64,000 nucleotides of DNA from Minisyncoccota bacterium (GTDB taxonomy: Bacteria > Patescibacteriota > Minisyncoccia > Phycocordibacterales > JACRKE01): assembly GCA_041660505.1 (NCBI GenBank), contig JBAZWG010000002.1, positions 868-64,867 of the forward strand, in the 5' to 3' direction. The notes under the pieces are model-generated. The model was not told the origin of the DNA and searched no databases. It worked only from the letters and a program-made list of their open reading frames with translations. This document shows positions 1 through 64,000 of this stretch, one piece after another. Position 1 is the stretch's first letter; the number at the start of each line of letters is the position of its first letter. The position numbers and the translations under genes are program-made.

Positions 1-2
1 TC

Positions 3-158
3 CGTTGCCGACACATGTCCCGTGTCGCACTCCGCAACCAACCCGGCCTCTACGAACGCACCTGCGCCAAGTGCGGTAAACCCATAAGCACGCCATACGC
101 TCCAGACCGGCCGGAGATTGTGTATTGCGAAACATGTTACCAACAGGAGGTTGTATAA
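3..158 (+). CDS. 3' end (partial, window edge) of a Cys-rich zinc-ribbon protein; paralog of the C-terminal module of the 4440..6152 protein
   Basis: Frame-3 translation gives ...CRHMSRVALRNQPGLYERTCAKCGKPISTPYAPDRPEIVYCETCYQQEVV*, with stop TAA at 156-158. This matches the repeated module ...YAP(E/D)xP..VYC..CYQ.EVV at both ends of the 4440..6152 protein. GC is noticeably higher than in the full-length copy. Confidence 0.5.
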   Translation, partial: RCRHMSRVALRNQPGLYERTCAKCGKPISTPYAPDRPEIVYCETCYQQEVV

Positions 159-204
159 AATAGCTATTTTTGAATAAATTTCAGTCTTTCCATCACAAAT
201 AATT

Positions 205-1074
205 ATGGAACCGCTTGTGTCAGACACGGAGAATATTGAACCGACATATGAAAAAAATATTGGTTCTCGACTTATTTCTGTTTTAATGAACGAAGAGTTG
301 GCACCTTATTGCCTTAACACGTATATTAATTCATTTTCGGGAATGGGAGTGGATAATCCTGAACAGCATGCACAGAAAACGAACGAGTTGCTTTCGCAGG
401 ACAAGCCACTGCGTGAGCGAGAACGGGAAATCTGGGAATATTTGAAGACGCTTTCGGTGCATTATACACCTTTTGAGTCATATGTTGCCGGGCTCGTAAA
501 CGAACGACGAGACATTATGTTCAAGCAGGTTGCTCCGAACTTACTCATCGAAGGAAAAACTTTGGATTTCGGTGCTGGCAATGGAGAGTTTATGAGACAG
601 GTCCATGCGAGCTTCCCAAAACTGGACATTGAAGGATGGGATGTTGTAAGCGATGATTCAAAGGGCCAGGTGCAGGTATACGACGGTAAAGTCGTACCTC
701 GTGATGATAAATTTTATGATCAGGCATATGCGACCACTGTCCTTCATCATACGGCAGACCCATTTGCCGGTGCAGAAGAAATGGCACGGCTTACAAAAGA
801 ACGCCTTATTCTGATCGAGACAATTCCCGGTGAGCACACCGGCGATCGCAAAAAAGACTGGGACATTACCTTTGTTGCCGATTACTTTTGGCGTTTGATC
901 CACCGAAGCACCGAACCGGTACCCGGCTCATATTTAACAGCAGAAGAATGGCAAAAATTGTTTACAGAAAGATTGGGGTTCAAGCTAAAACACTTTGAAA
1001 ACCTAGGCCAAGACCAGAAAACAATCACCGTGAAGCACATACTTGCCGTGTTTGAACGAACCAGGGTTGTATAA
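205..1074 (+). CDS. class I SAM-dependent methyltransferase (substrate unknown)
   Basis: 289 aa; LDFGAGNGEF glycine-rich motif I typical of the Rossmann-fold MTase SAM pocket; an acidic residue follows ~20 aa later (EGWD). Confidence 0.55.
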   Translation: MEPLVSDTENIEPTYEKNIGSRLISVLMNEELAPYCLNTYINSFSGMGVDNPEQHAQKTNELLSQDKPLREREREIWEYLKTLSVHYTPFESYVAGLVNERRDIMFKQVAPNLLIEGKTLDFGAGNGEFMRQVHASFPKLDIEGWDVVSDDSKGQVQVYDGKVVPRDDKFYDQAYATTVLHHTADPFAGAEEMARLTKERLILIETIPGEHTGDRKKDWDITFVADYFWRLIHRSTEPVPGSYLTAEEWQKLFTERLGFKLKHFENLGQDQKTITVKHILAVFERTRVV

Positions 1075-1101
1075 GGAAGAGAGCTCTGGTATAGTTTACC
1101 C

Positions 1102-1419
1102 ATGAAAGCAAAAGCTCCTAGTACGAAAAAGTATTTGACCGAGAAAAAGTTCGGTATTTTTCAGAGTACTTTTGATAAGGCCATGACGGGGATTGCGAAA
1201 TCTTTCGCCGGAATTCATCAACTTCTTGCAGAACACGGCAGAATGCATGCAAGCCATACAAAATCCTTTGAGTTAATAATGACCGAACTGAAAACAATTC
1301 ACACAGATAACCAACATTTCAAGCAAACTATGTCGGCCATGCAGCGCGATTTAACTGGGCATGATAGACAGCTCGACAATCATGAAATCCGCATAGAGAA
1401 ACTGGAGGTACATGCATAG
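1102..1419 (+). CDS. hypothetical small coiled-coil protein
   Basis: 105 aa ORF in a tight operon context; its stop overlaps the ATG of the next gene (ATGCATAG). No recognisable motifs. Confidence 0.4.
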   Translation: MKAKAPSTKKYLTEKKFGIFQSTFDKAMTGIAKSFAGIHQLLAEHGRMHASHTKSFELIMTELKTIHTDNQHFKQTMSAMQRDLTGHDRQLDNHEIRIEKLEVHA

Positions 1420-2299
1420 AACTCCAGAAAAAAATATTCTTGTATTTTATCACGCCAATTGCCCGGATGGGTTTGGCGCCGCTTGGTCGGCTTGGAAGTC
1501 GCTTGGCGACACAGCAGAATATATTCCTTATCAGCATGGGCGCACGCAACTGCCGGATGTAACGAGTAAAGAGGTTTATACGCTTGATATGACCTTACCC
1601 GAGCCGGTATTTAGTGATGTGTTGATTAAAGCTAAATCACTAACGAGCATTGATCATCACATTACAAATCAAGATCATATTGGCCGATCAACGAAATTCG
1701 TTTTTAACGTGAATCATTCCGGCGCATCACTTTCTTGGATCTACTTTCATCCAGAGTTGCCGGTGCCTAAACTTATTCAATATGTAGAGGATAACGACTT
1801 ATGGCTTCATAAGTTACCTTTTGCTCAGGAGATTCCATCAGCGACATGGCTTTTAGACTATAACTTCGATGAGTGGAGCGATTATGCAGACCTACTTGAT
1901 GATTCAGTAGGATTTGAGAAATCTACAGAACAGGGGACACTCTTGCTTAAAGCATTCTTGAAGCAAGCAGGCGAGCTGGCCGAGGAGCACTATTTTATAG
2001 AACTCGAAGGGATGAAAATCCCGGTTGCGAACTGCCCGGGCCATGTCTCCGACGTTGGTCATATGCTCTATACCAAGTATCCGCCGATGGCACTCATGTG
2101 GTCACGCAAGAAGAACGCAATAGTTGTGTCATTACGCTCCGACGGCAACAAAGACGTCTCGGAACTTGCTGTTAAATACGGCGGGGGCGGTCACAAAGCG
2201 GCTGCGGGGTTTACGATACTTCTGGATACCGTAGATATGCCGGAAAATAAGCTAAAAAAAGACTTGTTGGCCAAACTTCTTTCCCCTTCGCAAAAGTAG
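1412..2299 (+). CDS. DHH/DHHA1 phosphoesterase (NrnA-like nanoRNase / pAp phosphatase)
   Basis: YHANCPDGFGAA (DHH motif I/II region), IDHH motif III, and C-terminal GGGH(K)AAAG DHHA1 motif; 295 aa. Confidence 0.75.
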   Translation: MHRTPEKNILVFYHANCPDGFGAAWSAWKSLGDTAEYIPYQHGRTQLPDVTSKEVYTLDMTLPEPVFSDVLIKAKSLTSIDHHITNQDHIGRSTKFVFNVNHSGASLSWIYFHPELPVPKLIQYVEDNDLWLHKLPFAQEIPSATWLLDYNFDEWSDYADLLDDSVGFEKSTEQGTLLLKAFLKQAGELAEEHYFIELEGMKIPVANCPGHVSDVGHMLYTKYPPMALMWSRKKNAIVVSLRSDGNKDVSELAVKYGGGGHKAAAGFTILLDTVDMPENKLKKDLLAKLLSPSQK

Positions 2300-2338
2300 C
2301 TATTCTCTGCTATTATTAGCCATACATAACAATATTGT

Positions 2339-3676
2339 ATGGAAAGAACATATATCAAGGATCTTGGCCAACAAATTGGCCAGGAAGTGCTAATTAAAGG
2401 CTGGGTTAACGGGCGACGCGATCAAGGCAAGTTGGTCTTCTTCGACTTTCGCGATATGAGCGGACTTGTACAGGGAGTAGTGCTTCCTAAAAGCTCGGCG
2501 ATGGATACGGCTAAGGACATCCGAAATGAATTTGTGGTAAAGGTAGAGGGGGTTGTAAATAAAAGGGCGGAAAGAAATATTCAAGCCGGACGCAAAAATG
2601 GCGACATAGAAATTGAGGTAAAGAAGATTGAGGTCCTGGCTGCGGCAGAGGCTTTGCCATTCGACATGTCATTCGAGAGTTTTAATTTCGATTTAACGAC
2701 ACAGCTTGATCACCGCGCCTTAATGCTCCGCCACCCGCGCTTACAAGCGATATTCAAAGTGCAAAGCGTCATCATAGATTCCTTCCGGGAATACATGAAG
2801 AGTCAGAACTTCTTTGAGTTCCAAGCTCCGTCTATCACTCCGGCCACTGCGGAAGGGGGCGCGGAGGTCTTTCAGGTTAATTATTTCGACAAGAAGGCAT
2901 ACCTTTCTCAATCTCCGCAACTGTATAAGCAGATTGTGATGACAGCTTTCGAGAGGGTCTTTTCGGTAAATAAAATCTTTCGCGCAGAGCCGAGTGCTAC
3001 CACCAGACATCTGACCGAGATTGTTTCTCTTGATGCCGAGATGGCATTCATCGACTCTTGGCTTGACGTAAGAGATATGTCAGAATCAACCGTGCGCTAT
3101 ATTCTCAAGGAGGTGAGTACCCGATGCGCAGATGAGTTGGCCATCCTTGGTGCCGAAATTCCAACCATGATTGACAAAACACCCACCCTGTCACTTACGG
3201 AGGTGCAAGAGAAAATATTTAAGGCCAGTGGCCGCGACTGTCGCGGTGATAAAGACCTTAATCCGGAAGATGAGCGGGCAATATGCGAAATTATTAAGGA
3301 AGAGACCGGTTCAGATTTCGTCTACGTCTATGGTTATCCGACTCGCCAGAAGCCCTTCTATGTCTACCCTAATCCGGAAAATCCAGAATTTAACGAGGGG
3401 ATGGACCTTCTCTGTCGCGGCGTGGAGTGGCTCTCCGGCGGACGTCGCATCAACGACTACAAGCAGCTTATGCAGCATGTAAATGAGTGGAACATGGACC
3501 CGGAGAAAATTTCTATGTTCCTGGAGGCCTTTCGCTACGGGGTCCCGCCAGAAGGCGGGTTTGCGTTCGGAGCAGAGAGACTTACGATGCAGATATTGGG
3601 ACTCAAGAATGTCCGAGAGGCCTCAATGTTCCCAAGGGACATGAATCGGATAGATACATTATTAAGCCAGGAGTAA
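2339..3676 (+). CDS. aspS: aspartyl-tRNA synthetase, archaeal/type-2 (short, probably non-discriminating)
   Basis: 445 aa with an N-terminal OB anticodon-binding fold (KGWVNGRRDQGKLVFFDFRD). Class II motif 2 FRAEPSATTRHLTE and motif 3 GGFAFGAERL. Overall collinear with archaeal AspRS rather than the ~590 aa bacterial form. Confidence 0.85.
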   Translation: MERTYIKDLGQQIGQEVLIKGWVNGRRDQGKLVFFDFRDMSGLVQGVVLPKSSAMDTAKDIRNEFVVKVEGVVNKRAERNIQAGRKNGDIEIEVKKIEVLAAAEALPFDMSFESFNFDLTTQLDHRALMLRHPRLQAIFKVQSVIIDSFREYMKSQNFFEFQAPSITPATAEGGAEVFQVNYFDKKAYLSQSPQLYKQIVMTAFERVFSVNKIFRAEPSATTRHLTEIVSLDAEMAFIDSWLDVRDMSESTVRYILKEVSTRCADELAILGAEIPTMIDKTPTLSLTEVQEKIFKASGRDCRGDKDLNPEDERAICEIIKEETGSDFVYVYGYPTRQKPFYVYPNPENPEFNEGMDLLCRGVEWLSGGRRINDYKQLMQHVNEWNMDPEKISMFLEAFRYGVPPEGGFAFGAERLTMQILGLKNVREASMFPRDMNRIDTLLSQE

Positions 3677-4413
3677 TGCCGCAATTCGCCGTCAAAAATG
3701 AAAAATTCGAGGGACCGCTCGGGCTTTTGCTTACCTTGATCACCGAACGCAAGATGCATATTTCGGAAGTTTCTTTGGCCGAGATTGCCGACACTTATAT
3801 TTCTTACGCGTCTAAGCTCGAGGAGTTCCCGATACACGAATCAGCCGAGTTCTTACTCGTCGCCTCGACACTCATGCTTATCAAATCGCGTTCGCTCTTG
3901 CCCGGCATAGTCATAACAGACGACGAGCAGAGCGAGATAAAAAATCTTGAGGAGCGCTTGAGGTTATACGCAATATATCAAGAGGCAGGCAAGAAAATTT
4001 CTGAAGAGTTCGGGGCTAGAGAATTACTATTACCATATGAACGTAAAGAAACTGTTATATTCGCACCGCCCGCAGACGGTTCGCTATGGCCAACAGGGTT
4101 GTCTAGAATAGTCATGAACCTGCTTAATGCCATACCAACTATCGCGCCTATCCCGCAGACGACAATCAAGAAGATAATGTCGCTGGAGGAGGCAATGCAA
4201 GGTCTGCTCACGCGCGTCACGCAGGGGATTAAACTGTCGTTTAGAGAAGCTCATGAGGGCAAGCACGGGCCGGAGCATAAGCTAAATATTGTTTTAAGCT
4301 TCCTAGCTCTGCTCGAATTAATGAGGAGAGGCAAAATAAGCGTCGAACAGCACAGCACCTTCCATGACATACTTATCCAACCGGAAGAAGTAAGCACACC
4401 GATATATGGATAA
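3676..4413 (+). CDS. scpA: segregation and condensation protein A (ScpA)
   Basis: Start reassigned to ATG 3676, which overlaps the aspS stop (TAATG), with AGGAG 3 nt upstream. N-terminus MPQFAVKNEKFEGPLGLLLTLITERKMHISEVSLAEIADTYISY is the canonical ScpA kleisin N-terminal motif. The longer ORF-track N-terminus (from 3487) is rejected. Confidence 0.8.
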   Translation: MPQFAVKNEKFEGPLGLLLTLITERKMHISEVSLAEIADTYISYASKLEEFPIHESAEFLLVASTLMLIKSRSLLPGIVITDDEQSEIKNLEERLRLYAIYQEAGKKISEEFGARELLLPYERKETVIFAPPADGSLWPTGLSRIVMNLLNAIPTIAPIPQTTIKKIMSLEEAMQGLLTRVTQGIKLSFREAHEGKHGPEHKLNIVLSFLALLELMRRGKISVEQHSTFHDILIQPEEVSTPIYG

Positions 4414-4439
4414 AAATATAGCGAAATAAAAAAACTAAA

Positions 4440-6152
4440 ATGAACCGAGAAAATAAATCCTGCCAGAATTGTAAACAAAGCTTCGTAATAGAACCGGAGG
4501 ATTTCGCCTTTTACGAGAAGATAAAAGTTCCTCCGCCCACTTTCTGCCGTGAATGCCGCAGGACGCGTAGACTATTGTGGCGAAACATTCGTACGCTTTA
4601 TCGCGGCTCTTGTGCGCTTTGCGGACAGGCTACAATATCGATGTACGCACCAGAGAGCCCTTATGTCGTATATTGCCGCACCTGCTGGTATTCCGACAAG
4701 TGGGACCCGACGAGCTATGGGCGCGATTACGACTTCTCTCGACCATTCTTCGAACAATTTGGTGAATTACTCCGTGTCGTGCCACGCGTTGCGATACTAT
4801 ATTACGGTAATCCTGTTAACTGCACTGCTTCTAACTCGCTCCTTGATAGCAAGAATTTGTACATGTGTTATTCGGGTATTTTTAGCGAGGACTGTGCATA
4901 TTCGCAAAATTTAGACCAATCCAGAAGCTCCTTTGATTGTCTCGATGCAAAAGAGCTGGAGCTTTGTTATGAAAATGTCGATGCCACCAAAAATTACAAT
5001 TCGCACCACCTCGTACATACGCGCAATTGTCTAGAATCATCTTTCCTTTACGATTGCTCAAACTGTCAGAACTGTTTTATGAGCAGTAATTTGCGCAATA
5101 AACAGTATGTGTTTCGCAATAAGCAATACAACAAAGCAGACTATGAACTTGCAATCAAGGAATTAAATACCGGCACCATAGCCACTATTGAGGCACTGCG
5201 TACTGAATTTAGGCAGATGATCAAGGGAGCATTGCATAAATATGCCGATATAAACAAATCTTCAAATTGCACAGGAGATATGATTGACAGCTCAAACAGC
5301 GTTCGCCAGTCGTTCAATGTTTACAACGGCGATAATCTTAAATACTGCGATCGACTATTACCCGGCCATAAAGATTCTTATGATGTTATGGGCGGCAGGG
5401 GTTCGGAATTACTGTATGAAGGGATTATTTGCGGGTCAGGATCCAACACTATTCATTTCTTCAATTCTTCCGACCAAGCTCGCGAAACAGATTACACAGA
5501 CTGGTGCATGGATGTTTCTAATTTATTCGGCTGCGTGTCTTTGAGAAAAAAGAAATATTGCATATTAAACAAGCAATACTCGCAGGGGGAATATATCGCT
5601 CTGCATAAAAAAATTATAGAACACACTACCCAGACCGGAGAGTATGGGGAATTCTACCCTAAAGAAATCTCACTTTTTGCATATAATGAGACGTTGGCTC
5701 AAGAATACGACCCTCTCACAAAAGTAGAAGCTCTCGCAAAAGGTTTTAGGTGGCGAGACCCCGACACCAAGGATTATAAAGTTACGCTCCCAACGCAAAA
5801 CCTCCCGGAGTCAATAGATGAGATTGATGACAACATCATTAACGAGACCATTGGTTGCGCGCATGAAGGAAAGTGTAACGACGGGTGTACTACTGCCTTT
5901 CGAATAATACCAACAGAACTTTCCTTGTATCGCAATATGCGACTTCCCATACCGCGTTTATGCCCAAACTGTCGACACGTAGAAAGACTTTCGTATCGCA
6001 ATCCATTCTATCTTTGGCACCGACAATGCATGTGCGATAAAGCTCATTCTCATCATCAAGGTCATTGCTCGAATGAATTTGAAACAACCTACGCCCCTGA
6101 TCGGCCGGAGATAGTTTATTGTGAACAGTGTTATCAAAATGAAGTTGTCTAA
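4440..6152 (+). CDS. Cys-rich protein with duplicated zinc-ribbon modules at both termini and a Cys/Asn/Ser-rich repetitive core; function unknown
   Basis: 570 aa. N-terminus: CQNC..FCRECRRTRRLLWRN..LY..CALCG...YAPESPYVVYCRTCW. C-terminus: CNDGC...CPNCRHVERLSYRN..LW..CMCD...YAPDRPEIVYCEQCYQNEVV. These are two copies of a C-x2-C...C-x2-C...YAPxxP..VYC..C module. It sits between scpA and scpB. Confidence 0.6.
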   Translation: MNRENKSCQNCKQSFVIEPEDFAFYEKIKVPPPTFCRECRRTRRLLWRNIRTLYRGSCALCGQATISMYAPESPYVVYCRTCWYSDKWDPTSYGRDYDFSRPFFEQFGELLRVVPRVAILYYGNPVNCTASNSLLDSKNLYMCYSGIFSEDCAYSQNLDQSRSSFDCLDAKELELCYENVDATKNYNSHHLVHTRNCLESSFLYDCSNCQNCFMSSNLRNKQYVFRNKQYNKADYELAIKELNTGTIATIEALRTEFRQMIKGALHKYADINKSSNCTGDMIDSSNSVRQSFNVYNGDNLKYCDRLLPGHKDSYDVMGGRGSELLYEGIICGSGSNTIHFFNSSDQARETDYTDWCMDVSNLFGCVSLRKKKYCILNKQYSQGEYIALHKKIIEHTTQTGEYGEFYPKEISLFAYNETLAQEYDPLTKVEALAKGFRWRDPDTKDYKVTLPTQNLPESIDEIDDNIINETIGCAHEGKCNDGCTTAFRIIPTELSLYRNMRLPIPRLCPNCRHVERLSYRNPFYLWHRQCMCDKAHSHHQGHCSNEFETTYAPDRPEIVYCEQCYQNEVV

Positions 6153-6160
6153 TTTAATCA

Positions 6161-6200
6161 GCTCCGACGCTTTGGTCGGAGCCCCGACTGCAACGTCGGG
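6161..6200 (+). terminator. two tandem GC hairpins downstream of the 4440..6152 gene (terminator-like; no U-tract)
   Basis: gctccgac-gctttg-gtcggagc followed directly by cccgac-tgcaac-gtcggg. Confidence 0.3.
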
Positions 6201-6208
6201 GCAAGAAG

Positions 6209-6217
6209 TGGTATAAT
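6209..6217 (+). promoter_or_regulatory. extended -10 promoter TGgTATAAT
   Basis: Perfect TGnTATAAT 10 nt upstream of an ATG at 6228 (a 16-codon ORF MEVRILEYKIGLDELK) and ~45 nt upstream of the 6265 ORF. The same GTGGTATAAT box appears at 35381-35390. Confidence 0.45.
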
Positions 6218-6264
6218 AGAAGATAATATGGAAGTCAGGATACTTGAATACAAGATTGGATTGG

Positions 6265-6582
6265 ATGAACTCAAATAATAACATGGAGAGAACAGCACTA
6301 TTCTACATGGCGAATGCGCACCCAGAGATTGGGAGGATGTTGAACTATGCCGAAAAGGGCGAGACGATTGCAGCCGAAGCGGCGCAACAACGCGCCCTTG
6401 CTATCGTTGATACGATACTTGCGCGGCACGATATCGCTCCCGCAGGTAGGGAGGAGTGGCGTGCCGTAAAAAGTCTTCTGATGGGTTATACGATCCTTGA
6501 TGAGTACGCACGCAAGGTATTGCGGAACTTTGCCGAACCGTTTTCTTACAAATTTATGTATGAATACGCACATGGAAAGTAG
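6265..6582 (+). CDS. hypothetical protein
   Basis: ORF-track 6244..6582 begins at a TTG; the first in-frame ATG is 6265 (alternative 6283). No recognisable motifs. The 3' end overlaps the scpB start by 11 nt. Confidence 0.35.
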   Translation: MNSNNNMERTALFYMANAHPEIGRMLNYAEKGETIAAEAAQQRALAIVDTILARHDIAPAGREEWRAVKSLLMGYTILDEYARKVLRNFAEPFSYKFMYEYAHGK

Positions 6583-7117
6583 CGTGATACAACTCGACCG
6601 GAAAATAGAGGCTCTGCTTTTTATGAAAGGCGAGCCTATGGGGATTGCGGAGCTTATGAAGCTTTGTTCTGTCGGAGAAGGGGAGCTTGAGATGGCCATT
6701 GCAGAACTAATTACGCGACTTGAGGCGGGCGCGACGCGGCTCACACGCACGGAGGATACTGTGGCGCTCACGACCAAGCCGGAGCTTTATGAATTCTTGC
6801 AGGAAGTCTTGAAGCTGGAGCGGACAGAGCCTTTGACCAAATCCCAGCTCGAAGTTCTCTCGATAGTCTTGTACGAGCATCCCGTAAGCGCGGCCAAGGT
6901 AGAATATGTGCGCGGGGTTAATTCTCGCTACAGAATCCGTGCGCTTATGCTCCGCGGGCTTATCGAGCGCAAAGCAGACGAGAACGACGCTCGAGTTTCT
7001 CTCTATGTGCCGACCATCGAGCTCCTCCAACTCCTAGGAATCACGGATGTGACACGATTGCCGGATTATGCTTTAATTAAAGACAAACTTGCCGCTGTGG
7101 TACAAGACAAGCATTAG
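6572..7117 (+). CDS. scpB: segregation and condensation protein B (ScpB)
   Basis: Start reassigned to ATG 6572. MESSVIQLDRKIEALLFMKGEPMGIAELMKL is the ScpB winged-helix N-terminal signature (IEALLF..GEP); 182 aa. Confidence 0.8.
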   Translation: MESSVIQLDRKIEALLFMKGEPMGIAELMKLCSVGEGELEMAIAELITRLEAGATRLTRTEDTVALTTKPELYEFLQEVLKLERTEPLTKSQLEVLSIVLYEHPVSAAKVEYVRGVNSRYRIRALMLRGLIERKADENDARVSLYVPTIELLQLLGITDVTRLPDYALIKDKLAAVVQDKH

Positions 7118-7128
7118 GCATTATCTTT

Positions 7129-8193
7129 ATGAACGCGCCGATTTTAAAGATTTTTATACCGCTTACCATATCATTCCTAACCGGATTGGCGATAACGCCG
7201 ACTCTAACTACTTTTTTATATAAACACAAATTGTGGAAGAAGAAGGTACGCAGTGTCGGTATCGACGGCAAGGCCACGCCGATCTTCAGCAATCTGCATA
7301 AAGATAAAGAGGTTGGCACCCCGCGCATGGGCGGTATCGTGATCTGGGGGAGTACGCTGATAACTACACTTATATTTTTCGGCCTGGCGCAAGTCGATCA
7401 TAACAGTATTCTCGAACGATTCTCTTTTCTCTCGCGCAATCAAACCTGGCTGCCGTTTATTTCTCTTATCGCCGGCTCTTTAGTTGGTCTGATAGACGAC
7501 ATCTTGCACGTTGCGGAGAACGAGGGTCACGCGGTGGGCGGAGGGGGCCTCTCTTTGGCGAAGCGCCTAGCCGCAGTGCTTGTCATCGGGCTCATCGGCG
7601 GCTGGTGGTTCTATGCCAAGCTTGGCAACAGCACCCTCTGGTTCCCATTCGAAGGCCAGATCTACGTCGGATTATGGATGATACCACTGTTTATGCTGGT
7701 AATGATTGCAATGTATTCCGGTACTGTTATTGACGGGCTAGACGGCTTGTCCGGCGGAATCTTTACTATCATGTACGCGTCGTATTCTCTCATCGCTTTC
7801 TATCAAACGCAATATGACATAGCCGCACTTTGTGCGGTAATCGCCGGCGCAACGCTTGCGTTCCTTTGGTTCAATATCCCGCCCGCCAGATTCTATATGA
7901 CAGAGACCGGTACGCTTGGCCTAACTATTACCTTGGCAGTTATTGCCTTTCTTACAGACACCGTTCCGGTTCTTGTCTTTATTGGTTTTCCCCTGCTCGC
8001 GGAATCAGGTTCAGACATCATTCAACTATTGTCAAAAAAATTCAGAGGCGGTAAGAAAGTTTTTCTTGTCGCACCGATACATCATCACTTCGAGGCGCTT
8101 GGCTGGCCGTCGTATAAAGTGACAATGCGCTTCTGGATAGTGGGTATCATCACATCTATCATGGGTATTGTTGTAGCGATAGCGGGCAAATAG
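7129..8193 (+). CDS. mraY: phospho-N-acetylmuramoyl-pentapeptide transferase (MraY)
   Basis: GTPRMGGIVIW, VIDGLDGLSGG and PIHHHFE motifs; 354 aa polytopic membrane protein. Confidence 0.9.
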   Translation: MNAPILKIFIPLTISFLTGLAITPTLTTFLYKHKLWKKKVRSVGIDGKATPIFSNLHKDKEVGTPRMGGIVIWGSTLITTLIFFGLAQVDHNSILERFSFLSRNQTWLPFISLIAGSLVGLIDDILHVAENEGHAVGGGGLSLAKRLAAVLVIGLIGGWWFYAKLGNSTLWFPFEGQIYVGLWMIPLFMLVMIAMYSGTVIDGLDGLSGGIFTIMYASYSLIAFYQTQYDIAALCAVIAGATLAFLWFNIPPARFYMTETGTLGLTITLAVIAFLTDTVPVLVFIGFPLLAESGSDIIQLLSKKFRGGKKVFLVAPIHHHFEALGWPSYKVTMRFWIVGIITSIMGIVVAIAGK

Positions 8194-8201
8194 AGCAGAT
8201 T

Positions 8202-9164
8202 ATGATAGAACGCTTTACTGTAAAGATGCTTAGAGGATCGGCAGAGCAATTGAAATTCAAGTGTATTGTTGAGCCTAAGTTCGGCCATGTCGGTTATATA
8301 GAAAATAATACCGGCGAGAGATTCTTTTTTAAGTTATCAGCTCTGGATATAAATCCACTGGGCGCTTCGAAGATTGCGACTGATAAAGATTATACGCAAT
8401 TCCTGCTGGAGAAATTCGGTTATCCTGTGATATCCACAGAAACATTCTTCTCTGACGAATGGTGCAGAATAAATAATACCCAGAATAATTTAACTGCCGC
8501 ACTGGAATACGCAGAAAAGGTTGGTTATCCGCGCATAGTTAAACCCAACAGCAAGGGCCAGGGTAGGGGAGTGGCCAAAGTATATTCCGACGAAGAGCTC
8601 AAATTGGCACTTATTAATATTTTCGCAATAGATAATATCGCGCTTATACAGCCTTGCGTTCCGGGTACTGATTATCGCGTTGTAGTGTATAAAGATAAAG
8701 TTGTAGCGGCATATTCTCGCACGCCACTTATTATATTCGGCGACGGAATAAAAAGCATACGAGAGCTCTTGCCTGCATATGACATACCACTGCCAACAAT
8801 CGTATCGAGGATAAAGCGCGAGTATAATTTGACATTGGATTCTATCCCAAAAAATGGCGAGAGATTACAGCTTCTGGATAATGCCAACCTCTCGACCGGA
8901 GGCCAAGCCAGAGACATGACAGATACTATATGCGATAACGCGAAAGAGTTAGCCATAAAAGCGGTAAAAGATCTGGGGCTCAATCTGGCGGGCGTTGATA
9001 TTTTAACCACAGACGATATCGAGAAGAGCATGGTAGAATATGTAATTGTAGAGGTTAATTCGATGCCGGGCATGGAACATTATTCGGCACTAGGTCCGGA
9101 CCAGCTTGAGCGTACTCGCAGATTATACATAGATATAGTGCAAGATTATTTTAGCCATGATTAG
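8202..9164 (+). CDS. ATP-grasp ligase, D-Ala-D-Ala ligase (Ddl)-like with a short divergent N-terminal domain
   Basis: ASKIATDKDYTQFLLEKFGYPV resembles the Ddl ASALSMDKLRSKLL..GLPV segment. YPRIVKPNSKGQGRGV matches the ATP-grasp P-loop region. C-terminal YVIVEVNSMPGMEHYS resembles Ddl EANTSPGMTSHS. It lacks the Ddl N-terminal HGxxGEDG motif. It occupies the slot between mraY and ftsW usually held by murD. Confidence 0.65.
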   Translation: MIERFTVKMLRGSAEQLKFKCIVEPKFGHVGYIENNTGERFFFKLSALDINPLGASKIATDKDYTQFLLEKFGYPVISTETFFSDEWCRINNTQNNLTAALEYAEKVGYPRIVKPNSKGQGRGVAKVYSDEELKLALINIFAIDNIALIQPCVPGTDYRVVVYKDKVVAAYSRTPLIIFGDGIKSIRELLPAYDIPLPTIVSRIKREYNLTLDSIPKNGERLQLLDNANLSTGGQARDMTDTICDNAKELAIKAVKDLGLNLAGVDILTTDDIEKSMVEYVIVEVNSMPGMEHYSALGPDQLERTRRLYIDIVQDYFSHD

Positions 9165-9166
9165 TA

Positions 9167-10264
9167 ATGAATAGAACAAAAAGAGTAGATGTGATACTAG
9201 CCACACTTACCGTGCTATTGGTCACGATCGGCTTTCTGGTATTCGCCTCCGCTTCTATGGGTTTGCTATCCAGGGGTGGAGCCAATTATTCCTTGGTATT
9301 AATGAAACAGGGTGCTATTGCGCTCGCCGGTATTGTTTTGCTATTTTTCCTCGCTACGAAGATCCATTATAAATTCTTTCAGCATTATGCCACGGGGATT
9401 TTTTTCTTAACCCTTATACTCACTATTCTAGTTTTCATTCCGCACATAGGTTTCAGCACCAAGGGAGGTACGCGCTGGATAGATCTCGGTTTCGGCACTA
9501 TTCAGCCATCGGAATTTCTAAAGCTCGGCACGGTACTCTTTTTGGCTGCTTATTATGCGAAGATAAAGACTCACGTGACTTCGTTCACAAAAGGCTTTCT
9601 CCCGTTTCTTATTACTGTCGCAGTTGTCGGCGCGATAATACTTAAACAGCCGGACACGGGGACATTCCTGGTGGTCGTTTGCGGTGCTACTGCCGTTTTT
9701 CTGGCTGCAGGCGGGCGCTGGTTGCATTTAGCTATTTTCGCATTGGCGGGAATAATTCTTGCTGCCGGTCTTGCTACCGTATACCCGCATGTGCAGGACC
9801 GTATTAATACTTTTTTGAATTCAAAACAGGGGACTCTGGATACTTCGTACCATTTGCGTCAATCGCTCATAGCCATAGGTTCGGGGCAGATAATTGGCCG
9901 AGGCTTCGGCCAGAGCGTGCAAAAATTCAAATATCTCCCGGAACCGATAGGTGATTCCATATTTTCTGTATTTTCCGAGGACTTCGGCTTTATCGGCTCA
10001 TCTGTTCTAATTCTATTGTTCATGTTCTATTCCTTGCGGGGGCTTCGTATCTCCGACAGGGTGCCCGATCAGTTCGGTAGACTTCTTGGTATAGGAATTG
10101 TTATACTGATAGTGTCACAGTCGTATATAAACATAACGGCTTTGACCGGTATTATCCCGCTTACCGGAGTCCCGCTTGTCTTTATAAGTCAGGGCGGTAC
10201 GGCTCTGTTAATGGCGTTCATTGAAGCGGGGATATTATTGCAAATTTCTAGACATACTCAATAG
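9167..10264 (+). CDS. ftsW: SEDS-family peptidoglycan glycosyltransferase FtsW
   Basis: QPSEFLKLGTVLFLAAYY and an ~10-TM profile; positioned between the Ddl-like gene and murG. Confidence 0.85.
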   Translation: MNRTKRVDVILATLTVLLVTIGFLVFASASMGLLSRGGANYSLVLMKQGAIALAGIVLLFFLATKIHYKFFQHYATGIFFLTLILTILVFIPHIGFSTKGGTRWIDLGFGTIQPSEFLKLGTVLFLAAYYAKIKTHVTSFTKGFLPFLITVAVVGAIILKQPDTGTFLVVVCGATAVFLAAGGRWLHLAIFALAGIILAAGLATVYPHVQDRINTFLNSKQGTLDTSYHLRQSLIAIGSGQIIGRGFGQSVQKFKYLPEPIGDSIFSVFSEDFGFIGSSVLILLFMFYSLRGLRISDRVPDQFGRLLGIGIVILIVSQSYINITALTGIIPLTGVPLVFISQGGTALLMAFIEAGILLQISRHTQ

Positions 10265-10266
10265 TT

Positions 10267-11400
10267 ATGAAAATATTATTTACCGGAGGGGGAACGGGTG
10301 GACACTTTTATCCTATTATCGCTGTGGCGCAGGAACTTGCACGGCTATCGGAGGAAGAAAAATTCGTAGCACCTCAACTCTACTTCATGTCGAACGGCCC
10401 GTACAACAAACGAGCGTTATTCGACAACAGTATCGCCTACATTTTCGCGCCGGCTGGTAATCAAAGAATATATTTTTCACCAAAGAATATCTGGAATCTA
10501 ATAAAAACATTTTTTGGTATTTTGGGCGCCATCTGGAAAATATATCTCCTGTATCCGGATGTAATCTTCAGCAAGGGCGGGTACAGCAGTATCCCGGCGC
10601 TCGTAGCGGCGCGGGTATTCGGAATCCCGGTTGTTATCCACGAATCAGACAGTGTCCCTGGGCGTGTTAATCTCTGGGCGGGCAAATTCGCCGTCAAGAT
10701 TGCCGTATCGTACCCTGAGGCAGCCAAGTTCTTTCCACCGGACAAGACCGCGGTCACCGGCAACCCAATTCGTAGAGATTTCTTCTCTCCGGCATATTCC
10801 GGAGCGCATGAGTTCTTCGGCTTCGATCCGGCATTGCCGGTGATCTATGTGACGGGTGGCTCAAGCGGGTCTGCAAAAATGAACGACACGCTTGTCGACA
10901 CACTTCCACAGCTAATAGAGCATGCCCAAGTCATCATACAGACAGGCAAAGACTCTTACGAAGATATCTTGAAGAGAGTGACCTATATACTTGAAAAGAC
11001 GGGTAAACAGTCTCGCTGTAGGGTTTATGACTACGTAAATACATCGGCCTTGCGCATGATCGGCGGGAGTGCCGCAATAGTTATCTCACGAGCCGGATCT
11101 ACGATCTTCGAGATTGCCGCATGGGGCATACCGAGCATAATCATCCCGGGCGATGAGAGTGTCTTTCATAACGACCATCAACGCAAGAACGCTTACGCTT
11201 ACGCGCGCACCGGTGCATGTGTTGTCATAGAGGACAAGAATCTGCGTCCGAATATATTATATTCGGAAATTGAACGTATTTTGCAAAGTCAGGAGGTGCA
11301 AAAAAATATGCGTGAGGCGGCCAAAGCATTCGCGGACGATAAGAGCGCGCAACGTATAGCGCGAGAACTCTTAACGATTGCTTTGTCACATGAAATATAA
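10267..11400 (+). CDS. murG: UDP-GlcNAc:lipid I N-acetylglucosaminyltransferase (MurG)
   Basis: N-terminal MKILFTGGGTGGHFYPIIAVAQEL (GGGTGGH) signature; 377 aa. Confidence 0.9.
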   Translation: MKILFTGGGTGGHFYPIIAVAQELARLSEEEKFVAPQLYFMSNGPYNKRALFDNSIAYIFAPAGNQRIYFSPKNIWNLIKTFFGILGAIWKIYLLYPDVIFSKGGYSSIPALVAARVFGIPVVIHESDSVPGRVNLWAGKFAVKIAVSYPEAAKFFPPDKTAVTGNPIRRDFFSPAYSGAHEFFGFDPALPVIYVTGGSSGSAKMNDTLVDTLPQLIEHAQVIIQTGKDSYEDILKRVTYILEKTGKQSRCRVYDYVNTSALRMIGGSAAIVISRAGSTIFEIAAWGIPSIIIPGDESVFHNDHQRKNAYAYARTGACVVIEDKNLRPNILYSEIERILQSQEVQKNMREAAKAFADDKSAQRIARELLTIALSHEI

Positions 11401-12667
11401 GTTTGTAATTATATATTTTTTGCTAATTCTGGCGCTGACTCCGCTAGCCTCAACTGTTGCGCAAACTGCCGATCTACAGAGTAAAATAGACGACAAAACC
11501 GCCCAACTTAAAAAGCTAGATTCAGAAATAAAGGCGGCAAGCTCCTTGGCTGCCAACGCCGGCAAAGAGGCAACCACGCTGAAGAAAACGCTTGCTGGCC
11601 TAGACGCGTCGCGTAAGGCACTCGAACAGCAGATAACCACTGCGAAAAAACAGATCGGTGCAACACAGGGTACGATTAAAAATTTGAATGTTTCGATACA
11701 GGCAACAACCAAACAGCTAGAATTACGCAGAAACATGGTGGGGGAGACTGTGCGCATATTGGCCGAGACAGAATCAGCATCTCCAGTAGCCGTCTTCCTT
11801 GGTTATGATTCTATGGGTGCTTATTGGGCTTATGAGCAAGGCGTAGAACAAATACAAAAGAATCTCACCGCCCGTATCATAGAGGCCAAACAGACTAAAG
11901 AATCCCTTGACCAGAACAAGACAATACAGGAGAGGGAGAAGGCGCGCTTAACCGATTATTCCGAACAAGTTCAGGATAAGAAGAAGATTGCCGAAGCGAC
12001 AAGCCAGGAAAAAAAGGCTTTGCTCGACGTGACGAAATCAAAAGAGGCCACTTATCAGAAGCTTCTGCTGGAGAAGAAGAAGGAACGCGAGGCCGTAGAA
12101 GCCGAATTACTTGATTACGAAGCGAGGCTTTCATTCACCCTCGACCCAAGTTCTATACCCAAGGCAGGTACGAAGGTATTTAAGTGGCCAACACAAGGCG
12201 GAGTTATAACCCAACTTTTTGGCAATACTGCGTTCTCTAGGACTACTACAGCCTATAACGGTAAGGGTCACAATGGCATCGATATAGGAGTGCCAATAGG
12301 TACACCGGTTTACGCCGCCGCAGACGCAGTGGTGCGCGGTTTCGGCAATACAGACTTAAACTGCAAGGGAGCCTCCTATGGCAAATGGATACTATTAGAT
12401 CATGCCATGAATATGAGTACTCTCTATGGTCACATGTCGCTTATCTCCGTTACCGAGGGACAACTCATTAAAGCTGGGGACAGAATAGGCTACAGCGGCA
12501 ATACCGGATACTCAACCGGTCCTCACATTCACTTCTCATTGTTTGCTAAGGCGAGTGTCAATATAAGCAAGCTCCAGAGTCGAGTGAGGAGCTGTGGTGC
12601 ATATACCCTGCCCGTAGCGTCCTTTAGCGGCTATCTGAATCCAACTTCATATTTGCAGATGCTGTAG
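11390..12667 (+). CDS. secreted coiled-coil / M23 (LytM) metallopeptidase, EnvC/NlpD-like
   Basis: Start moved to ATG 11390 (the ORF-track start is TTG). Signal peptide MKYKFVIIYFLLILALTPLASTVAQ, then a long coiled-coil, then an M23 domain (GKGHNGIDIGVP..TPVYAAADAVV..YGHMS..GNTGYSTGPHIHF). Confidence 0.8.
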   Translation: MKYKFVIIYFLLILALTPLASTVAQTADLQSKIDDKTAQLKKLDSEIKAASSLAANAGKEATTLKKTLAGLDASRKALEQQITTAKKQIGATQGTIKNLNVSIQATTKQLELRRNMVGETVRILAETESASPVAVFLGYDSMGAYWAYEQGVEQIQKNLTARIIEAKQTKESLDQNKTIQEREKARLTDYSEQVQDKKKIAEATSQEKKALLDVTKSKEATYQKLLLEKKKEREAVEAELLDYEARLSFTLDPSSIPKAGTKVFKWPTQGGVITQLFGNTAFSRTTTAYNGKGHNGIDIGVPIGTPVYAAADAVVRGFGNTDLNCKGASYGKWILLDHAMNMSTLYGHMSLISVTEGQLIKAGDRIGYSGNTGYSTGPHIHFSLFAKASVNISKLQSRVRSCGAYTLPVASFSGYLNPTSYLQML

Positions 12668-12686
12668 TTTACGATATAATAATATT

Positions 12687-12923
12687 ATGCCTAAAAAATT
12701 TTATACAAAAAGGGGAGTGTCTACACTTGGAATCATCGTAATCATCTGCGCTGTTATAGCGCTTCTTGTGTTCTTTAAGACAACCACATTCGACGAGGTT
12801 AAACAGCTTGGTATTGATGTCGGGCAAGGAGCCGTCGCCGTTCTCAAGGCAATCTGGTATCAGGTCATTATGCCGATCGTAAACTTTCTTCTGACAATTT
12901 TCTCGAGAGTCGTCCATAAGTAG
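12687..12923 (+). CDS. small hydrophobic membrane protein (hypothetical)
   Basis: 78 aa with two predicted TM helices. Preferred over the overlapping antisense ORF 12669..13106. Confidence 0.4.
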   Translation: MPKKFYTKRGVSTLGIIVIICAVIALLVFFKTTTFDEVKQLGIDVGQGAVAVLKAIWYQVIMPIVNFLLTIFSRVVHK

Positions 12924-13131
12924 GAGAGTGATGATCAGCGTATCCTTGTTAGAATTTATAGGCTGGCTAGCATTCGCAATAATCCTTGGAGGGGCCATTA
13001 CCATCTGGGCAATGGATAAGATAGGATAGCCCCCTAGCCGCCATGACCTTTTCCGACACACCGTGTCGCAAAAGATATATTCTACGACATGTATAGTATT
13101 ATACAATACCGCTCCCCTCTAATAAATAAGC

Positions 13132-13581
13132 CTACTGGAGGCCTTTGCAATTTGCGGCCGGTGTGTACCCCTTTGCTCGTGCCTCAGCCACTGAAGCAAA
13201 ATATATTTTATTTGCGGTACTGATCCGGTTAGCACCTCCGCACCATGGATAGTAATACTTGGTACCCCCTTTCGAGGCCACAAGAGTGCCTCCTGTCCCC
13301 TGCTTGGGTTCAGAAGGTCCAGACGCTTGGCTTCCGGGTTCCGTTTTGAGAAGCCGAGCGTCTTGAGCCGGTACGGGTTCGCTTATTGTTACGGCCGGCC
13401 TTTGTTTGTTTAGATTAGCAATAAGCCCTAGCTCGAATGAACCTACAGCCACGAAAATAACCAAAACAGCCAGAAACAGGCGTGAATCCAGGAAGTGTCG
13501 CACGGTGGACAGAAATCGGTCTAGGCGTCCTGTATTGCCCTCCTCGTCGAACTTGATTATTTCCCCCGAATCTGGTATCAT
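13132..13581 (-). CDS. membrane-anchored protein with a C-terminal Ada-like zinc-binding ('sunset'-type) domain
   Basis: Start set at ATG 13581, which a TGtGATATAAT box precedes by 7 nt on the minus strand. One TM helix (LFLAVLVIFVAVGSF), a Pro/Gly/Ser linker, and a C-terminal YYYPWCGGANRISTANKIYFASVAEARAKGYTPAANCKG that resembles the Ada N-terminal metal-binding fold. Confidence 0.55.
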   Translation of the reverse strand: MIPDSGEIIKFDEEGNTGRLDRFLSTVRHFLDSRLFLAVLVIFVAVGSFELGLIANLNKQRPAVTISEPVPAQDARLLKTEPGSQASGPSEPKQGTGGTLVASKGGTKYYYPWCGGANRISTANKIYFASVAEARAKGYTPAANCKGLQ

Positions 13582-13600
13582 AATACCCATTATATCACAC
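13579..13600. promoter_or_regulatory. bidirectional promoter with overlapping -10 hexamers on opposite strands
   Basis: Plus strand: TTATAT sits 9 nt before rpmA ATG 13605. Minus strand: TGTGATATAAT sits 7 nt before ATG 13581. The two -10 elements overlap in the same ~12 bp. Confidence 0.4.
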
Positions 13601-13604
13601 CAAT

Positions 13605-13877
13605 ATGGCACATAAAAAAGCAGCCGGTTCAACAAAAAATCTACGCGACTCAAACCCAAAGTATCTTGGCGTTAAGATTGGCGACGGTCAGACGGCTAAG
13701 GTTGGCAATATAATCGTCCGCCAGCGCGGAACTCGCGTCTTGCCGGGTAAGAACGTCTTAATGGGTACAGACCATACCCTTTTCGCCTCTAAGGACGGCA
13801 AGGTCAAGTTCGGCACGAAGCGCAAGACCCACTTCGATGGCACAATCAATCGCCTCCCTATCGTCAGCGTAGAATAG
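13605..13877 (+). CDS. rpmA: 50S ribosomal protein L27
   Basis: [24 protein letters not shown]...IIVRQRGT...GTDHTLFA is a near-canonical L27 sequence. Confidence 0.9.
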
Positions 13878-13879
13878 CC

Positions 13880-14320
13880 TTATAGCGCAGTTATAACCAC
13901 TCGAACATGAGTGGTTTTTTCGCCCGCCTTAAGCTCTACTTGATGCTCGCCAATATGCTTGAGCGGCTTCTCGAGGACAACGAATTCTGCCGGAACAAGA
14001 ATGCTGTGCTTTGCAAGCTCTGTAACTATCTCGTCTTTATGTATGCCGGCAAATAAACTGCCGGTCTCTGTTGCTCTGGATTTGAACGTTAGCGTCAAGC
14101 CTTCTATTATTTTGAACTTGGTGAGGAGTAGCTCTTCTGCTTTCTTTTTATCAAGATGACCTTCTTCGACTTTCTTTTTGGCCCAGGCCTCCTTAGCCGG
14201 TGTAGCGACTTCTGCCAGTCCGTTCTTTACGAGATAATTCCTGCCATAACCGTCAGACACATTCTTGATCTCGAATCTCCTGCCGACATCTTTTATATCT
14301 TTAAGTAAAACAACCTTCAT
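13880..14320 (-). CDS. rplI: 50S ribosomal protein L9
   Basis: [40 protein letters not shown] is the canonical L9 N-domain. Confidence 0.9.
13895..13920 (+). terminator. rho-independent terminator for rpmA (inside the 3' coding end of convergent rplI)
   Basis: aaccactc-gaacat-gagtggtt followed by TTTTTT; it lies within rplI codons ...EKTTHVRVV. Confidence 0.6.
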
Positions 14321-14327
14321 ATATTTA

Positions 14328-15644
14328 TTATTTCCAGAGGGAATTATCTTTTAATACTGCGAGGGCCTTATCGAACTGCGGATCAATCTTCTTGTCTACA
14401 TTATCTTTTGTAATCGTCACAGGATAGTCCGGTGTGAGTCCGGAGTCGGAGATTGATCGGCCCTTTGGGGTAAACCATCTGGCGATGGTTATTTTAGCTT
14501 CCGTATCGGTCGTTATTGGAATAAGTTCTTGCACAGAACCTTTACCGAAACTACGCTCGCCAATCAATTTCGCCACTCCCTCGTCCTGCAAAGCTCCTGC
14601 GAGAATTTCTGAAGCCGAAGCCGAACCTCTATCTATTAATATCGCTATCCGTGGAACACTCTTTAGTTGAGAAACGGTACCGCGACTTTTGTGCTCCTTG
14701 GTTATTGCATTCGCTTCGGACCCCGAACGTTCGCTTACAACAACCCTCCCTGCAGGCACGAACCAGCTCGCGATATCTACGGCAGAATCAAGATAACCGC
14801 CTGGGTTCCCGCGCAGATCCAGGAGGAGTTTATCAGACCCGGAATCGACGAATTTCTGGAGCGCTTGACGGAATAGGTCTGATGCCTGCGCGGAAAAATT
14901 ATATAGTCTGATAACAAATATTCCGTCGGGGCGTATACCCTCATGACCTTCCGCATTACCGATTATGCTCGAGTTCCCTTCTATGCTTATAGTCGGAATA
15001 ACTATGGTGTCGCGAGTAATTGTAATATCTCTTTGAGGTTCTCCGTTGCGGCCAATCGTAATCTTCACTTTCGTTCCCTTCTCTCCCCTGATTTGTTGCA
15101 CTGCGACATCAACAGGCAAATCGGCGGCGGATTTATCGTCGATTTTTACAATTCGATCGCCGGACTTGATCCCCGCTCGAAATGCGGGCGTATCCTTAAG
15201 CGGAGCTACGACGGTCAGAGCTCCATCACGAATGCCGATCTCCATACCGACTCCGCTAAAGCTGCCATTAACTTCGTCCTGGAATAACTTAGCTTCTTCC
15301 GGCGGGAAGAACACGGTATAAGGGTCCCCCAGAGACTTGAACATTCCCTCGATAGCGCCATAAACTCGATCTTGACTCGTAATTTTTTTTGCATCAGTGC
15401 CGGTGGCCATATTACCGAGCCCTTGATGTGTTGCGACATAATGGTCGTCAATAGCCTTCCATGCCTGCCAGAAGGGGGCGAAGTCGACATCCTGTGGTTG
15501 ATCCTGATTTTTATTGAGAACGCCCAGAACTTTATCCGTAAGCGGTTTGTTAGAATACCCGACATATGCGCCGGCCATGAATGACGCTCCTAAAAGGAGT
15601 ATGACTGCGCCTATTAATGTTACTTTCTTACCATAAGGTGTCAT
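14328..15644 (-). CDS. ctpA: carboxy-terminal processing protease (S41 family, PDZ-containing)
   Basis: N-terminal TM/signal, PDZ segment ([13 protein letters not shown]), S41 motifs LDLRGNPGG and [13 protein letters not shown]. Confidence 0.85.
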
Positions 15645-15696
15645 TTATACAGTATCTCATGTAGACGGGAAAATTTCAACGCGTTATACTATTCTA

Positions 15697-16617
15697 ATGA
15701 TTACCAGCTATGACATGCACGGTACCACCTGGGTAGACCTCGAGAAGCCGTCCAAGGATGAATTGTTCGGGCTTAAAGAAGCTTACAATATCCACCCCAT
15801 TGTATTGAACGAACTCAGTGAACCGTCTCTGCGCACAAAAGTTGATCTATATCCGAATTACGCCTATATGATCTTCCGCTTCCCTTCTCTCTTGAGTAAT
15901 GGGGATATCCACGACACGGAGGAGCATGAAGTTGACTTCATCGTCGGCAAGAATTTTTTGATAACGGCGCATTATGAATCGATAGAGCCGATTTACACAA
16001 TGGGCAAATATCTGGAGACCGGCGCAATGCTAAACAAAGACAGGCAAATCGAACATGCCGGCTTTTTATTCTACGCAATAATGAAGCGCCTTTATCAAGC
16101 ATCAGAAGATGACTTAATACACCTGCGCCATCATATTAAAGACACCGAGGAAGCAATTTTCGCCGGCAATGAACAGAAGATGGTGGAGGAAATTTCCAAG
16201 TTAAATAGAGTACTTATCAACTTCTGGTGGTGTACGCGAACGCACGATCAATTACTTTCTTCATTCGAAATCGTCGCCAGGAATTTCTGGGGAGAGTCTT
16301 TCCACTACTATCTTCATTCGTTATCCGGGGAGTTTTCTAAAATAGACAAAATGATAGATGGTTATAAAGAAGTCGTCATCGGCCTGCGCGACACGAACGA
16401 CTCACTTCTGACGACAAAAACTAATCAGACGATGAAGGTGCTCTCGATGGCGGCGGCCACTATCCTACCCATATCGGCGATAGCATCGATATTCGGGATG
16501 AATGTCCAGCATATGCCGTTCGTCGAACTTAAGTACGGGTTCTGGGCAGTCATTCTGCTTATGGTTTTGCTTTCTGTCGCCGGTATGGCATACTTCAGGT
16601 TCAAGAAATGGATATAG
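15697..16617 (+). CDS. corA: CorA-family Mg2+/Co2+ transporter
   Basis: C-terminal two TM helices with the GMN motif (IFGMNVQHMPF); 306 aa. Confidence 0.85.
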   Translation: MITSYDMHGTTWVDLEKPSKDELFGLKEAYNIHPIVLNELSEPSLRTKVDLYPNYAYMIFRFPSLLSNGDIHDTEEHEVDFIVGKNFLITAHYESIEPIYTMGKYLETGAMLNKDRQIEHAGFLFYAIMKRLYQASEDDLIHLRHHIKDTEEAIFAGNEQKMVEEISKLNRVLINFWWCTRTHDQLLSSFEIVARNFWGESFHYYLHSLSGEFSKIDKMIDGYKEVVIGLRDTNDSLLTTKTNQTMKVLSMAAATILPISAIASIFGMNVQHMPFVELKYGFWAVILLMVLLSVAGMAYFRFKKWI

Positions 16618-18035
16618 TTTTTACCAATACCCTATCTAGGCAAAAAGAGATTTTTAAGCCCATTCGTGAGAACGAGGCGGGTGTTTATTACTGCGGGCCG
16701 ACGGTTTACTGGACGCAACATATCGGCAATCTGCGAGGCGCAACCTGCGCGGATTTGATTGTGCGCGTTCTTAGATATAACAATTACAATCTTAATTTCG
16801 TTCGTAATTATACCGACGTCGGACATTTAACAGGAGACAATATTGGCGATGCCGACACTGGCGAAGACCGCATGGAGAAAGCGGCGAGACGCGAGGACAA
16901 GTCACCCGACGAGATCGCTAGAACATACATAGAAAGATATGAACAAGATACTAAAGAGCTCGATTTATTGGAGCCGACTCATAAACCGCGTGCAACAGAA
17001 CATGTTCAGGAGATGATAGAAATAGTAAGGACTTTACTGAAAAAAGGCTTCGCCTACGAGACTGATCTAGCGGTCTATTTCGATGTTTCCAAAGCTCATG
17101 ACTATACTCGCCTATCCGGTCAGGATTTAGATATGAACAGGCCTGGCGCCGGCACGGGTGATACGGAAGATCCAAACAAGAAACATCCCTTCGACTTCGC
17201 TATATGGTTCTTCGCCGCGGGCGCGCATGCAAACGCTCTGCAAACTTGGCCATCCCCCTTTCATTCAGTTTTGGTCAAGGACGGTACAGGTTTCCCCGGC
17301 TGGCACATAGAATGTTCGGCTATGAGTAAAAAGTACCTCGGCCCGACATTCGACATCCACATCGGCGGGATAGAACATATACCGGTGCACCACACCAACG
17401 AAATCGCCCAGAGCGAATCGGCGAACGGAGTGCGCTATGTTAACTATTGGCTTCACAATGAGCACCTTCTGGTCGATAACAAGAAGATGGCTAAGACAGA
17501 AGGTACTGCATATAGTTTGAATGAGGTTATAGAAAAAGGCTTTTCTCCCCTCTCGCTCCGATATCTATTCTTGACCGCGCACTATCGTTCTTCGCAAAAT
17601 TTTACTTGGGAGGCGCTCGGGCAGGCGGAGACAGCGTATAAAAAACTTCTGGGTTTTATCGAAGAACACAGATCAGACGAGCTGGGATCTATTATAGAAT
17701 CATATGAACAATCATTTCACACTGCGATCAATGACGATGTAAACATCCCGAAGGCGCTGGCGGTAATGTGGACAATGATTCGAGACCAGAAGCAGAAATC
17801 TGGAGATATAGTCGCTACTTTATATCAATTTGACAAAGCATTAGGGTTAAGACTTGCTTATACACAGGAAGATATGCCCGAAATTTCGCAGGAGCTTGCC
17901 GATTTACTAGCCCAGCGTAACACTGCGAGGGAAAATAAGGATTGGATTAAGGCCGACGAACTGCGCAATAAAATAGAGTCACAAGGATACATAATTAAAG
18001 ACACTGACAAGGGGTCAAAGTTGATTAAACGGTGA
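16608..18035 (+). CDS. cysS: cysteinyl-tRNA synthetase
   Basis: [17 protein letters not shown] (HIGH region), class I architecture, and a KMAKTEG variant of KMSKS; 475 aa. Confidence 0.9.
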
Positions 18036-18041
18036 TATACT
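18033..18041 (+). promoter_or_regulatory. extended -10 promoter TGaTATACT, 9 nt upstream of the dnaB ATG (near-leaderless)
   Basis: TGATATACT overlaps the cysS stop; ATG at 18051. Confidence 0.4.
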
Positions 18042-18050
18042 GATTGCCTT

Positions 18051-19427
18051 ATGTCAGAGCGCGGGCAATTTATAAAAAAGGTCAGACTTCCTCCTCAAAA
18101 CAATGAGGCTGAACAGGCGCTCCTTGGTTCTATTATGCTTAGTCCCTCGATACTCGAGGAGATAATGACGATAGTAACACCGCGATCCTTTTATTCAGAG
18201 AAGCATCGAGTCGTTTACGATGTGTGCGTAGAACTATTCCAGAAAGGCAGTCCCGTCGACCTCCTCTCTGTCTCAACTCGCCTAACAGAGCGGCAACTAA
18301 TCGATCGCGTCGGAGGCGCCTCATTCCTGACCGAGTTGGTTAACGTTGTACCGTCCGCTTCCAATGCGGAATATTATGCCAAAATAGTTCAGAAAAAATC
18401 CACACTGCGCGAACTTATCGACACCGCCGATTATATTTCTTCACTAGGATATAATGAAGAAGAGGACTTGGATATTGTACTGGATAAAGCCGAGAAAAAA
18501 ATATTTGAAATCGCGAACCTATCGCCTAAACAGAAATTCGTTAGCATCAAGTCAACACTTTCTGAAGCATGGGATAGAATAGAAAAATTGCACGAACATA
18601 CAGGAGAATTACGCGGAACGCCTACCGGCTTCCCCGAACTTGATAGTAAACTTGCGGGACTCCAAAACTCGGACCTGATCATTCTCGCGGCACGACCCTC
18701 GATGGGTAAAACCTCCCTAGCAATGGATATCGCCCGCCAGGCGGCAACTAAGCATAATATCACGGTCGGCATCTTCTCTCTCGAAATGAGCTCTCAACAG
18801 CTTGTAGACCGTATGCTTGCGGCGGAATCGTACGTAGATTCTTGGCATTTGCGTACCGGTAAATTATCCCGAGATGAAGATTTCGCCAAAATCCGTGACG
18901 CACTTGATAAACTATCGCGTGCGCCGATATTCATCGATGACGCACCGGATTCGAGTATAATTAATATGCGGGCAACCGCACGCCGGCTCAAGGCAGAGCA
19001 CAATCTGGGGCTTATAGTCGTTGATTACCTCCAGCTTATGGCGACAAGCAAAAGCTATGATTCATTAGTACAACAGGTAACCGAAATCTCGCGCTCGTTA
19101 AAGGGCCTCGCCCGTGAATTGAATGTTCCCGTGCTTGCACTTTCCCAGCTCTCGCGCGCCGTTGAGGCGCGCGGCGGAGAACCGCGCCTGTCCGACCTCC
19201 GCGACTCCGGCTCTATCGAGCAGGACGCGGACGTCGTAATGTTCATCCATCGCGAGGATAAGTATGATAAAGAGTCAACGCGCCCGAATGTCGCCAAGAT
19301 TATCATCGCCAAGCACCGTAACGGCCCGACCGGCGAGGCCGAGCTCTACTTCGACGAGAAGCGCGTTAGCTTCGTCAGTATCGACAAGTCAGGTAACGCC
19401 GGCGGCGATGGCTTTGGGGGGTTTTAA
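18051..19427 (+). CDS. dnaB: replicative DNA helicase DnaB
   Basis: N-terminal PPQNNEAEQALLGSIML, Walker A ARPSMGKTSLAMD, and RecA-like fold motifs (IVVDYLQLM, SQLSR); 458 aa. Confidence 0.9.
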   Translation: MSERGQFIKKVRLPPQNNEAEQALLGSIMLSPSILEEIMTIVTPRSFYSEKHRVVYDVCVELFQKGSPVDLLSVSTRLTERQLIDRVGGASFLTELVNVVPSASNAEYYAKIVQKKSTLRELIDTADYISSLGYNEEEDLDIVLDKAEKKIFEIANLSPKQKFVSIKSTLSEAWDRIEKLHEHTGELRGTPTGFPELDSKLAGLQNSDLIILAARPSMGKTSLAMDIARQAATKHNITVGIFSLEMSSQQLVDRMLAAESYVDSWHLRTGKLSRDEDFAKIRDALDKLSRAPIFIDDAPDSSIINMRATARRLKAEHNLGLIVVDYLQLMATSKSYDSLVQQVTEISRSLKGLARELNVPVLALSQLSRAVEARGGEPRLSDLRDSGSIEQDADVVMFIHREDKYDKESTRPNVAKIIIAKHRNGPTGEAELYFDEKRVSFVSIDKSGNAGGDGFGGF

Positions 19428-19521
19428 TTTTAGAAAGAACTCACACGAATTTACATGGTCTGGTTGAGTGACGAGGAGATCCGAGGACCTGAAAATTTGT
19501 TTGCGGGTTTGAGAAACAACA

Positions 19522-20139
19522 ATGTCAGAATCAGTACAAAAACTTACCGAGTTATTTAGCAAGTTTCCGGGTATCGGCCCGAGACAAGCTCGGCGCTTTG
19601 TCTATCACCTGCTTGAAGAGACAGAGTCTTCACGAGGTTTTCTCGCTCAAAAAATCCTGTCGCTAAAAAGCGAGATGATGCGGTGTTCAAAATGTAAAAG
19701 ATTCTTTAGCGTCGGTGATGCTCCTCATCAGAATCTTTGCCCGTTATGCGCAGACACGGCTCGCGACAGTTCCCTACTCATGGTCGTAGCCCGCGATGTA
19801 GACCTCGAAAGTGTCGAGAAAACAAAACAATATAGCGGTAACTATTTCGTTCTGGGTGGCCAGCTTAAAATCTTAGACAAAAATCCTGAATCCAGAATCA
19901 GAATCATTGAGCTCGAGGCACTACTGCACAAGTCTCCCGATATAAAAGAAATAATAATAGCAATGAACGCCAATACCGAAGGCGATTATACTGCCGACTA
20001 TGTGCGCCAAAAGCTGACGGAGTCCTTCCCCACCCGCGATCTCAAGATTACCGTCCTAGGCCGCGGTCTTTCGACAGGCACGGAATTAGAATATTCTGAT
20101 TCTGAAACGATTACCTACGCACTTAAAAACCGCTTCTAG
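19522..20139 (+). CDS. recR: recombination protein RecR
   Basis: LTELFSKFPGIGPRQARRFVYHLL (HhH), a C4 zinc finger (CSKC...CPLC), and a Toprim domain; 205 aa. Confidence 0.9.
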   Translation: MSESVQKLTELFSKFPGIGPRQARRFVYHLLEETESSRGFLAQKILSLKSEMMRCSKCKRFFSVGDAPHQNLCPLCADTARDSSLLMVVARDVDLESVEKTKQYSGNYFVLGGQLKILDKNPESRIRIIELEALLHKSPDIKEIIIAMNANTEGDYTADYVRQKLTESFPTRDLKITVLGRGLSTGTELEYSDSETITYALKNRF

Positions 20140-20155
20140 CGGCTCTTAAGTTTCT

Positions 20156-20467
20156 TTATTTTATCGAAGTGATTTTGACTTTGGTGTACGGTTGGCGATG
20201 GCCGTTTTTCTTCTTGTACCTTGACTTGGCCATATACTTCATGACGATAACCTTGTCGGCTCTCCCCTGTTCGACAATCTCTGCCTCTACAGTCTTGCCC
20301 GCTACCGTCGGCGTGCCGAGCGTTGATTTGTCGTCTTCTGATACCAAAAGCACTTCAGCGAAGCTGATTTTATCTCCCGCATTGCCCTCAAGCTTCTCAA
20401 CGCGGAAACTAGAGCCTTCAGTAGCGATATATTGCTTGCCCCCTGTCTTGATAATAGCCAATTTCAT
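20156..20467 (-). CDS. rplU: 50S ribosomal protein L21
   Basis: Start set at ATG 20467 (MKLAIIKTGGKQY...), the canonical L21 N-terminus; the ORF-track start adds 6 non-conserved residues. Confidence 0.9.
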   Translation of the reverse strand: MKLAIIKTGGKQYIATEGSSFRVEKLEGNAGDKISFAEVLLVSEDDKSTLGTPTVAGKTVEAEIVEQGRADKVIVMKYMAKSRYKKKNGHRQPYTKVKITSIK

Positions 20468-20504
20468 AGAAATACTATTATACACGATTTTACGAATTTC
20501 GCAA

Positions 20505-20576
20505 TGACCCTACAGGGAATCGAACCCTGATTACCGCCTTGAGAAGGCGATGTCCTAACCGTTAGACGATAGGGCC
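20505..20576 (-). tRNA. tRNA-Glu, anticodon CUC
   Basis: 72-nt cloverleaf read on the minus strand: GGCCCUA|UC|GUCU-AACGGUUA-GGAC|A|UCGCC-UUCUCAA-GGCGG|UAAU|CAGGG-UUCGAUU-CCCUG|UAGGGUC|A. 7-bp acceptor stem, GTTCGATTCC T-loop, U33, anticodon CTC. Close to E. coli tRNA-Glu. No encoded CCA. Confidence 0.8.
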
Positions 20577-20586
20577 GAAAAAGGAA

Positions 20587-21906
20587 TTAGACCCTATTTA
20601 ACCATTCTTTTTCTTGTCTGACAAGCAGTTTTTCGGCTTCTTCGGGAAAGGCCATTATTTCTTTCACCACCCTCTCCATGCGGACGCCTTGCGAGCCTTT
20701 TACCAGTATCAGATCACCTGATTTTATTATCGGCTCTATATACTTCCCCGCTTCTTCGGCAGTGTCGAATGACTGAATCTTATCGGGATCTAGACCCGCC
20801 TCGCGAGCGCCGTCGGCGATGAATTTGGCGCGCTGGCCGGCCGTCACAAGCAGGTCACAGATCTTGGCAACTTTCCTACCTATCTTCTCGTGTGCTTGAA
20901 CAGTATGTTCACCAAGCTCGAGCATGTCGCCAATGACAGCAATCTTTTTGCCTGCAACCTTAAGCTCGTTCAAACTATCCAGCGCCTTCTCGGTAGCCAA
21001 TGGCGAAGCATTATAGGTATCGTCCAGAATTATAGTATCTTTCTCCCCTTCTATAAGGCGCAGACGGCCGGGTGCCTTTTCGTAGTCCTGCAGAGCCTCA
21101 AGCATGGTTACCAGATTAATTTTAAGCGTGTGGCCGACGGCGACAGCGGCTAGCGCGGCATAAATATGGTGCTTACCGAAGATACCTTTGATGCGCACGG
21201 GTACGCTCTTGCCATCCATATCGAGCTTGAAGCTGATGCCTTCTGGGAATTCTTTGCCGTTGTTGGTTTCGTACAGTATTCTGTCGTTGGATGCACGAAT
21301 ATCGGCTTCTTCTTCGAAGCCATAAGTGACGGTTTTATGAGAATGCGTGCCTTCCGCCGTGACCCCCATTGCGAACACGAGCGGATCATCTGTATTTAGG
21401 ACCAGTGTCCCGGTTGCTATCAGGCCGTTCTTAATTTGGGATTTCTCCTTGGCCAGAGCTTCCTTTGTTTTAAAAAATTCGATATGCACCGGCACTTCGC
21501 CCACGCTTGTCACGACGGCAATGTCGAGTGGCAGCCAGCTGGCTAGAGACTTAATGTCACCGGGCCTATCGGCACCAAGCTCGAGGATAAGCCACTCGGG
21601 ATATTCGTGCGGGAAAATTATAATGACCAAGCCATAAGCCAAATTATAAAGCCAGCTAAAGAGGTTGCCCCAGCCTGAATCAAGACCGAGAATAGTGAGG
21701 GGAACGCCAAACTCGCTATTTAGACTCTTTTTGCTTTTACGTACTCTATAGGCAGTCGCTAGCACCGCGTGTATCGCGTCTTTAGTGGAAGTCTTGCCAA
21801 CGTTACCCGTAACACCGACAATGCGCGGTTTGTATTTCACCAATACTAGCTCCGCCTCTTTGCGCAGAATACTTAAGATAATTTTCTTGATGATACTTTT
21901 GAACAT
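20587..21906 (-). CDS. murF: UDP-MurNAc-tripeptide--D-alanyl-D-alanine ligase (MurF-type Mur ligase)
   Basis: Mur ligase P-loop VGVTGNVGKTSTKDAIHAVL, and NSEFGVPLTILG (MurF NNxIGxPLT motif); 439 aa. Confidence 0.75.
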   Translation of the reverse strand: MFKSIIKKIILSILRKEAELVLVKYKPRIVGVTGNVGKTSTKDAIHAVLATAYRVRKSKKSLNSEFGVPLTILGLDSGWGNLFSWLYNLAYGLVIIIFPHEYPEWLILELGADRPGDIKSLASWLPLDIAVVTSVGEVPVHIEFFKTKEALAKEKSQIKNGLIATGTLVLNTDDPLVFAMGVTAEGTHSHKTVTYGFEEEADIRASNDRILYETNNGKEFPEGISFKLDMDGKSVPVRIKGIFGKHHIYAALAAVAVGHTLKINLVTMLEALQDYEKAPGRLRLIEGEKDTIILDDTYNASPLATEKALDSLNELKVAGKKIAVIGDMLELGEHTVQAHEKIGRKVAKICDLLVTAGQRAKFIADGAREAGLDPDKIQSFDTAEEAGKYIEPIIKSGDLILVKGSQGVRMERVVKEIMAFPEEAEKLLVRQEKEWLNRV

Positions 21907-21915
21907 ATTTGACTG

Positions 21916-23619
21916 TTATCTGTCCGGTGGAATATTGTAATAGTTTATCAAAAACTTTGTAAGACTCATAAACGGGTCGGTCAAGGTGGCGGAAGCATAC
22001 TGCGCCCCCTTGGGGTAGGTATGGAACAGGAATATCAGGAATCTGGGATTGTATGCCGGGAAGTAGCCAAAGAACGAGTGGAGGTATCTGTCATCATAAT
22101 ACTCTTTTGTAGCCGGATTGACCATCTGCGCCGTGCCGGTCTTGGCCGCGATACTGTAGTGTTCCATCTTGGCTTTGCCGTTTACGAGAGCTTTGTCGAC
22201 TACGGTTACGAGCATTTTGGTAATTGCAGTTGAGGTTTCGGGCTTCAGTATTTGTACACCCTGACTAAAGTCTGTCTTATCTACTATGCCCAGACGATAT
22301 TCTATTCTGTCCAATATGTGCGGTGCAACGAACCTGCCGCCATTCGCAAGCGAGGCGAGCGCAGTGGCCATCTGGATTGGTGTGACAGCTATCCCCTGCC
22401 CGAAGGCCGCTGTGGCATAATTAACATCTCGATTACTTGAGAGATTAGCAATCAGGCCGCTCGCTTCATTCGGCAATTCTATACCGGTCTTCTCGCCAAA
22501 TCCATAACCTTTCATATACTTCGCAAAAGTGGCGTTGCCTGTTTTCTGCTCCACGAAGACCATGCCGACGTTCAATGATTGATTCAAAACTTCCTGCATA
22601 TATATCCGACCTCGCGCCTTGCCGTCGTAATTGCTTATCTTCTTTTTATCGAGAATAATTGAGCCGGTGTCGGTGTACATCGTGTCGGGAGTAAGCACGC
22701 CGGAATCAATCGCCGCAGCCATTGCAAGAGGCTTCATTGTCGAACCCATCTCATACATATTTTCGACATTCGGATTCTGGAAGGCGCGCGGATCTTTGAC
22801 CGCATTGAACTCGTTAGGGTCATAATCTGGATATCCAGCCATGGCAACGATCTTGCCAGTCATTGGGTCAAGAATTATTCCTCCTATCTGATCGGCATGC
22901 CACGTTTTTTCCGTCGTAGCGAGTGTATCTTCCAGTTGCCTCTCTACTGTCGGTTCAACCGTCGTTACAATATCACCGTCTAGCTGATTCCCGCCAGCAG
23001 ACATCGCGGAACTTAGATTAGAGAATACTTCGGCGAAAAAATTCACATATAAGCCACCTGCGTGCCGAACAAGAATGTCGTCGAAGTAGGATTCGAGCCC
23101 GGCTCTACCGGATACCGTATCCCCCGTATCCTTCGATAATCCGACAAACCCAAGGAAGCCAGAACCGAGCCTCCCCCCGGGATAGTAGCGCTTTTTTTCC
23201 GTATAAATAGTAACACCCTTTATCTTTAGTGCCGAAATGTTGTCGGCATTCTTCTGGTCTATATTTTTTTCGATTACTTCGTAGGTATCGTCCTTTTTTG
23301 TCGCGCGGGCAAGAAATGTCTGTTCGTCCGTCGTCAGATTGCTCTTGAGCCTAGTGTAGACTTCCACGGCATTCATTAATAGTGCCGGATTCACCGCAAC
23401 GAAGTAGGTGTCCTTGAGTGTCGCCGCCGATACTCGCCCCCCGGTCTTTTCTTTAAAGTAAATATTCCCGCGTGAAAATTCGGCGGTTTCCGAATGAGCA
23501 TATTGACGATTGGCAACCTCCGCGAATTCAGCGCCGTTCAATACTTGAATATACGCAAGTCTGGCGACACATACTGCCGCAACCACAACGACAATTAGTG
23601 AGAGGAGTCGTACACGCAT
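21916..23619 (-). CDS. ftsI: penicillin-binding protein (FtsI-type class B transpeptidase)
   Basis: N-terminal TM, dimerisation domain, transpeptidase motifs STMKP and KTGTAQ; located downstream of ftsL. Confidence 0.85.
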   Translation of the reverse strand: MRVRLLSLIVVVVAAVCVARLAYIQVLNGAEFAEVANRQYAHSETAEFSRGNIYFKEKTGGRVSAATLKDTYFVAVNPALLMNAVEVYTRLKSNLTTDEQTFLARATKKDDTYEVIEKNIDQKNADNISALKIKGVTIYTEKKRYYPGGRLGSGFLGFVGLSKDTGDTVSGRAGLESYFDDILVRHAGGLYVNFFAEVFSNLSSAMSAGGNQLDGDIVTTVEPTVERQLEDTLATTEKTWHADQIGGIILDPMTGKIVAMAGYPDYDPNEFNAVKDPRAFQNPNVENMYEMGSTMKPLAMAAAIDSGVLTPDTMYTDTGSIILDKKKISNYDGKARGRIYMQEVLNQSLNVGMVFVEQKTGNATFAKYMKGYGFGEKTGIELPNEASGLIANLSSNRDVNYATAAFGQGIAVTPIQMATALASLANGGRFVAPHILDRIEYRLGIVDKTDFSQGVQILKPETSTAITKMLVTVVDKALVNGKAKMEHYSIAAKTGTAQMVNPATKEYYDDRYLHSFFGYFPAYNPRFLIFLFHTYPKGAQYASATLTDPFMSLTKFLINYYNIPPDR

Positions 23620-23641
23620 AACAAATTATGACGCACCCGGA

Positions 23642-23974
23642 TCAATTACCCTTCGTTAACATCACTATCGGCTCGCCATTAGCATCGACATATTGGACAT
23701 GCGCCGCATTTATGTACTGCATCGAATTGGCAGTCTCTATCGTAACCTCGTTCTGAAGCGCAAAATATTTTGACTCCAGCACGGCGACACTCGATGAAAG
23801 TTCGTCGGTCCTCTTTTCTAAAGCCATTCTACCGACAACATGACCGACGGAGGCGTTCACCAAATACCCGTAGGCAAGGATCTGAATGACTACGAACGTC
23901 GCAAATACCGAAAACGCCCGACGTCCTTTTTCGGTTGTATTTTCTTTATTGCTTTGTGTATACAATTTTGTCAC
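23642..23974 (-). CDS. cell division protein FtsL-like (small bitopic coiled-coil protein)
   Basis: 110 aa, single TM (VFATFVVIQILAYGYLV) followed by a coiled-coil; positioned between rsmH and ftsI. Confidence 0.5.
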   Translation of the reverse strand: MTKLYTQSNKENTTEKGRRAFSVFATFVVIQILAYGYLVNASVGHVVGRMALEKRTDELSSSVAVLESKYFALQNEVTIETANSMQYINAAHVQYVDANGEPIVMLTKGN

Positions 23975-24891
23975 GATACTTTTTCTATAATCCTTAATTT
24001 TGCGCTTCTGGCTCTGGGGTTTTTTTTGACTTCTGTCTGCGTTGGCGCTATGACTTTCTTCGTGATTATTACCCCACCCCGCTTTTTAAAATCAATGAAC
24101 TTCTTTTTGACTATTCTGTCTTCGCCGTCATGGAATGTAATGACTGCTATTCGGCCAGACGGAGCTAAGTAATCCCATGCGGAGCCGAGTGCGATTACAA
24201 CAGAACCAAATTCGTCGTTAACGGCAATGCGTAGAGCCTGGAATGTCTTGGTTGCGAAATGGATTTTGCGATGCTTATAGAATTCCGGAACGGCCTTTTC
24301 TATAATCTCGACCAGATCGAACGTAGTAAGTATTTTTTTGTGCTTCCTTTCTTCTACAATAACCCTCGCTATCCTGCCCGAGAACTGCTCTCCGCCAAAT
24401 CCGCGCAAAATTGCCTCGAGAGACTCTTCGGACCATTCGTTAACGATAACCCGTGCAGTTAGTACATTTTCTCCGGGGTTCCTCTCTAGGGTCATAACAA
24501 GCGGCTCGTTGATTTGGAAAGAGAATCCTCGTCCGGATGATTCGAGCTGAACAGAGTTAAGTCCCAGATCAAAGAGAAATCTATCTACCTCACCAGGTTT
24601 AGTGCCGACTATTTCAAGCGTGTTCTTAATGTCCCTGAAATTGCCAATTTTGAGTGTTGTTTTACATTCGAGAGCGCCGAGAAAATCTTTTACGTCGTTC
24701 ACATTCTGTTCGTCCGCATCTAGGCCGATAAGCCAGCCGCTAGTACCGATCTTCTTGCTGATTTCGCACGTATGTCCGCCTCTGCCGAGCGTTGCGTCTA
24801 CAACAGTCTGTCCCAGTTTAAGGTTAAGGCCGTCTATTGTTTCTTGTAAAAGAACCGGAATGTGTTCTGAGTTATCTTTAAACTGGCTCAT
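23971..24891 (-). CDS. rsmH: 16S rRNA (cytosine1402-N4)-methyltransferase RsmH (MraW)
   Basis: HIPVLLQETIDGL...VVDATLGRGGHT, and the C-terminal RSAKLR motif. Confidence 0.9.
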   Translation of the reverse strand: MSQFKDNSEHIPVLLQETIDGLNLKLGQTVVDATLGRGGHTCEISKKIGTSGWLIGLDADEQNVNDVKDFLGALECKTTLKIGNFRDIKNTLEIVGTKPGEVDRFLFDLGLNSVQLESSGRGFSFQINEPLVMTLERNPGENVLTARVIVNEWSEESLEAILRGFGGEQFSGRIARVIVEERKHKKILTTFDLVEIIEKAVPEFYKHRKIHFATKTFQALRIAVNDEFGSVVIALGSAWDYLAPSGRIAVITFHDGEDRIVKKKFIDFKKRGGVIITKKVIAPTQTEVKKNPRARSAKLRIIEKVS

Positions 24892-25322
24892 ATTGCACCA
24901 ATATCTGAAAGCTGCTGCGCCAGACCGGCTACTTTGCCTTGAATCCCCTGCTTGTAGGTCGTCCAGATTTCTTCATCCCAGATTTCTACCCGTGAATATA
25001 CTCCCGTGACTATCGCGTTTATTTTGAGACCGGCATGCAGTTTCAAAAAATCAGGAATCAGAATGCGTCCGATAGTATCCACTGCTGTCTCCACTGCGCC
25101 CGAAAACATAAAGCGGTTGAAGTCTCTTGCATTTACCTGTCCGATGGAAGGGGCCGCCAATTTCTCGGCAACAGTCTTCCATTGGCTCATGGGGTAAACG
25201 AAGAGACATTTATCCAACCCGTAGGTAATCACAACGGTCTTGCCCAATTCCTTCCGGAACTTTGCCGGCAGCGAGATGCGCTTTTTTTCATCTATCGTGT
25301 GATGATACTCGCCAATGAGCAT
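24888..25322 (-). CDS. mraZ: transcriptional regulator MraZ
   Basis: MLIGEYHHTIDEKKRISLPAKFR plus a second SpoVT/AbrB-like repeat; 144 aa. Confidence 0.9.
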   Translation of the reverse strand: MLIGEYHHTIDEKKRISLPAKFRKELGKTVVITYGLDKCLFVYPMSQWKTVAEKLAAPSIGQVNARDFNRFMFSGAVETAVDTIGRILIPDFLKLHAGLKINAIVTGVYSRVEIWDEEIWTTYKQGIQGKVAGLAQQLSDIGAI

Positions 25323-25426
25323 AGACTTTTATGATTTACCCCACTCTTTCCCACTTGAGTATATTTTATACCACTTCATCACACAGCACAACATATTTTA
25401 TAGTGGATAACTCCTTAATTACAACG

Positions 25427-25446
25427 CAAAAACGCCCGTAGGCGTC
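25427..25446 (-). terminator. rho-independent terminator downstream of greA
   Basis: Minus-strand acgcc-tacg-ggcgt hairpin followed by TTTTT. Confidence 0.45.
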
Positions 25447-25475
25447 TTTGTCAATCCTGTTTGAAATCTGAATCT

Positions 25476-25937
25476 CTACTTTATTTCTACAATAGAATAT
25501 GATGCTGTCTGGCCCGATGGGGTTTTTACGATAAATGTATCACCCGCTTTCTTGCCTATCATCGCCGCTCCAATAGGAGATTCGTTCGATATCTTGCCAT
25601 CTTTAGGCTCGGCCTCTTCCGAGCCGACGATACTGTATTCCACGGCTACACCGCCGTTCTTTTTAACCACAACCTTCGATCCGATATCTACTGTTGTGCC
25701 GTGCTTCTCTTTAACTATCACTGCTTGTTTCAGAACATCCTCGATCTTGGCAATACGTTCTTCAAGATCAGTAAAAGCCTCCCTGGCCTCTTGATATTCC
25801 GCATTTTCCGACAAGTCTCCAAGGGATTTTGCGTATTCGAGACGTCCGGCAACCTCCTGCCGTCCGGTCGTTCTTAAACGTTCAAGCTCTGCCGAAAGCT
25901 CGGCAAATTTCTCTTTTGTTAGATAGTCGTTTGACAT
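25476..25937 (-). CDS. greA: transcription elongation factor GreA
   Basis: N-terminal coiled-coil (LTKEKFAELSAELERL...) and C-terminal FKBP-like domain; 153 aa. Confidence 0.9.
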   Translation of the reverse strand: MSNDYLTKEKFAELSAELERLRTTGRQEVAGRLEYAKSLGDLSENAEYQEAREAFTDLEERIAKIEDVLKQAVIVKEKHGTTVDIGSKVVVKKNGGVAVEYSIVGSEEAEPKDGKISNESPIGAAMIGKKAGDTFIVKTPSGQTASYSIVEIK

Positions 25938-25970
25938 ATGGATATACTATATATCTAAAATGACATTGAG

Positions 25971-27635
25971 TCAACTTTTGATGTATTCCGGGGCGTGCCA
26001 GAACATCCAGTCGAAAAGTTGGCGCATCACGTAAACACCGCCAATGGTATTATGAACGGGACCGGCCTCCATAACTATCGTAAATGCATATTTAGGATGT
26101 TCATACGGGAAGAACCCGACAACCCATGAGTTTACCTTAGATTTAGAGACGCCGAGCTCGGCCGTGCCCGTTTTGGTTGCAACCTTTAAATAATCAAGAT
26201 TAAGCCCTTTACCTGTGCCGGTTACTGCGGACATGCGCATCCCTTCCTTTACAACATTAAAGTTCGCTTGCGGAAGATCTATAGTGCGTTGGATTTCCGG
26301 TGTCTCTGTCTGTAATATTGTCGGCCGAACCAGTTTGCCATTCGTAGCAAGCGCCGCGACAGCCCGCACGGCCTGAATAGGCGTCACAAGAAATCCATAT
26401 TGACCGATGACAGTATGGTACGTATTTCCTACGCGCCAAGCGGCGTCCTTCGGGAATGTCTTGGCCTTCCACTCCGGTGAAGGAATATTGCCCATCTTCT
26501 CGTCCGCGAATTCGATCTTCGTCGGTTCGCCGAAACCAAACATGCGCGCATATTTCTCTATATTCGTAATACCGAGCCCCCTTTGATCCTTATATCCGCC
26601 CCCTATCTGATAAAAATATTCGTCTGACGACTGCTCTATCCCCTGCCTCATATTTATCCAGCCGTGTGCTTCCCAGTCTTTAAAAATAGTAGGCTTCTCA
26701 GGGTCGTAGGGGTTCGGGATTACAAGTTGGCCTGTGCTTAAAATCTTTTTATCAGGTGAAATTATCCCCTCAGTAAGCGCGCCTATTGCCATGAATGGCT
26801 TAATAATAGAGCCGGGCGCATACAATCCAGACACCGCTCTGTCGAGGAATGGTTTAGCCGGATCACGCAACGATTGATTTATGGCAACCCTGTCATTGCC
26901 TGCAGAAAAAACTAGTGAACTGAATTCCGGATAACTTGTAATAGCCACGAGTTCCCCCGTCTCAACGTTCATAATTATTCCCGCTCCACCGGCAAATCCC
27001 CTGTCTGTAGAAACGGCTTTTATAATTTCGTACAGCTTCTGTTGAACTTTTGCATCAATAGAGAGAACGAGCGGTTGTCCGGAAATTGGATCTTGCTGAA
27101 CGCTTTCCGACAGCGTGTGCCCAAGGGCATCTGTCTCGGTTATCTTAATACCTGGCGTACCGGCCAGCCGAGTATTAAAAATCTTCTCAACACCGTCAAT
27201 GCCGACAGTTGTTGTCGCCATAGGAATAAATGAATCGCTTGTGGTAGCATCGTTCTGCCCGAGATAGCCGAGCAAATGACTGAATCCACCGCCCTCCATA
27301 TAATTGCGCTCCGAACCGTTGTTCCAAGCAAGAAGCGTCCCATTCTTATCTTTTATAGACGAACGTTCGGGAAAAACTGGGAAAAATCGCAGTGTATTAA
27401 CGAGACTCCGTTTATAAAAAGCCTGGCCTTGATTAATTTGCAAAGTGAAGAGTTTGCCTCCGATAAAAATTATCGCTAATAAAAAAAATGCCGCCAGGGT
27501 GTACAACGACTTCTGGGAAATCGGCTTTTCTATGCGGCCTTCAAATTGTTGAGTGTTGAAGGTCGGCATATTCCGGGCATCCAGGAAAATTTCGTCCGGA
27601 TATATTTCACCAGTGTTTCGTGATTTTCTTTTCAT
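25971..27635 (-). CDS. mrdA: penicillin-binding protein 2 (elongasome class B transpeptidase)
   Basis: Start moved to MKRKSR (27635); the upstream ORF-track extension overlaps mreD. Motifs SIIKP (SxxK), SSD, KTGTAE. Follows mreBCD. Confidence 0.8.
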   Translation of the reverse strand: MKRKSRNTGEIYPDEIFLDARNMPTFNTQQFEGRIEKPISQKSLYTLAAFFLLAIIFIGGKLFTLQINQGQAFYKRSLVNTLRFFPVFPERSSIKDKNGTLLAWNNGSERNYMEGGGFSHLLGYLGQNDATTSDSFIPMATTTVGIDGVEKIFNTRLAGTPGIKITETDALGHTLSESVQQDPISGQPLVLSIDAKVQQKLYEIIKAVSTDRGFAGGAGIIMNVETGELVAITSYPEFSSLVFSAGNDRVAINQSLRDPAKPFLDRAVSGLYAPGSIIKPFMAIGALTEGIISPDKKILSTGQLVIPNPYDPEKPTIFKDWEAHGWINMRQGIEQSSDEYFYQIGGGYKDQRGLGITNIEKYARMFGFGEPTKIEFADEKMGNIPSPEWKAKTFPKDAAWRVGNTYHTVIGQYGFLVTPIQAVRAVAALATNGKLVRPTILQTETPEIQRTIDLPQANFNVVKEGMRMSAVTGTGKGLNLDYLKVATKTGTAELGVSKSKVNSWVVGFFPYEHPKYAFTIVMEAGPVHNTIGGVYVMRQLFDWMFWHAPEYIKS

Positions 27636-27888
27636 GTAAATTAAAGTTGTGTCTGAACACCTGTAGAATAAAAAAGATGATTGTCCCAATAATTGTGAAG
27701 GTTGCGGTGCTGGCTAACGGCCCCGTTGCTCGAGAGTAAATCAGATCGTAGAGAAGCGAGAATAAAACTATTTCGTAATATGATGCAAACATGAATGATC
27801 CACAAACGAGCGCGCCGGCAAACAGCCACCATGGTGCGAATATCAGCAAAACGAAAATGAATATATCTAACGCGTAGCGGGAATACAT
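27607..27888 (-). CDS. rod shape-determining protein MreD-like (small polytopic membrane protein)
   Basis: 93 aa, entirely hydrophobic, between mreC and the PBP2 gene. Confidence 0.5.
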   Translation of the reverse strand: MYSRYALDIFIFVLLIFAPWWLFAGALVCGSFMFASYYEIVLFSLLYDLIYSRATGPLASTATFTIIGTIIFFILQVFRHNFNLHEKKITKHW

Positions 27889-28754
27889 GTGCGTTTTATA
27901 TTATTCGAGTCCTTTCGATCAACATAAACCCATTTAAGGGTATGCAGATTTACGGGACTCTTAAGATATATCGTTTCAAACGGAGCGTCCTCGGTCTTCT
28001 TGACCTGCTCAACCCTTGCGACAAGCGTGGGCTTTTCTGTAGGCAAAGTGGCCTCATCAAGCACGTTTATTTTTATATTCTTCGGTAAACTGGCAATGAA
28101 CGTGCCATCGCCGTCGCCTTGGATATTCACAGAAACATGCTCCTCCCCCAGAAATACTGAGGTTGTCACCTTGGCCGCCGAATAGAGTATTACTCTAGAG
28201 GATGATGTGTATACATCCGAGACAGAGCCGAGCACTATGTCTCCGAATGAATACACCTTGTCGCCACGAGAAATGCCGTCAGTACTGCCGACATCAATCA
28301 GCATAGACGCATAATATGAACGCTCCGGCGAAAGCAGAACAAGCGCCCCGATTGAATTTGCAGTCGGGGCACACAGAGTCCAGGGCGTGGTTGAAGAAAA
28401 AACCGTATCCTTTCTTCTTGATAATAAATTCTTGAGCTCATTATTCTCACTTGTCAGAACCGAAAGATACGATAGTCTCTCGCGAGAAAGTTCTATATCT
28501 GTTCTTAGCGCCTCATTTTCTGTCATGAGATTTTCTTTGCTTTTTAGGCCGACAGAAAGCGAGTCGACAGAGCGGACAATAAATTGCCCCGCATAAGTGA
28601 ACGGGCTTACTAAAAAAATTACAAACTGCGAAGCATAGGTTCGAGCCGGGGAAAAAATAAGGGCGAGGGCGAACGCAACGAGCGTAAACGTCCATGACTT
28701 ATACCAATGCGGCTGATTTCTATTCTGGAGGTAGGTCGTCTTCATCTTGGACAA
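27867..28754 (-). CDS. mreC: rod shape-determining protein MreC
   Basis: N-terminal TM, coiled-coil (ENEALRTDIELSRERLSYLSVLTSENNELKNLL), C-terminal beta-rich domain; operon position after mreB. Confidence 0.8.
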   Translation of the reverse strand: MSKMKTTYLQNRNQPHWYKSWTFTLVAFALALIFSPARTYASQFVIFLVSPFTYAGQFIVRSVDSLSVGLKSKENLMTENEALRTDIELSRERLSYLSVLTSENNELKNLLSRRKDTVFSSTTPWTLCAPTANSIGALVLLSPERSYYASMLIDVGSTDGISRGDKVYSFGDIVLGSVSDVYTSSSRVILYSAAKVTTSVFLGEEHVSVNIQGDGDGTFIASLPKNIKINVLDEATLPTEKPTLVARVEQVKKTEDAPFETIYLKSPVNLHTLKWVYVDRKDSNNIKRTCIPATR

Positions 28755-29784
28755 GTAAGTCTCTATAAAATTCGATGTCGTCTAAGATTATTCCGGTACC
28801 CCTTGCTACGGCCGTAAGCGGGTCATCGGAAATATATACTGGAATCTTCAAATCCTCCTCGAATACCTTGGTCAAGCCACGCAGAAGAGAGCCGCCGCCA
28901 GTGAGTAATATGCCTCTATGCATGATGTCCGAAATAATTTCTGGCGGAGTTAATTCCAACACTTCGCGTACGGCCGTCACCAGAAGACTGATTGATTGCC
29001 CGATTGCCTCGGTAATATCCTCGTTCGTCAGCATTATCTCGCGAGGGAGGCCAGTGACGAGGTCGCGACCCCGCACTATAGTTTCTAACGATTCGGATTT
29101 TGGATGGATAGAACCTATGGCAATCTTGACCTCCTCGGCGGTCTTCTCTCCGATGAGCATTTTGAACTCATCGCGCACATAGCCGACAATATCTTGATTA
29201 AGTTTGTCGCCCGCTATACGCAAGCTCTTGGCTTTTACGATGCCGCCGAGCGATATGACCGCTATGTCTGAGGTGCCGCCACCTATATCGATTATCATAT
29301 TACCTATCGGCTCGTAGACGGGCATACGGATACCGATAGCGGCGGCAATAGGTTCTTCTACTATATGCACTTCGCGCGCGCCGGCATTCTTAACAGCATC
29401 TCGTACGGCACGGCGTTCGACATTCGTAATACCGGACGGTACCCCCACGACCACTCGCGGACGGATTATCTTACGCGGAAACATTGCCTGTGTCTTTTTT
29501 ATGAAATAATGTATCATCTCCTCTGTTGCCTCGAAGTCGGAGATGACACCGTCAACCAGGGGCCTCACCGCAACGATGTGCTGGGGCGTGCGGCCGAGCA
29601 TCGAACGCGCATCACTGCCTATTGCCACAACCTGACCGGTCTTTTGGTTCAAGGCAACTACTGACGGCTCATTGATAATGATGCCGTTCCCACGAACAAA
29701 CACGAGCGTGTTGGCGGTACCCAGATCCATACCCACGTCGCTTGAGAATTTTGTGAGCAAACTTTCGAGAACTTTATTTTTCAT
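28720..29784 (-). CDS. mreB: rod shape-determining protein MreB
   Basis: DLGTANTLVF, EPIAAAIG and IDIGGGTSDIAVIS actin-fold motifs; 354 aa. Confidence 0.9.
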   Translation of the reverse strand: MKNKVLESLLTKFSSDVGMDLGTANTLVFVRGNGIIINEPSVVALNQKTGQVVAIGSDARSMLGRTPQHIVAVRPLVDGVISDFEATEEMIHYFIKKTQAMFPRKIIRPRVVVGVPSGITNVERRAVRDAVKNAGAREVHIVEEPIAAAIGIRMPVYEPIGNMIIDIGGGTSDIAVISLGGIVKAKSLRIAGDKLNQDIVGYVRDEFKMLIGEKTAEEVKIAIGSIHPKSESLETIVRGRDLVTGLPREIMLTNEDITEAIGQSISLLVTAVREVLELTPPEIISDIMHRGILLTGGGSLLRGLTKVFEEDLKIPVYISDDPLTAVARGTGIILDDIEFYRDLLVQDEDDLPPE

Positions 29785-31015
29785 ATCCGATTAGCTTGGC
29801 CATCAGTTCATCCTCGGTCAGTCCGATTGCGTCTGTATCCTTACGCGCTTTATATTCCAGCTTGCCAGAAGCCACAGTCTTCGCACTTATAATCACCCTA
29901 TGCTGGATACCTATCAAGTCGCTGTCGGCAAACTTCTCTCCGGCTGGTTTATCTCTATCGTCATACAAGACCTCTATTCCCTTCGCAGTCAATCTTTCAT
30001 ATAACTTATCAGCATCGGAACTGACATCGCCAAGAGATACTAAGTGTATTATAAAAGGCGACACAGCCTCCGGCCAGACAAGCCCTTTCTCATCCGCGAA
30101 GTATTCTACAATGACACCCATAAGTCGCGAGAGGCCGATACCATAACAACCCATGACGACCAACTCATCTTTACCTTCACTTGTTCTGTAGGTTAATTCA
30201 AACGGTGTCGTATATTTCGTCTTCAATTCGAAGATATTGCCAACCTCTACTGCCGACTTTACTATAAGATCTTTCGAACCGCATGATGGGCAAACACTCT
30301 GTTCCGCGATTATTTCTTTATTTATCGCAACATGGCACTTCTCACAAATAGAGATAGTATCCTCACCGGTCTCGAGCACCGTTTGGAACTCGTGAGAATA
30401 TTTAGAGAACGATCCGCCGGAGGCAAAGGTTATATAAGTATCTTTGCCGAGTCCTAATCTTTCATAAACCTTGGCATAAACACCCTTCATCTTTTCATAA
30501 TATTTAGCCAAATCGGCCTCGTCGGCATGGAAGGAGTACATGTCCTTCATAATGAACTCTTTACCGCGCAAGAGCCCTGACTTCGCGCGCAACTCGGCAC
30601 GGAATTTGTTCTGGAATTGATACACGGATTGAGGCAGGTCTTTATAAGAAGATATAAATCTCTTCAAGAGTGGGACAACAACCTCTTCATGGGTGGCGCC
30701 CAATACAAATTCTCTGTCTGACGCGTCTTTAAGCTTAAACAATGGATCGGGACCGGACCAACGGCCGGTTGTTTCCCAGTTCTCTTTAGGATGAAGGGCC
30801 GGCATATAGATTTCTTGCCCGTCGGCCTTATCCATCTCCTCGCGAATTATCTGCTCTATCCTATTCATTACTCGCAAACCAAGCGGTAAGAATGTGTATA
30901 CACCGGCGTGTAATTTATCAATAAAACCGGCACGGATAAGCAGGGTCGCGTTCTTAGACACCTCATCCTTTGGTGCCGTTTTGCTTGTTTTAGTGAAGAG
31001 TTGTGATTGTCGCAT
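29774..31015 (-). CDS. proS: prolyl-tRNA synthetase, bacterial-type but lacking the INS editing domain
   Basis: N-terminus MRQSQLFTKTSKTAPKDEVSKNATLLIRAGFI... collinear with bacterial ProRS. Class II motifs present (FRAELRAKSGLLRGKEF, GCYGIGLSRL). Only 413 aa versus ~570 for editing-competent bacterial ProRS. Confidence 0.9.
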   Translation of the reverse strand: MRQSQLFTKTSKTAPKDEVSKNATLLIRAGFIDKLHAGVYTFLPLGLRVMNRIEQIIREEMDKADGQEIYMPALHPKENWETTGRWSGPDPLFKLKDASDREFVLGATHEEVVVPLLKRFISSYKDLPQSVYQFQNKFRAELRAKSGLLRGKEFIMKDMYSFHADEADLAKYYEKMKGVYAKVYERLGLGKDTYITFASGGSFSKYSHEFQTVLETGEDTISICEKCHVAINKEIIAEQSVCPSCGSKDLIVKSAVEVGNIFELKTKYTTPFELTYRTSEGKDELVVMGCYGIGLSRLMGVIVEYFADEKGLVWPEAVSPFIIHLVSLGDVSSDADKLYERLTAKGIEVLYDDRDKPAGEKFADSDLIGIQHRVIISAKTVASGKLEYKARKDTDAIGLTEDELMAKLIGYEK

Positions 31016-31036
31016 GATATTTATGATACTACGCTA

Positions 31037-31894
31037 TTAAGACTTTTTGTCAAAAAATTTGTTATCTCTTTTATTCTTAAGGTCAAGGTAATTTGATCTT
31101 GTTGAGACCTTTTGTCCAGTCTTGGCTTCGACAGCTCGACGAGCGACACCCGCAACCGAACCACCTTCTTTTGCATCTTTTTGTAGGGCTGGCAGTTCGC
31201 GAGAATCTTTGTTGCGAGAAATTTGAGTTGTTGTTGCTTCACCAAGCATCGTTAAAATAAGCTCGAGCTCGTTCATGTGGTCGCGTGGATTGTCTGGACT
31301 GTTCAAGCTCTTAAACTCTTTAATTTCTTTTGCTGTCATTTCGAATGCGCCCTGATATATCTCGTTAGTCAATATCGCAAAGTCAATCCCCTCCCTTGCA
31401 CCACGATCTTTCCACTCATCTGTTAGCGTATTCCGGATATTAATACCACGCATTCGTTTGGCGACCCAATCTTCTGAATAGCCTTTCCTGTCGTATATCT
31501 GTTTTGCTCTAACTATTGCCCGTTCCGGGTCTTGGATTTCCTCTATGCGCTCCTGACCGACCTTTGCAAGCCAGAGCTTGAAAGGCTCGGCTTTTGGGGA
31601 CGGTATGGATTGGATTATTCTAAACATACCCTGAAGATTTGTGCTGTCTGTCTCATATAACTTACCGTCTGCTGATGGTAATTTCAGTTGTACGATTTTT
31701 TCGTACAACTCGGAATATCCTTCTGAAATAAGCTTAATTTTAAGATCGCTCCAATATCGCCTCGGGTTTTGGCTCTCTGAAAGAATGCCTACGATATCAA
31801 TTATAGAGAAATACCACTGCTCATTATGCCATGTTCTGCGAACTTCCTTCTCTTCGAAAACAGCTGATTGTTTTACTTTTATGTCTTTTTTCAT
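31037..31894 (-). CDS. DinD-like protein (N-terminal Bro-N domain; DNA-damage-inducible protein D family), paralog 1
   Basis: Bro-N-like N-terminus (FEEKEVRRTWHNEQWYFSIIDIVGIL). The rest is collinear with E. coli DinD (LTDEW..GAREGIDFAILTNEIY..., ELELILTMLGE). Paralog of 59828..60586. Confidence 0.65.
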   Translation of the reverse strand: MKKDIKVKQSAVFEEKEVRRTWHNEQWYFSIIDIVGILSESQNPRRYWSDLKIKLISEGYSELYEKIVQLKLPSADGKLYETDSTNLQGMFRIIQSIPSPKAEPFKLWLAKVGQERIEEIQDPERAIVRAKQIYDRKGYSEDWVAKRMRGINIRNTLTDEWKDRGAREGIDFAILTNEIYQGAFEMTAKEIKEFKSLNSPDNPRDHMNELELILTMLGEATTTQISRNKDSRELPALQKDAKEGGSVAGVARRAVEAKTGQKVSTRSNYLDLKNKRDNKFFDKKS

Positions 31895-31900
31895 GCGATT

Positions 31901-32992
31901 TTAGAATAGCTTTACAATGTCGTGTACGGTTACGATTGCCATCAGTATTATGAGGATTGCGAAGCCTGCGGAATGGACCTTTTGAGTGAATTCCGGTTTT
32001 ATCGGCGAACCTTTAATTTTCTCTATTATAATGAATAGTATTCGGCCACCGTCCAAGGCCGGAATAGGTAGAATATTAAGAACTGCCAGATTAATGGAGA
32101 GCAACGCCATGAATGCCAGTATATAAGAGAAGCCAATGCCCGAGGCCATGCCGACCATCTTGAATATCCCAACCGGCCCACTGACCTGTCCGACCGTTGA
32201 TTCTTTTGCGAATATTCCTGTGGCGAAATAGTACAAACCTGTTATTGTTTCTTGCGCCAAGCGAACTGTCATGAGACCGCTCTCTCTTATCGCCGACATT
32301 GGAGGCAGATACGCCTCACCCATAATGGCAAAAGCGATACCTATTTTATATGTCTTGCCGTCTTCGGATTGCGGGGTAACAGTTACGAGTTCCGGCGCGG
32401 ATTTACCTGCGTGTTTGATATTGAGAATTATCGGCTTGCCGACGCTTTTCGCCACCAAATCGGAAATATCAACAGACCCGAGTACCGTATCTCCGCTCGA
32501 CAATCCGGCACGCGATGCCGGCGAATCATTTGCTACATAGTCTATTATTATCTGTCTATTGCGCAAATATTCCGGATTTATCGTACCTTCTACGGGTAAG
32601 AGAAGGCCTGTCTGGAGGCTTACGAATAACAAAAGCAACGCGAGCAATATATTCCCGATTACGCCAGCCGCGAGAATGATTATTTTTTTGTATGTCTGCT
32701 GGGTGCTGAAGCTGCGTGTTGAAAATTCGGAGGTCGGACCTCCGAAAGTCGTCGGAGGTCCGACCTCCGAATTTTCACCTTCTTCTCCCAATATTCTGAC
32801 GAATCCGCCGAGAGGCAACCAATTCAGCGAATAAAATGTTTCGCCGTATTGTTTGCCGAAAATTTTTGGCGGGAAGCCGAGCCCAAACTCATCGACTTGC
32901 ACACCGAAGAGCTTCGCGGCAATGAAGTGGCCGAACTCATGAGAAATAATAAGCGTCACGAGGACGATAATGAAGAGTATGGCTGTAAACAT
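31901..32992 (-). CDS. rseP: RIP zinc metalloprotease RseP (site-2 protease, M50 family)
   Basis: HEFGHF zinc motif in TM1, PDZ region, LPIPALDGG motif. It carries an in-frame palindromic repeat insertion (see repeat feature 32722..32775). Confidence 0.85.
   Translation of the reverse strand: MFTAILFIIVLVTLIISHEFGHFIAAKLFGVQVDEFGLGFPPKIFGKQYGETFYSLNWLPLGGFVRILGEEGENSEVGPPTTFGGPTSEFSTRSFSTQQTYKKIIILAAGVIGNILLALLLLFVSLQTGLLLPVEGTINPEYLRNRQIIIDYVANDSPASRAGLSSGDTVLGSVDISDLVAKSVGKPIILNIKHAGKSAPELVTVTPQSEDGKTYKIGIAFAIMGEAYLPPMSAIRESGLMTVRLAQETITGLYYFATGIFAKESTVGQVSGPVGIFKMVGMASGIGFSYILAFMALLSINLAVLNILPIPALDGGRILFIIIEKIKGSPIKPEFTQKVHSAGFAILIILMAIVTVHDIVKLF
32722..32775. repeat. tandem pair of 21-bp perfect palindromes flanked by AAAA/TTTT, lying in frame inside rseP
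   Basis: ttcggaggtc-g-gacctccgaa at 32726-32746 and gtcggaggtc-c-gacctccgaa at 32751-32771. Together they form a ~56-bp super-palindrome. They encode ...ENSEVGPPTTFGGPTSEFS... in a loop that is ~13 aa longer than in E. coli RseP. Confidence 0.7.
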
Positions 32993-32995
32993 GTT

Positions 32996-33547
32996 TTATA
33001 ACTCGATCTCCTTGCGTTTGCGTTCGTGGAGCTGTTCCAATTTGGCAACTGTGTCGTCTACCATTTTCTGCAGTTCGTCTTTATATCTGAACTTTTCATC
33101 TTCTGTGACTGTGCCTTCTTTTTCTTGCTTTTGAATATCATTCCAGATTTTCTCGCGCTCGGCGCGCAGAGAAATCTTAGCTTCCTCGAGTTTCTCCCCC
33201 GCCAGCTTCATAAGCAATTTCCGGCGATCTACCGTGAGCTCGGGGAAAATAACTCTGATAGACTTGTTGTCAGGGCTGGTTGAGACGCCGAGATTAGCGG
33301 AAGCAATACCGGTCTCGATAGCCTTCACGAGCGACGCATCCCAGGGTGTAATGCGTAAAGTCTTGGGATCCTCAACGGCAATAGCCGCCACGTTCGATAC
33401 CGGCATTTTGGAGCCATAAGAGTCTACCAGCACACTATCCAAGAGCGCCGGCGTCGCCCTACCCGTGCGGATAGAGCCGTGCTCGTTCACAAGCCAGTCT
33501 TCTACCCCCTTTGCCCCTATTTTAAAACCCGCAAAATTATAAGCCAT
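32996..33547 (-). CDS. frr: ribosome recycling factor
   Basis: 183 aa; typical RRF three-helix bundle plus beta domain (KMPVSNVAAIAVEDPKTLRITPWD...). Confidence 0.9.
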   Translation of the reverse strand: MAYNFAGFKIGAKGVEDWLVNEHGSIRTGRATPALLDSVLVDSYGSKMPVSNVAAIAVEDPKTLRITPWDASLVKAIETGIASANLGVSTSPDNKSIRVIFPELTVDRRKLLMKLAGEKLEEAKISLRAEREKIWNDIQKQEKEGTVTEDEKFRYKDELQKMVDDTVAKLEQLHERKRKEIEL

Positions 33548-33592
33548 AATTTAAGTTGAAAGTTATAAAGTTACAAAGTTGAAAGTAATACG

Positions 33593-33603
33593 ATTATATC
33601 ACA
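33593..33603 (-). promoter_or_regulatory. extended -10 promoter TGTGATATAAT for frr, overlapping the holB stop
   Basis: Minus-strand TGtGATATAAT is the same 11-mer as upstream of the 13581 gene. It is followed by a ~40-nt leader rich in CTTTCAACTT repeats. Confidence 0.4.
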
Positions 33604-34255
33604 CAGCTTGCCCGCCGACGAGGCGGGGCAGATGTAAGGCCAAACTCTCAAGAATAAGTTTAATGGCCGGCGCCGTGTCGTGTATATATTGCTTGCTCTT
33701 TTCGAGCAGTTCGAAGGCTGTTTTGTCTTTTTTCGCCAGTTCCGGGTTCTTTGCATAATATATTTCTAAAGCAGACAATATTGCACCGGCATCGTATTTA
33801 GTCCGCGCGTGCACTTCATCACTCTCATCGCGCACGTCAAAGAATGTCTTTTCTAGATATTTCAACCGTTCGATCGGCGTTTTCCTCAGAAACTTTTCTG
33901 CGTCGAAAACTTCTTCACTTGGAAGCTTAGCTTCCAAGTCTTCTAAAATATGTAATCTTGAGCGGAGGGTTGGTAATAAGTCATCCGGATACGGCGTAAT
34001 GATAACAAACTTAGTTCCGGGCATTGGCTCTTCTAGTGTCTTGAGTAGAGCATTCTGCGCCTCTCGTCCGAAGCCGTACGCGCCGATACTGAATGTCTGT
34101 ACATCCCCGTCTGCCACTGCCAAGCTTGCCCTGCGGTGCAATTCATGTGCGTCGGCGATATCAAATGTTACGTAAACTTCATCAGCAGAGACGGGCTCGC
34201 CTTGTATCAAGAATGCATGGTGAGTTGAAAGTTGAAAGTTGAAAGGGGTTCGCAT
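33599..34255 (-). CDS. holB: DNA polymerase III delta' subunit-like (AAA+ clamp-loader subunit without a P-loop)
   Basis: HHAFLIQGE (degenerate Walker A region, as in delta') and ALLKTLEEPMPGTKFVIITPYPDDLLPTLRSRLHI (sensor-1 / SRC-like motif). 218 aa. Codons 5-11 (FNFQLST) are encoded by an (AGTTGAA)3 heptamer repeat. Confidence 0.65.
   Translation of the reverse strand: MRTPFNFQLSTHHAFLIQGEPVSADEVYVTFDIADAHELHRRASLAVADGDVQTFSIGAYGFGREAQNALLKTLEEPMPGTKFVIITPYPDDLLPTLRSRLHILEDLEAKLPSEEVFDAEKFLRKTPIERLKYLEKTFFDVRDESDEVHARTKYDAGAILSALEIYYAKNPELAKKDKTAFELLEKSKQYIHDTAPAIKLILESLALHLPRLVGGQAV
34222..34244. repeat. (AGTTGAA)3 tandem heptamer repeat immediately downstream of the holB start codon
   Basis: gagttgaaagttgaaagttgaaagg. 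It is related to (AGTTGGG)4 at the fmt 5' end and to AAGTTGAAAG motifs at 33551-33590 and 48301-48360. Confidence 0.7.
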
Positions 34256-34260
34256 TTTAC

Positions 34261-34289
34261 TTTATACTTTAAAACTTTGTAACTTTCAA
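34261..34289 (-). promoter_or_regulatory. sigma70-type promoter for holB (TTGAAA-17-TATAAA); TSS predicted at or next to the ATG (leaderless)
   Basis: Minus strand: TTGAAA, then a 17-nt spacer, then TATAAAGT ending 6 nt before ATG 34255. Built from AAAGTTN heptad repeats. Confidence 0.5.
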
Positions 34290-34293
34290 CTAT

Positions 34294-35319
34294 TTATCGC
34301 TTGCTTATAATACTGCGTTTATATGTATCAAGATGCTCGAGGGCGACACCAGTGCCTTTAGCCACACAAAAGAGTGCTTCGTCGGCAAGCTGAGCTTTGA
34401 CCCCCGTCTTGCGATAGACCAATTCCGGCAGATTGCGAAGCTGGGAGCTCCCGCCGGTCATGATTATGCCTTTATCAATAATATCAGAGGCGAGCTCCGG
34501 CGGTGTCTCTTGCAAAACATCTTTAATCGCCTTGACCATCTGACGAAGCTCGTTGTCAATCGCCTTCACAATCTCATTCGTCGCCATCTCGGCACTGCGC
34601 GGGAGACCGGTCAAGAAATCTCGACCCTTAATAATAGTGCGCAATTCGCTCTCCATCGGTACTGCAGAACCGATCTTCACCTTAATTTCTTCTGCGGTCT
34701 TGTCGCCTATCGCCAGATTAAACGTGCGTTTGATATATTCCGTAATAGCGACATCCATTTTATTACCGGCACACTTGACGGATGTAGAGGCCACGATACT
34801 GCCAAGGGATATCACCGCTACGTCTGTCGTACCGCCGCCGATGTCGACGACCATGTACCCGCATGGCTCATGAATCGGGATGCCGGCGCCAATCGCCGCG
34901 AGTATCGGCTCCTTGACCACGTAAGCACTGCGCGCACCAGCCTTGATGGCTGCCTCGATGACAGCCCGGCGCTCGGTCGAGGTAATACCGGCAGGTACGG
35001 ATATCATAACGTCGGGCTTAAAAAAGTTCCACTTGCCAAGAGCCTTCTGGATATAATACCGTAACATCGCCTCGGTCACGCGATAGTCGGCGATGACGCC
35101 GTCCTGCATCGGTTTGTAGACAAGTATACCGTCCGGCGCCTTGCCCACCATCTCTTTGGCCGCCGCGCCGACGGCCAAGACTTTATTATCTATCTCCGAA
35201 ACAGCCACAACTGAAGGCTCGTTTAGAACAATCCCCCGCCCAGGTACGAAGACGAGCGTGTTGGCGGTACCCAGATCAATACCAAGCTTGCGAGTAAATC
35301 GAGGGAATTCAAACTTCAT
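34294..35319 (-). CDS. mreB: MreB/Mbl actin-like protein, second paralog
   Basis: Start set at MKFEFPRFTRKLGIDLGTANTLVFV (ATG 35319). TGcTATAGT sits 6 nt upstream on the minus strand. Full MreB motif set. The ORF-track N-terminal extension runs into the RAYT element and is rejected. Confidence 0.85.
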   Translation of the reverse strand: MKFEFPRFTRKLGIDLGTANTLVFVPGRGIVLNEPSVVAVSEIDNKVLAVGAAAKEMVGKAPDGILVYKPMQDGVIADYRVTEAMLRYYIQKALGKWNFFKPDVMISVPAGITSTERRAVIEAAIKAGARSAYVVKEPILAAIGAGIPIHEPCGYMVVDIGGGTTDVAVISLGSIVASTSVKCAGNKMDVAITEYIKRTFNLAIGDKTAEEIKVKIGSAVPMESELRTIIKGRDFLTGLPRSAEMATNEIVKAIDNELRQMVKAIKDVLQETPPELASDIIDKGIIMTGGSSQLRNLPELVYRKTGVKAQLADEALFCVAKGTGVALEHLDTYKRSIISKR

Positions 35320-35381
35320 TACCCTACTATAGCAAACACTTTTTACTGTCCAAAGCTTAGCTTTGATAATTTCGATATGTG

Positions 35382-35390
35382 TGGTATAAT
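35382..35390 (+). promoter_or_regulatory. extended -10 TGgTATAAT, 6 nt upstream of the RAYT ATG (leaderless)
   Basis: gtggtataat-ttaaca-ATG. Confidence 0.45.
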
Positions 35391-35396
35391 TTAACA

Positions 35397-36077
35397 ATGC
35401 GAATTATTGAATTTTGTGCGAATGAATATTACCACGTCTTTAACAGAGGCAATAATAAACAAGTAATCTTTCGCGATGATAGCGACCGTTTCCGATTCCT
35501 GTTCGCACTGCTTTTTTTTCAGGCTCCAATCAGCTATGACCAGATTGGCAGATATATAGTGTTTTTAAAAAGGCACAGGACGGACATTAGCCAGAATGAT
35601 TCATTAAAGGATTTAGCGGAGCACGTACTGGGCAAACGCTCTATAGAATTAATCAATTTTTGTCTTATGCCAAACCATTTCCACCTTGCCGTTAAGCCAA
35701 TGAAGGATAATGCAGTGTCGCTATATTTACATAAAGTATTAACTTCGTATACAAAATATTGGAATAAAAAATATAAGGCGACGGGACACCTGTTCGAAGG
35801 ATCATTCAAAGCTGTCCGTGTTGCTGATAATGACCAGTTTTTATATCTATCGACCTATATACACAGAAACCCCGCTGAATTATCGACGTGGATTGGTCGC
35901 GAGCATGAATATCCGTGGTCGAGTCTGCAAGACTACCTTGGTGTTAATCGTTGGGGAAAACTGCTTGCGACCGAAAATATTTTAGAGCAATTTGACTCGA
36001 TTGAGGAATATCGGGCTTATGTTAACGATAGCACAGCAAAAACCGGCGATGACGACATCGAGTTTGTCCAAAGCTAA
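35397..36077 (+). CDS. REP-associated tyrosine transposase (RAYT), HUH/Y1 family
   Basis: YHVFNRGNN...IF.DD.DR.RFL.LL, HUH motif LMPNHFHL, GHLFEGSFK, catalytic-Tyr region YIHRNPAELS, and the C-terminal YPWSS motif. Start at ATG 35397 (ORF-track GTG 35379 rejected). Confidence 0.7.
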   Translation: MRIIEFCANEYYHVFNRGNNKQVIFRDDSDRFRFLFALLFFQAPISYDQIGRYIVFLKRHRTDISQNDSLKDLAEHVLGKRSIELINFCLMPNHFHLAVKPMKDNAVSLYLHKVLTSYTKYWNKKYKATGHLFEGSFKAVRVADNDQFLYLSTYIHRNPAELSTWIGREHEYPWSSLQDYLGVNRWGKLLATENILEQFDSIEEYRAYVNDSTAKTGDDDIEFVQS

Positions 36078-36094
36078 GCTTTGGACATTGGACC

Positions 36095-38326
36095 CTACTT
36101 CCCGTACATATATAATGAGTAAATCTCATTGGCCGACAACTCGCGGTTATAAATACGCACGTCATCGATTCCGCCCTTCCACGGTTCAGCCGGCGCGCCA
36201 TAATCACCAATATACATATTTACTCCGCCATCGTTATATACTCCGCCAAGATTCTTGTTATCGCTACCCACAAGTCTACCATCTATATATAAATACTGTG
36301 CGGAGTTTGTTTTTACACAGACCATATGATGCCATTTACCGTCCTTATACACATTGCTTACTGCCGGGGACGCAATGGTCGCTGCAACTCTTAGACTGCA
36401 ATACATTTGAGTACCGCCACTATCCCCCATCAATACTGCACTACCAGCAGAGTATTTTCCCAGAATAAAATAAGCGGTGGCGCCAGGGACTTGCCCTCTA
36501 TTGAACCAAGCGGAATATGTCCAACTATTCGCATTGGTTGGCCCGAAGTTGTTGCCCAGATTTACAGTATTATTAGCGCCATTCTTTGGGAAATACAACC
36601 CTTGTCCAATTTTCCCTGCAATAATACTTGTCCCTGTCACTGTCCCATTTTTCCCATTTCCACTTTTGTCTAACATTACACCGGTAGTCCTGTCCACAGC
36701 ATCAAACGTCCACCAGCCGACGAGACCATTTGTGGTGCTTTGAGCCGAGACTAGCGCTGGACTGGCTGTGACCTTCGCGCCACCGAGTGTATATAATGAG
36801 TAAACTTCATTGGCCGACAAGGCGCGGTCGTAGACACGCATGTCGTCGGCTTGCCCTGAAAAAATACCGTCTGACTCGGCGTTACCAAATACTCCAAAAT
36901 AGTAAACACTGTTTGTTATATTAGGGGTTACCGTGGTCGGAGTACCGGATATCGCCTGTAGTACACCATTCACATATATCTGCGTGGTTGTATTTGCCGC
37001 GCCGGGAGATTTAACAATGGTCACTAAATACCATTTATTTGCCGTTAATGCACCTGCGGCTGTTGCGACAGAATTGCCGGAAGCGTATTCGACCGAAACA
37101 GCCCCTGCTCCGCGCAAATTAAAGAAGGTGCCTATAGCCGCACCAGCACCACCGTTACGATCACCCGTAAAAAGACCTGCGCCGGATGTTGTTGTATCTC
37201 TCAATTTCACCCACTGCGATAAGGTTATAGACGCATTACCAGAGATGCCAGAATTATTAGCACCAAGTAGATAACATTTCTGCCCATTTGTGGTCGCTGT
37301 TGGCGTAAGCGATATTCCTCGACTTATCTTCGCGGTTACAAATTGCGGCGTGCAATTCGTCCCGCTCTGTGTTGTAAACATATGACCATTACCAGTCTTA
37401 TCTATTGTATAAGTACTCCCTGAATCTGGGGTATCGAAAGTCCACCAGCCGACAAGGCCATTCGTGGTACTCTGCGCGGAAACTTTCGTCGGGCTTGCCG
37501 TAATCTTACTTGTACCGAGCTGGTACAGAGCTTTAATCTCGCTCGCAGACAATGCACGACTATAAATGCGCACGTCGTCGATAGAGCCGTTAAAGTTATA
37601 TCCTCGTGCGTTAACTCCGCCTGGTCCCCATGGGCCGTCTGCAGCAATATCCAATTCTCCATCCGGCGCATTTTGCGAACCGGTTATCGTTGTCGGGGTC
37701 TGGGCAATTCCGTCGATGTATAAGGTTATTGTTGTACCGTTTATTGTTTCGACCGCATGATGCCATTGATTATCTCCATAGGCACCGGCGCTCGTAGAAA
37801 AAAAGTCTGTACCGTTATAGTACTCCGCAGATACTGTATTATTCGTATTCATCAATAGACCCCAAAGATAGCGGTTGGGAGCATTATTAAGCGTATCTTT
37901 TCGGAGAATCGACATTTCACCTGCCGCATTCCCGCTCGTTTTAAACCAAGCCGAAATCGTAAGCGTAGAACCCAGCCGCAGGCTTGCGCTATCGGGCACG
38001 GCGACGTATTGCGATGCACTAATTGCGCTCCATGAAGCATTAGACGACAGAGCTTGGCCGATCTTGCCCTGCACTTTACTCATGCTTGTTAATGTCCCAT
38101 GATTTGCATATAAGCTTTTATCCCTCACTTGCGAACCTGTTACGTATCCTGAATCAAACGTCCACCAGCCAACAAGGCCATTCGTCGTGCCCATCGCGCC
38201 CAGAGCCTGCGCGCTCGAAACTGCAGACGCCTCTGCCTTGCCGGCCAAAAATAGCGCAGGCAACAAAAGCAAGAGCGCGAGGAACCTAGTTAAAAGTTTA
38301 ATGCTTACGAGTGTCACAATTTTCAA
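36095..38326 (-). CDS. secreted protein with four LamG-like (concanavalin A-like lectin/glucanase, Laminin_G_3-type) domains
   Basis: Signal peptide. Four repeats of TNGLVGWWTFD ... DDVRIY(S/D/N)RALSA(S/N)EI..LY. 743 aa. Starts 18 bp downstream of the giant gene stop, so likely the same operon. Confidence 0.8.
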   Translation of the reverse strand: MKIVTLVSIKLLTRFLALLLLLPALFLAGKAEASAVSSAQALGAMGTTNGLVGWWTFDSGYVTGSQVRDKSLYANHGTLTSMSKVQGKIGQALSSNASWSAISASQYVAVPDSASLRLGSTLTISAWFKTSGNAAGEMSILRKDTLNNAPNRYLWGLLMNTNNTVSAEYYNGTDFFSTSAGAYGDNQWHHAVETINGTTITLYIDGIAQTPTTITGSQNAPDGELDIAADGPWGPGGVNARGYNFNGSIDDVRIYSRALSASEIKALYQLGTSKITASPTKVSAQSTTNGLVGWWTFDTPDSGSTYTIDKTGNGHMFTTQSGTNCTPQFVTAKISRGISLTPTATTNGQKCYLLGANNSGISGNASITLSQWVKLRDTTTSGAGLFTGDRNGGAGAAIGTFFNLRGAGAVSVEYASGNSVATAAGALTANKWYLVTIVKSPGAANTTTQIYVNGVLQAISGTPTTVTPNITNSVYYFGVFGNAESDGIFSGQADDMRVYDRALSANEVYSLYTLGGAKVTASPALVSAQSTTNGLVGWWTFDAVDRTTGVMLDKSGNGKNGTVTGTSIIAGKIGQGLYFPKNGANNTVNLGNNFGPTNANSWTYSAWFNRGQVPGATAYFILGKYSAGSAVLMGDSGGTQMYCSLRVAATIASPAVSNVYKDGKWHHMVCVKTNSAQYLYIDGRLVGSDNKNLGGVYNDGGVNMYIGDYGAPAEPWKGGIDDVRIYNRELSANEIYSLYMYGK

Positions 38327-38344
38327 TTTCTAACTTACAATTAT

Positions 38345-41300
38345 TTACGGCGTCGTACTCGTCGCATTTGGGTCTATTACGTTAACTATTCTTATCTGTT
38401 CGATGGCATTATTACCTGAATTATCTACTGCGTTATATTTAACCTCATGTGTACCGGCTAATGTTGTGTCTATCTGATCGCCTGTCGTGACTATGCCGAG
38501 ATTATGATCTACGTTGTCTGTAACTGTTGCGCCCATGTCGCTGTAACTCGAGCCCATGTTTATTGTAGATGGGTTGAGGCCGAGCATTGTGATGACCGGA
38601 GCCTCTGTGTCTGCTGGCGGGGTCGAAGTACCAGCAGGCGCCCCGGCTGGGGCAGTTCCTGCCACGCACTCCCCTGCTACGCTGGCGACGAGGCCACTTG
38701 ACACCTTCAAACAATACGGATTGCCTGTCGTGTCGTCATATAATGTGACACCTATCGGGTTTACTGACGAGCCAACCTTCATACTCTTTAACACGTTTAA
38801 GTCTTGTACCACCAATCTGCCGTTCTCGTCCAAGCTCCAGTTGCCCGAGGCAGAAGCCAGACTCTTTATATTGACTATTGCTTGCCCTTGCAGGTCGAGT
38901 ACGCGCGCTGTTGCGAGCTTCATATAACCCGTACTTTGATCTACTACCCAGTCTGAACTCACGGCGCCGTCTGCAATACCCGAAGAAATATTCTGATAAC
39001 CAAGATTGACGAAGACAGTAATACTGCCTGTCTGTGAATAAGAGCCGTCGGGTAGAGTGCCGCTCCAAGGCTCAAGGGCGATACCAACAGTCTGGCCGGA
39101 GGTCGTCGCCTTCATACCGATACCTGCCGCCGATGAAAGCGTGATGTAGTCACCAACCGCAATATCCCCTCCTTCAAGGTTAACTTTAGTCGGCACGCGA
39201 CCAGAGAGAGCCACGGGACGCGAAGTACTCGCCGTAAACTCCGAACTTGCACCACCGAGCAGAACACCGGGGTCAGTAGATATGATTCCTATTACCGGTA
39301 TGATAGTAGAACTTGCCTTTCTCACAACAAGAGTCGAGGTAGAAGTATCCAACGATACTAAGTCACCCGCCGAGATAGTCTCGTCCGTTATTTTGTAACT
39401 CTCTGCCAGGTCCACGGTTTGCGTCGAAGCTCCTCGAGAATAAATCTGTCCTGCCGGTACAGAACTACATGCTACCGTAGCGGAACTCGTTGACACGCAA
39501 AGACCGGAACCAGTCCCTGTTCCGTAAACTTCGAGCTTCGCCCCTGGCGTCGTCGTCCCGATACCGACGTTGCCCCCCTGTGCCTGAAAAGCGATATTCT
39601 GATTATATCCCGTGTTCTGCTGTATTCCTTGAAATTCAAAGACATTTGAGGCATTGGACATTGTAACCTGTAGTTGCTTTTGTGTTGTCCCCTGCTGATT
39701 TCCAAACTCCATAAGTTTAACGCGGTCTGTTGCAGTCTCGCTTACTGGAGAGATAACTCCATTCACGCTTAGCTTGTAGTTAGGTGTGGTTGTCCCGATG
39801 CCTACGTTGCCCGCGTTTGTTATTGACAACTTCTCCGAGCCTTGTACCGCTAACCCCATGGTTGCTCCTGTACCTCTTGCGTCTAAGAACGCTTTACCAG
39901 CATTACTCGTGTATATAGACAGACCAGTAGCGGCAGCAGCGGAGAAGGTGTTGTTGCCAATTACCAATCCATAAGGGCTATCATCATCTCCTGTTATTTT
40001 TAGCAGTTGTGTTGCGGCTGTCCCACCATCAAGAATTTCAAGTTTTGCCGAAGGACTCGTCGTCCCGATGCCGACGTTGCCATTCTGTTGTATTCTCATC
40101 TTCTCAGCATTAGCTGGTGAGAATGAGATATAGTTTCCAGTACCAGCAGAGTAGTTGGTTTGGAAATCAAGTGAATTATCACCAGCGTCATTGAAGGTTA
40201 TTTTGGCATACTGTCCCGCTACTCCTGCGCCCAAGTTATCCAAAACGATTTGCGGATTGCCGCGAGTCCCCTCGTGAATTGAAAGTTTAGCCCACGGAGT
40301 TGTGGTTGCAATTCCGACATTACCATTCGTATCTATCATCACTTGGTCAGTATTTGAATAGGAGTCTGACCCTTTTCCAAAAAACATTGTCCCATTACTA
40401 CTCTGTATGTAGCGATGATGCAAACCAGATACGGCATCGGTATCAGAAAGATAAAACATTGGGGCGATATTGGCGATATTTAACAAATATGCTGGCGTCG
40501 TCGTCCCGATACCGACGTTGCCGTTTCGGAGCACTGTGAACGATGTCGTTGTTGCCGTTAATGTTGAGCTGGCCACCGTGAATATCGGCTGGGTGCCGTC
40601 AACATTGCTGTCGCTTGTGTTGGCGGAGACAGAGAGTTTGGCCCATGGGGTTGTGGTGCCGATACCGACTAGCCCGCCGGAGGTGATACGCATGGCTTCG
40701 GTCATTGCGGTGCTATTGTTGGTACTGAAAGCTAAGTAGCCAAGTTGATTGTTTGTTGTAGAGTTTTCTTTAAACCCAACGATGCTGGCGAAATTTCTGA
40801 TCGATGAGGGGATTAATGGTACATCGTCTTTATAACCACCGAAGGCGATAGAGCCACCGGTATCTACAGCTTGGGAATTATTCGATCGTATCAATAATTG
40901 TCCCGTAGCGGTACGCGTCGGGACGGTGCTCGAGCCATAGATATCAAGCAGAGCTAGCGGCGTCGTCGTGCCGATGCCGACATAGCCACTGCGGAGGATT
41001 GTAAATAATGAATTGGTGGCGCTGGCGGTAGAGCTCGCAACGACAAAGAGCGGGGTGGCCATGTTGGCAGAGGAGTCGGTCGTATTGCCTTGTATCGAGA
41101 GTTTAGCAAATGGTGAGGTAGTGCCGATGCCGACAAAACCATTAGTGGTGAATTGGCCTGTGCTTGTGGTGGTGGCGTTGCCGTTCACGGTCAAAACAGA
41201 TGTTGATGTTGTGCCTGTTGTAGTGAGGTTGGCGTTGGTGCCAGAGGAACCAATGAGAACGCCACCGGCAAAGTTGGCGGCGACGCCGTTCGGGTTGGTA

Positions 41301-44300
41301 ATTGGATAGCTGACAATAACAATACCGGAACCGCCACCGCCACCCGCGCCTCCTTCTGTAGCACCGCCACCTCCACCGCCCGAGTTAGTGGTTCCGGCAG
41401 TACCAGCACCAGAAGTACCTCCTGCGCCACCGCCACCAAGCCCTCCAGAACCTCCGCTTTGAAGATCGCTGGAGCCACCACCACCGCCACCATAGTAGAC
41501 GGTGGTTACACCATCGCTAATAGCGGTAGTTGTGCCTATTCCGCCGACGCCGGCGGCTGCATCTGACCCATTACTACCAGTAGCACCCGCTCCGCCACCA
41601 CCACCGCCACCATTATTCTGTGCCGCTCCGCCACCATTATAGCCTTGCCCCGAAGTACCGTTACCGCCTGATTGACTGCCGGCACTGGCAGCACCGCCAC
41701 CAGAACCACCATCGCTACCAGCCCAAGTGAACGCTTGAGAACCTCCCTTACCTCCTCCTGTGGCCACTACAGTACCAAACTGCGAATCGCCTCCGTTAGT
41801 ATTAGTGCTACCGGTAGCACCCGCTCCGCCAGCACCGACTACTACTGTTATGCTTTGAGAAGGCGTCACCGCGTATGAATATCCGTTACTAGGTCCGCCG
41901 CCAACAACTCCTCCTCCACCTCCTCCACCGCCATCAACCCACGAAGTAACGCCGTTCTTGCCTCCACCGCCACCACCTGCCACCACGAGCACCTTAACGC
42001 TGGTTACACCACTACTTGGAACGGTAAAAGTGACAGACCCGGTATTGGTAAATGTATGAACCCTGTAGGTCTGTCCACCTGACGTATAGGTAGTGACGGT
42101 TCCTTGATTGTCTGTAGCCGATGGCGTTGAGCCTACTGCATTAACATCGAGTGAATATGCCGGCGTCACAACGCCGATGCCGACGAGGCCTGCGGACGTG
42201 ATAGTTGTTGTTGCAGTTCCTCCAAACCACGACTGATCGTTGACGGAAAGTTGAGTTGTCGAAGCATTAGTAAACGTGGCTTGGCCGGTGACTGCGAGCG
42301 TGCCGGATAATGTCGTTGCGCCGGTGACGGAGAATGTGCCACCAACGGATGTGTCGCCGGAGACAACGAGAGCTGATGTGCTTGCTGTGCCCGTCACCGC
42401 CAGATTCGTCGTCGTGGCGTTGGTGCCTGTGGCATTCACGAAGGTGAAGTTTTGGAGGGTGGTGCTACCTGTGAGCAAGATGTTGGTGGCGGTGAGGAGA
42501 CCGTTATTAAGAAGCGTAAGCCTCTCGTTGTTCGCGAAGTCGGCGAAGGCGAAGAGTCTGCCGGTGTCATTGGTGCCGAAGCCGTTGACGGCGAACTTGG
42601 CGGATGGCGAGGTTGTGCCCACGCCGACACGGTCGGAATATGAACTGCCGGTGCCGTCGGCAAGAGCGTAGACCGTGAGGGTGGAGGTAGCACCAATGCC
42701 AGCCGAGAAGCCGAGCTCGGTACCGGAGGCGAGCGTTGTCGAGGCGAGAGGCATATTGATCCAATCAATGAGACCGGCGTCGGCCTCGAAGGATTGCGAG
42801 CCGGTGATGAGCTGGGCAATGGTGGTTGAGCCGGTGTTGTCTATAGAGAAGAGCGTGGTGGAGGCACTGTCTGTGACTTCGAAAGCTCGGCCTGATGACG
42901 TGGCTGTGCCCCAGATGGTAACCTTGGCATATGGCGAAGTGGTGCCGATGCCGACGTTGCCTGTCGATGAAATGTAGATGGAAGAGGTGGCCTGTGCTAC
43001 TCCCGCATCGTTACCGACGAGCAAGAAGCCTTTCGTAAGATTGAGAGTGGTGAGAAGTGAGGATGTGGCAGTTGAATACAATCCGCCGGTAGAAGTAAGT
43101 GATGCAAAACCGGATGTGTAAGAAGAGAATGTCGCGTTGCCGGAGACTATGAGCGCGGATGTGCTTGCGATGCCCGTCACCGCCAGATTTGTCGTTGTCG
43201 CATTCGTGCCCGTGGCGTTTGCGAAAGTAAAGTTCTGGAGAGTAGTTGACCCCAGTGTAAAGATATCGCCGAGATAATTCACAGAGAATTTGGTGGAGGA
43301 TGCGACTTTCATATCTAGCAACATACCGGAGAAACCGGCTAGGGCATCGGTGCCGATAACTGTGCCCGTGGTGGAGAGTTTTTCGACAGAAAGTAGGGCG
43401 TATGGTGATGAGGTACCAATGCCCAACAAGCCTTCGGCGGTCACTGCGCCGAGAACCGTACCAGAACCATTTTGCCATTCTTGCAGATCTGCTGTTTGGC
43501 TTGTGATGCCTTGTACGATCAAACCTTTTTCACCGACCTCAGCAGTGCTGACGTGAAGTTTAGCGAGCGGTGTGGCATGCGAGGTGGCGGTATTGCCGAG
43601 AACAAGGGAGCCTATGAAGATCCAATCTGATTGGCTGGCGCTTATATTGAGTTTGTAATATCTATAGTTCTGTGCTGTACCTAGGGCATATGTTCTGATT
43701 TCACCAGAGCTCCAAGCGGGAACATTTGTTTGTGTATTCAAAACAGTCCATGCCGAATTGTCGTTTGAACCCTCGAATGTCCAAGTTTTTGGCCCATAGG
43801 TGTAATAAGTGGTATACGAGTCTGCCTGGATTTTATATTGATTTACAGTTGTATAGGTTCCCAAATCAATTTTCAACCAACCTGAAGTACCATTAACACA
43901 CCACGCCGTCGAAGAATCTGAATCAAAAGATTGCCACGCAGAACAGTTGACCTCTGTAGACGCACTTGCCACATACGGCGAAGGGGCGCTGTCGCTCGTC
44001 AAGAATGTCGGGATCTGAACATTTGCCGGCGTAGAACCAATAGCTAAGCGAGAGTTTATCGAGTCAAAATACATGATGCTGTTATTCTGACTGACTGCTC
44101 CATTAGCACCAATATACGGGACAGAGCCAGAAGTAAGCGCGGTAAGCGAGAGCGTACCGCCAACCGTTGAATTGTCGCTGACGATGAGCGCAGAAGTTGA
44201 TGCTGTACCCGTGACTGCAAGGTTGGTGGTTGTCGCATTGGTACCCGTAGCATTGGCGAAAGTGAAGTTCTGCAATGTAGTTGATCCCAACGTAAAGATG

Positions 44301-47300
44301 TCGCCAAGATAATTTACGGAGAACTTGGTGGATGAGGCGACTTTGAGATCAAGTAACGTACCGGTAAATGTTGATAATGAATCAGCGCCAATGACGGTGC
44401 CTGAAGAAGATAGATGTTCGATAGAGAGACGAGCATATGGGGTTGAAGTGCCCATTCCGATCAGGCCGTTATAGAATGATGTGAAGATAGGGGCGGAACT
44501 TGTGGCGTTTTGTAATGAAAATATGGAGATACTTTGTGAACGAGAGGTCGTAGCGTTGAGCGAGAAGAAGCCGTTCACATTCAGACTGTTCCAAAGTCTG
44601 GTATTCCCCGCCACTTCGACATTGCCGGATGAGAAAATGTCGCCGGAGTAAATTGATGATGCGCCGGAGTCGGCCTCGGCAAGAGTACTGCTTGAGTAAG
44701 CGAAGCCGATCATGTCAAGAGTACCAGCCAGCATTGTGCGCGCCAATGATGAATATTCAACAGATGAAAGTGCGGTCGTACCGCCATCATTTGTTCCGGC
44801 GATGGCATAAACATAACCATTTACAACAAGAGATGTGTGATATTCCCTAGCACCGCTAAATGGCGTAGCGGTGAGCGTCGTCCACGCGCCGAGAGTGCCA
44901 TTTGCATATATCTTGGCATATTCGATGGAGGAAAGGTTGCCGCCGCCGATACCGCCCATCGCGTACAAATATCCGTTTGCCACCACGGCGGATAACGCTC
45001 CTCTGGCTGTATTAAGAGGAGTTGCGGTGAGCGTCGTCCACGCGGCCAGCGTGCCGTCGCTGTTTATCTTCGCTGACTCTACCGACGATATGGACGTTCC
45101 ACTTGTTATTCCACCAATTGTATAAATATATCCTCCAACAACAACTGACGCGTGAATATTTCTGGCTGCGTTAAGCGGTGTCGCCGTTAGGGTCGTCCAT
45201 GTACCAAGCGTACCGTCACTATTTATCTTCGCATATTCGACGGTAGCGGTATCGCTTATGCCGGTACGACCGCCCATAACATATACATAACCGTTAGAAA
45301 CTACGGAGGCGTGCGCGTATCTGGTGATATTTAATGATGCCGTCGTTTTCCACGCACCGAGCGTGCCGTCGCTGTTTATTTTTGCGTATTCGACAGTATT
45401 AACCTGTACTCCACCTGTACCATTACCACCGATGGCGTAGACATATCCGTTGGCGGCGATAGAACTGTGCTGATATCTTGTGATGGTAAGCGATGACGTT
45501 GTTGTCCACGCACCAAGTGTGCCATTACTGTTTATCTTGGCATATTCGACAGATGAAAGCCTGGTACCGTTGTATCCACCGATGGCGTAGACATATCCGT
45601 TGGCGGCGACTGATGTCTGTTGGTAACGAGTCGTGCCTAGAGATGATGACGTTGTCCACGCGCCAAGTGTGCCATCATTGCCGGAGTTGAGCGCAATTGT
45701 TTTCTGCGCAACCGATACCGGATACACAGGGGATGAAGTCCCGATGCCGACGTTGCCGCTATTCTGCTGGACAACGAATTGCGATGTGCCAACTGTTAAG
45801 CCGCCCGTTGAGAATGTGGAAGTGGCGGTGGTGGAAGTAATTGCGAGCACGCTCGTTGTACCGATTGATGCGGTAAAATTCTGGAGCGTGGTACTGCCCA
45901 GCGTAAAGATATCACCGAGATAATTCACCGAGAACTTGGTGGAGGATGCGACTTTGAGATCGAGCAATAGGCCGGAGAAGCCGGTGAGCGCATCTCCCGC
46001 GATAAGCGTGCCGGCAGAAATCCCGTCGACGGAGAGCTTGGCGTAGGGCGTTGAGGTACCGATACCGACGTTACCGGCAGTACCTTCTATCACCATGCTG
46101 GTTTGCGGTGTTGCAAACATGTCTCTCGGAGTAGTTAGGAACCGAATTGCTGTTGGTACGGTGTCACCATTGTCTTCGGCTTGTTTCGCGGCGACAATAT
46201 CCAAGACTCGCGCATAACGACCCGCAGACGGATAATCTATTACATAGTTATATGAAAATGTGGCTCTGTCGTCCGCCAAATAACTCGGCAAACTCGTTCC
46301 TCCATATCCTCTGAATATTTTTATATCTTTACCATAAACGTCTAAACCTGCAGTGGGACTTTCGGTCCCTATTCCTACGTTGCCGCCGCGTGTTACAACA
46401 AAGTTAGTTGTTGTAGCAATATCGGTTGAGGATGATATCAAGAAGAGCGGTGCGATTAGGTCTAGATCGGAAGTGTTGCCACTCACAGAAAGTTTCGCGT
46501 AAGGCGAAGTGGTACCGATGCCGACGAGGCCAGTATCGGTGATGGTCATCCGCTCGGCACTGGCGGTTACGAATCGAAGGAAGTCGTCATCACCGGCGGT
46601 GATGTAGGTGGTCTGGGCGGCGTTGATGACACCGCCTAGGCCTTGCCAGACACTGTTGTCGCCGAAGCCTTCGAACTGGTGCGTCGTTGTGTTGTAACGG
46701 ATCTGGCCGGCAAGCGCCATGCCCGGTCTCTGGGCTGTTGTGCCAATTGGGAGATGGACTGCGTCGGTGGCGTAGATGTCGAGACTCGTGGCCGGTGTTG
46801 AAGTGCCAATGCCGATGCGACCGCTTGATGACTGGACGATGAATTGGCCGGAACCGATATTAAGGCCGCCTGTCGCGAACGTCGATGTAGCTGTTGTCGA
46901 TGTCGCAGTGAATGACGAGGCGACCACTTCGCCCATAACAGAGAGCGGTGCATATGGCGAGCTGGTGCCGATGCCAACATTGGAATTGCGGTAGATGTTG
47001 GAGCCGTTCACCGTCCAATTGGAGAATACTGCCGCAACACCATTCTGGAGTAATGAACCAGTGATGTTGATATCGCCCGCCACATCGAGCGCATGTTCGG
47101 GAGAAGTAGTGCCAATGCCGACAAGGCCGGTGAAGATGGCGCCAGTGCCGGTGGTGGTGCCCGTAAGTGTCCCGCCACCAAGCGGCAGATACCCGGAGAT
47201 TGTGCCCCCGCCGGTGAAGGTGCCGGAGATGGTGGCATTGGTGATGGTAACGCCGTTCAATGAATCGATGCGATTAGAGAGACTGATGGCGCGATAGTTG

Positions 47301-47833
47301 CCGGCATCGACAGCGGCGCCATGCGAAGCGTTGGCGTAGATGAGGGCTGTGAGTTTGTTGTCGAGCTGGTTCAGCTTGGTAGCCAAGTCACTTGATGTAA
47401 CACCGGAACTTGTTTGTTGGTAAATGATTGTTGGTTTGGTTGTTGTAACGGTTCTCGCGGGCGCACTGCCGATGACAGAAATCTTGCCCGCCAAACTATT
47501 GACTTGATCACGTAATGCTTGTATATCGCTGTTTACAGTTGTAGTTGACAGAGTATCAGATATCGTGGCAATGTCGGTGACTTTTTGACTGATAACAGGG
47601 GTGGTAACTGTGACTGTCGGAGAGGGCTTTTGGACCTGCGGAGAGAAGAAGGAGATGAGCGACGTTTGAACGCTATTGAATATGTCCCCTATCGTACTGC
47701 TGATGCTTGCCATATATTGGCTAGGTAGAGCCGTATATTCATTGACGAGGGAGGCGTGAGCTAGCGAAAAATTTGCAATAAAAAAGACGGTTAAAACCGC
47801 AAAGTAAACTACAAATTTTCGCACCGAATGCAT
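38345..47833 (-). CDS. giant secreted multidomain surface protein (3162 aa). It has tail-fibre-like GIGT repeats, a Kelch-type beta-propeller, a discoidin (F5/8 type C) domain, a Gly-rich domain, a tail-fibre-like C-terminal module and an Ig-like (DUF5011-type) domain.
   Basis: Signal peptide [27 protein letters not shown]. About 20 copies of G(N/L)VGIGT(T/S)(S/T)PxAKLxV. About 6 YVYAIGG Kelch blades (aa ~715-1060, nt ~44650-45690). Discoidin-like [31 protein letters not shown]...YRYYKL (aa ~1290-1415). Gly-rich [14 protein letters not shown]... (aa ~1955-2175, nt ~41320-41960). [19 protein letters not shown] module (aa ~2808-2990). C-terminal Ig-like [31 protein letters not shown] (nt ~38380-38610). 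No C-terminal TM or sortase signal. Confidence 0.85.
   Translation of the reverse strand: [3162 protein letters not shown]
42300..46000. repeat. three to four near-identical ~250-300 bp direct repeats inside the giant gene
   Basis: Copies around 45860-46000, 44160-44350, 43140-43330, and a partial copy at 42300-42480. They encode (G/M)LLD(L/M)[46 protein letters not shown]. They are potential recombination or size-variation substrates. Confidence 0.7.
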
Positions 47834-47886
47834 ACATTAATTATACTAAAATATGACCACGTTTAGTACGCATTTCCGAGACATGT

Positions 47887-47928
47887 TGTGGATAATTAAT
47901 CCTTATTCTGTAAGGGTATTTATCCACA
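47887..47928. promoter_or_regulatory. pair of perfect DnaA-box 9-mers in inverted orientation
   Basis: tgtggataa at 47887-47895 (TTATCCACA on the minus strand) and ttatccaca at 47920-47928, 24 bp apart, in the divergent intergenic region between the giant gene and the priA-like gene. TTGACA at 47931-47936 is adjacent. Confidence 0.5.
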
Positions 47929-47986
47929 GGTTGACATTTTTATTCGGTTGGTACTTTTCTGGCCGAAAATAGGGTACAATCACCTC

Positions 47987-49669
47987 ATGCAGGTCATCAC
48001 ACTTATCCCCATCGTCCGTGGTATCGGCAAAGACGAGCTTACCTACTTCTCTACCCTGCCTGTCAAGGTCGGCGACATTGCCACTGTCACCATCAACTCG
48101 CGCGAAGTGCGCGGGATAGTCACGGACGTACTCGACGCGAGAACGGCAAAGAATTCTGTGAAGCGCGGAGACTTCGCGCTAAAGAAGGTTCTGAAGATCG
48201 AGCCGGGATTTATTGCACCATCTGTCATTTCTGTAGCAAAAGAAACTTCTGATTATTTCGCTTGTTCAGTGAGTCAGGTTCTCGGCTCGATGTACCCCAA
48301 AAACGTACTAAACGAAGTTGAAAGTAAAAAGTTGCCGTGCCTGCCGGCAGGCAGGAAAGTTGAAAGGAATCACCCCTCTCCTTCGGGGAGGGGCCGGGGT
48401 GGGGTTGCAATCGAAGGAACCCGGCAAGATCGTTTTGTTTGGATTCAAAAAAACTTAATCAAGAGGAATATGAAAGTCTTATATATTTCACCATCGAATC
48501 ATGAACTAGCAAAAGCTAAAAAAGTTTTCAATGATACTGAAATTATTTGCGTATCGCCGGAATATGGCTTTGTATGGCTACCTTATGTCGATACGATAAT
48601 TTTAGATAACGAAAGTGGCGCTGGCTATCATGATAATTCACGGGCACAAATAGATTTTAAAAAAGTGTACGAATTTCATGCGCTGGAAAATAAACAGCAA
48701 ATAATTTTCGCTGATAACGTGCTTGATCTCAAATATTTCGCAAATCCAAAAAGTGGCCAACATCGGGTGTTGACCACTTTTCCAAAAGTTATGGTGGTAA
48801 AAAAGGAAAAAACTGCTCTGCATAATTCTTGGCTCGTGAGTAAAGAAGCAGTGGGATTGACGGAAAAAATACTTGCAAAAAATTCTAGAATGTTCTTCTT
48901 CGCTCCACGTAAAAGTATCGCGAGTATCACCGTATGTGGTGATTGCGGCGAAACCGTGCAGTGTGAGACTTGCAAACGGCCACTTATGCTCGCACGCAAG
49001 AATGGTAAACGAATATTCATCTGCCAAAAATGCTCTCAAATCACGCAAGTAGATATATCATGTGCAAGCTGTAATAGCTGGAAGTTGAGACCCCTGGGTG
49101 TGACAGTTGACTCTGTCGCTGATGAGCTGGAGCGATTATTTCCCAAGGCGACCGTCTTGCGAGTGTCGGGCGACATCACAAAGACCAAGACCCAACTTGC
49201 AAAAATCATCAAACAATTTTATGCCACATCCGGCGCGCTGCTCGTCGGCACCGAGCTTGCGCTCCCCTATCTCGAACAGCTAATTTCTTATTCTGTAATC
49301 TCCAGTATCGATTCGTTTTTATCAGGCAGAAGTTTGTCAGGTACGGACAAAGCCGCGCGAATTATCTTTGAGGTTGCAACCCTTGCCCATGAAAAAGTTT
49401 TAGTAGAAACAAGCGACCCACACCAGCAATTTTTTCAAGATATTTCTGATGGCGGAGGTTTAACCTCCGCTATGCTAAAAACATATCGCGAACATGAACT
49501 TGCAGAAAGAAAAAAGTTTAACTATCCGCCATACAGTATTATCATAAAAATAAATTCAGAAATATTTTTTATAAATAAAGAGAAGTGGCCGGACGCAGAA
49601 CTCGTCGCGAGAATTCGCGCGTTGCCAAAGGGCTCAACCTACACCATAGACGCAAACAGTGTCGTGTAG
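47987..49669 (+). CDS. primosomal protein N' (PriA)-like, with degenerate helicase ATPase motifs
   Basis: Start set at ATG 47987 (TACAAT 6 nt upstream; ORF-track TTG 47948 rejected). N-terminal 3'-DNA-binding domain. PriA Cys-rich zinc-binding region CGDCGETVQCETCKRPL...CQKCSQ...CASCNS is collinear with the E. coli PriA CHDCG..CPRCD..CHHCD..CPSCG region. Walker A GxTGSGKT is absent (YISPSNHELAKAK instead), and DEEH is replaced by DNES (IILDNESGAGY). It carries an in-frame REP-like element at 48301-48360. Confidence 0.6.
   Translation: MQVITLIPIVRGIGKDELTYFSTLPVKVGDIATVTINSREVRGIVTDVLDARTAKNSVKRGDFALKKVLKIEPGFIAPSVISVAKETSDYFACSVSQVLGSMYPKNVLNEVESKKLPCLPAGRKVERNHPSPSGRGRGGVAIEGTRQDRFVWIQKNLIKRNMKVLYISPSNHELAKAKKVFNDTEIICVSPEYGFVWLPYVDTIILDNESGAGYHDNSRAQIDFKKVYEFHALENKQQIIFADNVLDLKYFANPKSGQHRVLTTFPKVMVVKKEKTALHNSWLVSKEAVGLTEKILAKNSRMFFFAPRKSIASITVCGDCGETVQCETCKRPLMLARKNGKRIFICQKCSQITQVDISCASCNSWKLRPLGVTVDSVADELERLFPKATVLRVSGDITKTKTQLAKIIKQFYATSGALLVGTELALPYLEQLISYSVISSIDSFLSGRSLSGTDKAARIIFEVATLAHEKVLVETSDPHQQFFQDISDGGGLTSAMLKTYREHELAERKKFNYPPYSIIIKINSEIFFINKEKWPDAELVARIRALPKGSTYTIDANSVV
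48301..48360 (+). repeat. REP/MITE-like element in frame inside the priA-like gene. It is AAGTTGAAAG-flanked, with a 14-bp perfect palindrome gcctgccggcaggc.
   Basis: gaagttgaaagtaaaaagttgccgtgcctgccggcaggcaggaaagttgaaagg encodes ...NEVESKKLPCLPAGRKVERN.... A second GC hairpin (cccctctcc-ttcg-gggagggg-like) follows at 48372-48395. It is near-identical to the minus-strand copy at 51549-51583. Confidence 0.7.
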
Positions 49670-49678
49670 TATAGTAGG

Positions 49679-50254
49679 GTGATGAAAGTGATGTTGGATG
49701 GCGCACCGGTACTGCGCGAAAAAGCAAGAGAAGTACCTGTACCGGATATCAAAAAAGGCTTATATAAAGCCATGGTTGCAGACATGCAGGCTACGCTCCT
49801 GAAGTGCCACGATGGGGTAGCCTTGGCCGCCCCGCAGGTCGGCAAGAGCATCAGATTATTCGTAATATCGCCAAAAGTATTTCAAGCCGAACAGGAGTTA
49901 GGAGATGGGAGATCGGAGTTAGGGAAATCCAAAACCGTATCCCCCAAACTCCAAACTCCTAACTCCCAACTCCCACGCCTCGTCTACTTCAACCCTAAAA
50001 TAAAAAAAGTTTCTGCCAGTAAAAAAGATCTCGATGAAGGCTGCCTCTCGGTGAACGGCCTCTATGGCAAAGTCCCGCGCAGTACAAAGGCGCTGATTGA
50101 AGCCTACGACGAATACGGTATGAAGTTTACGCGCGGAGCATCGGGCCTGCTCGCGCAAATCTTCCAACATGAAGTCGATCATCTTGATGGCATTCTCTAT
50201 ATCGACAAAGCATCGGAACTCAAGCAATTAGAAAGTAGGAAAACAGATGCTTAA
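49679..50254 (+). CDS. def: peptide deformylase, carrying an ~28-aa repeat-encoded insertion
   Basis: GVALAAPQVG, EGCLSV and QHEVDHLDG motifs are intact. The segment ELGDGRSELGKSKTVSPKLQTPNSQLPR lies between the conserved VIS and LVYFNP blocks, where E. coli Def has only ~8 residues. Confidence 0.9.
   Translation: MMKVMLDGAPVLREKAREVPVPDIKKGLYKAMVADMQATLLKCHDGVALAAPQVGKSIRLFVISPKVFQAEQELGDGRSELGKSKTVSPKLQTPNSQLPRLVYFNPKIKKVSASKKDLDEGCLSVNGLYGKVPRSTKALIEAYDEYGMKFTRGASGLLAQIFQHEVDHLDGILYIDKASELKQLESRKTDA
49911..49987. repeat. imperfect hairpin element built from GGAGTTN / AACTCCN heptamers, in frame inside def
   Basis: Left arm gggagatcggagttaggg, a ~20-nt loop, right arm ccaaactccaaactcctaactcccaactccc. 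Confidence 0.65.
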
Positions 50255-51164
50255 TTCGAATGGAAGTTGGGAGTTGGGAGTTGGGAGTTGGGGAAAATAC
50301 AACTTCGTATTTTTTGGTACTTCTAACTTCGCCGTCATAGTTTTAGACGAGCTCAAGGCCGGCGGCTATCTACCGAGTTTAATTATTACAGTGCCTGATT
50401 CCCCGCAGGGCAGAAAGCAGATAATTACTCCTTCACCGGTTAAACTCTGGGCAATTGAACATAATATCCCTATCGAACAACCCGAGAAACTCCTAACTCC
50501 CAACTCCCAACTCCTAACTCCTAACCGTGACTTCGGCATTGTCGTTGATTACGGCAAAATCATTCCGCAGAAAATTATAGATATCCCGAAACACGGACTT
50601 CTGAACGTACACGTGTCTCTTTTGCCAAAATTTCGCGGGGCTTCGCCAATGCAAACAGCAATACTTGAAGGCGAAGCAGAGACCGGCGTAACTATAATGC
50701 AAGTGGTAAAGGGGCTCGATGAAGGCGATATAATTGCACAAGAAAAATTTGATTTGGCTAACTGGCACCCGTATTTTCTTGAACTTGCAGACAAAACCGC
50801 ACATGCCGGCGGTAAATTGCTTGTAAAAATTCTGCCGGATTATCTCGCCGGCAAAATTACACCAATTAAACAAGATAATTCTAAGGCAACTTTTACGCGA
50901 AAATTCGAGGTGCAAGACGGTTTTATAAAACCTGAAATCGTGCTGGGCACAGAGACTGGAGAATTGGCGCAAAAAGCAGAAAGAAAAGTCCGTGCCCTGA
51001 ATCCAGAACCCGGCACCTGGACCGAGTTAAAAATAAGAAATACGGCTCTACGTATAAAGATTCTGAAGGCGCACTTAGAAGTAGATAAATTTATACCCGA
51101 CACTGTAATACCCGCCGGCAAGAAAGAGATGTCGTGGCAAGACTTCAAAAACGGGAATCTGTAA
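50247..51164 (+). CDS. fmt: methionyl-tRNA formyltransferase
   Basis: Start ATG 50247 overlaps the def stop (ATGCTTAA). VFFGTSNFAV, HVSLLPKFRGASPMQ, and a C-terminal domain. The N-terminal 13-aa extension SNGSWELGVGSWG is encoded by (AGTTGGG)4. LLTPNSQLLTPN is encoded by (AACTCCN)5. Confidence 0.9.
   Translation: MLNSNGSWELGVGSWGKYNFVFFGTSNFAVIVLDELKAGGYLPSLIITVPDSPQGRKQIITPSPVKLWAIEHNIPIEQPEKLLTPNSQLLTPNRDFGIVVDYGKIIPQKIIDIPKHGLLNVHVSLLPKFRGASPMQTAILEGEAETGVTIMQVVKGLDEGDIIAQEKFDLANWHPYFLELADKTAHAGGKLLVKILPDYLAGKITPIKQDNSKATFTRKFEVQDGFIKPEIVLGTETGELAQKAERKVRALNPEPGTWTELKIRNTALRIKILKAHLEVDKFIPDTVIPAGKKEMSWQDFKNGNL
50254..50286. repeat. (AGTTGGG)4 tandem heptamer repeat at the fmt 5' coding end
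   Basis: gaagttgggagttgggagttgggagttgggg. Confidence 0.75.
50491..50529. repeat. (AACTCCN)5 tandem heptamer repeat inside fmt (reverse complement of the 50254 repeat family)
   Basis: aactcctaactcccaactcccaactcctaactcctaacc. Confidence 0.75.
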
Positions 51165-51165
51165 G

Positions 51166-51540
51166 CTACGCCTTCTTAAGACCTTTTAAAATTTTCTTGA
51201 TCTTTCTTGCCCCTCTAGTTCTAAGAGTTTGAGCGCGGTCCTTCTTCGAAACAATTTCGCGCTCGAGCTCATCTTTCATCGCGTCTATGGAAGCATAGAG
51301 GTCGTCTGTCGTAGCCGAGGCGTTATAACTGTCTTTACCCACCTTGACGTGCGCTTCCGCCTTAAACAATAATCCCGAATGATGATGTTTGGTCGTCTTG
51401 CCGATCTCGACTTTTACTAATACAGTGTCGAGCTTCTCTTGCTTAACGAGCAATTTCTTTAGCAAGCCAAACTTCTTCTCGACATACAACTGTATCGCCG
51501 GTGTCAACTGCATCTCTATCGCGTTGATGTTTAACTTCAT
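51166..51540 (-). CDS. hpf: ribosome hibernation promoting factor (HPF/RaiA family)
   Basis: 124 aa. MKLNINAIEMQLTPAIQLYVEKKFGLLKKLL... fits the beta-alpha-beta-beta-beta-alpha fold with the conserved N-terminal signature. Confidence 0.85.
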   Translation of the reverse strand: MKLNINAIEMQLTPAIQLYVEKKFGLLKKLLVKQEKLDTVLVKVEIGKTTKHHHSGLLFKAEAHVKVGKDSYNASATTDDLYASIDAMKDELEREIVSKKDRAQTLRTRGARKIKKILKGLKKA

Positions 51541-51548
51541 AGCGTGAG

Positions 51549-51600
51549 GTTATTTAATAAACTTTCCTGCCTGCCGACAGGCATGGCAACTTTATACTTT
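51549..51600 (-). repeat. REP-like element copy in the hpf leader / promoter region. It has a TATAAAGT -10-like box, the gcctgtcggcaggc palindrome, and (AAAAGTT)2.
   Basis: Minus strand reads gttaaaagttaaaagtataaagttgccatgcctgtcggcaggcaggaaagttta. About 90% identical to 48311-48352. Confidence 0.65.
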
Positions 51601-51606
51601 TAACTT

Positions 51607-51873
51607 TTAACTATTCTGAACACCTCCAGAGCCGCGCATACGTATGCTCGCCGTATCGAAGATACTGAAGAGCTTCGAGGGTGATGTGTGGCCGGAGATA
51701 AGGCGCACAAGCTTCTCCTCTACGCCTAATGTTCTTGCCAAGAGCTCTGTAACTTTCTTATTAGCGAGATTGCGCTCGGCCTTCTCGCGCACCCACATCT
51801 CATACTTGTCAGAAGACACCTTTGTTACACGATCAGCCTTGGCGCCCGGCGTAACCTTAACGTGGATATACAT
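51607..51873 (-). CDS. DUF167 / YggU-family protein
   Basis: 88 aa; MYIHVKVTPGAKADRVTKV...LGV...GHTSPSKL matches the YggU (UPF0235) pattern. Confidence 0.55.
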   Translation of the reverse strand: MYIHVKVTPGAKADRVTKVSSDKYEMWVREKAERNLANKKVTELLARTLGVEEKLVRLISGHTSPSKLFSIFDTASIRMRGSGGVQNS

Positions 51874-51887
51874 ATCGGTAGAATACT

Positions 51888-53087
51888 CTACTTGGTGATA
51901 TTTGTGAATGGGCCTGTGATAGTGTGCTCGTAGCCGTTGTAATACGGGTAGGAAGCAGTGGAAGTTTGGCCCTCTGCGGCCGCATCATCGGTGTCGGCAT
52001 TCTGGGGCGCGATAGTAGCGCTCGAGTTAAGGCCCGTCGCAAGAAGGTCGGTATTCTCATTGATATTAAAGTCTATTGTGCGGTTGACACCGAGGCCGAC
52101 ATCGCCTTTGACGTACGCATTAAACGAGTCGCCGCGCTCGATGCGGATACCATCCTCACCAAAATCGGAATCATAGAAGCGTGAGTCGCTATCGCGAGGG
52201 ACGGCATCGAATTCATACTTCTGCCCGCGATATTCGACGACTGTCTTAACATTGTGTATATCATCTCCACTGGCCGAACCGTTCTGACGCCAAGCAAGAG
52301 AGTTAAGAGTAATAGGCTCCGCACCGCTCAGATCGAAACGCACGCCAGAGAAAGCAACGCCTGCTGAATTCAAGATAATACTCTTGTTCAGAGCCGGGTC
52401 ATACGAGCCGATAGTACCCGTCAAGCTCCCAATGACATACGTCTCATTGACCGTCTGGAATCTGCCGGCGATTGGCAGGCTGCCCTGAACCGGTGCGTCT
52501 GCATCGATTGCCGTAAGTGAGAGCCTCGCCAATTCCCCATCGTGCCCCGTGAGATCGCTCGCCATGGCACCATAGAGCGTGATTTCTTGCGACTCGTCTT
52601 GCTTAATAAGCATTGGCTTCTTTAATCTCAAAATATAAATATGATCTGTATGAGGTGCGAGAACATAGGCCGCATCTTCATATATCCCTAAATACGAGAA
52701 TACCGATTCGCTCGCCATGCCCGTCTGCATGATGGTAAGAGCCTTTACTGTTACATCGGCGCCCTTGGCCGTAAACTTAACTTTGGTAAATTCTGCCCCT
52801 TGATCTGCGGCGACAAGGAGCCGTTCCGCCGGATTTTCTAATTGTTCGACGAGGAGCGCTGGAGCCTCTGTGGCCGGCACGCTGACGACGCTTGCCGTAA
52901 GCGCTGAACTGCTTTGCGCGATCATCTGGGCCAGCTCCTTACGAAGCTCTACTATTTTCTTAAGCAACGCGACAATAAGCTCTTGCTTGCTGTTCGATGA
53001 TTGCACTGTGGCATTCGCCGTCTGCACGGACACGAACGACACCAGAAGCAATAAGCCAAGAGCGACACTTTTAGAAACTGATTTCAT
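51888..53087 (-). CDS. secreted hypothetical protein
   Basis: Signal peptide MKSVSKSVALGLLLLVSFVSVQTANA; 399 aa; no recognisable motifs. Confidence 0.5.
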   Translation of the reverse strand: MKSVSKSVALGLLLLVSFVSVQTANATVQSSNSKQELIVALLKKIVELRKELAQMIAQSSSALTASVVSVPATEAPALLVEQLENPAERLLVAADQGAEFTKVKFTAKGADVTVKALTIMQTGMASESVFSYLGIYEDAAYVLAPHTDHIYILRLKKPMLIKQDESQEITLYGAMASDLTGHDGELARLSLTAIDADAPVQGSLPIAGRFQTVNETYVIGSLTGTIGSYDPALNKSIILNSAGVAFSGVRFDLSGAEPITLNSLAWRQNGSASGDDIHNVKTVVEYRGQKYEFDAVPRDSDSRFYDSDFGEDGIRIERGDSFNAYVKGDVGLGVNRTIDFNINENTDLLATGLNSSATIAPQNADTDDAAAEGQTSTASYPYYNGYEHTITGPFTNITK

Positions 53088-53151
53088 GTTGTTACCGTTA
53101 CTATAGCACTAAATAAGCAGATGTGAACCCCGAAATCAAGAAAACAGTGGA

Positions 53152-54621
53152 TTACTTACTATCTTCAGATAACGGCCTCATAAGCGGGAACATCTGCGTC
53201 TCGCGGATAGGTTTGTCTGCCAAGAATGAGAATAACCGCTCGCCGAAGCCGAAGCCACATGTTGGCGGCATACCGTGCTCGAGCATCTCCACGAACTCCC
53301 AGTCCGGCATCATCGCCTCCTCATCTCCGGCCTCAAGAAGTTTGTTCTGTTCCTCGAAGCGTTTGCGCTGGTCCAGTGGATCATTAAGCTCTGAATATCC
53401 CTTGCCGGCCTCACTGCCGGCGATAAGCGGGATGAATGTCTCGGTAAATTCCGGATGCCCGGGCAGACTCTTGGCGAGCGGCATGATGAGCTTGGGTAAA
53501 TGGACGAGGAAAGCCGGGCCGGAAATTTTCTTGCGACAATACTTCCAGAGGGTGTCGGTTAGCCGTTCCTGCGTCTCGCCTTCATACTCAACCCCGAGTT
53601 CTTTAAGCTTTGCTTTGATCTTTTCTGCATCGGTCGCAACTACATCAATACCTGTCTGGCGCAACACTTCGTCGCGGAACTCGATCCTCGGCCAGTTGCC
53701 GGCGAGGTCGAATTTGTGTCCGCGCGCCTCGAACTTTGTCGTCCCGAACACTTCTCGCGCAATAGTCTGATACAAATCTTGCACCAGATTCATTCCGTCT
53801 TCATAGTTCGCATACGCCCAATAGAATTCCAGATTGGTATATTCCTGCAGATGGTCAGGGCTCGTCCCCTCGTTCCTATATACTCGGCCGATTTCGTAGA
53901 TTTTCTCGAAGCTTCCGGCCATTAGGCGCTTCTGCCATAACTCCCCCACTGAAATTCTTAAATATAAATCTATATCGAAATCATTGTGATGTGTCGTAAA
54001 AGGCCTAGCCTCGGCACCGCCGGTCGTGACTTCCAAGGTTGGCGTCTCTACCTCGAGAAATCCCTTCTTCTGCATGAAGTCGCGTGTTACAGCCCAGAAT
54101 TTCGCCTTCTTTATGAACAAATCACGCAGTTCATCACTCTGGAGCAAATCAAGATAGCGCTTCCTGTAACGCGTCTCTTCGTCGGTCAGGCCGTGCCACT
54201 TCTCGGGCAATGGCAAGAGGGCTTTAGTCAGGAATGTCCATGACTTTACTAAAATAGAAATTTCGCCTTTCTTGGTCGTAAAAATAGTACCGCTGACGCC
54301 AATAAAATCGCCCGAGTCAATCACTCTGGTAAAAAGATCATACGATGCGTCATCAACTTCGCCGACTTTTAAAACAACCTGAATGCGACCGGAGAAGTCC
54401 TGAATGTGCGCGAATGTTATCTTGCCCATCTCGCGCCGGAGCATCACGCGACCGGCAGTCGTAACATCAGCACCATCGCCTGCGGCAACAGCCTCGGCGC
54501 AAGTATGCGTCCTCTCGAAGCGGTCGACGTAAGCCGAGACGCCGGCAGCCTTTAACAATTCAAGTTTTTTAATTCTATCGGCTCGTTCTCCTGTCTGTTC
54601 TATTTTATTATCCATAATCAC
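53152..54621 (-). CDS. lysS: lysyl-tRNA synthetase (class II)
   Basis: N-terminal OB fold (TAGRVMLRREMGKITFAHIQDFSGRIQVVLK), motif 2 and motif 3 (GFGFGERLFSFLADKPIRETQMFPLMRP). Confidence 0.9.
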   Translation of the reverse strand: MIMDNKIEQTGERADRIKKLELLKAAGVSAYVDRFERTHTCAEAVAAGDGADVTTAGRVMLRREMGKITFAHIQDFSGRIQVVLKVGEVDDASYDLFTRVIDSGDFIGVSGTIFTTKKGEISILVKSWTFLTKALLPLPEKWHGLTDEETRYRKRYLDLLQSDELRDLFIKKAKFWAVTRDFMQKKGFLEVETPTLEVTTGGAEARPFTTHHNDFDIDLYLRISVGELWQKRLMAGSFEKIYEIGRVYRNEGTSPDHLQEYTNLEFYWAYANYEDGMNLVQDLYQTIAREVFGTTKFEARGHKFDLAGNWPRIEFRDEVLRQTGIDVVATDAEKIKAKLKELGVEYEGETQERLTDTLWKYCRKKISGPAFLVHLPKLIMPLAKSLPGHPEFTETFIPLIAGSEAGKGYSELNDPLDQRKRFEEQNKLLEAGDEEAMMPDWEFVEMLEHGMPPTCGFGFGERLFSFLADKPIRETQMFPLMRPLSEDSK

Positions 54622-54783
54622 ACTATTCTACACCGATAACATGGCGCTTGTCTACGTTTAATTAGGCGCCGAAAATTTATGTTGCCAAATGCAACTTTTT
54701 ATGTTTTAATTAGAACAATATCAGTTCCCTACCATCACCCCAATACAGTCCCGCCAGAAGCGGGGCGAAAGGTAAAGTGCTCC

Positions 54784-55230
54784 ATGAAGTCCTTCTTCAC
54801 GCCATGCGAGGTGGCGAAGCTCGTCAACATCTCGTACCGCCAGATCCAGTACTGGGATAAGACGAACTTCATCCGCCCGTCTTACCGGAAGCGCGGGAAA
54901 TACCGCCTGTATACCTTCGCTAATCTCATCCAGCTCAAGGTGGCGCGCACCTTGCGTGACCACGACTTCAGCATCCAGCGTCTGCGCAAGACGATTGTGA
55001 ACCTGAAGGAGCTCTTGCCTCAGGTGGCTCACCCATTGGTGGAGCTCACCTTCCTCATCGAGGGCGAGAAGATTCTCGTCTTCAACGGCGAGGTCCTCAT
55101 GAACGCCGTCTGTAGCCAGAACTACATCCGCTTCGACGTGAAGACGCTTCGCGAGGAGATCAAGACGCAATTCCCCGAGGCGTTCGCGCTGGAACCGCCT
55201 AGCCGCTACGGTGGCAAGGCGGCAAAGTGA
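54784..55230 (+). CDS. MerR-family transcriptional regulator (GC-rich gene)
   Basis: Start set at MKSFFTPCEVAKLVNISYRQIQYWDKTNFIRPSYRKRGKYRLYTFANLIQLKVARTL (MerR HTH and wing). No C-terminal Cys metal site. Coding GC and third-position GC are clearly higher than in neighbouring genes. Confidence 0.65.
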   Translation: MKSFFTPCEVAKLVNISYRQIQYWDKTNFIRPSYRKRGKYRLYTFANLIQLKVARTLRDHDFSIQRLRKTIVNLKELLPQVAHPLVELTFLIEGEKILVFNGEVLMNAVCSQNYIRFDVKTLREEIKTQFPEAFALEPPSRYGGKAAK

Positions 55231-55242
55231 GGTGAACGGTAA

Positions 55243-55281
55243 TAGTGATGGAATCGTCCCGAGTCAGCAATGGCTCGGGAC
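55243..55281 (+). terminator. strong rho-independent terminator after the MerR-family gene
   Basis: atcgtcccgag-tcagcaatgg-ctcgggacgat, an 11-bp perfect stem, followed by TTGTTTT. Confidence 0.7.
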
Positions 55282-55290
55282 GATTTGTTT

Positions 55291-56211
55291 TCATAATTTC
55301 TTCGGGAAGAGTATCGACAGCCACATGGAGATTCCGAGCGCAACACAGATGACCAGAAGCGAAGTGAGAGACGAAAGATGAATATCGATAATATCCAGAA
55401 GCATTTTTGCACCGATGAATATCAAGATGAAGGCGAGACCTTTTTGGAGATGATGAAATTTATGCAAGAAGCCCTCAATCAAGAAGAATAGCGCGCGCAG
55501 ACCCATCACGGCGAAGATGTTCGAGGTGAAGACGATGAAAGGATGCTGGGATATCGCGAACGCGGCGGGGATAGAATCGAAGGCGAAGACAATATCGGTC
55601 GTCTCGACGAGTATTACAATCAAAGCAAGCAGAGTAAAAAATAGTTTGCCATTCTCGCGGACGACGAATTTACCGCCATGATGATTAGTACTGAAACGCA
55701 GATATTTGCGCGCGTATTTTACAACTCTCCCATCCTCCAGATTGGCGTGCTCTTCTTTCCTTTCTGCGAAGAGTTTAACTCCGGTATAGAGCAAGACTAT
55801 CCCGAATATATATAGAATCCAATGGAACTGGCTGATGAGATAGGCGCCGGCACCGATGAATATCGCACGAAAGACTACCGCACCAAGTATCCCCCAGAAG
55901 AGCACTTTATGATGATACTTCTCCTCCAGCTTGAAGTAGCTAAAGATAAGCATTATAACGAAAAGATTGTCTACGGATAGCATCTTCTCCGTCACATAAG
56001 CGCCCAAGAATTCCGCCGCGAGTTCCTTGCTCATGAAGATAAAAACAAGGAAGGCGAACGCGAGCGAGATAGCCACCCAGAACATCGATTGGATAAGAGC
56101 CTCCTTAGGTTCTATCTTGTGCGCACGCTTGTTGAAGTAGCCGAGATCGGCAACAAGAAATGAGACAATAATAAAACCGAACAAGAGAGATAACGATGTT
56201 TGAGGGTCCAT
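55291..56211 (-). CDS. TerC-family integral membrane protein
   Basis: Start at MDPQTSLSLLFGFIIVSF (56211). MLSVDNLFVI, FAFDSIPAAF and FTSNIFAVMGLRALFF TerC motifs. The ORF-track N-terminal extension into the GC-rich leader is rejected. Confidence 0.8.
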   Translation of the reverse strand: MDPQTSLSLLFGFIIVSFLVADLGYFNKRAHKIEPKEALIQSMFWVAISLAFAFLVFIFMSKELAAEFLGAYVTEKMLSVDNLFVIMLIFSYFKLEEKYHHKVLFWGILGAVVFRAIFIGAGAYLISQFHWILYIFGIVLLYTGVKLFAERKEEHANLEDGRVVKYARKYLRFSTNHHGGKFVVRENGKLFFTLLALIVILVETTDIVFAFDSIPAAFAISQHPFIVFTSNIFAVMGLRALFFLIEGFLHKFHHLQKGLAFILIFIGAKMLLDIIDIHLSSLTSLLVICVALGISMWLSILFPKKL

Positions 56212-56414
56212 TGGGAAAGGGGCTATGCCTTGCGCGTGAGCCAGCCGGCGACAAGCATACAACCGGCCACAATATTCACAATAGCATGCGCCGACGCTTG
56301 TGTCTCGGGCAGGCCGACAACAAGCATATAGACATGGGTAACTACCACGACGAACAACCCGGCCATATACAACCACCAACTCATTTTATTATTTTCGTAC
56401 ATAATATTTCTTAG
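56212..56414 (-). promoter_or_regulatory. ~200-nt GC-rich structured 5' leader of the TerC-family gene (candidate cis-regulatory RNA; yybP-ykoY / Mn2+-type not confirmed)
   Basis: Long untranslated gap with internally repeated segments (ggccgg(g)ttgt, atgcttgt(tg)tcg(g)cc) and GUGGUAGUU / GAGAC-like elements. Confidence 0.3.
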
Positions 56415-57857
56415 CTACTTAATAATCATATTTTCTTTTAAAGCAGCGGTGTCAGTTTGGATTTTTTCTTGAGTAGTCCGCGTATCAACCTGTGACGTCT
56501 GCGCCGGCACGTATATCGGCTTCAATCGGGTTTGGGATAGTATTGCTTCCACCTGCGCCTTTAGTGCGTCAATCTGACTTCTTAGAGAAGCCTTCGTTTC
56601 ATCATCGGTGGCAATATTCAACTGTGCCATTAAAGCATCGATTTTCGCCGAGACGGGAACTATTTGCAATTGTCCTTTCAGTGCAGTGATTTGTGCCGGC
56701 AAATGAGCCTGTGCTACGACGTCGGTAGTAGTGTCTAGTTGATTCTGTAGTTTATTAATTTCCGCCTGTATATTCGCCATTTTTTCTTGGGTGGTTAGAT
56801 ATCCGTTACCTACTGAGTTGGTTGATGTTTTATTTGCCGGATTATTTATACCGCTTGGTTCTGCTTGACCGTATCCTCCACCTGTCGTTACTGCTGGTGT
56901 AGTTCTGACTTGAGTGTTAATAACTTGCCCCGGCACAATGCTAAACGTCCCGTCGCTGGAGTCGCCAATATAAGAAATCGCATTACAATACGAGACTGAA
57001 CCTTCGACGTAGATTGTTATTTTATAATTATCGCCCGCGGGGAGTATTTGATTAAGTCTATAAGTATAACTCTCCGGATTTGTGGTAACTCCTATCAATT
57101 GACTGCTGTTTGGCGTTGTTTTAGTCGTTGGCTGATCGTGTCCTTTTTCCAAGTAAATCAGCAAGGCTTTATTGCCGGCAACATTTTCCGCAGAATATTT
57201 TATAGTCTGGAATTCGCCCATTTGCCATACTTCCCCGCCGTTTGGAGAAAGAACTTTAATGACAGTCGAAGTGAATTGAGGCTGAACGGTCGTCGGAGCT
57301 TTACATGGTGTGGCTGGCGTGGTCGTTACGGATCGAGTTGTGGGAGGCGTCGGTGCCCCCGATACTAGATAAGGGACTTCCGATGTGTCCGGCGCGGCCG
57401 TCGTTTGACCGCCGGGCTGGGCAATAATTACCGGCGTTGTCGATACCGGAGGAATAGCGGTGGCAAGTACGTTTAATTTCTCTTGCGTTTTCGGGCCCAC
57501 AATTCCGATAGACTCGATGCCGTTTTGAGCCTGGAATTTTTTAACCGCCGCGGCTGTACGCGGACCGTAATATCCGTTCACCGTGCCATCAGGGTAAGCG
57601 CCGGTATAATTTTTAAGAAACTCTTGCAACTGTTTTACATCATCGCCGGTAGTCCCCTGCGTTAGAACTCTGCTGAACTTGAGTTCCATTTTGACAGTTT
57701 GCACTTCTGTTTTGAGGTCTGCTATCTGGGCCTGGAGCGATTGTATCTGCGTCTGCAGTTTTTTAATCAAAACCTGCAAATCAGCCGTCGGGTCAACTGT
57801 CTGTGCGAATGAAACTAACGGCAGTGCGAAGGCAAGCAAAAATAAATATTTTTTCAT
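56415..57857 (-). CDS. secreted protein with a peptidoglycan-binding (PG_binding_1-like) domain and coiled-coils
   Basis: Signal peptide MKKYLFLLAFALPLVSFA. LTQGTTGDDVKQLQEFLKNYTGAYPDGTVNGYYGPRTAAAVKKFQ is PGBD-like. Thr/Pro-rich linker and C-terminal coiled-coil. Confidence 0.6.
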   Translation of the reverse strand: MKKYLFLLAFALPLVSFAQTVDPTADLQVLIKKLQTQIQSLQAQIADLKTEVQTVKMELKFSRVLTQGTTGDDVKQLQEFLKNYTGAYPDGTVNGYYGPRTAAAVKKFQAQNGIESIGIVGPKTQEKLNVLATAIPPVSTTPVIIAQPGGQTTAAPDTSEVPYLVSGAPTPPTTRSVTTTPATPCKAPTTVQPQFTSTVIKVLSPNGGEVWQMGEFQTIKYSAENVAGNKALLIYLEKGHDQPTTKTTPNSSQLIGVTTNPESYTYRLNQILPAGDNYKITIYVEGSVSYCNAISYIGDSSDGTFSIVPGQVINTQVRTTPAVTTGGGYGQAEPSGINNPANKTSTNSVGNGYLTTQEKMANIQAEINKLQNQLDTTTDVVAQAHLPAQITALKGQLQIVPVSAKIDALMAQLNIATDDETKASLRSQIDALKAQVEAILSQTRLKPIYVPAQTSQVDTRTTQEKIQTDTAALKENMIIK

Positions 57858-57864
57858 ATATTTT

Positions 57865-59241
57865 TTAAAGAACATATTTTAAGATGAAATAGACAATCGC
57901 CAATGCGAGAGGGACGCCGATGAGTGCCGCGACGGCATCTCCTTGCGCAGATGCCGGCGCACCGGTAGTAAGATTAACATTTATATATCGATCTTCTCTG
58001 CGCGGTCTCATTTTAACAGTGATCTTCTTGCCCGTTTCGGCCGACTTAATCACAAGCTCAACCTCTGAATTCTTTTTGTTAGCTAAGACATCCTGGAAAT
58101 ATGGGTCTTTTGCACGATAACGCGCTGGATCGCCCGTATAAGAGCGATTGTAGACTGGCCAATTGCCGACATTTTTACCATTGATCTTCAGAATAAAATC
58201 GCCCGGGTTTATACCATTTTCTGCCGCAACGGAATGCGGCTCGACATGATTGATTAAACGCCAGTCTTTTGGTCCAAATCCGAGCCCCAGGCCACTATAG
58301 CGCGAACGACAGACACGACGCTTCGGAGACTTGTCTGACTTCTCAGGGAACTCTCCTATTAACTCTGCGAGCATAACGGGCGCAATTCCGCGAATATCCG
58401 GGTCAAGCCCTTCATTATCCGCTTCGCCCATCCAAATCATCGGCGGGATTTCAAGCTTTTTACCGCTTGCCAACTTGGCGTGATTCAAAAAATTAAGCCT
58501 AATATTACTGTAAAAGGTGGTGGTGGTGTAACCCGGCGTAGTGCGCGAGCTTGTTATAGGCACGGCGGAAGTCATCCCTCCCCAGCTATCGCCGAGCGTG
58601 ACAATATTCCAGTCGTACTTTACTTCTGTGCTGGTGATTGTCGTCGGTGGGGTATATTGCTCTTTTTTGCCACTAAAGAAATCCATACTGATGACGGTCT
58701 GCGGATTCTTTTTCGCACGTGTCATCCCTTGCGACAACAATATTTTTTCCAAATCTCGAAAGAGCTCTTTTTCGAGCAACGGGTTTGTCTTGTTAGTATA
58801 ATCGAAGTCGAAGGTCTTGTAGTCGGCCAAGGGCTCATCGGTATCGCGATAAGTCCGAACATTGATTTCTTCCATCGGGAAGGCAACGGGGAAAAGGTCT
58901 TCGTTGTTGTTATTGTAACCCGCCGCGTGTTCCCCTATCGTGTCCACAATATTGGCTTCAGAAATCCATGAGGTTGCAGCCACTGCCTTCTTTCGTTTCG
59001 CCTTTCCAACCAGTAACCCGAACAAAACACCCAGTACCAGATAAAACACGGGTGTCATCCATAATGCAATGGTGAACAAGCTTGATGTATCAGGGCTAAT
59101 TATCGCCACTATAAATACAACCGGGTAAAGTAATACTGCTAATAAATCAACAGAATACCCGGAGAAAAAAAGAGTTGGGTAAATCAATCCTATTATCAAT
59201 CCAATCATCCCCCACTTCTTCCAACTCTTCCAATTTTTCAT
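57865..59241 (-). CDS. membrane protein with a PDZ domain (hypothetical)
   Basis: N-terminal TM helices, PDZ-like GLGLGFGPKDWRLINHVEPHSVAAENGINPGDFILKINGKNV, and a C-terminal TM. Confidence 0.55.
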   Translation of the reverse strand: MKNWKSWKKWGMIGLIIGLIYPTLFFSGYSVDLLAVLLYPVVFIVAIISPDTSSLFTIALWMTPVFYLVLGVLFGLLVGKAKRKKAVAATSWISEANIVDTIGEHAAGYNNNNEDLFPVAFPMEEINVRTYRDTDEPLADYKTFDFDYTNKTNPLLEKELFRDLEKILLSQGMTRAKKNPQTVISMDFFSGKKEQYTPPTTITSTEVKYDWNIVTLGDSWGGMTSAVPITSSRTTPGYTTTTFYSNIRLNFLNHAKLASGKKLEIPPMIWMGEADNEGLDPDIRGIAPVMLAELIGEFPEKSDKSPKRRVCRSRYSGLGLGFGPKDWRLINHVEPHSVAAENGINPGDFILKINGKNVGNWPVYNRSYTGDPARYRAKDPYFQDVLANKKNSEVELVIKSAETGKKITVKMRPRREDRYINVNLTTGAPASAQGDAVAALIGVPLALAIVYFILKYVL

Positions 59242-59245
59242 AAAA

Positions 59246-59731
59246 TTAATTTTTAATTATTTGTTTGAGTTTTGTCGAAAAGTCATTCACACCTTTATTG
59301 CTGGACGAGTTGGCGCAGTTGTAATTGCCTACATCCAGAAGAACGTTATCGTTTCTTGAGACTTCTACCGATTGATTCGACCCGCCCGTGCAGCCGCCTA
59401 GGTCTTTTTCTGTCTTGCTTATAAGCATCGCCTTGCCGACAACTTGTTTGAATTGGTCTTCTGTAACTATCACGTCCTGCTTCTTTGTAACATTCCCCTT
59501 ATAATCGTTCACTGTCAGCTCTCCGACTGCTCCGCCGTTAGCAGGAAAAGATAAAGTCAAAATATTTTTAGTGTAATAGGGCGGTGGCACAGAGCCGTTA
59601 TCTTCTGTATATACGAGCTTCACGTTGCGAAAGTCGCCGAGATCAACCGGAGGAGTTACTTTCTTGTCAGCGAATAAAACGTAGCCTAATATGACCAACA
59701 CGGCGATAAGGAGAATGTATTTACTTTTCAT
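59246..59731 (-). CDS. small secreted/anchored hypothetical protein
   Basis: 161 aa; N-terminal signal/anchor MKSKYILLIAVLVILGYVLF. TGcTATAAT sits 7 nt upstream of the ATG on the minus strand (59739-59747). Confidence 0.45.
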   Translation of the reverse strand: MKSKYILLIAVLVILGYVLFADKKVTPPVDLGDFRNVKLVYTEDNGSVPPPYYTKNILTLSFPANGGAVGELTVNDYKGNVTKKQDVIVTEDQFKQVVGKAMLISKTEKDLGGCTGGSNQSVEVSRNDNVLLDVGNYNCANSSSNKGVNDFSTKLKQIIKN

Positions 59732-59827
59732 ATATTACATTATAGCACTTATTCTCTTTAATTTTCTAGCTCCTTTTTGTAGTAATTTCGCATTTTTATT
59801 AGTTAGCACTTTTTTGCCGATTTTAGC

Positions 59828-60586
59828 CTAGATTTGTTTGCGCGCATTGCCGGCGATGCTACCGCCTTCATTCGCCACCGCCTTATTCTCGTCTAAATTT
59901 TTCGGTTCGCGCTTTCCGGAGATTTCTGTCGTTGCCGTTTCTGCGAGCATATTCAAGACCAGTTCCAGATTGGTCATATTGTCCCGCAGATTTTCTTTCT
60001 TTAAATCTTTGAATTTTTTGTATTCTCTCGTGGTCATGCCGGTCCAAGCCTTTGAGATTTCGTCAGTCAAAATAGCGAATTCCAATCCTTCTTTGACACC
60101 GCGCTTTTCCCATTCATCGGTCAATGCTTTGCGAATTTCAATACTTTTTAGTCTCTGGTTCACCCACTCTGGGCTGTATCCTTTTTGTAAATATGTTTTA
60201 AGCGCACGATTAATAGTAAGCTCTGGGTCAGCAGTCTCTTCGAGCCGTTCATACCCTACCTGTGCGAGCCAAAGCTTAAATGGCTCTGCGTTAGGAGAAG
60301 GAATTGACTGGATAAGCCTAAGTATTGTTTCTGTGTCGGCCGCGTCGGTTTCTCTTTGCTTTCCGTCCTCTGCTAACATTTTCAACCGGTGACATTTTGT
60401 CACCACTTCACTTCCTTCTTCTTTTAATCGCTGTGCCAGTTTATTCCAATACTTTCTAGGGTCGGTACTCCCGGCCAACACTCTCACAACATCAACCACG
60501 GAAAAATACCAAAGCTCGTTATCTTCGTCCCAATGTCGACGTATTTGTGCTCCTTCGAAAATAGCGACTGCTTTATTCCTTTTCAT
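59828..60586 (-). CDS. DinD-like protein (Bro-N domain), paralog 2
   Basis: WYFSVVDVVRVL, IQSIPSPNAEPFKLWLAQVGYERL, LTDEWEKRGVKEGLEFAILTDEI and LELVLNMLAE are collinear with the 31037..31894 protein. Confidence 0.65.
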   Translation of the reverse strand: MKRNKAVAIFEGAQIRRHWDEDNELWYFSVVDVVRVLAGSTDPRKYWNKLAQRLKEEGSEVVTKCHRLKMLAEDGKQRETDAADTETILRLIQSIPSPNAEPFKLWLAQVGYERLEETADPELTINRALKTYLQKGYSPEWVNQRLKSIEIRKALTDEWEKRGVKEGLEFAILTDEISKAWTGMTTREYKKFKDLKKENLRDNMTNLELVLNMLAETATTEISGKREPKNLDENKAVANEGGSIAGNARKQI

Positions 60587-60610
60587 TCCAATTGGATTGT
60601 TCTGCGTTAT

Positions 60611-61024
60611 CTACTTGACCGCTTCGCCGAAGGCCTCGTCTGCGACGTCTTTGTCTGCGTCGGCTTTGGTCACATGAATCTTTCCGTCTATGTGATTTGG
60701 CGGGGCATAAACTGTGTAGATTTTGAGATCGCTAGTGCCTGTGTTAAAGAAATTATGCTTCGTGCCCGGTGTCACCACTACAACATCGCCGGCTCGAATC
60801 GGACTTTCTTTATCGTTTAACACCGCTTTGCCTGTTCCGCTTAAAAAGAATAGGGTTTGCTCGACGTTCTTATGCGTCTCCTCGCCCAATTCTCCGCCGG
60901 CCGGGATGTTCATCACGACAAGCTGGCTGCGCGCGCCGGTGAACAACACTTTTCTGAAATACGTATTCTTTTCCGTCTCGGCGACAATGTTCGTTATATA
61001 TGGCATATGTAAATATTGTAGCAC
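60611..61024 (-). CDS. cupin-domain protein
   Basis: Two-motif cupin signature: GGELGEETHKNVEQTLFFLSGTGKAVL, then PGTKHNFFNTG. Confidence 0.65.
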   Translation of the reverse strand: MLQYLHMPYITNIVAETEKNTYFRKVLFTGARSQLVVMNIPAGGELGEETHKNVEQTLFFLSGTGKAVLNDKESPIRAGDVVVVTPGTKHNFFNTGTSDLKIYTVYAPPNHIDGKIHVTKADADKDVADEAFGEAVK

Positions 61025-61031
61025 ATTCAGA

Positions 61032-62033
61032 CTAGTAATATTTATCTATCTGCTTTTTGTGCTCGGCGTAAGTCTTACTGCAATGAAAATTGCCTTTTTT
61101 GTCGTTGAAGTAGAAAAGGCAATCGGTCTTGATGGGGTTAAGCGCGGCGAGGATTGAGGCGACAGACGGATTGGCAATCGGCGCCGGCGGGAGGCCGGAA
61201 TTTTGGTAAGTGTTATAGGGCGACTTGATATATTTGTCTCTTGGATAGACCGTCGGCCACCAGTTACTCACCGATTTGTTATTAGCCTTGGCATATTGGA
61301 GCGTTGCGTCTACCTGCAAATTCATATCAGCGAATATTCTGTTCCACATAATACCGGACAAGAGCCTCATGCCGTCTGTCGTGATAGTCTCACGCTGGAT
61401 GAGCGATGCGATAGTGAGAGCCTCGTTCAAAGGCACGACCGCTTGTGTTGATGTACTATAATGAGCGAGCACGTCGGCAGAAAATCTCTCGTTTACCAAT
61501 TTCTGCGCATCTTCCGGCGCCATACCTTTCGCCACCGCATAAAGACCGGGCGCGAATGAACCTTCTGTAAGCGGTAAAGACGCGCCGGTTAGTGGTGTCA
61601 GAAACTTCTGCTTTTGCTTGCTTGTCCAGCCAAGCGTCTTGGCAAAGGCTGTCGCCACCTGCTCTTTGCGCATGCCGGGCGTTATGGTCACGAATCGTTC
61701 AGTAACGTTTGCCAGGTTTTGATACCAAGGCAGGTCGGCAAGACTCGTAGCAAGCCAAACAAAAATATCTTGAATAACACCGCCGACACTGGCGACAGAA
61801 GCGCCGAAGAGCGAATGTTCGTCGGCAAGGAAGGCATTGACCTGTTCGTTCTCTGAAATAATCTCGCGCTTCGGATCAACAGTCACAGGAAATTCCTGGG
61901 TCATTTTAGAAACGGCCTGTTGTTGTTCATATTGGAGCGACCAAGTTAATATTCTGGGGAGCGAAAGAAAGAAGACAATAAAAAGAATCGGTATGAGTAT
62001 GAGAAGAAGCTTTTTCCGGCTAAGCCATTGCAT
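61032..62033 (-). CDS. mltG: endolytic murein transglycosylase MltG (YceG family)
   Basis: N-terminal TM. LQVDATLQYA, YNTYQNSGLPPAPIANPSVASILAAL and LFYFND..G.FH..KTYAEH are YceG/MltG signatures. Confidence 0.8.
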   Translation of the reverse strand: MQWLSRKKLLLILIPILFIVFFLSLPRILTWSLQYEQQQAVSKMTQEFPVTVDPKREIISENEQVNAFLADEHSLFGASVASVGGVIQDIFVWLATSLADLPWYQNLANVTERFVTITPGMRKEQVATAFAKTLGWTSKQKQKFLTPLTGASLPLTEGSFAPGLYAVAKGMAPEDAQKLVNERFSADVLAHYSTSTQAVVPLNEALTIASLIQRETITTDGMRLLSGIMWNRIFADMNLQVDATLQYAKANNKSVSNWWPTVYPRDKYIKSPYNTYQNSGLPPAPIANPSVASILAALNPIKTDCLFYFNDKKGNFHCSKTYAEHKKQIDKYY

Positions 62034-62112
62034 GAGTTCATTCTAACAAAAAACAGGCTCGATGCGAAGCTGACGTTTTCCACTGTCTCCAGTTGGTGCT
62101 CTATACGAGCCG

Positions 62113-62121
62113 TGTTACAAT
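62113..62121 (+). promoter_or_regulatory. extended -10 TGtTACAAT, 9 nt upstream of the 62131 ATG
   Basis: cgtgttacaat-attgttcat-ATG. Confidence 0.35.
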
Positions 62122-62130
62122 ATTGTTCAT

Positions 62131-62406
62131 ATGGAAATTGTAACAATTGTGTTCACTGTAGTAATAGCCCTACTGTCATTCTGGATTCTCTTCAAGCTCA
62201 AGGGTTACGGCGGAGTAATCGGCCGGTCATTAAACAGCATCGGCTACGGCACGGTCGTCCTCGGCTTCTCGCAAGTCCTTGAGTCAGCCGTCCCCGACTC
62301 TTTTGGTATCGACCCGGAGACTATCCACATGTCTCACCATTTCATCTTTATCGTTGGTCTGACCATGGTCGCCTGGGGCTTCAAGAATTTGATGGATAAA
62401 AGATAG
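62131..62406 (+). CDS. small membrane protein (hypothetical)
   Basis: 91 aa, two to three TM helices. Confidence 0.4.
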   Translation: MEIVTIVFTVVIALLSFWILFKLKGYGGVIGRSLNSIGYGTVVLGFSQVLESAVPDSFGIDPETIHMSHHFIFIVGLTMVAWGFKNLMDKR

Positions 62407-62425
62407 GCTTTTTATACATCTTTTT

Positions 62426-63772
62426 TTGAATGCAAAACACATGAAAAAATATCTAGCTTCGCTCGGCGTATTTATTTTTCTCTCTGTTGTTTTAAGTTCT
62501 GCCACGGCCATCAATCCGCCCCCCTCCGCCGACTACACAGGCGCGGTTACGAATGCAACAAACACACAAAAAAAGAGCCAGAAGGCACTGACGTCGGCAT
62601 ATGCGTCACTTAACAAAGAAATAGAAGAAGGGCTGACCCATCCGGGGGTATCGCCGTCGTGGCGCAACATGATTCAGAAGAAGCTTGAACTCTTGCGGAA
62701 GCAAGGTTTGGATGCAAAAAGAGTATCCGCCCTCAAGTCTAAAATAGACAAGCTTAGCGTGGGCGGAGCCTCCGATGCGCAGGTGCTTGCCGCTCAAGGA
62801 GCGGCGTGCAACGCGTCAACCACGCCAATCTTCACCCATGCGTTTACCGACCTCGAGAAAGTCAATGCGCTCAACCCTATCGGCGGCATCGGCGGAGGCT
62901 CGCCGGGTAGGAGCTATATCGGCGTTAAGGATGGCATGGAGGCTCCGATCTATGCGCCCATGGACGCGACGCTCCGCACCATCGTGTACGCAGACCGCGG
63001 CGCTGGATACGGCGAGTATGGGCTCATCTTCGAGGCGGGGTGCGGGCTCCAATTCATGTTCGATCACATTGACCGCATTTCTGACCGGCTTATGGCCTAC
63101 GCCCCCAAGACGGCAGCAGCTTCTTCGCAAGTTCAAGACGGCAAACGTTACTCCATCGCTATTCGCGCCGGAGAGCTCCTCGGCTACACGAACGGCACCG
63201 ACCTCGCGCACACCTTTGACTTTTTGGTTATGAATTTTGCGAAGAAAAATAATTTTCTTAATCCCAAGCGCTGGGAATGGGAACAGGCCGTATACGCCAC
63301 CTGCCAATACGATTACTTTACTACTGACTTGCGTTCGGCATATTACGCCAAGCTCGGCCGGCCGAGTGAAGCCGGCATCATAATACAAGCGCGGTCGTGT
63401 GGCAATCCTTCGCACGATGTTGCAGATACCATTTCCGGCGGATGGTTCAAGGTCGGGAGCAGCGACATACGCGGCGAATATCTGGCAATCGCCCGCGAAT
63501 ACGACGGCGCGCAAGTTGCCTATCGCAAAGACGGCCTCGCCTTCGCAAGCACAGAGAATGTGCAGGCCGGCATCCCCTACTTCCGCCTGACAGACCCGTC
63601 GCCGAGGAAATTCCCCGCCGATGTCAAAGTCGGAGAGGAAATCTGCTACAGCGACCGTCAGAACTGGTCATTCATCAAACTTGTCTCAACAACAGAACTT
63701 GCCCTCATTCGTGGAACAGGCGCATGCCCCGCCACCTTCCCGGAAGAGAAAGTGGAAACCTGGCTCCGCTAG
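62426..63772 (+). CDS. secreted hypothetical protein (GC-rich gene)
   Basis: Signal peptide MKKYLASLGVFIFLSVVLSSATA; 448 aa; no recognisable catalytic motifs. GC is clearly above the local background. Confidence 0.5.
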   Translation: MNAKHMKKYLASLGVFIFLSVVLSSATAINPPPSADYTGAVTNATNTQKKSQKALTSAYASLNKEIEEGLTHPGVSPSWRNMIQKKLELLRKQGLDAKRVSALKSKIDKLSVGGASDAQVLAAQGAACNASTTPIFTHAFTDLEKVNALNPIGGIGGGSPGRSYIGVKDGMEAPIYAPMDATLRTIVYADRGAGYGEYGLIFEAGCGLQFMFDHIDRISDRLMAYAPKTAAASSQVQDGKRYSIAIRAGELLGYTNGTDLAHTFDFLVMNFAKKNNFLNPKRWEWEQAVYATCQYDYFTTDLRSAYYAKLGRPSEAGIIIQARSCGNPSHDVADTISGGWFKVGSSDIRGEYLAIAREYDGAQVAYRKDGLAFASTENVQAGIPYFRLTDPSPRKFPADVKVGEEICYSDRQNWSFIKLVSTTELALIRGTGACPATFPEEKVETWLR

Positions 63773-64000
63773 TTGAGCCACTTGAACCCCCTCGGCTCAT
63801 GGCGAGTAAAAAGTAATCGGTTTATCAGAATTTGCAATGTGCATTTTTTGCATATTGCTTTTTTGAACTATCCGGAAATCCCGAATAGTTGCTTTTCTCT
63901 CCAATTCCTTATACCACAGCGAGCCAAATGGTGGGAATTGACTCGCTCCGAGTCTAAAGCGCCTGATATTCGGCGCGCTCGTCCGGGCCAACTTGCTGCA

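Follow-up and report, generated by a model that had tools for sequence, protein, structure and literature searches.

What are the heptanucleotide repeats that lie around frr and holB in this genome? An earlier note on this DNA read them mainly as promoters, UP-like elements or binding sites with a shared regulatory logic, and named a dispersed mini-element as the alternative. The host is a groundwater bacterium of the CPR (Paceibacterota) with a tiny genome. The window is the whole stretch of 64,000 nt (64 kb) that was analyzed.

The repeats form a family with a specific period. Runs of at least three AGTT cores at 7- or 8-nt spacing occur six times in the 64-kb window, against 0.025 expected from shuffles, and AAAGTTNAAAGTT with at most one mismatch has eight matches in the window, against 0.66 expected. 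Four tandem arrays of period 7 were found in the window and none of periods 3 to 6 or 8 to 13; no tandem period other than 7 is in excess there. Arrays are located at seven sites: the frr leader, the 5' end of holB, priA, def, fmt (two sites), and the hpf leader. In these 64 kb of genome, each of the seven has the AGTT/AACT core, and the other three bases change by locus (GAA, GGG, AGG, TGG, or AAA). An array consists of three to five units of 7 nt, sometimes 8 nt, and is about 25 to 38 nt in total; TRF gave 3.3 to 5.4 copies per array at six loci. Both orientations are observed. All seven sites fall into two blocks, frr-holB and priA-def-fmt-hpf, which are contiguous in the relative L001; this clustering indicates local spread. 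The sole match to Rfam covariance models in the window at the gathering score is a tRNA at 20505-20576.

The sequences quoted in the earlier note were all recovered where it placed them, and its repeats in the hpf leader (51588-51612), in priA, and, as AGTTGGG, at the fmt start were confirmed. The palindromic pair in def and the second fmt array are additional to its list (Table 1).

Table 1. Heptad-repeat features, in positions of the window.
Feature	Position	Strand	Composition
frr-leader array	33551..33590	+	AGTTGAA-AGTTATAA-AGTTACAA-AGTTGAA-AGT
holB 5'-coding array (AGTTGAA)3.3	34222..34245	+	3' arm of holB palindrome
holB-upstream array	34256..34293	-	AGTTGAA-AGTTACAA-AGTTTTAA-AGTATAA-AGTAAA, then ATG
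priA-internal array	48315..48370	+	AGTTGAA AGTAAAA AGTTG ... AAAGTTGAAAGG
def-internal palindrome	49894..49975	+	AGTT-type arm, loop, AACT-type arm
fmt-start array (AGTTGGG)4.6	50261..50292	+	within Fmt N-terminal extension MLNSNGSWELGVGSWGK
fmt-internal array (AACTCCY)5.4	50485..50525	-	fmt sense strand; encodes LLTPNSQLLTPN, Fmt residues 82-93
hpf-leader element	51560..51614	-	AGTTAAA AGTTAAA AGTATAA AGTTG, hairpin, AAAGTTT

In the frr-holB block, the frr-leader array has the sequence CTTTCAACTT...AACTT in the sense of frr, and its end lies 6 nt upstream of the ATG (33547). An exact AAGTTGAAAG is present at 33553 and 33576, corresponding to CTTTCAACTT twice on the frr sense strand, in agreement with the two leader copies reported earlier; it is also found at 34229, 34236, 48315, and 48357. 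The array upstream of holB is an inverted copy of the frr-leader array, identical at ~31 of 37 positions, and the match extends to the unusual 8-nt units AGTTAYAA. Thus, the description of holB as flanked by inverted relatives is correct. On the minus strand, in the sense of holB, the 5'-coding array is read as TTC AAC TTT CAA CTT TCA ACT. It does form seven codons as had been noted, but they are codons 5-11 (FNFQLST) and not the first seven after the ATG. Together, the two holB arrays fold into a hairpin with the AUG in the loop (-16.1 kcal/mol, z=-4.2). Both arrays that flank holB are absent in L132 and L133, whose HolB proteins are 71-73% identical to that of the window. In these relatives, mreB and holB are separated by 2 nt or overlap (mreB stop/holB start), and the spacer between holB and frr is 19-23 nt without an array. 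At the N-terminus of HolB, the sequence is replaced, and the length is equal to that in relatives.

The def palindrome is translated in frame. Its AGTT-type arm is degenerate (GGAGTTA GGAGATG GGAGATC GGAGTTA GGG), its AACT-type arm is CCAAACT CCAAACT CCTAACT CCCAACT CCC, and the hairpin reaches -37.2 kcal/mol (z=-5.8). The palindrome lies within a stretch of ~25 aa that L007, L008, and L001 do not have. The fmt-start array is the counterpart of the arrays at the def-fmt junction of relatives, which lie just upstream of the fmt ATG (L007, 0 nt; L008, -8; L136, -4; L003, -7; L138, -31). At this junction, arrays with differing units are found in six lineages. A heptad array is present at Fmt residues ~73-94 in seven lineages with a different unit in each: AACTCCY, GCAACTG, CCAGTTC, CCTACTA, AAGTATC, TAATTCG, and AACTTAC. 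Peptides with a 7-residue period are seen there in at least 8 of 120 Fmt homologues. A long-range stem between (AGTTGGG)4 and (AACTCCY)5 around the 5' region of fmt was considered and rejected, because the complementarity seen in the window is not conserved: in L007, L136, and L138, the junction array does not pair with the internal one. G-quadruplex formation of the GGGNATC type, sought as at least four G3 tracts per array, was also rejected; four G-tracts are found only in the fmt-start array, and the A-rich arrays have none.

In priA, the array is interrupted by a 21-nt GC hairpin, CCGTGCCTGCCGGCAGGCAGG (48335-48355), which has AAAGTTG at either end. The in-frame translation of the segment is EVESKKLPCLPAGRKVE, at residues ~123-141. 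L011 has an uninterrupted AGTCGAG AGTTAAA AGTCGAA AGTTGAA without a hairpin at the same priA site. The hpf-leader element is homologous to the priA element and contains the 21-nt hairpin CCATGCCTGTCGGCAGGCAGG (51566-51586), which has a terminator-like score on both strands; the element folds with -14.7 kcal/mol (z=-2.7).

Comparison across the clade gave 30 arrays. Seventeen of them are within ORFs and 13 are in non-ORF space, where 11% would be placed at random (3.8-fold enrichment, p=1e-5). Positional enrichment near starts, the check attached to the regulatory reading, was detected, but it is modest: 7 of the 30 arrays have a start codon no more than 30 nt away, where 9% would by chance (p=0.02), and this is mostly because non-ORF space is preferred. 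In the few cases available, the arm nearest to the ATG is AACT-type in frr, L007, L011, and L132 and AGTT-type in holB, hpf, and L136. All seven inverted arrangements of the clade have the same order on the sense strand of the gene, with the AGTT-type arm first (5') and the AACT-type arm second (3'). One of the seven, in fmt, has arms ~190 nt apart. The arms of a pair are internally uniform, and their spacers are unlike each other (AGTTTCG vs AGTTTTA in L132), which speaks for separate evolution of the arms. At the mraZ-rsmH junction, L132 shows a separate gain of ~69 nt; in the window and in L133, the two genes overlap there. The A-rich consensus AGTYRAA recurs across genera, as AGTTGAA in the window, AGTCGAA in L011, and AGTCAAA in L007. 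The palindromes fold well, and selection for an mRNA hairpin was considered; there is no sign of selection at the RNA level, because in all seven elements the fold of the antisense strand is at least as good as that of the sense strand. No array length variation was seen among L008, L009, and L010, which are 99.9% identical consensus assemblies of one related species.

The class is widespread in metagenomes. A scan for (AGTTNNN)5, which covers the AGTT core alone, found at least 120 loci, with no close relative of the host among the matches listed. Contigs picked for one array carry 104 further period-7 arrays against 18 of period 6, again among the matches listed. These further arrays typically have 4.3 to 4.6 copies and are often in inverted pairs. 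In some viral contigs, the same 30-nt array is found upstream of several genes.

Start-codon context in the window bears on the promoter question. A Shine-Dalgarno-like motif is present in only 6 of 53 genes. TANNNT hexamers 0-10 nt upstream of start codons number 38 against ~9 expected, with a peak at a 6-nt gap (9 against 0.85 expected). Since Shine-Dalgarno sites are scarce and these hexamers pile up before starts, leaderless or near-leaderless promoters seem to be the norm. Upstream of holB, TTGAAA (34289-34284), a 17-nt spacer, TATAAA (34266-34261), and 5 nt (GTAAA) are followed by the ATG at 34255. The candidate promoter reported earlier is thus present as hexamers and spacing. The promoter scan missed this site because it demands T at position 6 of the -10 box. 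It is a plausible candidate promoter, since the host lacks Shine-Dalgarno sites and has -10 boxes 0-10 nt before starts. A real promoter at this place would have arisen as a by-product of a recent insertion.

That the arrays in general are sigma-70-type promoters or UP-like elements, driving holB, frr, and others as leaderless mRNAs, is unlikely. The holB site, a leaderless holB transcript made plausible by the -10-like pile-up and the absent Shine-Dalgarno sites, and nine promoter-like sites in 32900-35500 against a shuffle expectation of 3.4 all speak for it. However, the holB palindrome shows promoter-like hexamers on both strands, and the candidate is not conserved; in L132 and L133, holB abuts or overlaps mreB and, being coupled to it with zero spacer, does not need its own promoter. 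Arrays before start codons in L007, L008, L011, and L132 have no canonical -35/-10 hexamers. The best -10 box of frr, TATAAT, overlaps the holB stop codon and falls outside the array; L133 has TATACT at the corresponding position. Promoter activity is impossible for the G-rich variants (AGTTGGG, AACTCCY) and for arrays within ORFs. Promoter function as the defining trait of the family, as first proposed, is contradicted by the arrays in both orientations within def, fmt (residues ~81-94), and priA, and the sequence comparison indicates that the arrays are not primarily promoters. Less probable still is the possibility that they are targets or footprints of a tiny mobile hairpin of 21 nt, CCRTGCCTGYCGGCAGGCAGG, which would insert into AAAGTTG and duplicate 7 bp; the arrays would be built up through cycles of insertion and excision, and the constant core would reflect target preference. 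Such an element would account for period 7, for the constant core with a local spacer, and for occasional 8-nt units. It is suggested by two copies with 2 mismatches between them, each within an array and flanked by AAAGTTG and AAAGTTG or AAAGTTT, and by the hairpin-free priA array of L011. SDR elements of 21-27 nt, reportedly described by Elhai in 2008, are said to nest in Nostoc heptamer arrays and would be a parallel. On the other hand, just two copies were seen, most arrays are hairpin-free, and there is no linked transposase, the hairpins around the nearby Y1 transposase gene being unrelated. The perfect AAAGTTG flanks were examined as a 7-bp target-site duplication and found uninformative, because any insertion between two array units gives flanking direct repeats.

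Regulation through a protein is a rather more serious possibility, though still on the unlikely side. The arrays would be cis-acting sites at which a protein reads a short core every 7 nt, would together make up a global regulon, and binding would set transcription or translation of the downstream gene. The reader could be an RNA-binding protein (ribosomal protein S1, a cold-shock protein, CsrA, or a HutP/TRAP-like oligomer reading NAG-N4) or, on DNA, a ribbon-helix-helix protein such as omega of pSM19035. Omega binds heptad strings in direct or inverted orientation, and HutP, omega, and ParG all have phased binding sites with a conserved core and a free spacer. The arrays share this anatomy, and their likeness to omega-type heptad operators and HutP-type NAG-N4 sites does not go beyond it (constant core, free spacer, units both direct and inverted). 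The AGTYRAA consensus kept across genera, the consistent orientation of arms relative to the gene, the abutment of arrays on start codons in L007, L008, L132, L136, and L003, and the 30-nt array repeated in viral contigs are also in favor of it, as is a host without Shine-Dalgarno sites, as in the TAACTGA case (PMC4679880). In Nostoc, deletion of heptamer repeats altered reporter regulation (bioRxiv 10.1101/2022.06.06.494920). In contrast, the closest relatives, L132 and L133, do not have the focal arrays, over half of the clade arrays are ORF-internal and far from start codons, units at the same site are completely different between lineages, and a folding advantage of the sense strand was not found in the seven elements. 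The earlier suggestion of a binding site by start codons has a precedent in the one proposed for TAACTGA (MacGregor 2015, PMC4679880). A broader version, to which we attach a small probability, somewhat below that of the promoter reading, is that AGT(T)-N3/4 arrays would be read every 7 nt by an oligomeric nucleic-acid-binding protein marking or tuning translation starts or operon junctions, with ORF-internal copies stranded or decaying. It would be an alternative means of doing so, common to Shine-Dalgarno-poor bacteria and their phages. The Shine-Dalgarno-poor groups concerned are CPR, Bacteroidota, cyanobacteria, and Beggiatoaceae. Finally, it is hardly credible that the arrays are contingency loci, in which 7-base units in 5' coding regions toggle genes by slippage frameshifts. 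A unit of 7 nt is not divisible by 3, and holB and fmt have arrays at their 5' ends, but the genes affected are essential housekeeping genes (holB, fmt, def, and priA), all arrays are in frame, the three assemblies L008 to L010 show no indels, and the same arrays occur in non-coding DNA in both orientations.

The reading that we favor, with about an even chance of being right, is that the arrays make up one family of heptanucleotide direct repeats, specific to the lineage, in which the AGTT/AACT core is constant and three nucleotides vary by locus. The dispersed mini-element of the earlier note comes close to it, as one family with a shared core. New arrays would be gained at a site, often as inverted pairs giving imperfect palindromes, probably by template switching from nearby arrays, and each arm would be homogenized and resized by slipped-strand replication. 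They would persist only where a compact genome tolerates them, at operon junctions, gene 5' ends, and segments coding for loops or linkers. Arrays are observed at such places, and those within ORFs are simply translated in frame. Gain would rewrite the locus: the first ~10 codons of holB would have been replaced, Fmt would have gained an N-terminal extension, and the frr leader would have been lengthened. Because the A/T-rich variant contains TTGAAA and TATAAA and starts in the host seem to be leaderless and Shine-Dalgarno-free, an inserted array could supply a promoter or an unstructured leader. Any such effect would be a by-product and not the reason for the existence of the family.

Some observations do not fit neutral gain. 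Slippage alone does not explain why the AGTT core is constant and the other three bases are variable, and the AGTYRAA motif kept across genera suggests constraint on the motif itself. The arm-orientation bias (7/7) should not arise from neutral insertions. Occupation of the same two fmt sites across deep divergence could mean function. Rapid slippage is not demonstrated, because the arrays of L008, L009, and L010 do not differ in length, and among the relatives compared there is no empty/filled site pair close enough to define insertion ends.

Heptamer arrays have been on record since about 1990. Here, a minimal genome tolerates them inside holB, priA, def, and fmt, with protein segments replaced or extended. 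The two fmt sites, filled with unrelated units in many lineages, offer a pattern able to separate a permissive site with frequent gain from function. An insertion may have handed the operon-internal holB its own leaderless promoter; if true, this would be a concrete way for junk repeats to give rise to regulation. Phage-like contigs, some with one array per gene, are good material for seeking a binding factor. In genome annotation, unusual peptide insertions that repeat every 7 residues in CPR proteins should be taken as repeat-encoded.

Several known systems resemble the family in part. Rickettsia palindromic elements (RPE) are dispersed copies of one consensus of 100-150 bp. Like them, the arrays of the window are small palindromic DNA, in frame, at permissive sites of conserved genes, and add peptide segments. 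They differ in that they are 25-90 bp, built of heptads, with no two loci identical, and in that the arrays at the HolB N-terminus and Fmt 82-93 replace sequence of similar length instead of adding it. REP/REPIN elements, which are mobilized by RAYT Y1 transposases (PMC3116915), are also short inverted doublets at operon junctions. A Y1 (IS200-like) transposase gene is present at 35379-36077, 1.1 kb away. The link was rejected; the hairpins flanking the Y1 gene, CCAAAGCTNAGCTTTGG, have no copies apart from those at 35350 and 36068 and do not resemble the heptads, and the arrays lack a REP-like conserved palindrome.

The repeat type has already been described in cyanobacteria, Beggiatoaceae, and Bacteroidetes (Rehm 2015, PMC4692102; MacGregor 2015, PMC4679880). 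On the best reading, the closest described classes would be the cyanobacterial STRR and the Beggiatoaceae TAACTGA repeats, with the AACT core in common. Besides the STRR heptamers of cyanobacteria, GGGGA(C/T)T repeats are known in Nostoc and GGGAATC repeats in Xanthomonas (Rehm 2015, PMC4692102, and Mrazek 2007 as cited in it), and (TTTTGAA)3-4 is found upstream of Nostoc genes (bioRxiv 10.1101/2022.06.06.494920). STRR-type repeats share with the window arrays an excess specific to heptamers, typically ~4 units, inverted pairs, location within ~50 nt of ORF ends, and the filling of the same intergenic sites in related species with variable length and sequence. The Nostoc unit TTTTGAA/TTCAAAA is nearly equal to the TTGAAAG unit of the window. 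Unlike the window family, STRR-type repeats are reported to be under-represented in coding regions, and the G-quadruplex proposed for G-rich ones would have its four G-tracts only in the N-terminal array of fmt. TAACTGA repeats are direct repeats in the intergenic DNA of marine Beggiatoaceae, with further occurrences in Cyanobacteria and Bacteroidetes, for which translational regulation or a binding site by start codons was proposed (MacGregor 2015, PMC4679880). In both families, the 7-nt unit is present in 2-6 tandem copies interspersed with related variants, the core is AACT, and many sets directly precede start codons where Shine-Dalgarno sites are absent. A minority of TAACTGA sets is ORF-internal, at the periphery of proteins, whereas more than half of the arrays of the present family are in ORFs, including internal loops of essential enzymes, and the host is a CPR bacterium. 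TAACTGA is one fixed heptamer with one inverted pair reported; in the window family, inverted pairs are common and the three non-core bases vary by locus.

The window belongs to a MAG of Candidatus Paceibacterota (CPR/Patescibacteria), and NCBI/JGI entries identical to its Fmt and HolB proteins are available. Shine-Dalgarno sites are essentially unused in this organism: a Shine-Dalgarno-like motif precedes just 6 of 53 window genes, and the start architecture is of the SD-free, leaderless type. Over the whole window, 38 TANNNT (-10-like) hexamers lie 0-10 nt upstream of start codons against ~9 expected, with a peak at a 6-nt gap before the start codon (9 against 0.85 expected). This pile-up suggests that leaderless or near-leaderless transcription is common in this genome.

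The arrays in the window are genuine and belong to the heptanucleotide direct-repeat class, here in a CPR genome. They constitute a family with a constant AGTT core (units AGTTGAA, AGTTAAA, AGTTAYAA, AGTTGGG, AGTTAGG, and AGTTTGG), in which the remaining three, sometimes four, bases differ by locus. All sequences quoted in the earlier note are present; it missed the array pair inside def and the second fmt array. AAGTTGAAAG is found in six exact copies, two each in the frr leader, the holB 5' coding end, and priA. Three or more AGTT cores follow one another at 7- or 8-nt spacing in six places, against 0.025 in dinucleotide shuffles. Long tandem arrays in the window have period 7 in four cases and periods 3-6 or 8-13 in none. 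The frr-leader and holB-upstream arrays are mutually inverted copies, identical at ~31 of 37 positions including both 8-nt units. A 21-nt GC hairpin, CCRTGCCTGYCGGCAGGCAGG, occurs in both the priA and the hpf-leader element, where AAAGTTG units enclose it. The seven sites are confined to two blocks, frr-holB and priA-def-fmt-hpf, which are contiguous in the related locus L001, and the rest of the window (~50 kb) contains no AGTT-family array. A weak degenerate heptad run inside recR (AATCCTG AATCCAG AATCAG AATC), whose AATC core resembles the units of the related loci L007 and L008, could have arisen by decay of an array or by chance.

Positions of genes, arrays and neighboring elements in the window
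Feature	Position	Strand
Heptad run inside recR	19882-19905	
Bro-N-domain gene between proS and rseP	31037-31894	minus
rseP-like M50 protease gene	31901-32992	minus
Perfect palindrome inside the rseP-like gene	32720-32777	
frr	32996-33547	minus
holB-like, DNA polymerase III delta' gene	33599-34255	minus
GC hairpin at the holB 3' end	33607-33630	
mreB	34294-35322	minus
Hairpin copies flanking the Y1 transposase gene	35350-35366; 36068-36084	
IS200-like Y1 transposase gene	35379-36077	plus
Interval between mreB and priA (~12.5 kb)	35379-47833	
priA, def, fmt	47948-51164	plus
Second GC-rich hairpin inside priA	48375-48408	
Palindromic array pair inside def	49894-49975	
Second fmt array	50485-50525	
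hpf and DUF167 gene	after priA-def-fmt	minus
Second Bro-N-domain gene	59828-60586	minus

Essential genes carry in-frame arrays. All arrays in ORFs (fmt, def, priA, and holB) are translated in frame. Fmt starts with MLNSNGSWELGVGSWGK and also contains LLTPNSQLLTPN, Def has a repeat-encoded segment, the PriA array segment reads EVESKKLPCLPAGRKVE, and the HolB N-terminus is MRTPFNFQLST. The (AGTTGAA)3 array of holB, assigned earlier to the first seven codons after the ATG, covers codons 5-11, not 2-8.

For the holB region, the closest relatives available are the loci L132 (HolB 73% identical) and L133/L134 (71%). In L132 and L133, the mreB stop lies 2 nt from the holB start or overlaps it, the holB-frr spacer is 19-23 nt, and neither region contains heptads. 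These tight, heptad-free junctions show that the gain at this locus is specific to the window's lineage. The gained segments are the 38-nt holB spacer with the array-encoded N-terminus, and the 33-nt frr-leader array. The HolB N-terminus was replaced with its length unchanged relative to the relatives. L132 has a gain of its own between mraZ and rsmH, which overlap in the window and L133; this insert of ~69 nt, (AGTTTCG)5 followed by (AAACTAA)4, terminates just 5' of a new ATG.

In the priA-def-fmt-hpf block, the same permissive sites are occupied recurrently by different units in relatives. At Fmt residues ~73-94, the unit is AACTCCY in the window, GCAACTG in L001, CCAGTTC/CCAATTC in L007, CCTACTA in L008, AAGTATC in L135, TAATTCG in L136, and AACTTAC in L138. 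This stretch is hypervariable across Paceibacterota. Of 120 Fmt homologues, at least 8 have 7-residue-period peptides there; others have such peptides near residue 150-168 or N-terminally. The def-fmt junction contains palindromic A/T-rich array pairs in L007 and L008 and single arrays in L136, L003, and L138, and the window's junction array is now absorbed into the fmt ORF. At the priA site, the L011 array is uninterrupted and the window array carries the GC hairpin. The consensus of A-rich units across these genera is AGTYRAA.

The earlier note described a promoter in front of holB. This is plausible: both hexamers are present (TATAAA ends 5 nt, not 6, before the ATG), and the arrangement TTGAAA-17-TATAAA-5-ATG matches the TANNNT placement before start codons in this genome. 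A general promoter role is not supported. Promoter-like hexamers lie on both strands of the holB palindrome, the relatives show that holB can do without a promoter of its own, G-rich and ORF-internal arrays cannot function as promoters, and no canonical -10 box occurs in the start-codon-adjacent arrays of relatives. The best -10 for frr is a TATAAT overlapping the holB stop codon; it is outside the array and has a counterpart in L133, so the array has been inserted into the frr leader. Enrichment near start codons is modest. Of 30 arrays in 230 kb of clade sequence, 7 have a start codon no more than 30 nt away, against 9% (p = 0.02), and 13 fall outside ORFs, against 11% for random placement (p = 1e-5).

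The holB and def elements fold at -16.1 kcal/mol (z = -4.2, AUG in the loop) and -37.2 kcal/mol (z = -5.8). In none of the seven elements tested does the sense strand fold better than the antisense strand, so there is no indication of selection on the RNA, and an Rfam search gave no match to the arrays. All seven inverted arrangements observed in the clade have one layout on the gene sense strand, with the AGTT-type (A-rich) arm at the 5' side and the AACT-type (T-rich) arm at the 3' side. On account of this fixed orientation and the conserved core, a putative protein-binding or regulatory role retains some probability but is unlikely. In the preferred reading, the arrays would originate by local copying and be homogenized by slippage, possibly with a new holB promoter as a result.

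Other hairpins and insertions lie nearby. The palindrome in the rseP-like gene, TGAAAATTCGGAGGTCGGACCTCCGA...TCGGAGGTCCGACCTCCGAATTTTCA (26+26 nt, 6-nt loop; -51 kcal/mol, z = -9.9), is translated in frame as ENSEVGPPTTFGGPTSEFS, and degenerate remnants (EVRLPDS, GGGGPTSES) are seen at this site in L132 and L133. A related GGAGGT...ACCTCC palindrome inside L133 holB (10306-10353) encodes LEVEPPSGGSTS. The two palindromes appear to represent another family of hairpins inserted in frame in this clade. The second priA hairpin, CACCCCTCTCCTTCGGGGAGGGGCCGGGGTGGGG, encodes RNHPSPSGRGRGG and is missing from L011 priA (13-aa insertion). The holB 3' hairpin, GCCCGCCGACGAGGCGGGGC, encodes the C-terminal tail HLPRLVGGQAV. 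Several relatives, but not L132 or P0123, have tails of this kind (such as RLGGGQAV), and the hairpin may have been captured from a terminator-like sequence.

The Y1 gene (Pfam Y1_Tnp, E = 2.4e-10) has a strong promoter-like site, TTGATA-16-TG-TATAAT, and has a copy of the hairpin CCAAAGCTNAGCTTTGG on either side; the window contains no others. The gene may belong to an IS200/IS605 element or be domesticated and RAYT-like, and L132 lacks it at the corresponding position. Together with ORFs of 743 and 3162 aa, it occupies the interval between mreB and priA, two genes that are neighbors in L001; giant ORFs lie upstream of mreB in L132 and L133 too. The two Bro-N genes are paralogues, and the Bro-N domain is typical of phage antirepressor-like proteins. 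Since proS and rseP are adjacent in L132 and L133, the Bro-N gene between them is an insertion.

A metagenome scan with five AGTT cores at 7-nt phase found at least 120 loci, with G+C of 0.21 to 0.68 among the matches listed. The listed loci contain at least 104 additional arrays of period 7, compared with 18 of period 6, typically with 4.3-4.6 copies and frequent inverted pairs; among these listed matches, only 18 of the 104 have the AGTT core. Exact (AGTTGAA)3 is found in 21 IMG/VR contigs, against an estimated ~0.03 by chance for a collection assumed to hold ~6e10 bases. Arrays are dense in some viral contigs, at 10-19 per ~10 kb, and many of them immediately precede genes. In the phage-like IMG/VR contigs L141, L147, L153, and L157, stretches of 8-14 kb contain 10-19 different heptad arrays of ~4.3-4.9 copies each. 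In L147, one 30-nt array, AATTTTCAATTTTCAACTTTCAATTTTCAA, is present three times, in two cases immediately 5' of an ORF start, and the coding strand of the L141 units has little G.

A literature search found no report of such repeats for CPR bacteria. In bacteria, heptamers are the over-represented long simple-sequence repeat, according to an earlier finding as cited by Rehm 2015 (PMC4692102). That study describes GGGAATC repeats in Xanthomonas and GGGGA(C/T)T in Nostoc, with four units preferred, positions near ORF ends, possible inverted pairs, and sites occupied in common between species with variable sequence (PMC4692102). In Nostoc, (TTTTGAA)3-4 is found upstream of 21 genes, and repeat deletion affects reporters (preprint 10.1101/2022.06.06.494920). 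The TAACTGA repeats of Beggiatoaceae, found also in Cyanobacteria and Bacteroidetes, are mostly oriented to the start codon and end ~1 nt upstream of it, where Shine-Dalgarno sequences are rare; a few sets lie within ORFs, at protein peripheries (MacGregor 2015, PMC4679880). Translational regulation via a binding protein was proposed for them (PMC4679880). Their unit includes the AACT core, as does the family in the window.

Follow-up and report, generated by a model that had tools for sequence, protein, structure and literature searches.

Organization of the locus

We analyzed a 64,000-nt stretch of DNA (the window) from a tiny, uncultured Minisyncoccota bacterium, which covers positions 868 to 64,867 of the forward strand of contig JBAZWG010000002.1 (GCA_041660505.1). 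An earlier note on this DNA had placed a transposase unit upstream of a second mreB gene, and two mreB genes are indeed present, at 28720 to 29784 and at 34294 to 35319 (mreB2). All of the sequence strings given in that note were recovered. The spacer upstream of mreB2 accommodates a cassette with a Y1 transposase gene. A LamG gene, convergent with the Y1 gene, lies on the other side. The coordinates of all features are summarized in Table 1. No second copy of the Y1 gene was found elsewhere in the 64 kb.

Table 1. Features of the cassette and its surroundings (positions are those of the window)
Feature	Position	Strand	Remarks
Possible third, diverged hairpin relative, ACTTGGAAGCTTAGCTTCCAAGT	33917..33939		11+1+11; core AAGCTTAGCTT; without TGT/ACA feet
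Native mreB2 start and promoter, TTTGCTATAGTAGGGTAATG	35317..35337	-	Outside cassette; contains left ACCCTACT on the other strand
Inserted cassette, hairpin to hairpin	35347..36087	+	741 bp; order: left palindrome, promoter, Y1 gene, right palindrome
Left palindrome, TGTCCAAAGCTTAGCTTTGATAA	35347..35369		5' arm and loop intact; 3' foot decayed, GATAA for GGACA
Y1 gene promoter	35363..35390	+	-35 TTGATA (35363-35368), 16-nt spacer, TG-extended -10 TATAAT (35385-35390)
Y1 HUH single-strand DNA endonuclease/transposase homologue	35397..36077	+	226 aa; HUH 94-96, Tyr154, WSS 174-176
Right palindrome, TGTCCAAAGCT-A-AGCTTTGGACA	36065..36087		Perfect 11+1+11 hairpin; ends 7 nt before LamG stop
Right ACCCTACT	36092..36099		Overlaps LamG last codon and stop (AAG TAG, minus strand)

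The Y1 protein

The window protein has an HUH/Y1 fold, and its catalytic residues are intact. The earlier note had recognized the family from the motifs MPNHFHL (H94-F95-H96), YIHRNP (Y154), and YPWSS, and the profile search confirmed this assignment: Pfam PF01797 (Y1_Tnp) matched residues 54 to 158 (E = 2.3e-10), and its 41.1 bits exceed the threshold of 23. All 29 residues that are invariant in the family (HUH, the tyrosine, and 26 further; 38 homologues) are kept in the window protein. Within the tyrosine motif, the 38 sequences never vary at Y154, H156, and N158, and at least 90% of them have P159. The AlphaFold2 model of the protein had a pLDDT of 90.6. Its best match among solved structures in a Foldseek search was 4er8_A, the E. 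coli RAYT-REP complex (E = 1.4e-5; target-normalized TM 0.65), followed by the TnpA proteins of ISDra2 and IS608 (2xm3 and 2vjv; E of about 1e-3), all three with a probability of 1.0. By sequence, 4ER8 was not retrieved in the family profile search.

The best NCBIfam model was RAYT for all 38 family members, although even the best match (E = 3.6e-11) scored well below the cut-off. The window protein reached 37.9 bits with the RAYT equivalog NF047646, for which the cut-off is 80. The IS200 model NF033573 gave weak matches in two of the 38 relatives (E = 2e-3) and none to the window protein. The uniform preference for the RAYT model, the fold match to 4ER8, and the Y---NP motif support the conclusion that the window protein is closer to RAYT than to IS200.

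The flanking palindromes

Matching hairpins had been described on both sides of the gene. This is fully correct for the right one, whose DNA fold has an energy of -10.0 kcal/mol (z = -4.1), a stability that none of 200 shuffles equaled. As the earlier note stated, the TAA in its loop (36075-36077) is also the stop codon of the Y1 gene, and the final five codons together with the stop (EFVQS*) form the 5' arm and loop. The left copy has 19 nt in common with the right one; the match is perfect in inverted orientation and has a single mismatch, in the loop, in direct orientation. It pairs over only 6 bp, because its 3' arm has decayed, and folds with -4.3 kcal/mol (z = -1.5). In an alignment of 20 copies, the left copy of the window alone breaks two of the three TGT/ACA foot pairs. 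The palindrome has two matches in the window, compared with 0.04 expected; a third copy was not found in the 64 kb, where one palindrome at 33917 shares the core without the feet. The hairpin foot reads TGT...ACA with an A/T-rich 5' flank, and neither GTAG nor GT[AG]G is present there. A terminator scan found nothing at the right hairpin, and no T run follows it. Being symmetric, the palindrome could equally serve as a double-stranded operator for a dimeric protein.

It had also been proposed that other short palindromes of the window are products of a related mechanism. Among these, only the palindrome at 33917-33939, which lies in frame inside a holB-like gene and encodes DLEAKLPS, shares both core and geometry with the cassette hairpins; the 11-nt core AAGCTTAGCTT occurs three times in the window versus 0.05 expected. 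Judged from this similarity, it may be a member of the cassette hairpin family, an assignment that is uncertain. The CGGAGGT...ACCTCCG family (rseP, 49453) is without TGT/ACA feet. In the related genome L142, on a contig without a Y1 gene, the rseP linker carries a different palindrome doublet in the same place.

Cassette boundaries and promoters

The extent of the inserted unit can be read from L144, a relative with the same LamG-mreB2 synteny. There, LamG and mreB2 are separated by a 40-nt spacer, with neither the gene nor hairpins, whereas the window holds the whole cassette. The segment from hairpin to hairpin is therefore the inserted unit. The spacer that remains outside the palindromes in the window amounts to 7 + 17 = 24 nt, and the distance from the LamG stop to TATAGT in L144 is 26 nt. 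The unit had previously been assigned a start 3 nt from the mreB2 ATG; the actual start is the left palindrome, about 28 nt away. L144 is a distant syntenic relative (30% identity for LamG and 41% for the holB-like protein), so the presence/absence difference is old. Loss of the cassette, instead of gain, is a formal possibility.

The 8-mer ACCCTACT occurs just outside both ends, at 35321-35328 and 36092-36099, as the earlier note had observed. The 8-mer is not an element terminus. The left one, considered as an element end together with the adjoining ATAGCA, was rejected, as it belongs to the native mreB2 promoter and leader, which is kept without the cassette. On the minus strand, TGCTATAGT lies 6 nt ahead of the mreB2 ATG, and the arrangement of TGnTATAGT, 6 to 8 nt, and ATG is kept upstream of mreB2 in L142, L143, L144 (where the sequence is TATAGTAGGGT), and L145, all of which are cassette-free. 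The right one, at the LamG stop, is probably a coincidence. A repeat of this length in these flanks was reached by 16 of 500 shuffles, and the 8-mer has a third occurrence within the window.

Both of the promoters that the earlier note had pointed out are present. The one of the Y1 gene, TTGATA and TATAAT spaced by 16 nt, matches 11 of 12 consensus positions and has a TG upstream of the -10. Its -35 hexamer lies inside the 3' arm of the left palindrome, which thus supplies the -35 region of this predicted promoter. The Y1 ATG follows 6 nt past the -10 hexamer, and the geometry is therefore that of a leaderless mRNA. In all 12 homologous loci tabulated, the hairpin is 15 to 49 nt from the ATG, and in most of these spacers a -10-like hexamer, read by eye, was seen 3 to 9 nt before the ATG (L003 is doubtful).

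Gene callers often run the open reading frames of the family through the left hairpin, which results in spurious "LDTECLT" N termini.

A family of hairpin-flanked genes in Patescibacteria

Homologues of the window protein form about 1000 clusters at 50% identity across Patescibacteria, apparently an undescribed subfamily that spans this group. In a set of 5.8 billion clusters, the nearest non-self protein has 52% identity, and almost every cluster is a singleton with a single context. No family members were found on viral contigs. The genomic context of the gene varies widely between lineages. Within them it can be stable: L134 and L148 are syntenic, have proteins that are 85% identical, and share one hairpin sequence. 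Seven contigs carry one and the same protein and three contigs another, and the contexts shown are all alike within each set. The gene is present once at 12 of the 13 homologous loci; L009 has a second fragment.

Matched, lineage-specific palindromes, mostly 23 nt long and of the form TGT-N17-ACA, were found on both sides of the gene at all 13 homologous loci examined with more than 40% protein identity, which come from across Patescibacteria, and also at L008 (32%). The earlier note had raised the alternative that the hairpins are leader or terminator structures conserved in genomes that lack the transposase. None of the four related gene-less genomes (L142 to L145) has such hairpins, or the Y1 gene, upstream of mreB2. 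The absence from these four and the presence at all 13 support the view that the flanking hairpins belong to the Y1 gene.

In 20 palindrome copies, 91.8% of cells are paired, compared with 31 to 41% in slid controls. Compensatory double changes were seen in 7 of 11 base pairs, with an observed score that none of 500 shuffles reached. Protein identity and hairpin-arm identity are correlated (Spearman 0.38), a value that 24 of 2000 permutations attained. These data show that the palindromes keep pairing by compensatory changes and covary with the protein. The gene and its palindrome pair travel together throughout the family.

Palindromes are not restricted to the two flanks. The family loci contain 27 TGT-N17-ACA palindromes in 307 kb versus 0.4 expected; in 37 kb of related gene-less loci there are none. 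At 6 of 13 loci, solo or doublet copies lie 0.6 to 9 kb away. Many relatives have a further hairpin copy in frame within the gene, at codons 57 to 64 (F-V-K-H-R-V-F-N-I), N-terminal to HUH. In L131 and L135, this copy is perfect and corresponds to the hairpin that flanks the gene in that lineage. It is not recognizable in the window gene.

Comparison with known systems

The cassette resembles the RAYT/TnpA_REP REPtron (E. coli rayT/yafM, 4ER8; PMC2817692, PMC3333891, PMC3479197) in its Y1 HUH gene between cognate palindromes, its Y---NP motif, and the coevolution of hairpin and protein; a single copy and vertical inheritance within clades are probably shared as well. It differs in several respects. 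The foot is GT[AG]G in the REPtron, where E. coli TnpA_REP requires it (PMC3333891), and TGT in the cassette. The E. coli enzyme needs a stem mismatch, whereas the cassette palindromes are near-perfect, with 23 nt. A high-copy, dispersed REP/BIME population accompanies the known systems, and none exists in this 64 kb. The cassette protein also has an extra 30 to 35 residues or so, with two helices, between beta1 and the core. The designation "REP-associated" in the earlier note is not borne out for this genome, as the 64 kb contain no further copies. The GT[AG]G foot is missing too, and the RAYT score is 37.9 versus 80 bits.

According to Quentin 2018 (PMC6006769), class-2 TnpA_Y1 proteins carry Y---NP, as opposed to Y---Q in IS200 transposases. 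The closest motif signature is that of subclass 2.1, which equates to Bertels Group 1 (PMC5581495) and to TIRYT/TIRtron (Di Nocera 2013, PMC3733652). The shared motifs, compared with Table 1 of PMC6006769 and not with the authors' HMMs, are NH[YF]H (NHFH in the cassette), Y[IV]HxNP (YIHRNP), and the tail SS (WSS); the FQ motif is FQ in the cassette family and FE in the window protein. The length is likewise close (about 225 to 238 aa, compared with 215 to 230 aa in the cassette family), and a low copy number, with flanking repeats that are rare in the genome, is apparently another common trait. Subclass 2.1 is, however, reported without REP-like hairpins and with GGGGWSAS terminal inverted repeats, whereas the cassette is flanked by TGT-N17-ACA palindromes. 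Subclass 2.1 also has a C-terminal HTH (Bac_DnaA_C, HTH_23, or HTH_28), and Pfam found neither an HTH domain nor Bac_DnaA_C in the window protein. The insertion between beta1 and alphaA of the cassette protein is not given for subclass 2.1, and Patescibacteria members are not mentioned in the accessible portions of PMC6006769, PMC5581495, and PMC3733652. The family hairpin at codons 57 to 64 has a parallel in subclass 2.4, where Quentin 2018 describes REP copies in frame in tnpA_REP. Those copies are sporadic and lie between HUH and Y, whereas that of the cassette family is N-terminal to HUH and family-wide.

With TnpA-only members of IS200/IS605 (IS200, IS608, and ISDra2; 2VJV and 2XM3), the cassette has in common the fold, the HUH/Y chemistry, a short unit with subterminal hairpins at both ends, the absence of a target duplication, and seamless presence or absence. 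Features of these elements that were not seen in the cassette are Y---Q, a length of about 150 aa, dimers, near-identical multiple copies, distinct left and right hairpins, and guide tetranucleotides.

Proposed mechanism and alternative explanations

We favor, with some confidence, the interpretation that the locus is a single-copy class-2 Y1 HUH gene of the RAYT/TnpA_REP type, with its own promoter and two cognate 23-nt palindromes (TGT-N8-N-N8'-ACA). Such a system is not novel in type; the cassette adds a new branch to an already known sort of domesticated transposase. The enzyme would recognize the palindrome as a hairpin on single-stranded DNA, e.g., on the lagging-strand template, use Tyr154 and the HUH-bound metal for cleavage close to the foot of the hairpin, and then rejoin the strands. 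Over evolutionary time, these reactions would mobilize the cassette as a whole and now and then give rise to solo or doublet hairpins. Binding to the left palindrome may autoregulate transcription of the Y1 gene. The native mreB2 promoter, which is of the leaderless type, may have received a palindrome arm (minus-strand TTGGACA) at its -35 position through the insertion. With the 3' foot of the left hairpin gone and further copies absent from the 64 kb, the cassette of the window is probably a resident that is passed on vertically and by now has little or no mobility, with a gene still under selection.

An active, autonomous IS200/IS605 insertion sequence with TnpA only, whose subterminal hairpins are its ends and which moves by single-strand peel-and-paste, would account for a hairpin-bounded unit with its own promoter that is present or absent as a whole, for the differing genomic contexts between lineages, and for hairpins that are direct repeats on one strand in several loci, like in IS608. 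We nevertheless regard this as quite improbable. The protein has Y---NP instead of Y---Q and 226 aa instead of about 150 (values for IS200 from PMC6006769), and it has no IS200 NCBIfam match. The nearest relative is only 52% identical, the clusters are nearly all singletons, and the left hairpin has decayed; the 64 kb contain neither a second copy nor tnpB, and viral contigs have no member. An IS608-like cut following ACCCTACT, at a distance of about 19 nt to the left of the hairpin, does not work, since this sequence is the native mreB2 promoter. In another alternative, the hairpins would belong to mreB2 and LamG as native leader or terminator structures and would flank an unrelated transposase gene by chance, which fits the position of the right one between convergent genes and of the left one between divergent promoters. 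This can practically be dismissed, since mreB2 is not preceded by a hairpin of this kind in the four gene-less relatives, each of the two hairpins is a copy of the other, and each of the 13 homologues above 40% identity has its own matching pair.

A host gene that is fully domesticated and moves no DNA is an explanation that we consider unlikely, although several observations agree with it. Here, the palindromes would be purely regulatory, the left one as an operator over the -35 and the right one as an mRNA end or terminator common with LamG. The gene is single copy, its catalytic and other residues (29) are invariant in a phylum-wide family, and synteny is kept within clades. In the window, the left palindrome extends over the -35; in homologues, it is directly next to the -10 or as much as about 34 nt upstream of it. 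The right one is located -13 to +66 nt from the stop codon at every locus measured. Pure operator and terminator roles, however, leave the solo and doublet copies at 6 of 13 loci and the in-frame copies unexplained. In addition, the segment that was inserted or deleted reaches from palindrome to palindrome, contexts vary widely, and the right hairpin has neither a T run nor a hit in the terminator scan. In a bolder reading, the entire family may be a "minimal REPtron" that still acts as an autonomous unit, in which a class-2 RAYT-type enzyme moves its own hairpin cassette and occasionally seeds solo hairpins, in-frame sites included. The sites seeded would comprise its own codons 57 to 64 and perhaps the holB-like palindrome with the same core. 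We see this reading as a fairly unlikely possibility.

Implications

RAYT-type enzymes are the best-known domesticated bacterial transposases. How they originated from IS200-like elements and what role they have without a REP population are still unsettled questions. This family is a compact and uniform system of one gene and two to three cognate 23-nt hairpins, whose TGT/ACA feet are invariant and of which extra copies are few. Gain and loss of the cassette, coevolution of hairpin and protein, and promoter overlap can all be read from the sequences of the family, and the locus provides TGTCCAAAGCTAAGCTTTGGACA as a concrete substrate for biochemistry. In the window, the cassette appears to have remodeled the sequence that precedes the second mreB gene, with a palindrome arm at the -35 position of its promoter. 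If the minimal REPtron is true, the family would represent a still living stage between insertion sequences of the IS200 type and domesticated REP/RAYT systems, and it would supply essential genes of reduced genomes with in-frame palindromes.

The Y1 protein and its family

The earlier note had assigned the protein encoded upstream of the second mreB (mreB2) to the HUH/Y1 transposases, and this assignment stands: the HUH/Y1 fold is present, the active site is intact, and the profile proposed as a check, Pfam Y1_Tnp (PF01797), matched with 41.1 bits (gathering score, 23). The sole NCBIfam match was the equivalog model of REP-associated tyrosine transposases (RAYTs), at 37.9 bits, below its cut-off of 80. 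This model was the best match for all 38 homologues scanned, just two of which touched the IS200 model (E = 2e-3). An AlphaFold2 model built from the 38-sequence alignment was confident (pLDDT 90.6). Its best solved fold match was 4er8_A, the E. coli RAYT-REP hairpin complex (E = 1.4e-5; target-normalized TM 0.65), followed by TnpA of ISDra2, IS608, and IS200 (E of about 1e-3). A sequence search of the PDB matched ISDra2 TnpA alone (E of about 1e-3) and did not retrieve the E. coli RAYT, so kinship with 4ER8 rests on the fold comparison. Two extra helices are predicted between beta1 and the core (residues 28 to 60), which would explain why the Pfam alignment starts only at residue 54.

Quentin et al. 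(PMC6006769) define class 2 (RAYT-like) of TnpA_Y1 by a Y---NP motif, by which the window protein is placed in this class. Judged from the sequence, NHFH, FQ, YIHxNP, the SS tail, and a length of about 225 aa bring it closest to subclass 2.1 (Bertels Group 1, TIRYT). This subclass is reported without REP-like hairpins, whereas the gene in the window has flanking hairpins.

A word-indexed search yielded 542 matches, nearly all 215 to 230 aa long and 45 to 54% identical to the query, and almost all singleton clusters. Where source names were given, they were Patescibacteria lineages or unclassified "bacterium." An exhaustive profile search with an E limit of 1e-30 yielded 976 clusters at 50% identity. 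No relatives were found on viral contigs. Twenty-nine family residues are invariant, HUH and Tyr154 included. The window protein, one of the two most divergent members, deviates at 11 of 86 highly conserved columns (median, 4), mostly conservatively and with all catalytic residues unaffected. The window stems from a contig of Candidatus Paceibacterota (Patescibacteria/CPR); an NCBI entry named "MAG: transposase," on a contig of 72.7 kb, has a protein with 100% identity, and a second assembly (L001) matches the window with 100% identity across 4.7 kb.

Organization of the locus

Features of the Y1 cassette, its neighbors, and other palindromes in the window
Feature	Position	Strand	Remarks
Y1 ORF	35397-36077	+	226 aa; contains MPNHFHL, YIHRNP, YPWSS
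Left palindrome	35347-35369		TGTCCAAAGCTTAGCTTTGATAA; 3' foot decayed
Right palindrome	36065-36087		TGTCCAAAGCT-A-AGCTTTGGACA; perfect 11+1+11; loop TAA is the Y1 stop codon
Cassette palindrome, full string			TGTCCAAAGCTWAGCTTTGGACA
Predicted cassette-free junction (slash)			...GGGAAGTAGGGTCCAA/CAGTAAAAAGTGTTTGCTATAGT...
mreB2	34294-35319	-	divergent from Y1 ORF
Laminin_G_3 (LamG) protein	36095-38326	-	743 aa; convergent with Y1 ORF
First mreB	28720-29784		adjoins mreC
holB-like gene	33599-34255	-
Palindrome in holB-like gene	33917-33939		ACTTGGAAGCTTAGCTTCCAAGT; perfect 23 nt, 11+1+11; in frame, encodes DLEAKLPS
rseP	31901-32992	-
Hairpin in rseP	32720-32777		58 nt, perfect, 26-bp stem; in frame, encodes GENSEVGPPTTFGGPTSEFS
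CGGAGGTnnnACCTCCG palindromes	32728-32744, 32753-32769, 49453-49469
Perfect palindrome, 10-bp stem	11247-11267		TCCGAATATATTATATTCGGA
Perfect palindrome, 10-bp stem	31686-31710		AGTTGTACGA-TTTTT-TCGTACAACT

The cassette palindrome occurred twice in the 64-kb window (0.04 expected), both times flanking the Y1 gene. As DNA, the right copy folded with -10.0 kcal/mol (z = -4.1); owing to its decayed 3' foot, only 6 bp of the left copy are able to pair. In inverted orientation, the first 19 nt of the left copy match the right copy perfectly; read as a direct repeat, they differ from it at one loop position. The left palindrome and the Y1 promoter overlap: the promoter reads TTGATA-16-TGgTATAAT, and its -35 element is taken from the decayed 3' arm. 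A terminator scan found no intrinsic terminator at the right hairpin, and an Rfam search of 34900-36500 returned nothing at E of 1 or below. The loop of the right hairpin does serve as the stop codon, as the earlier note had claimed. Among the loci measured, the right copy overlaps the stop codon in the window only; tight packing has thus produced this arrangement by chance at this one locus, and it is no feature of the family.

Flanking hairpins across homologues

Two copies of a lineage-specific palindrome bracket the Y1 gene in all 13 loci with more than 40% protein identity (L002-L007, L131, L132, L134, L135, L147, L148, and the window), which bears out the claim of matching hairpins. The gene of a 32%-identical homologue (L008) is likewise bracketed by palindromes. 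Ten loci carry a 23-nt unit of the form TGT-N8-N-N8'-ACA (for example, TGTGCGAAGCTTAGCTTCGCACA, TGTGCAACATCCGATGTTGCACA, and TGTTAGACACCGAGTGTTTAACA), and three carry palindromes of 35 to 37 nt. In an alignment of 20 copies, 91.8% of cells were paired, compared with 31 to 41% when the partner was slid. Compensatory double changes were found in 7 of 11 pairs, and none of 500 shuffles came up to the observed covariation; the TGT/ACA feet and one A:T pair were invariant. Protein identity correlated with hairpin-arm identity (Spearman 0.38, a value reached by 24 of 2,000 permutations). The hairpins thus belong to the Y1 gene, which is obligately associated with, and has coevolved with, a structured palindrome.

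The relative orientation of the two copies varies: they are direct repeats in L002, L005, L007, L132, L134, and L135, whereas L006, L131, and possibly the window have an inverted pair. The left copy ends 15 to 49 nt before the ATG, and the right copy starts from -13 to +66 nt relative to the stop codon. Spacers read by eye contained, in most loci, a -10-like hexamer 3 to 9 nt before the ATG and no Shine-Dalgarno sequence. The annotated N termini "LDTECLT," "NTECLT," and "ETELCT" (homologous proteins P0005, P0062, P0085, P0119, and P0042; L135, 10001-10048) are translated left hairpin; these start codons have therefore been called too far upstream.

Gain or loss of the whole cassette

The closest MreB2 relatives fetched (L142, L143, L144, and L145) were 87 to 91% identical. 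The synteny comparison that the earlier note had proposed shows a cassette inserted or deleted from hairpin to hairpin. L144 has the gene order of the window (giant protein, LamG, mreB2, holB-like, frr, rseP, proS, mreB1, mreC), and its LamG-mreB2 spacer of 40 nt contains neither a Y1 gene nor a hairpin; both are also absent in L142, L143, and L145. The spacer outside the palindromes measures 7 + 17 = 24 nt in the window, compared with 26 nt from the LamG stop codon to TATAGT in L144. For this reason, the inserted unit is delimited from sequence as 35347-36087, beginning at the left palindrome and not, as the note had it, 3 nt from the mreB2 ATG.

Upstream of mreB2, all four relatives have TGnTATAGT, with the ATG after a further 6 to 8 nt (L144 sequence, tggTATAGTAGGGTcctATG). 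Together with the window (35317-35334, minus strand), five genomes show a TG-extended -10 element before mreB2 and no Shine-Dalgarno sequence. With only 6 to 8 nt between the end of the -10 element and the ATG, and with a Shine-Dalgarno sequence missing, this layout suggests a leaderless mreB2 mRNA; the same -10-to-ATG geometry is common to the Y1 genes of the family. On the mreB strand, TTGGACA from the 5' arm of the left palindrome lies 15 to 16 nt upstream of the native TG-extended -10 element, and the insertion has therefore replaced the upstream promoter context of mreB2.

The 8-mer ACCCTACT is indeed present just outside both ends, but neither copy is taken as an element end. The left copy reads AGTAGGGT on the mreB strand and adjoins ATAGCA; because the TGnTATAGT-ATG layout occurs in four relatives without the cassette, both are native mreB2 promoter sequence. 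The right copy coincides in part with the final codon and the stop of LamG. A flank repeat of 8 nt was reached in 16 of 500 shuffles, and none of the 11 other loci had a significant outer direct repeat. An IS608-like reading, with left cleavage about 19 nt from the left hairpin and a right end finishing in ACCCTACT, was rejected because ATAGCA plus ACCCTACT is the native promoter TGCTATAGTAGGGT, conserved without the cassette, and because 0 of 11 other loci show such a repeat. An 8-bp target-site duplication was likewise rejected, as the left copy is native promoter and Y1 enzymes make no duplications. In L004, a Nomurabacteria homologue locus, ACCCTACT followed by CCGTATGTCCAAA lies 25 nt outside the left hairpin (near 1279-1286), a recurrence with a roughly estimated chance probability of about 2%.

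Further hairpin copies and other palindromes

The REP association proposed earlier is not visible in the 64-kb window, where no extra copies of the cassette palindrome were found. The loci fetched, 307 kb in total, contained 27 TGT-N17-ACA palindromes when up to two inner mismatches were allowed (0.4 expected); 37 kb of related loci lacking the Y1 gene contained none. Apart from the flanking copies, the 27 comprise solo or doublet copies that lie 0.6 to 9 kb from the Y1 gene in six loci, with the syntenic pair L134/L148 having a copy at one common intergenic site. They also comprise a copy in frame at nucleotide +170 of the Y1 gene, a position traced in most homologues and encoding F-V-K-H-R-V-F-N-I (codons 57 to 64). 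In L131 (10171-10193) and L135 (10219-10241), this internal copy is perfect and agrees with the hairpin that flanks the gene in the respective lineage; it is degenerate in others (another listed site is L003, 6144-6166) and unrecognizable in the window gene, which has lost it. Given these solo, doublet, and in-frame copies beyond the flanks, the family scatters its own hairpin at low copy number. This is nearer Bertels Groups 1 and 4 than Groups 2 and 3, which are rich in REPs, and the internal copy is reminiscent of in-frame REP insertions in subclass 2.4 (PMC6006769).

One of the doublets, in L132 (6650-6797), directly follows secA at a distance of 3.3 kb from the Y1 gene; it is inverted and REPIN-like and consists of TGTTCGAAGCT-W-AGCTTCGAACA. 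The 102 nt enclosed contain an 18-codon ORF (MRSKEELHHFNCKECGKW), and a single compensated base pair distinguishes the doublet from the copies that flank the gene. Another sequence class of TGT...ACA palindrome (TGTTYGATTTACGAAATCRAACA) is present twice in L131 (1057-1079 and 2158-2180), 8 to 9 kb from the Y1 gene; the pair brackets a region with an IS110-type Transposase_20 fragment. A metagenome scan for TGTCCAAAGCTWAGCTTTG returned at least 120 stretches, each containing a match. Among the matches listed, 117 of 120 were one conserved human-gut locus and three were other single matches; these 120 stretches (median GC, 58%) had no blastn match to the window. The 19-mer TGTCCAAAGCTTAGCTTTG is embedded in this conserved locus (...AAATCCTGTCCAAAGCTTAGCTTTGTGCCGCTGTTGAGCAG...) on more than 100 human-gut metagenome contigs (L011-L130), unrelated to the window.

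The window is enriched for perfect palindromes whose stems reach 9 bp or more (8 spans, compared with 0 to 4 in shuffles). The core AAGCTWAGCTT occurs three times (0.05 expected): two copies are the cassette flanks, and the third lies in the holB-like gene, with the 11+1+11 design of the cassette hairpins and without TGT/ACA feet. The orthologous site of L142 (7232-7267) reads TTGGAGGTTGAACCTCCAA plus GGAGGTTCAACCTCC, with the outer stem kept and the core exchanged. A second family, CGGAGGTnnnACCTCCG, with three copies (0.03 expected), is unrelated in sequence to the cassette hairpins. Two of its copies form the doublet in rseP: inverted CGGAGGTC-G-GACCTCCG copies make up the rseP hairpin, which lies in a variable linker of RseP. 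The closest relative, L142, carries another palindrome as a doublet in this linker (GAAGTCAGACTTC; about 8360-8400), and L144 and L145 have none. The holB-like gene of L142 contains GGAGGTT-N-AACCTCC at two places. Discrete insertion of the rseP and holB-like palindromes was rejected, as the linkers are variable but similarly long in aligned orthologous proteins, with no clean insertions. Of the link to the Y1 enzyme suggested for the palindromes in the window, a mechanistic connection is possible for the holB-like copy and unsupported for the CGGAGGT family.

Proposed mechanism and evolution

By analogy with the chemistry of IS608, ISDra2, and TnpA_REP (PMC3333891, PMC3479197), the enzyme would bind its palindrome as a single-stranded DNA hairpin, cleave near the hairpin foot via a 5'-phosphotyrosine intermediate, and rejoin the strands. 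Cleavage and rejoining could mobilize the hairpin-bounded segment or single hairpins, and enzyme bound to the left copy may repress its own promoter.

The cassette has been gained or lost as a whole, and its left palindrome and promoter overlap. In the window it is probably immobile, because its left hairpin lacks the 3' foot that is almost invariant elsewhere.

Two rival explanations are less likely: that the Y1 unit is an active IS200-type insertion sequence, and that it is a purely regulatory domesticated gene. A third explanation, that the hairpins are unrelated native structures, is refuted.

A class-2 Y1 enzyme with cognate flanking palindromes is already known; a literature search found no paper linking RAYT or Y1 transposases with Patescibacteria. 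What distinguishes the present case is a combination of features: a subfamily of its own with additional N-terminal helices, hairpins of the form TGT-N17-ACA that lack a GTAG foot, a low copy number, a conserved hairpin in frame inside the gene, and insertion or deletion of the cassette as one piece.

The relatives lacking the cassette are related at the genus or family level only (holB-like, 41 to 73% identity; LamG, 30%), and the event is therefore old. Homologue contexts vary widely (recR/rplU, obg/gatB, a glycosyltransferase cluster, and pilus genes). Identical proteins had one context in every listing shown, and that of the 85%-identical pair L134/L148 is conserved. Together, these observations fit an element that relocates rarely and is otherwise vertically inherited.

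Follow-up and report, generated by a model that had tools for sequence, protein, structure and literature searches.

[quoted passage not shown] The pair lies in a stretch of 64,000 nt (the window), on whose numbering all positions are given. The giant gene starts with ATG and encodes 3162 aa in one uninterrupted frame, and an 18-bp spacer separates it from the second gene, of 743 aa (Table 1). The preliminary description had reported both open reading frames, their domains, the gene pairing, phage-type modules and a small, reduced genome, all of which stood. Its count of four LamG domains, its near-identical repeats with the variation drawn from them and its denial of a membrane anchor fared less well. 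Nor is the locus exceptional, as we found more than 900 related giant proteins, mostly in Patescibacteria. The giant fibre is thus a member of a large, so far uncharacterised family and is not unique. This family is mosaic and highly variable from genome to genome, and no paper describing these CPR fibres turned up in the literature collection searched.

The NCBI entry identical to the giant protein is named 'MAG: glycine-rich domain-containing protein [Candidatus Paceibacterota bacterium]'. Its annotation begins at M41, by which the signal sequence is lost, and the longer frame given here looks like the better start call. No NCBIfam family covers the giant protein. Exact-sequence look-ups with this protein and with its NCBI version matched no contig, and the neighbouring frr region was common only to one 3-kb Logan contig. 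Promoter and terminator scans gave a result no better than that for shuffled sequence.

Table 1. Positions of the two genes, the domains of the giant protein and the adjoining Y1 element in the window.
Feature	Position	Strand	Basis or remark
Upstream palindrome flanking the Y1 gene	35349..35367	.	CCAAAGCTWAGCTTTGG
RAYT-like Y1 (HUH) transposase gene, convergent with the operon	35397..36077	+	Pfam Y1_Tnp
Perfect hairpin (stem of 10 bp) where the LamG and Y1 genes converge	36065..36087	.	Flanking palindrome
Secreted 3x Laminin_G_3 protein, 743 aa	36095..38326	-	Pfam; signal peptide read from sequence
Giant fibre gene, 3162 aa	38345..47833	-	Single unbroken ORF
Bacterial surface Ig-like (DUF5011-type) domain (aa 3081-3152)	38378..38593	-	PF16403
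Conserved post-chaperone segment with two Cys (aa 2951-3075; ...GVTLYDDTTGNPYCLKV...GEC)	38609..38983	-	Conserved in P0007
phi29-gp12-type (Peptidase_G2-like) intramolecular chaperone, tandem beta-tulip (aa 2808-2950)	38984..39412	-	Predicted fold, profile
C-terminal GIGT array (aa 2178-2807)	39413..41302	-	Nine motifs
TNF-like beta-sandwich and glycine-rich lattice domain (aa 1912-2177)	41303..42100	-	Gly_rich_2
Middle GIGT units and diverged internal repeats (aa 1403-1911)	42101..43627	-	Motifs, repeats
Discoidin / F5_F8 type C domain (aa 1271-1402)	43628..44023	-	PF00754, PF22633
Six-blade Kelch beta-propeller (aa 715-1030)	44744..45691	-	Pfam Kelch_1, PDB matches
First GIGT fibre-unit array (aa 231-714)	45692..47143	-	Motif positions 236-693
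Conserved N-terminal stem (aa 37-230), ends ...ISLSNRIDSLNGVTITNATISG	47144..47725	-	BLASTP
N-terminal signal peptide or signal-anchor (aa 1-28)	47750..47833	-	Sole hydrophobic segment

The proposed shaft of the giant protein is marked by a recurring motif. Twenty copies of G-[IVM]-[GA]-[TV]-x-x-P were counted, in line with the roughly 20 tail-fibre-type repeats proposed earlier; those of the middle region lie at aa 1468, 1625, ~1737 and 1882. Units homologous to the first array matched structures of Bdellovibrio MAT fibres, and a phmmer search of the PDB with aa 2180-2790 returned Bd2133 (8OND, E 3.6e-8, three stretches), followed by 8OML (E 1.4e-4) and 8OJN (E 3.2e-3), and the GIGT motif lay at the centre of all three matches. 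The C-terminal array also matched two tail-fibre PHROGs, 9942 and 18345, and phrog_2295 spanned aa 1447-2225. These matches to tail-fibre PHROGs and to solved MAT fibres, together with the poly-Gly domain and the C-terminal module described below, bear out the suggestion that phage receptor-binding modules were borrowed. The internal DNA repeats, described before as near-identical copies of about 300 bp, measured 108-185 nt and were 76-86% identical (79-83% in the middle region). Exact repeats reached 31 nt at most, and Tandem Repeats Finder gave no hit. Recombinational length or antigenic variation is therefore unsupported, and repeat-mediated antigenic variation was rejected because of the repeat identity.

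Domain searches placed Kelch, discoidin, Gly_rich_2, Ig-like and Laminin_G_3 domains above their Pfam cut-offs. Six repeats of the form GTLGAWTT...NGYVYAIGG are readable in the Kelch region (Kelch_1, 77.7 bits against a cut-off of 20.1, E 4.2e-22), and six-blade Kelch proteins of the PDB matched aa 744-1027 with E 1e-22. The discoidin domain scored marginally with F5_F8_type_C (28.5 bits, cut-off 28.2) and higher with F5_F8_type_C_2 (33.7 bits, cut-off 27.8), and its region also matched the 'tail protein' phrog_17517 (E 2.8e-24). The poly-Gly domain was assigned to Gly_rich_2 (PF21722, 66.3 bits, aa 1929-2176), above the gathering score, and structure predictions of the giant protein (AF2, monomer) gave it a TNF-like plus glycine-lattice fold. 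On this predicted fold, it is a receptor-binding domain of the Pam3-gp24 type. Comparable glycine-rich receptor-binding domains occur in cyanophage Pam3 gp24, Salmonella phage S16 gp38 and the ALK/LTK receptors. In phage fibres the domain occupies the distal tip and a gene for a Tfa-type chaperone lies downstream, whereas in the giant protein it is internal, with ~1000 residues after it, and the gene downstream encodes the 3xLamG protein.

The C-terminal module, noted before as tail-fibre-like with a DLAE motif, was assigned to the phi29-gp12 type of autochaperone. Such a C-terminal autochaperone (Pfam Peptidase_G2, PDB 3GQH) is reportedly found in the gp12 preneck appendage (tailspike) of phi29. 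The assignment needed a family profile and a fold search: the module alone gave only noise in phmmer against the PDB, its score with Peptidase_G2 (PF11962) was below threshold (13.2 bits, gathering 25, E 0.061), and this model matched only 4 of 45 homologous modules, with a best E of 7.9e-5. The predicted structure showed the tandem beta-tulip fold of gp12 D4. No match to the S74 chaperone-protease PF13884 was found in the giant protein. In the profile alignment, D2808-L-A-E2811 fell on residues 1-4 (DFAE) of the gp12 fragment, which the cleavage reported for gp12 and the start of the PDB chain mark as the beginning of the released piece. D, A and E of the D-x-A-E at this putative cleavage site are invariant (37/37 homologues), and autocleavage probably occurs before D2808. 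Unlike virion-borne gp12, the giant protein is cellular, and its module, apart from the low Pfam score, is followed by ~210 residues that include the Ig-like domain. The same module ends 3162 cluster representatives (E<=1e-10). The chaperone domain of gp12 is required for trimerisation (bioRxiv 10.1101/216911). The post-chaperone segment was modelled with moderate confidence, and a similar element ends an S74-type fibre at locus L006. The Ig-like domain (PF16403, 43.5 bits) is the extreme C-terminus, after the chaperone, in 38/38 of the homologues that have it. An Ig domain in this place is odd if the chaperone is discarded.

At the other end, the giant protein carries one hydrophobic segment (aa 6-30, then AHA|S) and no second TM-like segment. 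As in MAT fibres, an N-terminal signal peptide could be read from the sequence (MHSVRKFVVYFAVLTVFFIANFSLAHA|S). The preliminary description had stated that there was no membrane anchor, which is doubtful: the hydrophobic segment aligned with the internal TM helix of homologues that bear an extra cytoplasmic HTH domain (P0080 and P0015). Cleavage at AHA|S could take away the sole hydrophobic segment and leave no anchor. By BLASTP, the stem that follows matched N-proximal regions in at least 14 homologues, with E down to 1e-15, and it matched no Pfam family.

The partner protein contained Laminin_G_3 in three stretches (226.5 bits, cut-off 27.6, E 1.9e-67); the domain type proposed earlier was thus correct and its number is three instead of four (about aa 47-270, 288-515 and 531-743). 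Three copies each were counted of the start motif TTNGLVGWWTFD and of the end motif DDxRxY, as well as of DNA repeat families D7 and D9. The pairing with a giant gene proved to be conserved, as four (L007, L008, L009 and L011) of the seven other informative loci have a secreted multi-LamG gene directly downstream of their giant gene, and the copies in L008 and L009 are end-to-end homologues of the 743-aa protein. It was absent downstream of the giant gene in L006 and L010; the P0002 and P0021 genes stand at contig ends, where the view stops on the downstream side. Fusions of LamG_3 occur as well: P0062 and P0089 join it to fibre modules, and several proteins of ~500 aa combine it with Gly_rich_2. 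When genome contigs were scanned with the LamG protein, the only hits were distant LamG proteins of Bacteroidota and Verrucomicrobia, which gave no synteny information.

The RAYT neighbour reported before was confirmed as a Y1 gene by Y1_Tnp (PF01797, 41 bits, cut-off 23), by the motifs HFH (LMPNHFHL) and YIHRNP and by flanking palindromes, and it scored 37.8 with NCBIfam REP_Tyr_transpos (NF047646) against a cut-off of 80. Since the palindrome had only two matches in 64 kb (0 expected), both of them flanking the Y1 gene, the element looks more like a single IS200-like unit. In the reciprocal test, a fibre or LamG gene adjoined the Y1 homologue in only two of 80 metagenome loci (L043 and L054). 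On this result the gene is not counted among the functional parts of the system, and it is probably just a neighbour.

[quoted passage not shown] 2024, PMC10769870). Both are signal-peptide proteins, those of MAT from a bacterium living on other cells, with a shaft of GxVGIGTxxPxxKLxV-initiated units and with mosaic, swappable binding modules, and each family comprises one class with an S74 chaperone and one that lacks it. The giant protein would be placed in the class lacking S74, though its gp12-type chaperone is not reported for Bdellovibrio. It is three times longer (3162 aa versus about 900-1150 aa), carries its binding domains along the shaft and not at the tip alone, has a gp12/G2-type chaperone in place of S74 or a plain tip, and, unlike MAT, has an Ig-like domain after the chaperone and a dedicated LamG partner gene. 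Its stem, common to the CPR homologues, appears to differ from that of MAT, for which the PDB chains are C-terminal fragments, and in relatives a cytoplasmic HTH domain and a TM helix stand before it. As a long, repetitive, multivalent surface fibre encoded by few very large genes, it is also functionally analogous to trimeric autotransporters and giant repetitive adhesins (AtaA, RTX-type). No homology to these was found, however, and the giant protein has neither a beta-barrel translocator nor a T1SS signal; CPR bacteria are not known to have an outer membrane, and anchoring appears to be N-terminal, unlike that of AtaA/RTX-type adhesins.

We propose that Sec would export the 3162-aa protein of this Paceibacteria (CPR) cell and that the N-terminal hydrophobic helix and the conserved stem would hold it there. 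The chain would fold into a homotrimeric fibre of roughly 100 nm, a state suggested by the trimeric relatives MAT, gp12 D4 and Pam3 gp24. About 20 GIGT-initiated beta-helical units would build the shaft, as in Bdellovibrio MAT and phage tail fibres, and the C-terminal phi29-gp12-type autochaperone would nucleate trimer folding and then probably cleave itself off before D2808. Along the shaft, the Kelch propeller, the discoidin domain and the TNF-like plus polyglycine-lattice domain would act as a multivalent binder of glycans or surfaces. The secreted 3xLamG protein, presumably co-transcribed, would work with the fibre as a separately encoded adhesin or assembly factor; in phages, such a protein is encoded directly after the tail-fibre gene. 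Attachment to a host is suggested by homology.

The same set of carbohydrate-binding domains would also suit a general lectin 'fishing line' for catching substrates or for fixing the cell to particles, minerals or the matrix of a biofilm. The organism has no known host, and many small pilin-like proteins from a wide range of environmental bacteria also carry Gly_rich_2 and LamG_3. The closest characterised relatives, the MAT and phage fibres, act however in cell-to-cell recognition, and cultivated Patescibacteria are episymbionts (PMC12206443), so that this function seems unlikely. We give still less credit to a structural envelope component (S-layer-associated, a sheath or a cell-wall spacer) without a specific recognition role. 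In its favour, the protein is of great size, Thr, Ser and Gly make up 40% of its residues, it has an Ig-like domain, and the locus adjoins the cell-shape genes mreB, mreC and PBP2; but ligand binding is indicated by the lectin-type domains (Kelch, discoidin, glycine-rich and LamG) and by homology to adhesive fibres with variable tips, and the mosaic, variable family is unlike conserved envelope scaffolds.

That the gene belongs to a phage, prophage or tailocin, its product being a viral receptor-binding protein and no cellular organelle, is very improbable. The PHROG tail-fibre and tail-protein matches would agree with it, as would the chaperone and the glycine-rich domain, whose best structural matches are phage proteins. 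The whole window is, however, core chromosome (mreB, frr, priA, def, fmt and the dcw cluster) and contains no capsid, portal, terminase, tail-tube, baseplate or other phage gene; homologous loci are chromosomal too, tblastn of aa 1447-2225 against 50,697 GenBank phage records gave no match, and the Sec-type N-terminus is one that virion proteins lack. Collapse or chimerism of repeats during assembly is the least credible alternative, even though internal repeats exist and the exact protein is recorded from one contig only, because the copies are short (<=185 nt), 76-86% identical and at most 31 nt long where exact, which short-read assemblers can resolve, and because the 9.5-kb frame is unbroken and the domain order recurs in independent homologues from other assemblies (e.g. 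the C-terminus of P0007).

The probable attachment fibre and its partner tie a family of CPR proteins that is very large and unannotated to the prey-recognition fibres of Bdellovibrio and the tail fibres of phages. As the giant protein is one of hundreds, the value of this link lies at the level of the family, not of the single gene. From it follow the predictions that the fibre is trimeric, that it cleaves itself before D2808, that it works physically or functionally with the LamG protein and that its lectin-like modules and those of the partner, four kinds in all, bind glycans. In addition, a correction of the public start codon is suggested, and a name is given to the gp12-type chaperone, a domain that Pfam misses in thousands of proteins. 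To our knowledge, how CPR bacteria find and hold their hosts is largely unexplained outside the type IV pili of Saccharibacteria. A wider reading, offered tentatively and with a low probability, is that CPR host range is set by domesticated phage receptor-binding fibres whose modules are exchanged like tail-fibre cassettes. It would fit a 107-aa unit of the C-terminal GIGT array that is 94% identical to P0007, in proteins otherwise ~36% identical, and the hairpin-flanked HUH (RAYT-like) elements at the 3' end of 4 of 9 fibre loci; as the Ig domain is invariably placed after the chaperone, the chaperone-plus-Ig fragment would then be functional after cleavage. Under this wider reading, a giant trimeric fibre and a LamG adhesin or assembly factor may constitute a two-gene host-range system of CPR bacteria, including Paceibacteria.

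The GIGT units of the giant protein, repeats that open with a GxVGIGTxxPxxKLxV-type motif and would form the fibre shaft, were matched by the tail-fibre PHROGs 9942 and 18345, and phrog_2295 spanned aa 1447-2225. When aa 2180-2790 were compared with PDB sequences by plain phmmer, three Bdellovibrio bacteriovorus proteins were retrieved (8OND, which is Bd2133, E 3.6e-8; 8OML; 8OJN), and all alignments were centred on ...GNVGIGTxxPxAKLxV. These proteins are 'mosaic adhesive trimer' (MAT) fibres (Caulton et al. 2024, PMC10769870), signal-peptide proteins on the predator surface that are trimeric over their full length (~55 nm for Bd3182), consist of beta-helix subdomains with swappable tips and end in an S74 chaperone-protease or other tip domains; one of them, Bd2439, binds prey glycans (PMC10769870). 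Considering these matches and the published MAT structure, every GIGT unit most likely opens one beta-helical subdomain of a trimeric fibre and, scaling from the MAT structures, the ~2000 shaft residues would correspond to a fibre roughly 100 nm in length. The window protein differs from MAT and phage fibres in size, phylum and envelope type, and it is set apart by its putative N-terminal anchoring, binding domains that are spread along the shaft, the gp12-type chaperone, the Ig-like domain after it and the LamG partner.

The domains named in a preliminary description of the sequence were all borne out by Pfam (see table), and six-blade Kelch structures from the PDB matched aa 744-1027. Its estimate of about 20 GIGT-type motifs also agreed with the 20 counted in the giant protein. 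The LamG partner, described as having four LamG domains, has in fact three, as shown by three Pfam stretches and by boundary motifs that each occur three times. Similarly, the internal repeats, reported to be near-identical and ~300 bp long, were 108-185 nt in length and 76-86% identical, with a longest exact repeat of 31 nt, and there was no tandem array among the internal DNA repeats of the giant gene. Because the repeats are this short and divergent, the proposed recombinational length or antigenic variation was not supported, and an assembly collapse appears unlikely.

Coordinates of the fibre operon, its protein domains and other features (window positions unless a locus or aa is indicated)
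Feature	Position	Strand	Description
Giant fibre ORF	38345-47833	minus	3162 aa, ATG start
LamG partner ORF	36095-38326	minus	743 aa
Kelch_1	aa ~715-1030		six blades readable; 77.7 bits, cut-off 20.1 (Pfam)
F5_F8_type_C	aa 1298-1401		28.5 bits, cut-off 28.2 (Pfam)
F5_F8_type_C_2	aa 1303-1394		33.7 bits, cut-off 27.8 (Pfam)
Gly_rich_2	aa 1929-2176		66.3 bits, cut-off 24.3 (Pfam)
Bact_surface_Ig-like	aa 3081-3152		43.5 bits, cut-off 27 (Pfam)
Laminin_G_3	LamG partner, three stretches		226.5 bits, cut-off 27.6 (Pfam)
Two-Cys element	38609-38983		after the gp12-type chaperone
107-aa unit	aa 2584-2690; 39764-40084		counterpart in P0007 at L006 17634-17936
Y1 element, window	35349-36087		with flanks
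Y1 element, L005	20202-20609
Y1 element, L006	19757-20477
Y1 element, L010	22093-23011
23S_rRNA_IVP / bAvd-like gene	L007 5723-6142		four-helix bundle
MreB paralogues	28720-29784; 34294-35397	minus	both full-length
Bro-N proteins, window	31037-31894; 59828-60586	minus	amid core genes
Bro-N protein, L012	24288-25118		near the fibre gene
Further ORFs	56415-57875; 51888-53087	minus
Further ORFs	4440-6152; 62426-63772	plus

Pfam gave only hints for the C-terminal 'DLAESY...GDLV' module (Peptidase_G2, E 0.061; Phage_cement_2, E 0.033). The profile of an alignment of 44 homologues of aa 2770-3085 matched 3gqh by sequence (E 0.0017), with D2808-L-A-E2811 aligned to residues 1-4 (DFAE) of the 3gqh chain, and the predicted structure of aa 2770-3162 contained a core (aa 2809-2949) with pLDDT >90. 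As phi29 gp12 has 854 residues and the 3gqh chain 163, we take this chain to start at gp12 D692, the first residue after the autocleavage site reportedly described by Xiang et al. 2009. The D, A and E of D-x-A-E were invariant in the homologues covering the site (37 of 37). In phi29, the tandem beta-tulip region is an 'autochaperone' without which the tailspike trimer fails to assemble (bioRxiv 10.1101/216911). On the basis of the structure prediction, the profile match, the invariant residues and the role of the phi29 region, we interpret aa 2808-2950 as an intramolecular chaperone of the gp12 type and predict that the chain is cut between V2807 and D2808. In an exhaustive phmmer search this module matched 7567 cluster representatives at E<=1e-3 (3162 at E<=1e-10), near the C-terminal end of the protein in most of the matches listed, and it represents in effect an unrecognised branch of Peptidase_G2. 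The Ig-like domain followed the chaperone motif in all 38 homologues that carry such a domain; a gp12-type motif was present in 22 of these and an S74 motif in 6. Cutting off the chaperone would remove the Ig-like domain along with it, so that either the released chaperone-Ig fragment serves a purpose of its own or no cleavage takes place. A two-Cys element (...G[IV]TL[YF]D..TG.PYC...GEC) was observed after the gp12-type chaperone in both the window protein and its homologue P0007, and a similar element ends the S74-type fibre protein of locus L006.

The NCBI protein identical to the giant protein, 'MAG: glycine-rich domain-containing protein [Candidatus Paceibacterota bacterium]', is encoded on a 72.7-kb contig, and its organism name corresponds to the phylum Minisyncoccota, that is, Patescibacteria/CPR. 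This version begins at M41, without the first 40 residues (MHSVRKFVVYFAVLTVFFIANFSLAHA|S...). Since these residues contain the sole hydrophobic segment of the whole protein, the longer 3162-aa ORF is the better start call. A TATAAT box ends 6 nt upstream of the ATG at 47833 (47713-47833 region), and the giant-gene mRNA may thus lack a leader or have only a very short one. At least 14 homologues share the conserved stem (aa 37-230). Of the 120 best homologues, about one in four starts instead with an HTH_17-like domain, often with a hydrophobic helix 100-230 residues on, and in P0080 and P0015 this internal helix aligned with the N-terminal helix of the window protein. The alignment suggests that an N-terminal transmembrane helix anchors the family and leaves the fibre outside, and that the window protein is a version lacking the cytoplasmic domain. 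The earlier claim that the protein has no membrane anchor is therefore doubtful, though not refuted, as AHA|S could be cleaved. Starts with HTH_17 (excisionase/MerR-like) and a transmembrane helix were seen in P0003, P0005, P0009, P0015, P0016, P0018-P0020 and others, so that in those homologues a cytoplasmic HTH would be joined to a giant extracellular fibre. In L010, L011 and L012, small HTH_17/MerR genes were also present just upstream.

The giant and LamG ORFs are co-directional with 18 bp between them, and we compared the neighbourhoods of eight homologous giant genes. LamG proteins were encoded directly downstream in L007 (P0028; 1523 and at least 675 aa) and L009 (P0020; 708 aa), and after a small gene in L008 (P0016; 679 and 689 aa) and L011 (P0019; 504 aa). 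In L012 (P0018) a LamG protein was encoded 5.7 kb downstream, L006 (P0007) and L010 (P0009) had none downstream, and L005 (P0021), interrupted by the contig end, was uninformative. The L008 and L009 proteins carry signal peptides and aligned end to end with the window LamG protein (27-30% identity, E 1e-39 to 1e-56), and the boundary motifs of the three-domain layout were repeated in L008b and L009a. The pairing of the two genes in relatives is therefore conserved (L007, L008, L009, L011). In P0062 and P0089, LamG_3 and fibre modules were fused within one protein. In phage loci, the fibre gene is followed by a gene for a tip adhesin or an assembly chaperone, and by this analogy we infer that the LamG protein may work with the fibre. 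In L007, a bAvd-like gene precedes the giant gene by ~900 bp; Avd proteins are found with diversity-generating retroelements, and no reverse transcriptase was found in the L007 locus or in the window. [quoted passage not shown] The poly-Gly domain was widespread (>2000 matches) and frequent in proteins of ~450 aa, some of which also carry a LamG_3 domain or a prepilin N-terminus, and it is thus part of the general adhesive-module repertoire of these bacteria.

The RAYT-like gene adjoining the operon is a real Y1/HUH gene, flanked by two palindrome copies with no others in the window. In L005, L006 and L010, too, a Y1 homologue adjoined the giant gene at its 3' end (four of nine loci, including the window). 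These homologues were diverged (27-35% identity among three full-length copies) and each was flanked by its own genome-specific perfect hairpins, that of L010 being present in six copies, three of which fall within the terminal part of the giant ORF. Conversely, among 80 metagenome loci with Y1 homologues, a fibre or LamG gene lay beside Y1 in only two. We concluded that Y1 elements are abundant, with some enrichment at the ends of fibre genes, and, given the few Y1 loci showing this adjacency, they are probably not part of the fibre machine. The remainder of the 64-kb window was core chromosome (dcw/mur genes, two PBPs, mraZ/mraW, two mreB, mreC, frr, an M50 protease, priA, def, fmt, several aminoacyl-tRNA synthetases, dnaB and recR), and the window contained no phage structural genes. 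The two MreB paralogues, 4.5 kb apart, are accompanied by MreC and two PBP2-type transpeptidases in a presumably reduced genome. Two Bro-N domain proteins, a domain usually associated with phages or viruses, are encoded in the window and a third in L012. Of four further ORFs, one encodes a PG_binding_1 protein with a weak Effector-associated domain 9 match and three (400-570 aa) had no Pfam family at E<=1e-3 or stricter.

Among the scored candidates of a full-length search, 938 proteins reached E<=1e-10. These relatives, of 1900-5500 aa and mostly from Patescibacteria, carry an S74 or gp12-type module, Ig-like domains, Kelch, LVIVD, FG-GAP and other inserts, and the window protein is thus one member of a large mosaic family. 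One 107-aa unit has a counterpart in P0007, a protein from a different MAG, with 94% identity at the protein and 83% at the DNA level, against ~36% identity in the best full-length alignment of the two proteins, which points to the exchange of single modules between giant genes. Our literature search returned no paper describing these CPR fibres or linking such fibres to MAT fibres. Altogether, the preliminary description was largely right, and its interpretation as an adhesion fibre was strengthened and made more precise. The locus opens a way into a large CPR protein family that is so far uncharacterised.
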